Shown here piece by piece: positions 1 to 32,000 of a stretch of DNA of 32,000 bases. The notes under the pieces were generated by a model, which saw only the letters and a list, made by a program, of their open reading frames with translations, was not told the DNA's origin and searched no databases. Within the stretch, counting starts at the first letter, position 1; every line of letters begins with the position of its first letter. Position numbers and translations under genes: made by a program. The stretch covers positions 600,001 through 632,000 of the forward strand of contig JAXLZO010000001.1 in the NCBI GenBank assembly GCA_046350815.1. Direction: 5' to 3'. Source of the stretch: Candidatus Saccharimonadota bacterium. Lineage in GTDB: Bacteria; Patescibacteriota; Gracilibacteria; BD1-5; UBA2023.

Positions 1-267
1 ATCCACGGAGAAACTTTTGAGAAAATAATCAGCCAATAAAACCATCAGTCCTGATATGAGAAAACTTACCAGTCAGAATGTGAGAAGGCTGAGTGGAAAT
101 GTGAGTACTTTGAGAAGCGTTCCAATGGTTGCATTTACCACGCCGAGAACAAGTGTTACGATGAGCACATTGGTCCAATCACCAGAAATATGAACTCCAT
201 CGATGAGATAGTCTGTGAGCCAGATAGCAAGCATCGAGATGATGAGGTGGGCGAGAATTTTGAGCAT
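1..267 (-). CDS. DUF360 / phage-holin-4_2 (YvlD-like) small membrane protein; the 3' end runs off the window
   Basis: ORF 73..324(-) reads through an in-frame TGA at 73-75 down to position 1. The sequence MLKILAHLIISMLAIWLTDYLIDGVHISGDW...LVLGVVNATIGTLLKVLTFPLSLLTF[G]LVSFLISGLMVLLADYF fits the DUF360 pattern. ATG at 265-267 is preferred over GTG at 322-324. Confidence 0.6.
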
Positions 268-453
268 ATTGGAGAAATGAAAAAGAACGAGAACAATTAT
301 ACTACTTACTTTTCGGAAGTCCACAATGATGCCTTCTAGATAAGAGAATTGGTTGGCAAAAAAGAAAAATATTTCTATTAACTTAGAAGTATTTGTATTT
401 TAATTAGTCAAAATAGGGTAGTTACTATGGCTCAGAAAAACTTATAAATTCTT

Positions 454-795
454 CTATTCTCATTTTAGTTTTATTATTTTTTTCTTCAGTCTTTGTATAT
501 CATTTGAATTGGTATTACTCGCACCGTCAGTAAATTTATTACCAAAATAATCAAAGAGAAGATATCAGTTTGTTCAATATGCAGTATAGTAGCAAGTGTT
601 ATCCTCTTTTGAATAAAAAATTTCATCAATATAAGTTGCTCAATGTACTTTCCCTAGCTCTAGTAATTGCTCCATCATTCTATCTTTATTTTCAGTACAT
701 TCTTTCTTTCTTTCAAATAATTTATCGTTATTACTACATCCACTCAGTATAAAAATACATAAAGCTAATGAAATAGAAAAAGAGATTTTTCTCAT
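454..795 (-). CDS. small putative lipoprotein (113 aa), hypothetical
   Basis: Manual table-25 translation from ATG 793-795 gives MRKISFSISLALCIFILSGC|SNND..., a signal peptide plus LSGC lipobox. There are 4 in-frame TGA and a TAG stop at 454-456. The gene is invisible in the table-11 ORF track. Confidence 0.45.
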
Positions 796-894
796 AATTT
801 GATATTGATTATATGACATAATTATTTTGTTTAAATAAAAGAAATGTATTAGCTAAATTAAATATTTGATTAATGCCTTTAAAGAAAATAATAT

Positions 895-918
895 AAAAAT
901 ACAGACATCTGTATTTTT
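895..918 (-). terminator. intrinsic terminator hairpin just downstream of ftsH
   Basis: aaaaatacag-acat-ctgtattttt, with A/T runs on both sides, lies immediately 3' of the ftsH stop (928-930). Confidence 0.5.
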
Positions 919-927
919 ATATTATTT

Positions 928-2823
<1,896 letters not shown>

Positions 2824-2974
2824 TGCTTGCTTCTGAGCTTCGCTTATTTTTTGTTTTTTTACAGGCTTCTTATTTCACTTGGTCACTTTTGTCATGTGGT
2901 TGTTGCTAGAAAAGTAAATTTATAGTCTTCGTGGAAACACGAATGGCAGAGTATATAGGTTTTTTCTGAGAATA

Positions 2975-3016
2975 CAAACAAATTAGCACTTTATCGATAA
3001 AGTGCTAATTTGTTTG
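2975..3016. repeat. perfect 42-bp palindrome (19-bp stem, tcga centre) abutting the stop of the TraB-like gene
   Basis: caaacaaattagcacttta-tcga-taaagtgctaatttgtttg. No U-tract follows on either strand, so it may be a terminator or a protein-binding site. Confidence 0.6.
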
Positions 3017-4054
3017 CTAGAAAAGTGGAATACTTCCTATAAATTCCTGTTTAAGATTTGGATCTTTTGCTCGCAGAAGATCGATAATGCCGGATATATG
3101 AAGTGATCCATAGAGCACGAGAATATCTTTGTCACCCCGTTTTTGAATCGTATCGAATACATATTGATTGCGATCCAGAAGTATAGTATCAAAGAATGGA
3201 TCTCATCATCCGATGATTTCTTGGCTAAAGACTTCTTGGTGTCTGGTACTCAGAGAGAAAAGTGTTCGCAAGAGGAGAACTTGTAGTTGCCTTTCACGTT
3301 CATTTTTTGTTTGAAGAAGTTCTCAAAGATCATCTATATCTGTATCCGAAAAGAGGGTTGGTACATCTTCAGTAGCTGCGTTCTTCTTTGCTCGTTTTCG
3401 CTCTTCATAGAGCTCAACAATTTTATCGCTTGTCATATCTACATTATGCTCTCGATCATTTTCTGTGAGTGTATTTTGTTCTGACTGTGACGTAAGGTTC
3501 GCTTTTTTGGCGATCTCATCGTAGAATTTGTTCAAATCAGTGTTGAGAATCTCTTGGAGTCGTATGTTGCCGCTTTGTGTCCCTGACCCTACTCATTCAT
3601 AATATACTACACTTCCACTCTTTGCGAGATGTGTCCGAACTCGATCTTGTACATTTTGATAAAATTCTGGTGATGCAATATGTACCATGGAGACAAATGT
3701 AATAGTTTTATCTCCAGTTTCCACTTTGTATATGGGAAGTCTTGCTGGATTGTATATCGCATATTGATAGACAAATACTCCAATGAGAAGATACGATAGT
3801 GCTGAACAGACCGTAAGAAAAGTGGCAAGTTTTTCAAAAAACTGTCTTCGAAAAGAAATGGTAGAGGTATTATCTTTTTTTGCTCGTTTTCTCGATACTA
3901 TCAGAGAGATCACAAGAATGGGGGCAAGAAAAATGCCATTAAAGAAAATCTCGTTTCCAACGTGGATGATGCCTGATTGACCACCAAGTATCCATATGCT
4001 CGCTCAGAGGAGTATGAGCCAGTAGCTCAGAAATATGATATATTTTCGATGCAT
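3017..4054 (-). CDS. TraB/GumN (PrgY-like) family protein with N-terminal transmembrane segments
   Basis: ORFs 3323..3535 and 3593..3913 are in frame and extend through TGA codons (4004, 3593, 3323, 3206, 3203). ITFVSMVHIASPEFY...VVYYE[G]VGSG and ...DILVLYGSLHISGIIDLL resemble the TraB family N- and C-terminal motifs. ATG at 4052-4054; TAG stop at 3017. Confidence 0.5.
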
Positions 4055-4080
4055 GTTTTTATTATTTTTTGCCACGAAAT

Positions 4081-5070
4081 TTATTTAAGGGGGGTATCAT
4101 CTAGGAGGAGATTGCTGCGAGGAGAAACATCTGTGCTAGCTATCTGTCCTGGATTACTTTGAAAAGTCACATCTGATGTTAAGAGTCTCTTCTTGAGGGC
4201 TGCTTGAGTTCGAGGTCATACAATCCCTGCTGAGATATCTCGTTCATTACGAATCAGTTTTTCTTCTATTTGAAATCGTAGAAGTGCGACTCGAGTCGTT
4301 CCACTAAGTTTTCATTTTCATTTTTCTGGAATCTGTCACATATATCCAAGTCCAAAAAGAGCGTTTTGAAGTATCATTACTTCATCTTGATTGGATCCGA
4401 TTTTGAGTCAATCGAGACTTTCGACTTTTTCATCGATTTCCTTCTTCTTTGTTTCGTATGCAATTCGTGCTGCTTCTTGACGTTTGATCTCCTCTGGATC
4501 GACTATAATAGGAGTATCTTGAATATTTGGATAGAGTTTGGAAAAGTCTACTGAGAGTTCGCGTTTTGTTCCAACTGGATAGATCGTTCCTGTGACAGTT
4601 TTTCGTCCCCACGCCATTGCTCGTGTGAGACCAGCATCACCATAGCCCATCCAGATATCAAGCCTATCGGCAACATTTCCTGATCAACTTACGATCGCAC
4701 CTCCTCGATCTGATACTTTTCCAACACCTGTACTACCAAGATCAATATATTGACCAAATTGGTAGCTTCTTGGAGCTGCAATCATTCCAGGAAATACTTT
4801 TTCTCCTGATGCTCCATGCACACCTCGACCATTGAGCTTAACATCATCTTCATACGATCCGAGAAAATACCTCTTTTGACCTGGTACTGGAGAATAGTAT
4901 GCGGTAATGACAAATGTTTGAGTTCGTGGCTCGGTAATTTCGGATGCAAGGCTGAGTGAATCAGCGGCATAAAGAGTGTTACTCGATGTGAGACTCACGA
5001 GGAAAAATCAGGCAAGAGAGACAAGAAGGGTTGCTCTTGAAGAAAAGGACTGGGAAAGAAATGTAGTCAA
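4081..5070 (-). CDS. secreted 3D-domain (MltA/RlpA-like) protein with C-terminal peptidoglycan-binding domain
   Basis: ORFs 4684..4998 and 4408..4650 are in frame and continue to TAA at 4081. 3D-domain signature: VITAYYSPVPGQKRY...NGRGVHGASG...VSDRGGAIVS[G]GNVADRLDIWMGYG. C-terminal PG_binding_1-like stretch: ILQNALFGLGYM[G]QIPEK...TTRVALLRFQ. There is no in-frame ATG, so the start is uncertain (TTG 5068-5070 or GTG 4996-4998). Confidence 0.7.
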
Positions 5071-5292
5071 TACGCTATTTTTAAAATAAATGCCACAGCC
5101 CAATCAATTTTCCTGTTTTATTTTGGGTAGATTTTTGATTGAGACTTCCTTTTTTGATTGAGAAAATATCTGCTATTCAGGACGTGGAGAGCAACCATTA
5201 TAAGAAAAAATGAAAATCTGTAAAATAACCCTACTTTCTGTCGACAAAAAAGTGACAAGAGATATAATTATTCCCAATTTTTACAATTTTCT

Positions 5293-6063
5293 ATGTGAAG
5301 AGGTCCAACGGTTGCTCATCAAAAGGAGGTGAATGGAAGAGCAAGAGCAAAAGTATTTAGTCTCCATGCAAAGCTCATAGCACTTGCTGCTCGAAGTGGT
5401 GATGATCCATCTGCAAATCCTGCTCTCCTTGAGGCGATTGCAAAAGCACGAAAAGAAAATGTGCCCAATGACAATATTGATCGAGCGATCGCACGCTGAA
5501 GCGGAAAGGATAAAGATGCAAGTGAAATCATCGAAATGATATACGAATGATATTCCGCATGAGGTATTGCAGTTGTTGTTATGGTACTCACAGATAATCG
5601 CAATCGTACTGCTCCGAATATGCGTCATATATTTAGTCGATCAGGCGGCAATCTTGGAGAGACTGGAAGTATTAGTGGATTTGCTTTCGATTTCGTATGA
5701 GTGATTTCTTGAAAACTTTGAAATGTGATGCCTGATGCATTTGAAGAGTTATTACTTGAGACCAATGCTCGTGATTATACCATCGCTGATGGACATTTTG
5801 AGGTGATTACACCAGCCAATGAGCTCATGGCAACCAAAAATATACTTTCATCTCTGGTAACCATTGACTATGCTGAGCGTGAGTATCGTGCAAAATCTCC
5901 TATTGATCTTGATGATTTTGACAAAGTTCTCAAGCTCTATACACTCCTCTCAGACTTGAACGACGATGAAGACGTATCGAATGTTGCACATACAGCGATG
6001 GTGTCACCTGATATTTGGCAAAAAGCACATGATATGATAGAATCACAAAAATTCCGAACATAA
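5293..6063 (+). CDS. yebC: YebC/PmpR family DNA-binding transcriptional regulator
   Basis: M[G][66 protein letters not shown][G]SGKD...IYE[G]YSA[G]GIAVVV...[13 protein letters not shown] matches YebC end to end. Only the C-terminal third (5725..6063) is visible under table 11. Confidence 0.9.
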
Positions 6064-6075
6064 TCTTCTTTTCAT

Positions 6076-6471
6076 ATGACCGATATTACTCACGTACATT
6101 ATCTCGAGCGCAACGATCCTATTTATCGTGTTGCCTTGAATCACCCTGGTGCTGTTTTTGATGAAATATATTTTATACATCTCCTAGAGAATTCTCTTGC
6201 GCTTACGTATTCTGAGAAAAAAGAAGTGATTGATGCGATCCATCGTCTCTCTCAGTACCAGATTGATGAACTCGTTAAAGTATTTCTCGATGAACGTGAG
6301 CAATTCAAGGCTATTATGGAAGAGGAAAGCGAATCAATCATCAAACTCTATGAAGAAGCAAAGAAGAATTGGCTAATGATTATTGAACATTATACCACCG
6401 AAGAGCAGAAGAGTATTCAACAGGAGGTGGATCATGGGAAGCTTGATGAGATACGAAAGGCACTGATGTAA
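6076..6471 (+). CDS. hypothetical protein (131 aa, acidic, helical)
   Basis: Uninterrupted ORF packed tightly between yebC and a terminator. No family recognised. Confidence 0.55.
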   Translation: MTDITHVHYLERNDPIYRVALNHPGAVFDEIYFIHLLENSLALTYSEKKEVIDAIHRLSQYQIDELVKVFLDEREQFKAIMEEESESIIKLYEEAKKNWLMIIEHYTTEEQKSIQQEVDHGKLDEIRKALM

Positions 6472-6480
6472 TATCTATCA

Positions 6481-6510
6481 AATACTGATTTCTAGAAATC
6501 AGTATTTTTT
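6481..6510 (+). terminator. rho-independent terminator
   Basis: aatactgatt-tctaga-aatcagtatt followed by tttt. Confidence 0.7.
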
Positions 6511-6586
6511 GTTCGCTTCAGTGATTTGCTTTTTTGACTTTCTGCTTCTCAATCGTAGTATGGGGAAGATATACTTTTCTGAAATT

Positions 6587-9655
<3,069 letters not shown>

Positions 9656-9660
9656 TCTGA

Positions 9661-9688
9661 AAAAAATCTCCAGAAATGGAGATTTTTA
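9661..9688 (+). terminator. rho-independent terminator after leuS
   Basis: atctcca-gaaa-tggagat followed by ttttt. Confidence 0.7.
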
Positions 9689-9767
9689 TGTGAAAACTCT
9701 GTGAATTTCTTATGCACTTCCTTTTTTGTTTATATGATATTGATCATATTCATTTTCACTCACTCTT

Positions 9768-10388
9768 ATGAAATATTTTCTGTTACTTATGAGCTCTTTT
9801 TTTCTTGTAGCTCCTATCACAACATTTGCATCCACTTCAACCAAAGAGCTTCGCATTGTAGATCACCAAGTGTATCTTTTTGAAAATGGTATTCAGTGAA
9901 AAAAACTTACTACGAGAGGAAATGTAGATATTATTAATGGTCTTTTCCAAGGCTATGAAGATATTTGGGAAAAATGTGAGAAGGATTATACACTGAATCC
10001 AAGAGCATGTGATATTATTGGTTATGAAATTCTTTTTCAAGATTCCAATATTGCACTTGTACATAAAATTTATCATCCATCTGAGGCTGATGGAGCACTC
10101 CATACCTTATTTATTTTGAATACTCAAAAAATGAGTTTGGAAGATATCACAAAAAAAGTGCGTATTATTCAGGATGTTAACAGCGATTTTTCAAGCGATA
10201 GTACATGAAATATATATCATCAAAAAACGTATACAACGGTTAACGAAAATTATGGTGAATATCTAAGTAAGTTTCAGAAGCGAAAATTAACAAGATATGG
10301 ATATGTTTTTTATAAAGAAGAATCAGAGGGGTATGTAACATATCGAAAGTTAATAAATATTGAGCAACTTAAAAAGCTCATCAAATAA
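9768..10388 (+). CDS. secreted hypothetical protein, paralog 1 (206 aa)
   Basis: MKYFLLLMSSFFLVAPITTFASTSTKELRIVDHQVYLFENG... has a signal peptide. There are 2 in-frame TGA and a TAA stop. The N-terminal region is shared with the next gene. Confidence 0.6.
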
Positions 10389-10409
10389 TTTTTTTAAATT
10401 TATATTTTT

Positions 10410-11114
10410 ATGAGATATATTTCATTCGCAATTGCAACAATATTTCTTGCAATTCCCGTAACTCTCTTTGCATCCACCCCAACTAAAGAACTTCGTATCA
10501 TTGATTATCAGTTGTATCTTTTTGATGGAAATAAAAAGATACAACTTACAACCACATGAAATGCGGATATTATCGAATGAGCATTATGAGAAAAATTATC
10601 AGGGTATGAATCAGGTTATTCTAAGGATGAATGTGGTGTCAAAGTTTCGATGGATAAATGTTTAGCGATTTGATATTGAATACTGTTTCAAAACAAAGAT
10701 ATTGCAATAGTAAAAAGACGTGATTATTTTTCTCAAACAGACAGAACTAATATTATCGTTCTTGCAGTTAATTTTCATAATCGGGAACCGGTACTTCAGG
10801 ATATTACATATCTTCTCCCTTTACATAATATTTGAATATTAATTGATCAAAGTAGTGCTATAGATTACAGATATTCTCGTTTATTTGCTGATAAAAATGG
10901 TAATCTTGTTCATACATTAAAAAATAGTATTAAGGAAAATGGAAACGTCTTTGACTACGATCTTGATCTTTGGTATATTGATGCAGAAGGAAGAGAAGAT
11001 TTGAAATATCATGGATACAAAGAGAGAAAATTTTGAGCTGATATTGTAGTAAATCACAAAAAGATATCGCTTGAAAAACTAAAAAACTTTGCCTGAATTC
11101 CTCTTATGTACTAA
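10410..11114 (+). CDS. secreted hypothetical protein, paralog 2 (234 aa)
   Basis: MRYISFAIATIFLAIPVTLFASTPTKELRIIDYQLYLFDGN... There are about 8 in-frame TGA. Under table 25 the final TGA at 11094 is read through to TAA at 11112. Confidence 0.55.
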
Positions 11115-11139
11115 AATCTCCATTTTTGGAGATTTTTTT
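11115..11139 (+). terminator. rho-independent terminator
   Basis: atctcca-tttt-tggagat followed by ttttttt. The stem sequence is the same as in the terminator at 9661. Confidence 0.65.
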
Positions 11140-11198
11140 CTCAAAAAATTCATTTTCACTATACTCTGTGTCTCTCTTTCATTCTCTGTACTATTTCT

Positions 11199-12614
11199 AT
11201 GAAAAAACAAGATATTATCAACGAACTCAAAGTTGATAAACTCATATTTGGTGGCAAAGGACTTGGTGTACTTCCCGATGGTGTAAAAGTTATTATATCC
11301 GGTGGAGTGATTCCTGGATCGACTATCTCTGCTCGTGTGCTCAAATGCAAGACGACATTTGTCGAGGCTCAGATGCTCGAGACGATCGTTCCATCGCCGT
11401 ATGAGCGACCAGTTCCAGCTCCCTATGAGGTGTATCCCGGTGCAAAATGGATCACGATTGACTATGACAAGCAACTCGAGATCAAGGCGGATCAGATCAA
11501 AGAGGCTTTCCATACACTCAAGGATGAGGTGATCGGCGCTGTGTGGCATCCGATCGTTGCAAGTCATGACCTCTACGGATATCGTAATAAAGTAGAATTC
11601 TCTTTTGGGAAATATATCTCTGAACGCGAAGGTGTTCACGATGAGTTTCGATTTGGATTTCATGAACAGGGGAGTTATGACCGTATTCTCAACTTCAACT
11701 ATTGTGCGCTTGCGTCGGAGCGGGTGAATGAAATTGTAAAGCTTGCAGAATGATTTGCTCGATCAAGTGGGTTCGAGACCTATGACCCGAAGAGACATGA
11801 GGGATTCTTCCGTCATCTTGTGGTACGTGAGGGAAAACGAACAGATGAGATGATGCTCATCTGGAGTGTAAATCCTCCACCAGCAATCTCCAAGGAGCTC
11901 TTTCGTGAGTTTCAAGGGAAGCTTCTCGCTTGGTTCGATGATGTGAAAAAAACCCGATCCTATCTCACTGATCTTATTCTCCTCGAGAATAACTCAAAAG
12001 CAGATATCGTCACTGGTGAGGTCAATATTCTCTCCGGAGATGGAGTCATTCACGAGATGCTTCTTGAGAAGACATTTGCTATCCGACCAAAGAGCTTTTT
12101 TCAGGTGAATACCTATACGGCTGAGAGGCTCTATAGTGTTGTCAGGTCCATGATTCGATCACCTGGAGGCACGCTCCTCGATCTCTATGCTGGCACATCG
12201 ACGATCGGTATTATTCTCTCAGATCTCTATGATCATGTTGTGAGTGTTGAACTCGTTGCAAGCGCAACGGAGGATGCTCGTATCAATGCAACACTCAATG
12301 GAGTAGAGAATCTTGAAATTGTGAATGCAAAGGTTGAAGAATATCTTGTGACGGCGATGGAAAATAAAATAAAAGCAAATACTCTCATCATCGATCCGCC
12401 ACGCGATGGCATGCATCCAGATGCACTTGAGACGATTGCTAAGTTCGCAGCGAGCGAGATCATCTATGTATCATGCAATCCAGCAACGCTGACGAGAGAT
12501 CTCGAATATCTCCTCAGGAATACACCGTACACATTGACTGATATTACCCCAGTCGATATGTTCGCACATACACATCATATCGAGTGTGTGGTGAGATTGG
12601 AGCTGAAGAAATAA
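11199..12614 (+). CDS. RumA/TrmA-family 23S rRNA (uracil-5-)-methyltransferase with N-terminal TRAM domain
   Basis: ORFs 11199..11753 and 11820..12614 are in frame, joined by TGA at 11751. Motifs: SAM motif LLDLYAGTSTIG, DPPRDG, catalytic-Cys motif YVSCNPATLTRDL. Confidence 0.85.
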
Positions 12615-12618
12615 AAAA

Positions 12619-12646
12619 CAGACCTTCGTGAGAAGGTCTGTTTTTT
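12619..12646. terminator. bidirectional terminator between convergent genes
   Basis: acagaccttc-gtga-gaaggtctgt, flanked by an A-run upstream and a T-run downstream. Confidence 0.75.
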
Positions 12647-12789
12647 ATTTCGAAAATGTGATTTAATTAAGGGGTATCAACGTAGTTTGGAAGTTTCACT
12701 TTATCAAACTGTGAATTCGAGTTAGTGGAATAAGTATCTTTTACATACCCAGATGATGGACCATATATGGTACCATTTCCTGATGAGTA

Positions 12790-13700
12790 ATCTTGAAAAT
12801 TAAATGCACCCCCACCAATACTTGTAACACTATTCGGAATGGTCACTGAAGTGAGTCGATTTCCCTGAAATGCACCACCACCAATACTCGTCACACTGTT
12901 TGGAATCGTCACTGAAGTGAGTTGGTTGGACGAAAATGCAGAATTACCAATACTCATTACACTGTTTGGAATCGTCACTGAAGTGAATTGGTTGGACGAA
13001 AATGCAGAATTACCAATACTCATTACACTGTTTGGAATCGTCACTGATGTGAGTTGATTGGAATAAAATGCAACCTCACCAATACTCGTCACACTGTTTG
13101 GAATCGTCACCGAAGTGAGTTGGTTGTTCCTGAATGCACCGACACCAATATTCGTCACACTGTTTGGAATCGTCACCGAAGTGAGTTGATTATATGCAAA
13201 TGCAAACTCACTAATATATGTCACACTACTTGGAATGCTCACTGAGGTGAGTTGGTTGGAAGAAAATGCAGAATTACCAATACTCGTCACACTGTTTGGA
13301 ATCGTCACCGAAGTGAGTTGGTTGGAAGAAAATGCAGCCTCACCAATACTCGTCACACTGTTTGGAATCGTCACCGAAGTGAGTTGGTTGGAAGAAAATG
13401 CACCAACACTAATATATGTCACACTACTTGGAATGCTCACTGAAGTGAGTTGGTTGGAAGAAAATATACTACCGCCAATATACGTCAAACTATTTGGAAT
13501 AGTCACCGAAGTGAGTTGGTTGGAAGAAAATGCGCTGCCACCAATATATGTCAAACTATTTCAAAGAGTCAGGGAAGTGAGTTGGTTGTTCCGGAATGCA
13601 CCGACACCAATATACGTCACACTGTTTGGAATCGTCACCGAAGTGAGTTGATTGGACCAAAATGCACCCTGACCAATATATGTCAAACTATTTCAAAGAG
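12790..13700 (-). repeat. near-identical 66-bp (22-aa) tandem repeats encoding BspA-type leucine-rich repeats
   Basis: The unit [22 protein letters not shown] repeats. By manual count there are 18 LRR units in total, extending to about 13990, and the units in this interval are the most similar at the DNA level. Confidence 0.85.
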
Positions 13701-15959
13701 TCAGGGAAGTGAGTTGATTGTATTGGAATGCTCCATTATCAATGGTAATTACACTATTTGGAATAACAATGGAAGTAAGACGATTAAAGGTAAGTGGGGC
13801 ATATTGATTGCCCGCAAATGCAGAGTATCCAATAGTGATAACATTTTCAGGAATAGTCACTGATGTCAGCTGATTCCCAATGAATGCACTATTCCCAATA
13901 GCAAGAATACTATCTGGCATCATAACAGATGTCAAAAGTTTTGAAGCGAATGCCAAATTGCCAATGCTAGTAACATCTTGATTCCAAATTTTGGATGGTA
14001 TGACTACATCTTTTGTACAAGAGTTGCTATAATTCGTAATTGTGCCATTTGAGAAGCTAAAACATGAATAAGCATCTACTATCCATTGAGAGTTATTTCC
14101 ATTGAAGTTGATTTCAACCACTTTTCTCTCTTCAGTTTGTGCTACTTGAGTCTTGTACTCCACCTGATCTCCATTACTAATATTTGCAGATGTTACCCAA
14201 GCTCCTCAATTCACTCGAAACTCAGCACCACTGACACTGAGTGGTACAGGAGTAGAGATATTACTTGCTGTGACGATATTTGAAATAATGTCTGTGCCGA
14301 GAGCAGCATTAGTGATATTGAGTGGCATCGTGAGAGATGGTGGTCCATAAGAAGAAGTGATATTCCACGAGCTTATCTGTCCACCAAAATTAATACTAAT
14401 AGCCATACTAGCATTATAACGATTGATCTGTGTTTTATACTCGATTTGATCTCCATTGTTAATATGAGCACCGGTAACCCAAGTTCCTCCATTGACTCGA
14501 AATTCAACGCTGGGCATTGGTAGTGAAATGTTTGTTCCACCTATACCAGAAAAAAAGAGATAAACAGGCGTTGAGACATCACTTGCTGTGACAATATTTG
14601 AGATAATATCCGTGTTGATAGGAGCGTTCGTTATGTTCGTAGGGGACATAAGGAATGGCGTTCTAACTACCGCACTCACAATATCAGACCACGCACTTAC
14701 TACACCATATGCTTTTGTTGCTCGTATACGATAATAATAAGTAGCACCCCCCATCAATCAATTATGTGAATACTGTCGAGTTCCTCCTCCATCAGAGAAA
14801 TCTCAAAGATTCATGAAATTCACTCCATCCGTGGAATACTCAATATCAAATCAGGATTGCCCATCGGTAATAGCATCCCAAGAAAGAGTGATGCTATTTG
14901 ATATAATTCATGATGCGCTGACATTGGTTGGTACAACTGGTAACGTATCTGGTGCTGTGCATTGTGGTATCGAGTATTCACCTGAACCATCTGTATTCAT
15001 CCCACGTACTTTATAACAATAATATGCGCCATTAGTAAGTCCAGTATGCGTATATCCTGTCCCGGTGATACCAGAAACTTCTGTATAGCTTCCACCATCT
15101 ACATTCCATGCAAGAGTGTATGTATTTGCATTGTCTGCACTATTCCACGTCATAGAAACCTGGCTATCCGTAGGAGTAAGGGTGAGTCATGTTGGAGTAC
15201 TTGGTAAGACAGGTGGCGCATTTACACCCTCCATTCCTAAGATCCTCAACTCTCCAACTGTGTATGGTCACACAATAGATACACTCTCACATCCAAATAC
15301 CTGCACACTTCCAAGAGCTCAATCAGCTTCACAATTACTTATGTGATTTCCTTCAGAAACAACTATATTTGGAAAACCATTCCCTCCTTCCATCAAAATA
15401 ATTTGCTGCCCCTGAAAAAAGAGAATACTATCAATTTGTTTTCCATCTAAATCAGTTGGAGTAAGATCTCAGGCGGTAATAGTAGCAATATACGAAGCAT
15501 AGGGTCCAGATGCAAAACCAGGACCAACGTATCCATACATGGGTTGTCCAAGGAGTGTATACTCTCCCATAGTCAATACATACCCATCATTCCCTGATCA
15601 TCCCCCATCCCCACTTCCCGTACCACTTCAGTTGCTTCCGGTTCCACTATTGATCACTCTCAAAGCATCCTCACCGAAGCTTCCATCCTTCAGAGAAAGA
15701 AGAGATCAAGTAGAGATATCTGTAGATACATATTCATCAGCTCACTGTGATCACACTATGATATCAAGCGTACTTGCATCACTCAAAGAGATATCTCTAC
15801 TTCCTGTACCAGTCACTCCATTCTGAAGAGGTTGATTACTTCCTTTACTCACAAAGATACCAAGTCTATCTCCTGCAGAGTAGGGATATCTCGAAGAGAG
15901 ATCAGTAGTACTGCTATCGAGAGCATAAGCAGTATCGAAGGCGTGCGCCTTCGATACAA

Positions 15960-16013
15960 GGAGTGAATCTGATACGAAGAGTGAATCTGACGAAAAGAAT
16001 GAATCTGATGCGA
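15960..16013 (-). repeat. three 18-bp tandem repeats inside the surface-protein gene
   Basis: gagtgaatctgatacgaa / gagtgaatctgacgaaaa / gaatgaatctgatgcgaa, encoding FASDSFFSSDSLFVSDSL. Confidence 0.7.
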
Positions 16014-16330
16014 AGAGAGTATCAGGAAGAGTGGATGGAAGAGATTGCTTTGCAATCTCAATACTCCTCTCAAACCTTGGATTCTCAAGGTATGCCATGA
16101 ACTGAGCGCTATCGTAGTGTTGATTGACTCTGTAGGTATAAGGTGTTCCATCTAAAGGATCATAGATTTTATCTGATCCATACCCGAGAGGATTCACCAA
16201 AGCAAGACTCATGAATCCTTGGTATCCAATGAATGATCCACTCACACTAAGAGAGACACTATCTGCTATAGGTGTAGGAAGCTTTCGAAGTTGTGCACTC
16301 GTAATCCTTGCACTCTCTGACAATGTCTTA

Positions 16331-17083
16331 GGGTCTAAACCAGTTGACAGGATAAATTATCCCATAAACTTGGCTCTATGATCAGTAAAACTACCTATAG
16401 GAAAAAATCACGAATTTGAGATGCAAAAATAAGAGAAATTGTGAAATATTTTTCTCTGGATTTTACTTCAGATAAAACAGCGGTATTAACAGGTCTCAAT
16501 CCAAAAACAACACAGGATTGGTATAGATATATCAGAAAGGCGATAGCCTTTCTCTGTGAGAGAGAAAAGAATGAAATATGGACTGGAAATGTTGAGATAG
16601 ATGAGAGTTACTTCTGACCAACAAGAGTCCGATGAAAGAGAGGAAGGTGAGCTGGTATGAAGACAATAGTCTTTGGTTTACTCAAAAGAAACTGAAAAGT
16701 ATATACTGAGATAGTTCCTGATGTAAAAGCAAGGACTCTCGTGCCAATCATTCGATGAAAACTTCGTATAGAAGAGTCTGAGATTAACAGTGATGGATGG
16801 TGAGCTTATGATGGGCTTGTAGATATTGGATATGAGAAACACTACCGTGTTCATCACGGAGCAAATGAATTTGCAAGATGAACTCAACACATTAATTGAA
16901 TAGAGTCATTTTGGAGTTATACCAAAAGAAGACTCTCTCAATTCAATGGAATCAAGAAAGTCTACTTCTACTATTTTTTGAAAGAATCTGAATTCAGATA
17001 TAATTGTCGTATTCAATGAAAAGATATTTATAAGGAAGTGCTAAAGTTACTTCGTCAATATAACCCGTAACTGGTTTAGACCC
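16331..17083 (+). mobile_element. IS1595-family (IS1016-like) insertion sequence, copy A, 753 bp
   Basis: 15-bp perfect terminal inverted repeats GGGTCTAAACCAGTT. Flanked by the direct repeat TGTCTTA (16324-16330 and 17084-17090). As far as compared by eye, it is identical to the inverted copy at 24886..25638. Confidence 0.9.
16378..17070 (+). CDS. IS1595-family (ISXO2-like DDE) transposase, 230 aa
   Basis: MISKTTYRKKSRI[G]DAKIREIVKYF...NVEIDESYF[G]PTRVR[G]KRGR[G]AGMKTIVFGLLKRN[G]KVYTEIVPDV...INSDGW[G]AYDGLVDIGYEKHYRVHHGANEFAR[G]TQHIN[G]IESFWSYTKRRL. There are 10 in-frame TGA and a TAA stop. Confidence 0.9.
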
Positions 17084-17290
17084 TGTCTTAATATCACTAA
17101 TTCTCTTTCCATCTCTTGCTACTGATGACTGATGACTCATCACCACAAACCCTATCACGGATAGTATAGAGAGTATGGTAATCACTACTATGAGTTCTGT
17201 GAGGGTGAAGGCAGAGTGGTTACTGAAAGAAGAAGGGGATGATTTCAAAGAAATCATCTTAAGAGAATGACTGCGTGAAAAAAGAGACAT
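17084..17290 (-). pseudogene. 5' portion of the IS-disrupted surface protein, carrying the type IV pilin-like class III signal
   Basis: MSLFSRSHSLKMISLKSSPSSFSNHSA|FTLTELIVVITILSILSVIGFVVM...RISDIKT then runs into the IS. Phe+1 and Glu+5 are present. An alternative start is ATG 17255-17257. Confidence 0.7.
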
Positions 17291-17351
17291 AGAAACATAA
17301 GTAAAAATTCTGCTTAGTATTACATCATACTTTGAAACAAAATACAAAAAC

Positions 17352-17369
17352 ACACACGGTCTCGTGTGT
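17352..17369 (-). terminator. candidate terminator hairpin downstream of the 17562..18428 gene
   Basis: acacacg-gtct-cgtgtgt, with a T-run on the minus strand (aaaaa on the plus strand at 17346-17350). Confidence 0.35.
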
Positions 17370-17561
17370 ATTTTGAGTGGATGAGTTTTGGATTTATGGT
17401 GTTGTATATTTTAAAAAAGAGGGAATGATAGATTCATAGTTCATTAGACTTATACGATTCACCCGACTAATGAAGCTTGCTCTCCTCGTTGAGGAAGAAG
17501 GCATGGTGCAAGTAGGGGGATTTTATATTCCTTCTTATTTATGAAATTAAGAGTCTATCTT

Positions 17562-18428
17562 CTACTTCCCAATCTTCACGAGTAACATAAATATGCTTTG
17601 TTGGTTCTCATAATTCCCAAGTAGGAGGCTGCGTGCTTCACGTACTTCATCGTGATTGATACTAGAGCGATGGCGTTTTTCCCCGAATATTTCGCTCTCG
17701 TTAAGTCTAACAAGTTTCTTTCTGAGGGGTTCTGAGAGAAGATTTTTTTCGAGAGATTCATTTCATTTGATCCAATCAGCGAATATTTGTGTATAAGGGA
17801 GAAGGGTGACTCCGTTCTCACGATGGTCTCGAATCCGTGAGAGGAGTGGTGTGAGTCTCCCTATGGAGAGAGTATAATTTTTGGTAACCATGGCTATGAG
17901 TGCTCGCTCAAGTGGATCATTGAATTTTGGCGGGACTTCTCATCGGAGTCGATCACGTGCGTATTTGACAAAAGACTTGGTGATAATTTCATGGATGAGA
18001 CAATCATATGCCTTGGTAAGTACTGATATAATAGGGAGTCCATCATTAAATCCTCGTTCCGTCGTCAGAATATAGTAGAGCCGCTCTGCCTCGATAAGAT
18101 AAGCAAAGAATTGGTGTGGGAGAGTATCAAGGTAGGAGCCAAAATATTCTCGAATGAGATTGACTGCTACTCATTGTGTATCTTGGTCTCAACTATTGGA
18201 GGCAAATACTTCGTTGAGTGCTTGGATAGTGCTCTTGGTGGCAAGTTTTGTTTGAATTTCTTTGGTTCGTGTCTGTACCTCTCTCTCCATCCATCGACGA
18301 GCTTCCGCCAACATATGTTCGAGGACTGTGATGCGTTCAAGCAAAATTTCATTGTCTTTTTGCAACTTCAAAAACTCCTCATTTTGAGGGCTTGTGGAGT
18401 CTTTGAGCGGTTGTTTTGATCAAGTCAT
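17562..18428 (-). CDS. hypothetical protein (288 aa) with N-terminal coiled coil
   Basis: The frame of ORF 18189..18371 extends through TGA codons (18420, 18189, 18171, 17940, about 17757) from ATG 18426-18428 to TAG 17562. The table-11 ORF 17576..17821 is in a different frame and was rejected. Confidence 0.55.
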
Positions 18429-18531
18429 AGATATTCTTGGATGAATTCTAACCTATCTTTTCATTTTGAGCAAATTTTCGTTCATAATTGTGAAGTAGCA
18501 AACTTTTGATACAATAGGAGAAATTCTCCCT

Positions 18532-19953
18532 ATGTACCAAGATCGATCGATTTTTACGGCAATTATGGCGTATGCGCGCCCGAGATCAGAGAGACATTCA
18601 TTCGAAGAGATACTCTCTCAATCTGGGATTAACCTCTCAGATATTGATATGACGCTTCCAGAGAATATTCTTGCTCTGGACTCTGAATATTTTCATCTTC
18701 TTTTTGATAAGGATAACTCGAGTGATCGAGAGGCAATGAAGGCAATATTTGATCTCGAACATGAGCTCGCGCCAGTGCTCGCACGTATGGAAGCAGGTGG
18801 AGTATTCCTAGATCGTTCCTTACTCGATACGGAGTCAGTCAATCTTCGTCGAAGAATAGAAGATCTCAAGAAGACGATATTTTTCTCTGCATGAGAAGAA
18901 TTTAACATCTCGTCTTCAAAACAACTCCAAATTATCCTCTTCGAGAAACTCTGACTCCAATCAGGCAAGAAAAACAAGACTGGCTATTCTGTGGATGCTG
19001 AGGTATTGGAATTCCTCCAAGACAAACATCCTATTATCTTGCCTCTTCTTGAGTACCGTACGCTAACGAAATTGCAGACAACCTACTTTGATGTGCTCCC
19101 ACGAAGCATCTCTCCTCGGACCAATCGTATTCATCCAACCTATATTCAGATCGGTGCAGCGACGGGGCGTATTGCATGTGAAGACCCGAACTTACAGAAT
19201 ATTCCAGCACATGGTGAAGGAAGTGAGATTTTACGTCGAGCATTTCGACCGGAAGATTCGCACACGGTCTATGTGGTGGCAGATTTCTCTCAAATGGAAC
19301 TCAAGATTCTTGCAAATCTCTCCGGTGATCAGGCTTTTCAGGATGCATTTCTTGCATGAGGTGATATTCATCAGAGGACAGCAGAGTTTCTCTTTGGTCA
19401 TACGAATATATCATGAGATGAGCGTCGTATTGCAAAGGCGGTGAATTTTGGTGTTATCTATGGTGTATCAGGTTTTGGCCTGATGAAGACAACAGGGCTA
19501 TCACGCAAAGATGCGGATAGCTTCATCAAGGCATTCTATGATGCTTATCCTGGTGTGTGAAGTTATTATGAGAGGTTACTTGAATGAGTTCGCACCAAAT
19601 GATATGCAGAGACATTCCTCGGTCGTAGACGCTGGATCGATGGGATCAATGACTCCAATAAGATGCTACGAAGTGCTGCTGAGCGAGAAGCGATGAATAT
19701 GCCCATTCAGGGAACAGGGGCAGATGTTCTGAAACTTTCACTCATCAAGGCGGATCGGTTGATTCGAGAGCTCTTTGATGAAGTAAAAATGGTGATGAAT
19801 ATTCATGATGAGATCGTCTTTGAGGTTCCACGATTCCAGGCGGATGCTTTCTGTGAGAAACTCCAAGAGACTCTTGCTTATACTGAACTTGGCCCGATCG
19901 CTCTCAATGTGGATATTGGAGTAGGGGAGAATTGGTGGGAGGCGAAACAATAA
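18532..19953 (+). CDS. polA: DNA polymerase I, polymerase domain only (473 aa)
   Basis: ORFs 18532..18894, 18991..19359 and 19663..19953 are in frame. Motif A VADFSQMELKILA, motif B RRIAKAVNFGVIYG, motif C NIHDEIVFEV. TAG at 18496 closes the frame upstream, so this gene has no 5'-nuclease domain and only a stub of the 3'-5' exonuclease domain. Confidence 0.9.
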
Positions 19954-19978
19954 TACGCATTATTTTTTTAAGAATTCT

Positions 19979-20593
19979 ATGTCTCACAAAAAGATGCTGC
20001 TTCGTGTTGTGACCTCCCCTTCTGAGATTATATGTACTTCATATGTGATACTTCGCTTTATCGTGCAAATTAGAGGGATATATGGCTCGATAACCTCTCA
20101 TCTAATGAGTTTCCTACTCATGATCATCCACTCAATCGCGATATTATTCTTTGGATTGAGCGATATTTTTCTGGGAATTTTGACTATCTCTCAGAGCTTT
20201 CATATCATTTGAATAGCACTCCATTGAGTCAAAAGGTGCTCCTAACACTTGTTGCGACATATTCTGGAGAGATACTTTCCTGTCGTGAGCTTGCTGAACG
20301 GTCTGGATGCCATCGGGTCGGATCAGTCATGGTAAAATCTTATTCCTCCCTTTATCCCATGCTATCGAGTGATGCGATCGGATGGGTCGATCGGTCAGTA
20401 TAGCTGTGGAATAGAACGTAAAAAATGGCCTTTAGAGCGTGAAACAAAATTTTCTAGTAGAACTTTATTTCCGGTTAAATATCTATGTATACGACCTCTC
20501 ATTTTATCTGAATTTCACTTTACTCGAAATATTTCGCGGATATTTTTTCTTGAATTCAGAACATATTATGACCTGACTGCTCATCGATTATAG
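19979..20593 (+). pseudogene. ogt: methylated-DNA--protein-cysteine methyltransferase (Ogt/MGMT) relic with two compensating frameshifts
   Basis: The N-terminus lies in the frame of ATG 19979. The middle (WIERYFSGNFD...TPLSQKVLLTLVATYSGEILSCRELAERSG) is shifted by -1 near 20075-20090. The C-terminus (NLIPPFIPCYRVMRSDGSIGQYSCGIERKKWPLERE) returns to the first frame at the A-run 20334-20337. Homology ends near 20445, and the tail to the 20593 stop overlaps thpR. Confidence 0.6.
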
Positions 20594-21054
20594 AGCTTCA
20601 AAATCCTCTTTCTCTTCATATAACAATTTTCTATCTTCCCAGTAAGATTTCTCCTCAGGATAAGGAAGTGATTCACAAAATTTTATGACAAATATGAGAA
20701 GTAAAATTGGATTTCAGCATTTCAAATATGAAATATTTTTGAGAATGAGAGAATCTGAGGGTTGGGTATATTGGAATACAAAATGATATTCAGTTGCGAA
20801 CGTTTCATGCCTCATGCAAGAATTTATTTCCTCAGTACATGGATATACCTGATAATGCATACCCAATCTTTATACCTCATATTACACTTTTTCGTGTCAA
20901 AAATATACCTGCTTTTCTAGAAAAGAAATGAGTAATTGAGCAGTTTATTGCTCACGAGTTGGTAAGTGTACAAAATATTAATCTCGCAGAAAGCTGACGG
21001 TTATTTGCTGTAAATTCTAGATTTACACCTGAATTACAGATGATCATTTCCTAG
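20485..21054 (+). CDS. thpR: RNA 2',3'-cyclic phosphodiesterase / 2'-5' RNA ligase (2H phosphoesterase)
   Basis: Manual table-25 translation gives 189 aa with both H-x-T-x motifs (LSLHITIFYL and FIPHITLFRV). There are several in-frame TGA and a TAG stop at 21052. The gene is absent from the table-11 ORF track. Confidence 0.7.
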
Positions 21055-21069
21055 AATATCAAGCTCTCA

Positions 21070-21414
21070 TTATCCCACTTTCTTTACAAATTCTGATTTT
21101 AATCACATTGCACCGAACCCATCTATTTTGCAGTCAATATTATGATCTCCATCTGTGAGTCTAATATTTTTAATTTTTGTCCCTGCTTTGATAGGCTGTG
21201 AAGCTCCCTTTACAGGTAAGTTTTTAATTGTGATAACTGTGTCACCATTTTGTAGTGCAACTCCATTTGAATCTTTGATAATAAGAGCCTCCGAATCACT
21301 CTTTGGGGCCTCAGATACTGAACTCCATTCATGAAAACAATCTGGGCAGATAAAACTGTATTCAAGTTCATATACGTTTTCTCATCTACATTCTGGGCAT
21401 TGAGGATATTTCAT
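21070..21414 (-). CDS. yjdM: zinc-ribbon protein PhnA/YjdM
   Basis: MKYPQCPECR[G]ENVYELEYSFICPDCFHEW...[26 protein letters not shown][G][10 protein letters not shown] is near-colinear with E. coli YjdM (...[35 protein letters not shown]). Confidence 0.85.
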
Positions 21415-21489
21415 ATAATAGGTATTAATAAAAATCTATACTTCTTAATCGCTCCACTTTACCACTTCGAATCCTTTCTCTCAAAATAT

Positions 21490-24273
21490 TCAGGCGTGTG
21501 TGATCCCAGAGATACTCACATCTGCTTGCTCTCCTTCGAGGAGTGAGCGTGCTGCTGATCGTAGATCATCGAGGGTCACATCGAGAAGATGACTCCGTAT
21601 GATGGATTTTTCTTCAAGTGATTCTCCGAGGAGCGTGAGCCGGAGTGACTGAAGCGTCTCCGTAAGAGGGGTGAGTGGTTTGTCGATCGCAGAGATGCAT
21701 CCAAGCAGTGCTCCAAAAAGGAGATCTTCACTGAGTCGTGATCCATCGGCGATCATAGTGAGTCCACGATCAAAGTCTTCATAAGTCTCCATGAGTCGTG
21801 GGTCACGGTATGAGAAGGTTCGAAATACGCCTGTCTCTCGATCGTAGTTTGCCCCTCCTCCATAGGCTCCGCCTTGTTCACGAATGAGGGTGTGAAGTGC
21901 TGCATCTCTGAGATACTGTGCAAGAATAAGATGAATAGCATCATCTTTGAGACTACGAGTGCGATCACTCAGATAGGCACGAGAGTGATAGGAGACGAGA
22001 CTCTCAAAGAGATAAGCTTTTTTACGATGAGACTTTTGGAGTGATTGAGAGTTGAGGGTATGTGTATCAATTGGTTTGAGCACCGTTGCTTTACCATTAT
22101 CATCATGGTTTGTAATTTGTACCGTATCGAATGATATTTTTGAGAGGGATTCAAGTTGTGTTTTTACGAGATTCAAAGTCTTATCAATATGGTTTTTTTC
22201 GCTGAGCAATTGTATTTGCTTCAGGGCATTCACTCATGAGATCGATGCTACGAGTGATCCATATTCTGAGAGGAGTGCAGTGGACTCCATCATGGCAAAT
22301 TTTTGCCCTGATCCTATGATCTCAGCATCCAGCCCTGAACTAATTTCTCCGAGGAGCGTTTCGAGCCGAGTAGTATCACAATGACTCGTTTGGTTAATTT
22401 CGTAGAGGAGGGGGATGATATCTTGAGTATATCGCTCGAGATGGCGGGCGGTTGTTGTGATAAGTGCGCGATAACCACTCTTGTCGGATTTGAGGCTGAG
22501 TTGTTGAGAGATGCCTCCAGTCATGGTTTGTATATCTTTTCAGAGTTTGATATAGTCTCGATTTTTCGTGGAGATTTGTCAGAGGAGCTTGAGTGTGAGA
22601 CTTATACCAAAGAGATCATTGCCATTATATAACCCAAATAGCTGCGTACGATTGACTCATTGGGTGATGGTATTTATGCTGAATCCTGACGCGGTTTCTC
22701 GGATATCGAGCTTCGGTGGTGTAATATTTCTTGGGATATCCTCTCGCGCGATAATTGGCAAACAATCGAGAGACTCTTGAGATTCTTGTAGAGATTTTAG
22801 TCGTGCTGATTGCTCAATAATTTTCTCTTTGTCCTGAGCTGTGAAGCTTGCTTCAGCTGATTCTATAAAATCTCTTTCCCTCTTGGTTTCTCTCTGGTTC
22901 ATGAGCGCATCAGGAGTATGGATATTCGTGACCTGATGTGGTTGATTGATCCAGATTTTTCCGAGAAGATCTCAGAAATAATTTTGATCCTGTACTCTTG
23001 TACGGAGTCGAATAAGAGCATCCGAAAGATCGAGATGATCACTTGGATTCCCCTCATGCATGACCGCCCCCATGATTGTGAGAGCGTATTCCAGCCCGAG
23101 GGGATAGCTTGAGTTATTTGGTCGATCTTGGAGTTGAAGCTCAAGTTGATCGATGATAGCACTGTATTCTTGAGCTTCTGGTTTCCAGTTTTGAATAGAT
23201 TGTTGCCATCTTTGAAAATCCACACGAGTTTTCTCGAGGGTATCTCAGCTCGTAATCCATCCAATAGTATAGCGAACTTCTCTTCCGCTGTCGTCTATTC
23301 CCATGAGAGGCGATGGACTTTTGATATCTTTTGATTCCTCTATCCATTTCGTGAGTGGTGATCATGCATGTGCTGTAAGAAGTGCATGAAAAACCTGAAG
23401 ATCGAGAAATTCATCAACATGTGTTACACGATCGAGAAGTGTAGAAATATGCACATAACACTCAGCATCATCGCTTCCTGGATAGTGACGATAGTTAGTT
23501 TCTTGGCTTGCAAGTCTCTTTTCATCTCTTGGAGCTACTTTATATCCATATTGAAACTCTCGCAGCACTCTTGATTCAATATGCGCTTGTATTTCAGGAG
23601 CTGGAATGTTTCCAAAGGTGATAAAAGTCGCATTGGTTGGATGATAGTGTAGCTCATGAAAATGTTTAAAATCCTCATAGGTAAGTTCAGGAATATCACG
23701 AGGATTACCTCCCGAGTCATGATGATAGGTTGTCACAGGGTGAAGTGAGCTCTTGATATCTTCATAGATTCGTTCAACTACATTACCATAGACGCCTTTC
23801 ATCTCATTATAGACAACTCATTTGATCGTGAGTACGTCTTCATCATATTCAAATCGATGCCCTTCTTGAGCAAAAGAGAGTGGATCGAGCTTTGGGAAGA
23901 ATACTGCATCGAGATAGACATCGAGGAGTCCAAAATAATCTTTTTTATTCTGTGTCGCAAATGGATATGCTGTCCAATCAGAGCTCGTAAAAGCATTCAT
24001 AAATGTTTGAAGCGATCGTTTGAGCATCGAGAAAAATGGATCTCTTACTGGAAAAGAGCGCGATCCACAGAGTGCTGTATGTTCGAGAATATGAGCAACT
24101 CCCGTCGAGTCTTCTGGGAGCGTCCGCAGCGCAACGAGAAACATATTCTCATCACTCGCACTCTCAAGATGAATATGACGAGCTTCAGTAATGCTATGCT
24201 TATAGATATGAAGGGTGAGATGGAGAGAATCAATATGATTGGAGGAGAGAAGTTGAAAATTGTTTTTGAGCAT
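21490..24273 (-). CDS. M16C family zinc metallopeptidase (PreP / pitrilysin-like), 927 aa
   Basis: Six table-11 ORFs (21490.., 22234.., 22657.., 22972.., 23362.., 23818..) share one frame. Inverted zinc motif HILEH, and TIK[G]VVYNEMKG. Start MLKNNFQLL at ATG 24271-24273. Confidence 0.85.
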
Positions 24274-24532
24274 GAGAAATGGAAAAATGAATTCAATAGT
24301 AGTATATGAAAAAATGTGGATAATGAAAAATCCTCTCACATTTTTGTGAAAGGATTTTTTGTCTGATTTCCTTTATGTTTCGGAATTTTCTGAGAGAGAA
24401 GAATATTGTTTTAACGGATGAATTCGATAATATTTATATTCATATCACTGTCCTGTATGTACTTAATTGACATAGTATAAAAATATCAAAAAATTTACTT
24501 TGTTTACATCAAAAATTGAAAAGGAGAATGTC

Positions 24533-24865
24533 ATGAACAAAACAGTTGAGTATCCATATGAGGGTGGGTATCCGGAGGATCAAGGGGGTTTTAAAGTTTG
24601 GTTTTGGATAGTAATGATCTTGTTGTATATACCATTGTTATCTTTGATACTCCAAGAAAAAATCCTGTTTCACTGGGGTTATATTATTGGGATCTATCCA
24701 ATTGGCGTGCTCGTTTGGTTGTTGGGATATTTTGCAGATTATAAGGATATGTTATTTTCTGCTAGTGAAGAACAACGAGATGTACTCTTGGAAAAATCCA
24801 AACAATATTTCCAATTTGCCTTCAAAAGAGCAGTGAAATGGTTCATGTTTCTCTTGGGAAAATAA
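24533..24865 (+). CDS. small membrane protein, hypothetical (110 aa)
   Basis: aaggag RBS upstream of ATG 24533. Two hydrophobic helices; TAA stop. Confidence 0.55.
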   Translation: MNKTVEYPYEGGYPEDQGGFKVWFWIVMILLYIPLLSLILQEKILFHWGYIIGIYPIGVLVWLLGYFADYKDMLFSASEEQRDVLLEKSKQYFQFAFKRAVKWFMFLLGK

Positions 24866-24885
24866 CCAGATTGCGAAATATTAAA

Positions 24886-25638
24886 GGGTCTAAACCAGTT
24901 ACGGGTTATATTGACGAAGTAACTTTAGCACTTCCTTATAAATATCTTTTCATTGAATACGACAATTATATCTGAATTCAGATTCTTTCAAAAAATAGTA
25001 GAAGTAGACTTTCTTGATTCCATTGAATTGAGAGAGTCTTCTTTTGGTATAACTCCAAAATGACTCTATTCAATTAATGTGTTGAGTTCATCTTGCAAAT
25101 TCATTTGCTCCGTGATGAACACGGTAGTGTTTCTCATATCCAATATCTACAAGCCCATCATAAGCTCACCATCCATCACTGTTAATCTCAGACTCTTCTA
25201 TACGAAGTTTTCATCGAATGATTGGCACGAGAGTCCTTGCTTTTACATCAGGAACTATCTCAGTATATACTTTTCAGTTTCTTTTGAGTAAACCAAAGAC
25301 TATTGTCTTCATACCAGCTCACCTTCCTCTCTTTCATCGGACTCTTGTTGGTCAGAAGTAACTCTCATCTATCTCAACATTTCCAGTCCATATTTCATTC
25401 TTTTCTCTCTCACAGAGAAAGGCTATCGCCTTTCTGATATATCTATACCAATCCTGTGTTGTTTTTGGATTGAGACCTGTTAATACCGCTGTTTTATCTG
25501 AAGTAAAATCCAGAGAAAAATATTTCACAATTTCTCTTATTTTTGCATCTCAAATTCGTGATTTTTTCCTATAGGTAGTTTTACTGATCATAGAGCCAAG
25601 TTTATGGGATAATTTATCCTGTCAACTGGTTTAGACCC
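24886..25638 (-). mobile_element. IS1595-family (IS1016-like) insertion sequence, copy B, inverted relative to copy A
   Basis: Reverse complement of 16331..17083. Flanked by the direct repeat TATTAAA (24879-24885 and 25639-25645). It sits between the stop of the 24533..24865 gene and that gene's terminator hairpin. Confidence 0.9.
24899..25591 (-). CDS. IS1595-family transposase (copy B)
   Basis: Mirror image of 16378..17070; ATG (cat) at 25589-25591 and TAA (tta) at 24899-24901 were checked. Confidence 0.9.
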
Positions 25639-25644
25639 TATTAA

Positions 25645-25677
25645 ATTCCCAACTTCATATGAAGTTGGGAATTTTTT
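25645..25677 (+). terminator. rho-independent terminator, probably belonging to gene 24533..24865 and separated from it by IS copy B
   Basis: attcccaacttc-atat-gaagttgggaat followed by ttttt. Confidence 0.7.
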
Positions 25678-25699
25678 CATCTTTTCTGTAGAAAGTTCT

Positions 25700-26300
25700 T
25701 TATTGTGTGTGATTGGACGTATATTATTTCCATCCTTGGGTCCAAAACCCTGTTTGCTTTCAAGCCGATTGTAACTAGAGTGTCAAGTGTATACATGACT
25801 CAATATAAATCAACATGGTGTACCGAAAAGCATCACATGCTGTCTATGACTGCAGGTATCACATAGTATGGATTACGAAATATAGAAGAAAATGTCTTAC
25901 GAAACCAATTCAAGAATCAGTACAACGAATCATAGAATGAATCTGCAAAGAACTCTACATCACACCCATTGCTATTGGTATGGAAGAAGATCATATACAT
26001 GTATATCTGAGTATTCCTCTTGTACATCCAATTCCATTTGTAGTCCAAATGTTTAAATGAAGAAGCTCACACCATATATGGACCGATACAATATTTAAGT
26101 CTCATCTAAAAAACTTCTATTGGTGAGAAAAGAAATCTCTCTGGGCAGTGTGATACTTTTGTACAACAGTCTGAGCAGTAGATGGAGATATCATCAAAAA
26201 ATATGTAGAACAACAATGAAAAGAAGATGTCGAAGGTGCAGAAATAGAAATTTAAAGCAAAACAAAAGCCACGGCGCTTTAGACCGTGGCTAGATCGGTT
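25700..26300 (+). mobile_element. IS200/IS605-family element carrying tnpA only (boundaries approximate)
   Basis: Y1 transposase gene plus a subterminal hairpin, agccacgg-cgctttaga-ccgtggct, at about 26270-26294. The ends were not defined and no tnpB is present. Confidence 0.5.
25815..26255 (+). CDS. tnpA: IS200/IS605-family Y1 (HUH) transposase TnpA, 146 aa
   Basis: MVYRKASHAVYDCRYHIVWITKYRRKCL...EEDHIHVYLSIP...MFK[G]RSSHHIW...LWAV[G]YFCTTV[G]AVDGDIIKKYVEQQ. HUH motif (HIH) and catalytic Tyr are present. There are 6 in-frame TGA. Confidence 0.9.
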
Positions 26301-26314
26301 GAGAGATTTTTACT

Positions 26315-26342
26315 TTGACAAATAGTATATACTATATATAGT
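26315..26342 (+). promoter_or_regulatory. candidate sigma-70-type promoter
   Basis: TTGACA (26315-26320), 16-nt spacer, TATAGT (26337-26342), about 35 nt upstream of ATG 26379. Confidence 0.3.
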
Positions 26343-26378
26343 GATCAAATGATTGAAAGGAATAAGGAGTCTATTTCA

Positions 26379-26768
26379 ATGAGTTCTACAAATACAAATA
26401 CTACTTGGTGTGTACTACACAAGCAAGACTGGCTTGCAAATTACGGTCCAAAAAAACGAAATGTTCTCTTTGTTATGATCGTAGCGAATATACTCATGCT
26501 GATCATGACATGGCACCTTCCGTTCCTGGTTGAAGTATTGTGCATGTATCAAGTATGTGTCATGATGGTAATATTTGCATATGCCCTCTCATACCGAAAG
26601 ATATGGAAAGATGTGCAAAAAGTTTTTCCTGACTTGACGTGGAGCGAGCATGAAGCATTGTTTGCTTACACAACCAAGCATTATGCAACGCGCGCATTCT
26701 TCTTCTCCCTGTTTTGGCCAGCATTTTTCCTTCCTCGATCTTCGAAGAAGTGGGAATATGAACGCTAA
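26379..26768 (+). CDS. hypothetical membrane protein (129 aa)
   Basis: aaggag RBS before ATG 26379 (the ORF-track start is 26349). Several hydrophobic helices; TAA stop. Confidence 0.5.
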   Translation: MSSTNTNTTWCVLHKQDWLANYGPKKRNVLFVMIVANILMLIMTWHLPFLVEVLCMYQVCVMMVIFAYALSYRKIWKDVQKVFPDLTWSEHEALFAYTTKHYATRAFFFSLFWPAFFLPRSSKKWEYER

Positions 26769-26785
26769 AACGAGATTCATGTTAC

Positions 26786-26814
26786 CCCAGCTTTAAAGGA
26801 AGCTGGGATTTTTA
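26786..26814. terminator. bidirectional terminator between convergent genes; overlaps the speE stop
   Basis: cccagct-ttaaagga-agctggg followed by attttta. Confidence 0.6.
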
Positions 26815-27645
26815 TACGCTCAGAAATTTTGGAAGTACAAAACATGCACTATGGATCTCTGGCGTGTAGTACTTGAGATCGTCGAATTGTCCGGGGTGAT
26901 TGCGAAATCATTGAGTAATCTGAGGAAGCTTTGAACTTATGAAAAATCAAAAACAACCACTATGGTACATAGGAATAAAAGCAAGATATCGATCGACACT
27001 TGCAAAATTCCTCTGAAACATCTGATGCTGTTTCCGATAAAAATCCAAACGACTAAAAGGAGAGTCCCCATAGCTCACGATGAGAGCGTTTGTATTGGTG
27101 ATTGTTTTAATATCTCCAAATATTGTCTCACCATGAAGTTGACCACCAAGTTCTCCATCTTCACTATCATCAGTACTATCAACGAACACGATATCAAAAG
27201 GAGCTCAGCTATATTCTTGTACAAAGATTGTGCCATCCTGATGGACGAGTGTTGACCGAACATTATTGAATCCGGATGCAACTTGAGGAAAATATTTGCG
27301 AGCAACTTCTGTAACGACTGGATCAATATCACAGGTGACAACTTCTTCTATGCTTTCATATCTGAGAAGTTCTCTCAAACACCCGCCATCTCCACCACCG
27401 AGAATGAGAGCTCGCTTTGGATTCTGATGAGTTTGCATAGCAACATGTACCATCATCTCATGATAGCTCCACTCGTATGCATCACAGAGTTGTATGACAC
27501 CATCGAGGAGGAGTATATTTCCCCAATCCTGATGATGAATAACTTGGAGGTGTTGAAAATTGGATTTTATATCGAGGAGTATCTCTGTATCAGAGAGTAT
27601 GAGTGTGCTCTTGTGACAATATTCACCCTCTTTATGGTCGTACAT
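26812..27645 (-). CDS. speE: spermidine synthase (polyamine aminopropyltransferase)
   Basis: ORFs 27205..27645 and 26947..27189 are in frame and extend through TGA codons (27205, 26947, 26908) to TAA at 26812. Features: LLLDGVIQLCDAYEWSYHEMMVH, ILGGGDGGCLRELL, FDIVFVDSTDD, and a C-terminal KYYTPEIHSACFVLPKF. Confidence 0.9.
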
Positions 27646-27651
27646 AGTTGA

Positions 27652-28032
27652 TTATTTATGAGCTATCATTGATCGATGGATCGTTTGAAGTTTTTGCTCT
27701 TGTGATTGGAATATTTCCATAAGTTTCTTATAGAGGTTCTCCGCTTTGGATGAATTATCTTGGCTCTGATTGCAGACAAATACGTCGATCGATACATACC
27801 CAAACTCCGGCCACGTGTGGATAGATACGTGTGATTCCGCAAGGGCAAATACTGCAGTAAATGATGCTCATCAGAATAGATGTATATGTTCACCGAGTCG
27901 ATTGAGTCACTCATCGTCAATCATACTGCCAAATATATTGATAATACCGTCTCGTGTGATAGTCGCAAAATCCTCAAAAGAGCATTCGTAGAGATCTCCA
28001 ATAATATGAATTCCAGTTTTTCCTAGTAGCAT
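27652..28032 (-). CDS. speH: S-adenosylmethionine decarboxylase proenzyme (small, class 1)
   Basis: [17 protein letters not shown]...F[G][G][32 protein letters not shown] carries the ES|H self-cleavage motif. It ends 6 nt upstream of the speE start. Confidence 0.85.
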
Positions 28033-28175
28033 GGTATGGTTTGTTTTGAGAATGGGGGAATTATAGAAAAAAAGATGAAAAATAAAATGTTCACAAGAAA
28101 ACTCTTTCTGAAAAGATTTTTTTGAGCTTTTATCAGAACTCACTACACTCTCAGTATTATTTATTGCACTTTAAT

Positions 28176-28886
28176 ATGCTTACTCGCAATATCTGTGATA
28201 TTGTCGTCTTCCATACGCCTCTTGATGTGAATAGTGCTATATCCGAGCGAACCAAGATCGTGAGAGAAATGGTGGATGGTTATCTCTCTGGAATGGGAGT
28301 ATCTTGGAATACTCATGAGAACATAACTCCCACAACACAGACAATCATATCAGAGTTTCAGGGTACTATTTTCACTATGAGTTTTTCTTCATCAGTCGGA
28401 TTGATACCGTCAATTCGAGCGAGTCTTATGCCGAGTTCACAACTCTCCAAAGCAATTGTAGAAAATTTTCTCTCTGACATTGTTCGCATTTTTCGTGGAC
28501 AATTTTTTGAGAGATATTTTCTCGAATATGATCCAATCTATCATCTCGATGAGATGAATATGGGAAAAAAATATGATCTTGATGATATTGCTTGATGCGA
28601 TATACGATCAGCGTCTCATGATGAAATCGTCCGTCTGCTCGATGCTATTTATTTTCTCCATTTTCGTCTCGTTCGAGAACTTTCTCGTTCGCTTGATAGC
28701 GAGGAAAATATAAGTACACTTCTCGGAATTTCACTCTCGAGTGATCTTGTCCTCGGGCTTCAAACATCATGAGTGAGGATTGGAGAGATACAACAATCAC
28801 TCATCTCACAGATTGCGCAAGTGCGCGCCCAAATAGAACTTTTTAATTCTTTGCTTCCATCGCTATGATACTCGATCCATTCGTAG
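28176..28886 (+). CDS. hypothetical protein (236 aa), first gene of the operon divergent from speH
   Basis: ATG 28176. The frame continues through TGA at 28596, 28770 and 28866 to TAG at 28884. It overlaps the next gene by 22 nt. Confidence 0.5.
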
Positions 28887-29317
28887 TACTTTCCGGTCTT
28901 TGTTATTTGCTTCTTGGTATTCTTCTTCTTGCAATCTCATTGTGGTTGTTTGAGGGATGGACACGATTTGATGTACGTCATGAAATCCTTAATACTCAGA
29001 ACAAGGCTCTTGCAAGTATTGTAAAATGAGTTGTTATGGGGCAGGGTATTATTATTACCGCCGCCATATTTTTTACGGGTTATACTCCCGATCATGAAAC
29101 GCCTATTTTGCAGGTATTTCTTCCATCACTCTTATGGAGTGCGGTCTTCGGACTCATCGGTATGGTGTTTCTTCAAGGATTACTCTCGCTCTTCTTTCGT
29201 GTGCCACGTATGGAAAAGGAGATTCTCATCGATCAGAATATGGCACTTGCGAGTATTATCGAAGGTGGATTGGTGGTTCTTGCTCTGATGGTTTCGGTTG
29301 CTTTTTATTCCTACTAA
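28865..29317 (+). CDS. DUF350 (YjfL-like) integral membrane protein
   Basis: MILDPFVVLSGLCYLLLGILLLAISLWLFEGW...NKALASIVK[G]VVMGQGIIITAAIFF...NMALASIIEGGLVVLALMVSVAF. It has four hydrophobic helices, and the NxAxA motif appears twice. Confidence 0.7.
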
Positions 29318-29392
29318 GCATTCTTCTGAGATATGGCATCATTACATAATGAAAATAATACAAAAGACGGTGTAGGGCAATTGGGAAGATTT

Positions 29393-30634
29393 ATGATTGC
29401 TCGAGATGTAGAAGATTTTGTTGTACGCGAAGGATGACAAGTGCATGGAAATATCCTCATCGAAACACTCGCCGCAATACCGACGAATACACCGAAGTGA
29501 ATCTATGATGCTTATGAGCGAATTTTCTTCAAGGAGACAGCCGATATACTCAAATACTATCAGAACTCGGCACTTTTTTTGAAGAATCTTCATCTTGACG
29601 CAGTCATCACCTCACTTGCTGCCTATATAGGAGAGATGACAAAAATACTCAAGAAGAACCAAAGCAATAAGAAGAAACTCCTTCTCATCCATCTTCCGCC
29701 GATTGATATGGTACTCTTGGCGGTCATACTCGATGAGGCTGGCGTGAAGAATGCAGCTCTCAATTTCAATCGTGCTCCGGTTGTGAATGGTATTTCCAAG
29801 ACATTTGAGGCACATCTCCTGCTCGCATCCGCACGAGAGAATCCTCGTCTTATGGCAGCTCTTGCACCACTCGTAAAGATGTTACCGTCAGATATTGCGC
29901 AGTATGATTGTATCCTCGATGAGAATGACACGGCACCTGATTATGATATTGCAACGATTGATTCATACATTGCACAGGCAATAGGATTCAAGGAACATCA
30001 GGTGATACTCAGGAGCGAAGAATATCCGGATGCTTCATTTCTCACAGCTCAAGGTATCCAAGAACTTTGTATTCTCGATATTGATGAGAGATCAGGTTTT
30101 GATACATTTTATGGATGAACATTGATCAAAGAATGAATCGACGTTCATCGAGAGGTGATTCCTTATCTGGGTATCAGAGATATTGGGGATTATGAAGCTT
30201 ATGTTCTTACAAAGAACAAAGAATACCTCGCGAATCGTGTTCAGCAGAGAGAACTCTCGATCGCTGGAGGTGGCATGAATAAATACGAGCCATCATCCGG
30301 AGGAAAGGTAAAAAATAGCACCTCGTCGCTACCGAGTGACGGAAAAAGTGACAATCAAATCTCAAAATGACAGGCGGGAGTTGCTATGGGAACACTTGCG
30401 ATGCTCATGATTTTTCTCTTTATCATCGATATGAGAAATGGTGCACCCCTATTCGCCGATAAATCAAAATACAAGACTGGGAGTGGTGCTTCATCATCGA
30501 GTCCATGGTCATCTGGAGGTCGTTGGACTTCTGGATCGAGTTCAAGTTCATCAAGTTACTCTTCGAGCTCAAGTAGTAGCTCGAAGAGTGTAAGTTCTTT
30601 TGGCGGAGGCTGATTTTCTAAGTGAGGAGGGTAG
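29393..30634 (+). CDS. hypothetical protein with a single C-terminal TM helix and a Ser/Gly-rich tail ending ...FGGG[G]FSK[G]GG
   Basis: ORFs 29579.., 30155.. and 30386.. share one frame, joined by TGA codons; TAG at 30632. An alternative start is ATG 29333. The stop lies 1 nt before the ATG of the next gene. Confidence 0.55.
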
Positions 30635-30635
30635 T

Positions 30636-31832
30636 ATGCAAATAACACCACATATCTCACCACAACGTGAAATGGATACTCAATATGTCACAGAAAAAGT
30701 AGAAGCTCTGTATGGAGATCTCAATCTCCCAAAAGACTATTTTGACTATGTGGATAATGAGGTATTTGTGAATTTGTCGTCCGAGGAAGATGAGAATCTT
30801 CGAACTCTGGTGAGTCGTGTCGATGCGATCATGCGACAGGCATATATCTATGCCTATGAAGAGCGATATATTCGACTCGATGAATATCGTCCTTGGCTTG
30901 ATCGTTTTCGTCAGGAATATCCCTACGATGAGCATTTCATAGCTCGCTATGATGCAGTATTTGATAAGAATGGTGTGATCAAATTTGTTGAGAATAATGC
31001 AAATACTCCTGGGATGCAATTAGAGTCGATGTATTTTAGTGATTGGCTCACTCCGGCTGGATATACGAGTCATGCAAATCGTATCCGATCGAGCATCCTT
31101 GATTTTTGGAGGCGAAAGAGAGATGAAAAATGACTCAAAAATATTGCTATTCTCACAGCCTACACATTCGAAGAAGAGGATCATCTTGTGTGTCGTACCT
31201 ATGCGGAAATACTCTCAGAAATCTTTGAGCCATCATCTTTGGTAGTAGGAGATATCTATGATATGCACATTGTTGACGGACAAGTTTTTGTTCGTTGAAT
31301 CCCCGTTGATGCTGTTCTTTCTTATTTTCCACTCGAATTCTTTTTGACAGATTATGAGTTTGCTGATGATTTCTTTCAGGTGGTATTCGATGGATGATGT
31401 TTCTTAGCAAATCCTATTGAATCAATCATTCTCCAGGATAAGTGACTCTTTGCAACGATTCATGAACACAAATCGAAATTTTCTGAGGAAGATCAGCTTA
31501 TTATCGAACAGCATATTCCCTATACACAGCGCAAGATGCCTGATTCGAGTGATGGATGGATTGCAAAATGGCGATTTGGGAGATACGGTCGTGAGATATA
31601 CAAAGCTCATTTTGAATGAGAAATCGTCGAAGAGTCTCATTATATTTATCAACAGTATTTTGAGCCGCAGAGTATCAATGACAAGAATGATTTCCTCGTA
31701 TTTTCCATCTATACGACGATGCGAGAGGTGCTTGGATATATCGTGCGTCGGCAATTTCGGCACACGACGGATGACAGAGATAATGTTGTAACGATGGTGT
31801 ATACGGATAATACAAAAAGCTTTATTTGATAA
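30636..31832 (+). CDS. glutathionylspermidine synthase family (YjfC/YgiC-like) ATP-grasp amidoligase, 398 aa
   Basis: aggagg RBS. IARYDAVFDKNGVIKFVENNANTPGMQLESMYFSDW and IPVDAVLSYFPLEFFL...FLANPIESIILQDK[G]LFATIHE match the GSP_synth family core. The frame was checked codon by codon through 7 TGA to TAA at 31830. Confidence 0.8.
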
Positions 31833-32000
31833 TGATGTCTATGGAAATATTTATTTTAATAGCAATGGGTCTCATTTTTGGAGCACATAATGTAATTATC
31901 AAGCACTTCAAAGGAACTCATCGCACGATGATCATTGTCTGATTGATTGTCGGGTTTCTATCCCTCATATTTGGGATGGGTTGAATGATCGCTTTCTTTG
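31832..32000 (+). CDS. membrane protein, 5' partial (continues beyond the window)
   Basis: The ATG overlaps the preceding TAA (TAATG). MMSMEIFILIAMGLIFGAHNVIIKHF...IIV[G]LIVGFLSLIFGMG[G]MIAFF is hydrophobic. Confidence 0.4.

Follow-up and report, generated by a model that had tools for sequence, protein, structure and literature searches.

Organization of the interrupted gene

We analysed a window of 32,000 nucleotides, in which a gene on the minus strand, interrupted by an insertion sequence (IS), extends from position 17290 to 12667. When the element and one copy of its target duplication are taken out, the repaired frame consists of 3864 nt, corresponding to 1287 amino acids and a stop codon, with zero other stops or frameshifts. 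The features of the locus are as follows.

12667-17290, minus strand: whole interrupted gene; 1287 codons plus a stop at 12667-12669 after removal of 16330-17089, with UGA read as Gly
17210-17290, minus strand: leader peptide, residues 1-27 (MSLFSRSHSLKMISLKSSPSSFSNHSA), basic, with Ala at -1
17085-17209, minus strand: N-terminal part of the mature protein, encoded upstream of the IS and ending at the second base of codon 69, with F28 (+1), E32 (+5), the hydrophobic helix FTLTELIVVITILSILSVIGFVV and the first part of alpha1-C (N_methyl, TIGR02532)
16330-17084, plus strand: IS1595-family insertion sequence of 755 bp, with 16-bp perfect terminal inverted repeats, a transposase and an empty site in contig L089
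16378-17070, plus strand: DDE transposase of the IS, 230 aa
16325-16329 and 17085-17089: copies 1 and 2 of the target-site duplication GTCTT, 5 bp, flanking both IS ends
16081-16329, minus strand: rest of the pilin-like core, residues 68-150, with the end of alpha1 and four beta strands predicted from the AlphaFold model of paralogue P0003
15904-16080, minus strand: variable low-complexity insert, residues 151-209, differing in length among paralogues and predicted to be disordered in P0003
15952-16017, minus strand: SD-rich 6-aa repeats, residues 172-193, inside the variable insert
15646-15903, minus strand: second conserved subdomain of the N-terminal module, residues 210-295, conserved family-wide and beta-rich in the P0003 model
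15586-15645, minus strand: Gly/Ser-rich linker, residues 296-315
15205-15585, minus strand: middle domain, residues 316-442 (GYVLTMGEY...), of no curated family, common to P0001, P0002, P0013 and P0140
14665-15204, minus strand: two fibronectin type III (FN3) domains, residues ~443-531 and 532-622, from Pfam
14065-14649, minus strand: two copies of a ~90-100-aa repeat domain of no curated family, residues 628-734 and 735-822
12775-14007, minus strand: 18 BspA-type leucine-rich repeat (LRR) units, residues 842-1252, of the LRR_5 type, encoded by a 66-nt tandem DNA repeat
12670-12774, minus strand: conserved C-terminal cap, residues 1253-1287 (...KLPNYVDTP), common to LRR_5-type paralogues and modelled with high confidence in P0001

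The protein thus comprises, in order, a class III signal, an N-terminal module of ~270 residues, a Gly/Ser linker, an unnamed middle domain, two FN3 domains, two unnamed repeats, an 18-unit BspA-type LRR solenoid and a conserved cap. Among the family copies found, the window copy has the greatest length and the most LRR units. Under translation table 11 the frame is interrupted at TGA; under table 25 it is continuous and contains 16 in-frame TGA codons. The reading of UGA as Gly is supported by the relatives, since their codons at the TGA positions of the window gene are GGN in 17 of 34 non-TGA cases and TGG in none.

The leader contains R6, K11 and K16 and leads into ...SNHSA27↓F28TLTE32LIVV..., so that the leader, the residues at -1, +1 and +5 and the hydrophobic segment all have the form of a class III signal. 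The N_methyl model (PF07963) matched residues 23-46 with 23.4 bits (cut-off, 21.2), and TIGR02532 scored 23.4 (cut-off, 16.3). Of 101 family members, 60 have Ala at -1, 33 have Gly and 8 have TGA-coded Gly; Phe at +1 is invariant, giving the motif [A/G]↓FTLxE.

The fold of the N-terminal module was modelled on residues 1-295 of P0003, a paralogue that shares 94% identity across the first 141 residues of the mature protein, using an 89-sequence alignment (pLDDT 77.5, pTM 0.69). The model predicts a 50-residue helix (15-64) and strands at 76-81, 84-91, 117-121 and 127-133, with block-mean pLDDT values of 89-96. The family profile matched solved structures of Geobacter PilA-N (5e-13), PpdD, MshA, S. 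sanguinis PilE1, PilA and GspG, and nearly all alignments with these pilins and pseudopilins began at mature Phe1. A Foldseek search of the P0003 module against the PDB returned zero significant matches; the assignment of a pilin fold therefore draws on the secondary-structure topology of the paralogue model and the sequence homology of alpha1, by which the module looks pilin-like. No named major or minor pilin was matched at the equivalog level (GspG, 14.8 bits with a cut-off of 88.85; ComGC, 14.9 with 75; PpdD, 15.9 with 138), and these models matched only the common N-terminal helix.

In the central part of the protein, fn3 (PF00041) matched two stretches with 50.3 bits (cut-off, 25), and sequence matches to FN3 domains in the PDB, including those of RPTP-delta and titin, reached 1e-9. 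The two unnamed repeats aligned with a score of 250, compared with 31 +/- 6 for shuffled sequences. Two repeats of ~90 aa had been proposed here; both are present, but they are of unequal length (107 and 88 aa) because of a 12-aa insert in the first. This domain was also found elsewhere in large proteins, in tandem arrays of up to 26 copies.

The LRR_5 model (PF13306) matched the C-terminal region with 338 bits over 18 units, compared with 5-10 units in relatives. The first unit is irregular, one has 30 aa, and the other 16 have 22 aa. Foldseek with the model of paralogue P0001 identified the LRR_5 surface proteins 4fs7, 4fd0, PcpA and TpLRR (4cp6 and 6mlx among the matches), with E-values of 1e-5 to 3e-8. 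The adhesin models HupY/LrrG matched the LRR region partially, with 234 bits against an equivalog cut-off of 1250, and the Gli349 equivalog gave 138 bits against 1750. Characterised BspA-type LRR proteins are adhesins.

These results agree with the original prediction on most points of architecture: a single minus-strand frame of about 1288 codons once the IS is removed (now 1287 codons and a stop, from 17290 to 12667), a class III signal with a small residue at -1, Phe at +1, Glu at +5 and a hydrophobic helix (the leader now being fixed at 27 residues), a region of SD-rich 6-aa repeats (residues 172-193), two FN3-like modules, recovered by both Pfam and PDB sequence matches, and 18 BspA/LRR_5-type units, predominantly of 22 aa.

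Insertion of an IS1595-family element

The open reading frame of the IS matched DDE_Tnp_IS1595 (PF12762) with 95 bits, and its terminal inverted repeats are perfect over 16 bp (AGGGTCTAAACCAGTT). A second copy lies at 24885-25639 in the window, flanked by the duplication TTAAT and identical to the first at 755 of 755 bases, which indicates recent transposition. The element thus has the transposase and inverted repeats of an IS1595 member, each copy is flanked by a 5-bp duplication, and relatives have unoccupied sites. Duplications in the IS1595 family are usually ~8 bp, and the 5 bp observed here are atypical.

The metagenome contig L089, which is syntenic with the window and 85-90% identical in nucleotide sequence at the flanks, joins window position 16329 to 17085 with a single AAGAC and thus carries the empty site. 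The peptide across the junction (..RISDIKT/LSESARIT..) is identical in P0001, P0003, P0010, P0029 and others, and every relative is uninterrupted there. Because the two fragments are contiguous in all relatives and the syntenic contig has an empty site, they belong to one gene. As far as tested, none of the findings that the original prediction had set against itself was made: the contiguity of the fragments holds, and the N_methyl, fn3 and LRR_5 models all score above threshold.

We also considered whether the IS had been misplaced by mis-joining of repeats during assembly, so that the fragments derive from different paralogues. The N-terminal 125 nt are near-identical among paralogues, and short-read contigs end there. 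However, a perfect 5-bp duplication flanks both ends of the element, the frame is exactly restored by its removal, the empty site in L089 is flanked by matching neighbours (RumA and, at the opposite end, the upstream spacer), and an independent contig, L092, matches the window at 100% identity over 17174-24912. An assembly artefact is thus extremely improbable.

The IS entered codon 69, within the alpha1 helix, and cut off the signal and anchor from all the rest of the protein. The fragment downstream of the IS has 1218 codons and no signal peptide. The gene is a pseudogene in the window genome, and the protein cannot be made there. The positional counterpart in L089 has decayed by many frameshifts, and the copy in L088 is disrupted too; the broken state of all three copies suggests that the locus may be dispensable. 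The original prediction pointed to a host-recognition determinant, but since the gene is a pseudogene and its syntenic counterpart is frameshifted, it is not a working one here.

The insertion could instead be an on/off switch at the population level, with intact alleles coexisting and contingency-type variation of the adhesin repertoire. The identity of the two IS copies, the existence of closely related contigs (95-99% identical) without IS copy 2, the lesion-free remainder of the gene, the identity of its middle part in at least six sequencing runs and the breakage of other family copies by different means are all compatible with such a switch. However, the searches found no contig in which exactly this gene is intact, and none on record carries a chimeric N-terminal product; moreover, precise excision is not known for IS1595 elements. 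We therefore regard such switching as improbable.

Relation to modular pilins and the Gracilibacteria family

Our preferred reading, which we consider probable at roughly 0.6, is that the locus encodes a modular type IV pilin-like surface protein from an uncultured Gracilibacteria bacterium in which UGA encodes Gly, and that an IS1595-family element inactivated the gene recently. Genes for such proteins make up a Gracilibacteria family that includes this one; their products have one N-terminal module in common and differ in their C-terminal modules (LRR_5, other LRR types, RCC1, LamG and fibrinogen-like). Conservation of alpha1, over all its 50 residues, and of the sheet that follows it extends across more than 700 family members. 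Members carry the NCBI/JGI names GspG, PulG or prepilin-type domain proteins; intact paralogues are present in NCBI, one named leucine-rich repeat protein and another prepilin-type domain protein.

The family genes are dispersed singly, outside pilus operons. Within the 32-kb window, no pilB, pilC, pilD, pilM-Q or prepilin peptidase gene was found. In the relative L001, two tandem pilin-LRR genes have a PilT/PilU-family ATPase gene (406 bits; cut-off, 319) at a distance of 3.6 kb. PilB, PilC, PilD and PilT are encoded in Gracilibacteria genomes together with many large "GspG" proteins (Sieber et al. 2019, PMC6851277), and Gracilibacteria express type IV pili (PMC11452946). The "GspG/PulG-like" proteins of the former study are alike in phylum and annotation. 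That study remarks on their unusual size, but their average of 528 aa is less than half the length of the window protein, and PMC6851277 does not describe their C-terminal modules.

The combination of a pilin leader with BspA-type LRRs had been regarded as unusual. It is not so in kind, since such fusions were catalogued by Raynaud et al. in 2021 (PMC8179133), where the prepilin motif IPR012902 with the BspA-type LRR IPR026906 is the seventh most common modular-pilin architecture (18 + 6 + 3 + 2 proteins). Modular pilins are defined by IPR012902 and at least one domain not specific to type IV pilus biology, and the window protein combines N_methyl with two fn3 domains and LRR_5. Thus, the gene is a large example of a published type and not a new kind of system. 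Like S. sanguinis PilB (vWA) and PilC (lectin), the encoded protein has a class III signal, an N-terminal pilin-like module as putative carrier, a linker and C-terminal non-pilus effector domains; the catalogue also includes LRR_5, FN3, LamG, fibrinogen-like and RCC1 modules, and examples from the candidate phyla radiation are prominent in it (PMC8179133).

The differences are in size and order. The window protein has 1287 aa (1260 mature), whereas the modular pilins cited in the 2021 survey reach at most 860 aa, and the order N_methyl, unnamed domain, two FN3, two unnamed repeats and 18 LRR_5 units is absent from its list (PMC8179133). Its pilin-like module, which includes a disordered insert and a second subdomain, is unusually large at ~270 aa, and this copy is a pseudogene. 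A bulky binding domain proposed for the tip is also a feature of the tip minor pilins and adhesins (ETEC CofB, V. cholerae TcpB and GspK; the non-pilin PilY1/PilC; PMC8179133), but the window protein has no sequence or HMM similarity to these, and no partner minor-pilin genes lie nearby.

The 22-aa repeat type is shared with the BspA-type LRR surface proteins, which include Tannerella BspA, pneumococcal PcpA, T. pallidum TpLRR, HupY/LrrG and Bacteroides 4fs7 and 4fd0. Those proteins are anchored via lipoprotein, choline-binding, sortase or T9SS signals, whereas the anchor of the window protein is a prepilin-type N-terminus.

Proposed display and binding of the intact form

In its intact form, the protein would be cut by prepilin peptidase after Ala27 and methylated at Phe28. 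The type IV filament machinery would then pull the hydrophobic helix from the membrane and set the pilin module in a filament, most likely at its tip, since the filament body has no room for an appendage of 1000 residues. A stalk would be formed by the middle, FN3 and repeat domains; the LRR solenoid could use its concave face to bind a ligand carried by a host or prey cell, and PilT retraction could draw the two cells together.

Alternatively, the protein may have been displayed without a pilus, the class III signal serving for export and anchoring, with the stalk and LRR projecting from the envelope on a tethering helix or a very short pseudopilus. The archaeal bindosome, whose sugar-binding proteins carry class III signals, provides a precedent. 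Its substrates likewise combine a prepilin-type signal with a large binding protein encoded outside pilus operons; this is an analogy only, and in contrast to them the family of the window protein conserves a full pilin-like alpha1 and sheet. Display of this kind is consistent with the orphan position of the family genes, the very large appendage, the lack of matches to named minor-pilin families and the presence of the NCBIfam model of the bindosome ATPase BasE among weak matches. However, the conservation of alpha1 and the sheet in more than 700 members is more in keeping with an assembly interface than with simple anchoring, and S. sanguinis builds modular pilins that carry bulky modules into its pili (PMC8179133). 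We therefore consider pilus-free display unlikely, while noting that the two modes of display are not fully mutually exclusive.

Even if the protein is displayed on a pilus as proposed, its LRR module may not bind host cells. It could instead serve for self-aggregation, for attachment to the envelope of the organism itself or to capture soluble proteins. No single ligand defines the LRR_5 domains, and the 2021 survey places IPR026906 among modules with "no clear function" (PMC8179133). Nevertheless, siblings carry LamG, fibrinogen-like, RCC1 or other LRR modules at the equivalent position, which fits diversified recognition of external ligands, and the BspA-type LRR proteins characterised so far, as represented by HupY/LrrG in NCBIfam, act in adhesion. 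A role unrelated to host cells thus appears quite improbable.

For the family as a whole, Gracilibacteria may have a "swappable-tip" pilin repertoire, which we consider less likely than not, in which a conserved carrier and stalk would present interchangeable heads (BspA-LRR, other LRRs, RCC1 propeller, LamG and fibrinogen-like). Expansion of copies, or their switching off by IS insertion and frameshifts, would then set and vary attachment to the host or prey. If the intact form is truly built into a filament, it would exceed in size every pilin subunit described so far.

An insertion element within a single gene

Under table 11, the minus-strand frame 12667-16356 is interrupted at TGA codons, and under table 25 it is open over 1229 codons. 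Joining 17290-17090 to 16329-12667, which deletes the inserted element and one copy of GTCTT, gave a single frame of 1287 codons plus a stop, with no further lesions besides the insertion. The original observation of one frame upon removal of the element and one duplication copy was exact. There are 16 in-frame TGA codons in the repaired gene, and the codons aligned with them in six related genes were GGN in 17 of the 34 non-TGA cases and TGG in none (0/34), indicating that UGA encodes glycine in the window; table 4, in which UGA encodes tryptophan, was ruled out on the same grounds. UGA is also read as glycine in Gracilibacteria and Absconditabacteria.

Insertion features in the window
16330-17084: IS1595-family element, copy 1; 755 bp, with perfect 16-bp terminal inverted repeats, AGGGTCTAAACCAGTT
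16325-16329 and 17085-17089: direct repeat GTCTT flanking copy 1; 5-bp target duplication
24885-25639: copy 2, inverted relative to copy 1; flanks TTAAT

The 230-codon ORF of the element matched DDE_Tnp_IS1595 (95 bits), and the two copies were identical at 755/755 bases. The IS1595 family usually makes target duplications of about 8 bp, whereas the window copies carry 5-bp duplications (GTCTT and TTAAT) and are only 755 bp long. An IS200/IS605-type Y1 transposase gene (25815-26255) adjoins copy 2; the 580-bp segment that holds it, 25730-26309, is missing from the related contigs L095 and L096, where 25729 joins 26310.

Without the element, the junction would be ...ATTAAGAC-ATTGTC... at the DNA level. 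Every relative recovered reads through the junction: the database proteins P0001, P0003, P0010, P0029, P0110 and others share ...VARDGKRISDIKTLSESARITSAQLR.... The JGI metagenome contig L089 has the gene order of the window (YebC, LeuRS with a NUDIX insert, two small genes, RumA and the pilin-like gene), with flanks of 85-90% nucleotide identity. It provides a natural empty site, in which window position 16329 directly joins 17085 and AAGAC, which is GTCTT in reverse complement, occurs only once, and this proves the insertion and its 5-bp duplication. The two fragments are thus one gene, as its relatives are contiguous across the junction and the site is empty in a syntenic locus. An assembly artefact was a lesser alternative for the split; however, window 17174-24912 is matched at 100% identity by an independent contig, L092, which speaks against a chimeric assembly, and the artefact was rejected in view of the duplicated target, the empty site and the frame that the deletion restores. 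The middle part of this exact gene also occurs, identical, in short contigs from at least 6 sequencing runs.

The element lies at codon 69, within α1. What lies upstream codes for the signal plus 41 mature residues before IS sequence begins, and the downstream fragment comprises 1218 codons without a signal; judged from this sequence, the gene is non-functional as assembled. The identity of the IS copies, the otherwise undamaged gene and the absence of copy 2 from 95-99% identical contigs point to a recent insertion. These contigs, L095 and L096, lack both copy 2 and the neighbouring IS200-type element, and the absence of copy 2 indicates that the IS1595-family element was active recently. Population-level on/off variation by insertion is a lesser alternative to simple loss; a look-up of the chimeric pilin-IS read-through product, a sign of the broken allele in other samples, found nothing on record.

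Several other window genes have features of their own. In the LeuRS gene (6434-9655, plus strand), a NUDIX hydrolase domain (PF00293, 53 bits) has been inserted just behind the CP1 editing domain, and L089 (6615-9749) keeps the insertion. The two tandem small-protein genes (9768-10388 and 10410-11114, plus strand) form a pair conserved in L089; their products have similar, signal-peptide-like N-termini (MKYFLLLMSS... and MRYISFAIAT...) and both contain ...TKELRI.D.Q.YLF..., and a Pfam scan of the first gave no match. The DNA polymerase I homologue (18532-19953, plus strand) is only 473 aa long and apparently lacks the 5'-3' exonuclease region, leaving just the polymerase domain; DNA_pol_A matches were also found in L092. 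A polyamine-related cluster (26812-31832) includes, by inspection of the sequence, a candidate spermidine synthase and S-adenosylmethionine decarboxylase, followed by a DUF350 membrane protein and a protein of 433 aa whose tail is Ser/Gly-rich, and also a glutathionylspermidine-synthase-like protein (PF03738, 73 bits).

Anatomy of the repaired protein and its pilin-like N-terminus

Parts of the repaired protein (residue numbers; gene 17290 to 12667, minus strand)
1-27: basic leader with Ala at its end (sequence)
28 onward: F28 TLT E32 and 23 hydrophobic residues; PF07963, 23.4 bits (cut-off 21.2); TIGR02532, 23.4 bits (cut-off 16.3)
28-150: conserved pilin-like core (family alignment, paralogue model)
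151-209: low-complexity variable insert, including SD-rich hexapeptide repeats at 172-193
210-295: conserved second subdomain (family alignment)
296-315: Gly/Ser linker (sequence)
316-442: middle domain without a curated family (no Pfam match)
443-531 and 532-622: two FN3 domains (Pfam, 50 bits; PDB sequence matches to RPTP-delta and titin FN3)
628-734 and 735-822: two copies of an unnamed repeat (alignment score 250 vs 31 +/- 6 for shuffles)
842-1252: 18 BspA-type LRR units (LRR_5, 338 bits; a 66-nt tandem repeat at the DNA level)
1253-1287: conserved C-terminal cap, common to LRR_5-type paralogues

A pilin-like N-terminus is supported by an N_methyl score above the cut-off, by a family profile that aligns with solved pilins and by the pilin topology predicted for a paralogue. 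The profile, built from 89 members, matched the solved pilins and pseudopilins Geobacter PilA-N (5e-13, whole α1 covered), PpdD, MshA, S. sanguinis PilE1, PilA, GspG and gonococcal pilin, and nearly all of these matches start at the mature Phe1. Phe+1 is invariant among 101 motif-bearing family proteins, in which the -1 residue is Ala (60), Gly (33) or TGA-coded Gly (8); the last 8 of the 101 appear as W in table 4 translations. The -1 glycine is also TGA-coded in L089 (about 268-276) and in the related contig L088 (about 9940), where AAA TCT TGA TTC ACT reads K S G F T. Because this glycine is coded by TGA, standard-code gene callers clip the signal peptide, and the database proteins P0004, P0110 and P0113 start at 'MSHQSS'.

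The paralogue P0003 stood in for the window protein in structure prediction; the two share 94% identity across the first 141 mature residues. AlphaFold with the 89-sequence alignment modelled P0003 residues 1-295 at pLDDT 77.5 and pTM 0.69, with a 50-residue helix (15-64) and four strands (76-81, 84-91, 117-121 and 127-133), all at block-mean pLDDT 89-96, followed by a disordered insert and a second, beta-rich subdomain. The predicted topology is that of a pilin, a favourable result. In an earlier run on P0001 with a 22-sequence alignment, the N-terminal module remained below pLDDT 50. A Foldseek search with the P0003 N-terminal module model returned no significant PDB neighbours, and the window protein reached none of the equivalog models of named pilins.

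Pfam and PDB searches gave no name to the middle domain or the ~90-aa repeat, and weak matches to picornavirus VP3 in these searches were judged to be chance. The unnamed repeat of about 90-100 aa (window 14065-14649, residues 628-822) is nevertheless a genuine domain. Exhaustive searching recovered it from 334 representative proteins, 70 of them at E <= 1e-10; its tandem arrays reach 26 copies and the proteins 4407 aa, and some of these proteins also have Lcl_C or FG-GAP domains. No credible Pfam match was obtained for it in the window protein or in five scanned repeat-bearing proteins, and it is a candidate new stalk-domain family.

A family with one module and many heads

Of the candidates scored in the profile search for the N-terminal module, 707 proteins reached E <= 1e-5. 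Their named source organisms are Gracilibacteria or Peribacteria throughout, and they are annotated as prepilin-type domain proteins or GspG/PulG. Members of a close subfamily share 60-90% identity in the module; four of them (P0001, P0003, P0005 and P0013) lie on one 1.28-Mb NCBI contig, and tandem pairs occur on the metagenome contigs L001, L010 and L013. The C-termini differ: LRR_5 repeats of 5-10 units are one type, an FN3 domain precedes LRR_8/LRR_14-type repeats in P0003 and P0010, and P0013 combines FN3 with LRR_4. P0140, the top match in the middle-region search, shares the middle domain and FN3 pair of the window gene and then has RCC1 repeats in place of the unnamed repeats and LRR. 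More distant members carry LamG, fibrinogen-like and Lcl_C modules. At 1287 aa, the window gene exceeds every other member found in length: motif-bearing database proteins have at most 753 aa, and metagenome loci reach about 850-917 codons or more. Its LRR unit count is likewise the highest among the members found.

The searches for relatives found no intact orthologue with the identical full architecture. Family patterns had no match in GTDB representative genomes, and a scan of these with the neighbouring RumA gave only a 48%-identical Gracilibacteria MAG, too distant for synteny. The syntenic copy in L089 (1-3500) is shorter than the window gene and has at least 6 frame changes under table 25, beside intact RumA and LeuRS. 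The copy in L088 (9700-12600) is disrupted by reading-frame changes and an extra ~250-nt segment with a duplicated gene piece; the start of its downstream ORF is putatively IS-like. The SD-rich hexapeptide repeats have one unit fewer in the near-identical allele P0029. Judging from these comparisons, family members are evidently gained, expanded and lost quickly.

Proposed presentation of the LRR head

The best-supported reading is that the intact gene encoded a modular type IV pilin. The N-terminal module would serve as the carrier, the middle, FN3 and repeat domains as a stalk, and the LRR solenoid as the binding head. Prepilin peptidase would process the protein and the pilus machinery would present it, most plausibly at the filament tip, since a 1000-residue appendage cannot pack into the shaft. 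To our knowledge, type IV pili are the only attachment organelle proven by experiment in the candidate phyla radiation, the organism being Saccharibacteria. The modular-pilin reading has one main rival, display without a pilus in a bindosome-like or membrane-tethered form. The other window genes, which include FtsH, YebC, LeuRS, RumA, a PolA fragment, an M16 peptidase and polyamine genes, contain no pilus genes, and no second class III signal motif was found within the 32 kb. Indirect support for pilus machinery comes from relatives. On L001, a tandem pair of pilin-LRR genes has a gene for a PilT/PilU-family ATPase (406 bits, cut-off 319) 3.6 kb upstream. A closed Gracilibacteria genome has genes for PilB, PilC, PilD and two PilT together with multiple unusually large GspG-like proteins (PMC6851277), and groundwater Gracilibacteria express type IV pili (PMC11452946). 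The remaining loci of the family are orphans.

Modular pilins were defined by Raynaud et al. (2021), who catalogued 1219 proteins in 264 architectures (PMC8179133). Their IPR012902-IPR026906 architecture, in which IPR026906 is the BspA-type LRR region, comprises 18 proteins, with two copies in 6 further entries, three in 3 and an extra domain in 2, and FN3, LamG, fibrinogen-like and RCC1 modules are also listed (PMC8179133). The claim that the combination is unusual in kind therefore did not hold, as prepilin and BspA-LRR fusions were already listed; the window protein is of the same kind, although its exact combination is unlisted and it is larger than the largest modular pilin mentioned, of 860 residues (PMC8179133). 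Intact family members are already public, with both domains recognised there. The original interpretation, a pilus-tip adhesin presenting an LRR binding surface, is partly supported: the architecture, the homology and the disruption are established, while we infer processing, assembly, tip location and ligand for the intact form; a ligand other than a host is a lesser alternative. The gene is best described as an unusually large, disrupted example of published modular pilins, adding no principle beyond that concept.

The family bears on the question of how ultrasmall, host-dependent bacteria within the candidate phyla radiation recognize their hosts. The broken window copy mainly illustrates a repertoire in flux: an IS was active recently, the LRR array has expanded, and the same locus has decayed in a relative. 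The more interesting lead is the combination of one carrier module, many heads and frequent inactivation. Intact paralogues such as P0001 and P0003 offer material for expression, localisation and binding screens, and the binding modules carried by Gracilibacteria pilins are concrete candidate determinants of host specificity.

Follow-up and report, generated by a model that had tools for sequence, protein, structure and literature searches.

A genetic code 25 variant of the DUF350/YjfC–YgiC-type ligase module in Gracilibacteria, with a conserved glycine-ending tail as candidate acceptor

Main

Here we describe a gene cluster from a Candidatus Gracilibacteria MAG that we tentatively interpret as a code 25 variant of the membrane module built around DUF350 and a peptide–polyamine ligase of the YjfC/YgiC type, in which the conserved tail of a neighbouring protein is the favoured acceptor. 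We give this interpretation slightly less than an even chance; it makes the glycine-ending tail a testable candidate for the natural substrate of the ligase.

The combination of DUF350, a YjfC/YgiC-type ligase and polyamine genes is a published module (Ravi et al. 2024, mSystems, PMC11237479), and its linkage to polyamine genes also occurs in other phyla (PMC11237479). Li et al. 2019 (Biochem J 476:2579), as relayed in PMC11237479, reported linkage of AdoMetDC, DUF350 and a GspS homologue, suggested that the membrane-type aminopropyltransferase may aminopropylate something besides putrescine, and connected such enzymes, along with DUF350, with an AdoMetDC role that does not depend on polyamines. 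In vitro peptide–spermidine ligase activity of YgiC and YjfC is credited to Pederick et al. 2023 by two citing papers (PMC11762307, PMC12568646), and the RefSeq product name of both Escherichia coli proteins is peptide-spermidine ligase. An earlier, sequence-only reading of this DNA had called the module uncharacterised and the substrates of YjfC/YgiC undefined. The second statement holds for the physiological substrate but is otherwise partly out of date, in vitro chemistry having been reported, and the module, published along with its polyamine linkage, is less uncharacterised than that reading had it. A literature search found no published description of the Gracilibacteria version.

Polyamine genes diverge from a coupled operon

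The window (the whole stretch of DNA analysed, 32,000 nucleotides) comes from a genome in which TGA is read as glycine: open reading frames (ORFs) of at least 150 aa number 59 with table 4/25 and 19 with table 11, and the residue opposite TGA in orthologue pairs is Gly 11 times and Trp never. Provided that TGA is a sense codon, the genes named in the sequence-only reading all lie where it placed them, and gene calls bear out its description of speH and speE as a minus-strand pair diverging from a coupled plus-strand operon. In that operon a gene for a 236-aa protein (hyp1) is followed by those for DUF350, a tail-anchored protein of 433 aa, an ATP-grasp ligase of the GSP_synth family and, last, a small membrane protein.

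speH (27652..28032, minus strand) encodes a class-1b S-adenosylmethionine decarboxylase of 126 aa from the ATG at 28032 (PF02675, 6.5e-22; TIGR03330, 78.5 bits, above its cut-off of 75.65) in which the self-processing motif is present. Downstream of it, after the 6-nt gap previously noted, speE (26812..27645, minus strand) encodes a canonical soluble-type spermidine synthase, or polyamine aminopropyltransferase, of 277 aa (PF01564, 2.6e-43) with a tetramerisation domain (PF17284, 3.9e-09 in a Pfam search), a GGGDG motif and three TGA-encoded glycines. Its top NCBIfam match, PRK00811, scores 236.8 bits, under the 260-bit equivalog cut-off, and the protein is 94% identical to its counterpart in the close relative L013. 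Judging from their families, the two enzymes would supply spermidine or a related aminopropylated amine.

A G+C-rich hairpin followed by a T-run (26786..26807) sits between a convergent upstream ORF, which ends at 26768, and the end of speE. It is a plausible bidirectional terminator bounding the module, a call that is purely positional because such sites occur regionally at the chance count. The 143-nt divergent region between speH and the operon (28033..28175) is the presumed promoter region, and a search of it returned no promoter signal above chance. Relatives do not all keep the head-to-head junction: L013 carries a 644-aa ORF inserted there. IS elements lie close to the module in the window.

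The first operon gene, hyp1 (28176..28886, plus strand), precedes DUF350 in all loci. The protein and its nine orthologues have no Pfam or NCBIfam match, it falls in only 6 database clusters, its invariant residues include a G-K-K motif and its AF2 model is of low confidence (pLDDT 53). Its position matches that of E. coli YjfK (DUF2491), yet no relationship was detectable. Overlapping hyp1 by the 22 nt already remarked on, the next gene (28865..29317, plus strand) encodes a 150-aa multi-pass membrane protein of the DUF350 (YjfL) family (PF03994, 1.6e-15); hhalign relates the family to E. coli YjfL with a probability of 76% and an E-value of 2.3e-5.

At the far end, the additional membrane protein reported after the ligase is present (31832..32000, plus strand). 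It is a small multi-pass protein that starts at 31832, within a TAATG overlap with the ligase stop, and is truncated by the window end. It shares 73% identity with a 125-aa ORF of L013, which is followed there by homologues of two further proteins with which relatives' operons run on: a beta-rich protein of about 377 aa (p377) and a membrane protein of about 365 aa with a His motif (TM366). In relatives with an in-operon AdoMetDC gene, the conserved 365-aa membrane protein comes after it.

A core quartet is conserved across relatives

The quartet of hyp1, DUF350, tail protein and ligase is kept in 12 of 12 related loci. These come from divergent genomes of Gracilibacteria and Patescibacteria, with ligase identity falling as low as 30%, and such recurrence means that the arrangement is not chance. 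AdoMetDC and an aminopropyltransferase are linked to it in 9 of the 12, in two arrangements: same-strand and downstream in seven relatives, divergent and upstream in L013 and L014, as in the window. The proposal of a compact, conserved polyamine-conjugation module joined to polyamine genes is thus sustained. The linked aminopropyltransferases are of at least three sequence types, a diversity that speaks for selection acting on the linkage as such, and this enzyme is the most freely exchanged component. In most relatives the in-operon enzyme matches PRK03612 (the membrane-domain type) best and passes the MFS_SpdSyn subfamily cut-off, whereas the window and L013 have the canonical soluble type with its tetramerisation domain. 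hyp1 and the tail protein are lineage-restricted and are new relative to the published modules.

The ligase retains the family core

Beginning 1 nt after the tail-protein stop, as described before, the ligase gene (30636..31832, plus strand) encodes a 398-aa GSP_synth ATP-grasp enzyme of the YjfC/YgiC type (PF03738, 4.6e-20; 72.6 bits, cut-off 29.3). Its profile match, like that of DUF350, upholds the family assignment made from the letters alone. The protein is a stand-alone synthetase domain without an amidase domain, falls within a 38-cluster clade and has one PDB sequence match by phmmer, YgiC (7uk8, E 0.12). Every residue invariant among YjfC, YgiC and GspS is kept, the invariant columns in window numbering being R104, D106, E119, N121, A122, E181, E234, K269, K311, R316, Q339 and R371; the shared invariants in GspS numbering are R316, D318, E330, N332, E391, K498, K533, R538, Q568 and R598. 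Retention of these core residues suggests that the enzyme is catalytically intact. The SASC stretch that follows the E-x-N-A-D motif of GspS is TPGM here.

A tail-anchored partner with a near-invariant C terminus

In 11 of 13 loci, the window included, the gene directly upstream of the ligase gene is that for the tail-anchored partner (29333..30634, plus strand). The start at 29393 given earlier (about 414 aa) should be revised: ATG 29333 is the most likely start, because starting at 29393 would leave out R19 and F20, which are invariant in the family, and the NCBI call agrees, giving 433 aa. The protein comprises a cytoplasm-type alpha/beta domain, one strong transmembrane (TM) helix, a Ser/Gly linker that is hypervariable and a C-terminal motif that is conserved. 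Its family is small (16 word-index matches; 52 matches among 1.84 billion representatives), and no Pfam domains were found in the family matches. Residues 55–310 of the AF2 model have a pLDDT of 80–93, and a search with this model found no fold match. Invariant acidic or polar residues of the folded domain are E125, E159, DEND 196–199, D249, D251 and E288. The TM helix, residues 349–367 (GVAMGTLAMLMIFLFIIDM; 30377..30433, plus strand), has a Kyte–Doolittle value of 2.15 over 19 residues and is predicted at 345–368 in the AF2 model; all 13 orthologues have such a segment and none of the 13 has an N-terminal hydrophobic segment.

The protein ends in SFGGGGFSKGGG-COOH (30596..30631, plus strand), a candidate recognition or acceptor peptide of which SFGGGGFSKG is shared unchanged by 13 of 13 orthologues. 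Pairwise identity averages 95% for the final 12 residues, compared with 36% for the folded domain and 27% for the linker. The Gly codons of the motif vary freely (GGN, TGA), which points to selection at the protein level. We also considered the protein as a homologue of YjfM (DUF1190), an assignment that neither Pfam nor hhalign supported.

The tail as a candidate substrate

By analogy with its family, and with the chemistry reported for YgiC and YjfC, the ligase would activate a peptide carboxylate as an acyl-phosphate at the expense of ATP and then pass the acyl group to a polyamine. The favoured acceptor, and the least certain step, would be the C-terminal carboxylate of the membrane-anchored protein encoded directly upstream, which the module would turn, at the membrane, into a polyamine amide with several positive charges. 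Alongside DUF350, the remaining membrane proteins may serve as partners or handlers.

Comparative support for this candidate is circumstantial. The tail-protein gene directly precedes, and is coupled to, the ligase gene. In other phyla, unrelated proteins encoded beside these ligases also have Ser/Gly/Arg-rich tails, 7 of 11 sampled ending in -GG; those with an SRGGFG-like motif and -GG tails are E. coli YjfM and YgiB and proteins of Rhizobium, Deinococcus, Roseomonas, Pseudomonas and Sulfitobacter, and several lie outside DUF1190, a family with which the tail showed no connection in Pfam or hhalign searches. Because Ser/Gly-rich tails are common low-complexity features, such short-motif similarity cannot establish homology. 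Against the candidate, some orthologues or analogues end in -ST, -LG, -GGSSS, -AGS or -SIHA, and a Ser/Gly-tailed neighbour is missing next to one distant ligase of the stand-alone kind. The main objection is membrane topology, and the caution voiced on this point by the sequence-only reading stands: the tail protein has one strong TM helix and no N-terminal signal, so that the simplest topology places the tail outside the cell, and the ligase has no export signal.

That objection vanishes if the ligase instead makes a small, soluble peptide– or metabolite–polyamine conjugate, similar to glutathionylspermidine with another carboxylate, the conserved tail being an interaction motif and the tail-anchored protein, hyp1 and DUF350 being sensors, scaffolds or transporters of the product or of polyamines. 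We regard this as possible, if somewhat unlikely. Characterised family members use small peptides in vitro (glutathione for GspS and, according to the papers that cite the work, peptides for YgiC/YjfC), the TPGM replacement fits a different small carboxylate, and the acidic and polar invariants of the partner's folded domain could bind a cationic ligand. Genes for peptide synthesis (gshA/gshB-like) are, however, absent from all 13 loci, and a small product leaves unexplained both why the extreme C-terminal motif is the neighbour's most conserved part and why unrelated neighbours in other phyla have -GG-ending tails. Less probable still is a system devoted mainly to membrane stress or remodelling that senses or buffers polyamines, with Ser/Gly tails as generic linkers, disordered and close to the membrane, and the ligase regulating free polyamine levels. 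PspA–CesT/Tir operons have been proposed to monitor polyamine concentration or aminopropylation and so alter membrane structure (Ravi et al. 2024, PMC11237479), a Rhizobium locus has PspA and YjfI beside an ion channel–YjfK–DUF350–DUF1190–ligase set, and the Gracilibacteria operon encodes several conserved membrane proteins. Yet homologues of PspA, CesT/Tir and Band-7 were undetectable in the Gracilibacteria loci, and a generic linker would not hold its last 12 residues so constant; this role is in any case compatible with, rather than exclusive of, tail-acceptor or small-conjugate chemistry.

The membrane-associated type of the linked aminopropyltransferase in relatives counts against the tail-acceptor interpretation and invites another: that this enzyme modifies a substrate other than putrescine, possibly a module component, and that the ligase acts on the product, ordinary spermidine not being the relevant amine. 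The PRK03612-like matches, the 365-aa membrane protein that follows AdoMetDC and the polyamine-independent role of AdoMetDC proposed for such enzymes with DUF350 (Li et al. 2019, via PMC11237479) point that way. We consider it improbable, however: the enzyme is of the canonical soluble type in the window and L013, which suggests that ordinary spermidine suffices, and it is the component most readily swapped. That the head-to-head placement of speH–speE is a functionally meaningless coincidence of genome arrangement is disfavoured and scarcely credible; the unfixed junction, occupied in L013, and the nearby IS elements would allow it, but the linkage recurs in nine related loci in two orientations and in other phyla (PMC11237479).

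Comparison with known systems

Among the nearest known counterparts are E. coli yjfIJKLMC and tolC–ygiBC, in which YjfL is a DUF350 protein, YjfM and YgiB belong to DUF1190, and YjfC and YgiC are peptide–spermidine ligases. Like the window, yjfIJKLMC encodes a soluble protein, DUF350, a membrane-anchored protein with a Ser/Gly tail ending in Gly-Gly, and an ATP-grasp ligase. The parallel with yjfKLMC drawn earlier therefore survives for gene order, the Gly-rich tail ending in GG and DUF350 homology, but the other partners are not detectably homologous: Pfam and hhalign detected no relationship of YjfK or YjfM to hyp1 or the tail protein. The ligases have all invariant core residues in common, although the window enzyme stands very far from YgiC in sequence (E 0.12 to 7uk8). 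Its partner combines a tail anchor with a cytoplasm-type domain of 300 aa, whereas that of E. coli is a small Cys-rich lipoprotein; the E. coli yjf loci have a PspA/YjfI dyad that the window lacks, and the window, unlike the yjf and ygi loci, has speH and speE physically linked.

E. coli Gss and trypanosomatid GspS/TryS, which join a glycine carboxylate to a spermidine amine through an amide bond, have the same Pfam family and ATP-grasp core as the window ligase. The latter lacks the N-terminal amidase domain of Gss, aligning only to about residues 205 to 619, as well as the Gss SASC stretch beside the Mg/ATP motif, and phmmer gave no match to Gss structures. Among other ATP-grasp families, RimK, which acts on ribosomal protein S6, and tubulin tyrosine ligase modify the C termini of partner proteins; they add amino acids, not polyamines. 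The possible parallel is the activation, by an ATP-grasp ligase, of one particular partner protein at its C-terminal carboxylate; RimK is often encoded near its target.

The classes set out by Ravi et al. 2024 and, as relayed there, by Li et al. 2019 bring together DUF350, a GspS-like ATP-grasp ligase, AdoMetDC and an aminopropyltransferase, as here, and the relatives' aminopropyltransferase resembles their membrane-fused type. The accessory families of those classes (DUF1190, DUF2491, DUF4178, DUF4247, DUF2617, Band-7, CesT/Tir–PspA and K+ channel) were undetected in our loci, and profile searches for DUF1190, DUF2491 and DUF4178, which the sequence-only reading had put forward, drew a blank in the Gracilibacteria module. 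In their place stand four unannotated, lineage-specific families: hyp1, the tail protein, p377 and TM366.

A conserved gene quartet linked to polyamine genes

The module combines speE and the AdoMetDC gene speH, on the minus strand, with a divergent plus-strand operon encoding a 236-amino-acid (aa) protein (hyp1; 28176–28886), a DUF350 protein, a 433-aa tail protein (29333–30634), a 398-aa ligase (30636–31832) and a small membrane protein. Proteins were mapped by table-25 tblastn to 12 related loci, drawn from metagenomes and from metagenome-assembled genomes (MAGs) of Gracilibacteria and Patescibacteria. The gene neighbourhood on which the sequence-only reading had built recurs in all of them: each of the 12 loci has the full set of hyp1, DUF350, tail protein and ligase, contiguously and in constant order, save in one lineage (L002 and L004) in which the ligase lies 5.8 kb downstream. 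For the tail protein, a word-indexed search gave 16 relatives; among 1.84 billion representative proteins, its profile matched 52, each of which shows the architecture in full or in part. The hyp1 family comprises six clusters, and the ligase clade is discrete, with 38 clusters that are all at least 30% identical.

Beyond the quartet, most loci encode the small membrane protein, a beta-rich protein of about 377 aa (p377), an aminopropyltransferase, AdoMetDC and a membrane protein of about 365 aa (TM366). The operon beyond position 32000 was judged from the close relative L013, the proteins of which are 94–99% identical to those of the window. In L013 the ligase is followed by the small membrane protein, p377 and TM366, with no aminopropyltransferase or AdoMetDC gene inside the operon, and the speH–speE pair lies upstream on the opposite strand, as in the window. 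The divergent speH–speE layout is also found in L014, at 32% ligase identity. The speH/hyp1 junction as such is not conserved, because L013 carries there an inserted 644-aa ORF (L013 2200–4134) that has an N-terminal hydrophobic segment and is absent from the window.

The window's AdoMetDC matches PF02675, scores 78.5 bits with TIGR03330 (equivalog cut-off 75.65) and has the ESH motif, the Glu-Ser self-processing site, which is kept in 7/7 aligned orthologues; its class is 1b, the Bacillus subtilis SpeH/SpeD type. In Pfam, speE matches PF01564 and the tetramerisation domain, and it carries the GGGDG motif; it scores below the cut-offs of both NCBIfam equivalogs (PRK00811, 236.8 against 260; TIGR00417, 207.9 against 249.55). 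With PRK00811 as its best match and the tetramerisation domain present, this aminopropyltransferase appears to be of the canonical soluble type, whereas the L001-type enzyme matches PRK03612 (membrane-domain type) best and passes the MFS_SpdSyn subfamily cut-off. Those of L014 and L016 are too divergent to match either type. AdoMetDC and an aminopropyltransferase are linked in nine of the 12 relatives, in two arrangements. Repeated replacement of the aminopropyltransferase while the linkage is kept argues that the linkage itself is under selection, and chance adjacency of the polyamine genes and the operon is effectively excluded.

The aminopropyltransferase of most relatives (L001 12081–12890; equivalents in L003 and L005–L008) has no membrane domain despite its PRK03612/MFS_SpdSyn match. 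The separate membrane protein TM366, encoded after AdoMetDC, carries the conserved His motifs FDVGHVWG, HFIKQQ, LVHGMNYYG and THYILDRYIW, and may be the detached membrane partner. In four relatives (L001 5632–6807; L006, L007 and L008), a gene for a Rieske/ring-hydroxylating oxygenase alpha subunit, unusual in Patescibacteria, lies directly upstream of hyp1 on the same strand.

Genetic code and gene boundaries

TGA is read as glycine across the whole window (1–32000), as in genetic code 25. With TGA as a sense codon the window holds 59 ORFs of at least 150 aa, against 19 under table 11, which breaks the region up into many short ORFs. Opposite TGA codons, five pairs of orthologues from the window and a distant relative have glycine 11 times and tryptophan never. 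The proteins without annotation, hyp1 and the tail protein, are each identical to an NCBI entry (U0518_03255 and U0518_03265) from a ‘Candidatus Gracilibacteria bacterium’ MAG. Together, these observations identify table 25 as correct. Public metagenome homologues are often translated with table 4 and then show spurious tryptophans, such as SFWGGGFSKWGG for SFGGGGFSKGGG.

Under table 25, every gene that had been listed from the sequence alone is present, with the coordinates and spacing then proposed. One start was moved: for the tail protein, read initially from 29393, ATG 29333 is preferred (433 aa), because the family-invariant residues R19 and F20 lie upstream of 29393. Promoter and terminator scans gave only chance-level results, and the window has no Rfam match. 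A hairpin with a 13-bp stem (30557–30590) falls within the part of the tail-protein gene that codes for Ser-rich sequence, where runs of Ser codons (AGC/AGT against TCT/GCT-type) complement each other; it is probably a by-product of low-complexity coding sequence. A 7.8-kb segment, about 1.2 kb upstream of the module, is bracketed by two 100% identical, inverted copies (16322–17084 and 24885–25647) of a 763-nt insertion-sequence-like element, both encoding the same 230-aa protein. A 146-aa ORF on the plus strand (25815–26255), beginning MVYRKASHAVYDCRYHIVWITKYRRK, resembles an IS200/IS605-type Y1 transposase.

A candidate ligase of the YjfC/YgiC branch

Profile searches bore out the family assignments of the ligase and the DUF350 protein, both above threshold. 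The ligase matches PF03738 with 72.6 bits (gathering cut-off 29.3; model positions 18–363 of 371), a domain found in every homologue of its clade, and the DUF350 protein matches PF03994 with 57.8 bits (cut-off 26). The latter also aligns with Escherichia coli YjfL in hhalign (probability 76%, E = 2.3e-5); an NCBIfam match to the myxosortase core, at 16 bits against a cut-off of 100, was dismissed as noise.

The ligase is very distant from E. coli YgiC (phmmer E = 0.12; PDB 7uk8), and a PDB sequence search with it gave no match to Gss, the E. coli glutathionylspermidine synthetase/amidase. When seven Gracilibacteria ligases are aligned with YjfC, YgiC and the synthetase half of Gss, 13 columns are invariant, of which 12 are charged or polar (Gss R316, D318, E330, N332, E391, E445, K498, K533, R538, Q568, R598 and neighbours); they presumably include the Mg2+/ATP and acyl-phosphate residues described in structural work on Gss. 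The 398-aa protein aligns to the C-terminal synthetase part of Gss only, and the N-terminal CHAP-type amidase domain is absent. After the E-x-N-A-D motif, the ‘DSASC’ of Gss becomes ‘NTPGM’ in the window ligase and ‘DTPTS’ in YjfC and YgiC. The missing amidase domain and the replacement of the glutathione-contacting SASC stretch speak against a bifunctional Gss. Given these two features and the retained core residues, the ligase belongs in the YjfC/YgiC branch, as a plausible catalyst, and is probably not a glutathionylspermidine synthetase.

A tail with a near-invariant C terminus

All 13 tail-protein orthologues have one strong transmembrane (TM) helix, near residue 350, and none (0/13) has an N-terminal hydrophobic segment. 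Their tails measure 58–75 aa and consist of 22–44% Ser and 19–34% Gly with almost no acidic residues; their net charge is +2 to +5. The window tail ends ...SFGGGGFSKGGG, which gives KSVSSFGGGGFSKGGG-COOH as the candidate acceptor peptide. SFGGGGFSKG is invariant at 13/13 ends and is followed by GG, GGG, ST or LG. Over their last 12 residues the orthologues share a mean pairwise identity of 95%; the figure falls to 36% for the folded domain, 27% for the Ser/Gly linker and 13% for the pre-TM linker. The Gly codons of the conserved end interchange freely between GGN and TGA. Given 95% identity at the end together with free turnover of its Gly codons, the conserved end bears the hallmark of a short linear motif that functions at a free C terminus.

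Residues 55–310 were modelled with AF2 as a five-stranded alpha/beta domain (pLDDT 80–93), the invariant polar motifs of which include NFNR-P-VN-SKT-EA, DENDT and D-x-D. Foldseek against the PDB gave TM-scores of at most 0.2 and large rmsd, and thus no credible structural relative of this domain.

Similar tails beside ligases in other phyla

The tail protein is encoded beside the ligase, and its C-terminal tail is rich in Ser and Gly, has a net positive charge and a GGF-type motif, and ends in Gly-Gly. For comparison, ligase neighbourhoods of a plasmid collection were taken at regular intervals along the ranking, as a guard against cherry-picking, and joined to the two E. coli loci (n = 11). 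Proteins of the DUF1190 family end ...GHWGG (E. coli YjfM), ...SRSMGG (E. coli YgiB), ...QGFGGRSSFSFGG (Rhizobium), ...SRAGFGATGRSYSSGG (Roseomonas) and ...SRGGFGRSGGSRGFGG (Sulfitobacter); lipoproteins end ...SRGGLTSTARGALSSGG (Deinococcus, 139 aa) and ...VRAGGYSSGG (Pseudomonas, 177 aa); and the remaining neighbours end ...SRGGFGSSARRFGSIHA (Sphingomonas), ...SGFGSFRSGGSSS (Trichormus) and ...GNAKAPAGS (Bacillus). No such neighbour accompanies the stand-alone, distant ligase of Azospirillum. A -GG terminus is present in seven of the 11 neighbourhoods. The DUF1190 model covers YjfM through its last residue; it finds no match in the Gracilibacteria tail or in the proteins from Deinococcus, Pseudomonas, Bacillus and Trichormus. 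Since several tailed neighbours lack a DUF1190 match, a similar tail recurs on unrelated scaffolds beside this ligase family, in Proteobacteria, Deinococcota and Cyanobacteria.

In E. coli, the YjfM tail reads ...SRGGYGRSSSARGHWGG and ends ...VSRGGYGRSSSARGHWGG, and YgiB ends ...TRGGFG...TSSRSMGG; the candidate acceptor peptides would be ...SATGTSSRSMGG for YgiC and ...GRSSSARGHWGG for YjfC. We regard the similarity of the Gracilibacteria tail to those of YjfM and YgiB as a resemblance, not as proof of DUF1190 membership. On the Roseomonas plasmid (L021 2709–6480), a tandem pair of GSP_synth-family ligase genes precedes DUF350, after which comes a 323-aa DUF1190 protein that ends ...SYSSGG, in the reverse of the E. 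coli gene order.

Proposed mechanism and alternatives

Gene content, coupling, conservation, the intact ligase core and the conserved terminal motif are directly established, and from them we propose the following route. AdoMetDC and the aminopropyltransferase would supply spermidine, and the ligase would join a peptide carboxylate to the polyamine by an amide bond, both as known for their families. The acceptor would be the C-terminal glycine of the adjoining tail-anchored protein, a step that we consider rather unlikely as it stands. A polycation would thereby take the place of a carboxylate at the membrane; DUF350 and the remaining membrane proteins would act there, DUF350 by handling or partnering the modified tail. 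As the best overall explanation, a polyamine module with the tail C terminus as its favoured acceptor falls a little short of an even chance. It is doubtful, if attractive, that YjfC/YgiC-type ligases in general are protein C-terminal polyaminylases, which place spermidine on the terminal glycine of a neighbour's Ser/Gly tail (the SFGGGGFSKGGG protein, YjfM and YgiB). If so, this would account for the association of AdoMetDC and aminopropyltransferase genes with the module and would supply the physiological substrate that the family has long lacked. We know of no C-terminal polyaminylation by spermidine as a post-translational modification in bacteria.

Topology is the main objection to the tail as substrate. 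A protein that has one TM helix and lacks a signal peptide, like the Gracilibacteria tail protein, should expose its tail on the outside, and the ligase, being ATP-dependent and without an export signal, should be cytoplasmic. DUF1190-like partners have tails with a net charge of +6 to +14, preceded by a hydrophobic segment of Kyte–Doolittle value of about 0.8–0.9 in E. coli, 1.64 in Bacillus and 1.80 in Pseudomonas. Because these tails are net positive and the internal segment ranges from weak to TM-grade, a cytoplasmic tail is plausible for some such partners, an argument not transferable to the Gracilibacteria protein. It is conceivable for a tail-anchored protein, as speculation, that the tail is modified before membrane insertion. 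A rival reading keeps the ligase chemistry and makes the product a small-molecule polyamine conjugate, with the tail as an interaction motif. Another takes the module as a polyamine-sensing membrane-stress system. A third rival supposes aminopropylation of a substrate other than putrescine.

Retention of a module tied to spermidine synthesis by a genome-reduced, recoded lineage argues for a basic role at the membrane. The YjfC/YgiC branch is widespread, has a member in the E. coli tolC operon, and its in vitro chemistry has been demonstrated; DUF350 is, to our knowledge, just as unexplained as this branch. The near-invariant C-terminal motif, with the tails found elsewhere, makes the YgiC/YjfC substrate question directly testable. 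If tail modification is true, it would be a new bacterial protein modification; if false, what is left is a clearly bounded module that brings four new protein families to CPR biology.

Comparison with known systems

The parallel to E. coli yjfKLMC drawn in the sequence-only reading stands in part. Position and composition agree, with hyp1 and the tail protein in the places of YjfK (DUF2491) and YjfM (DUF1190), and DUF350 is related to YjfL (hhalign probability 76%); hyp1 and the tail protein themselves have no detectable homology to their counterparts. None of ten hyp1 orthologues matched Pfam, and hhalign against YjfI, YjfJ and YjfK gave probabilities of at most 0.2%, so that DUF2491/YjfK, CesT/Tir (YjfI) and PspA (YjfJ) were rejected for lack of sequence or profile similarity. 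The hyp1 model, built from a shallow alignment, is poor (pLDDT 53), with no significant Foldseek match; three of its weak matches were folds of the polyamine pathway, namely potato and Trypanosoma brucei AdoMetDC and human spermine synthase. The lead from weak matches to AdoMetDC and to the spermine-synthase N-domain was rejected, at an hhalign probability of 0.4% against the loci's AdoMetDC sequences. For the tail protein, neither the 13 family members nor the isolated tails matched DUF1190 (PF06693; YjfM control, 63.9 bits), and the hhalign probability was at most 0.4%; membership, which would entail a lipoprotein signal peptide with lipobox and a small Cys-rich domain, was dismissed on the missing HMM match and N-terminal hydrophobic segment. 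More broadly, hhalign, Pfam and NCBIfam led to the rejection of hyp1, the tail protein, p377, TM149 and TM366 as homologues of YjfI, YjfJ, YjfK, YjfM or YgiB.

YjfL/DUF350 and a GspS-related ATP-grasp ligase have been described in operons with DUF1190 and DUF2491 and, in some cases, a CesT/Tir–PspA dyad; AdoMetDC and further polyamine genes accompany them (Ravi et al. 2024, PMC11237479), and the authors attribute the first observation of the AdoMetDC linkage to Li et al. 2019. YgiC has no glutathionylspermidine synthetase activity and is a peptide-spermidine ligase (Pederick et al. 2023, as summarized in a 2025 review, PMC11762307), and its physiological substrate is, according to that review, still unknown. 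YgiC and YjfC have been termed ‘peptidylpolyamine synthetases’ (PMC12568646), and RefSeq names both ‘peptide--spermidine ligase’; ATP-dependent joining of a peptide carboxylate to spermidine is reported for these two E. coli enzymes only. The claim of a polyamine-conjugation module was right in the main, for a module already described in other phyla. Our literature search found no paper on it in Gracilibacteria. The general kind of system is known, and the Gracilibacteria version, with four unannotated, lineage-specific families, appears to be new.
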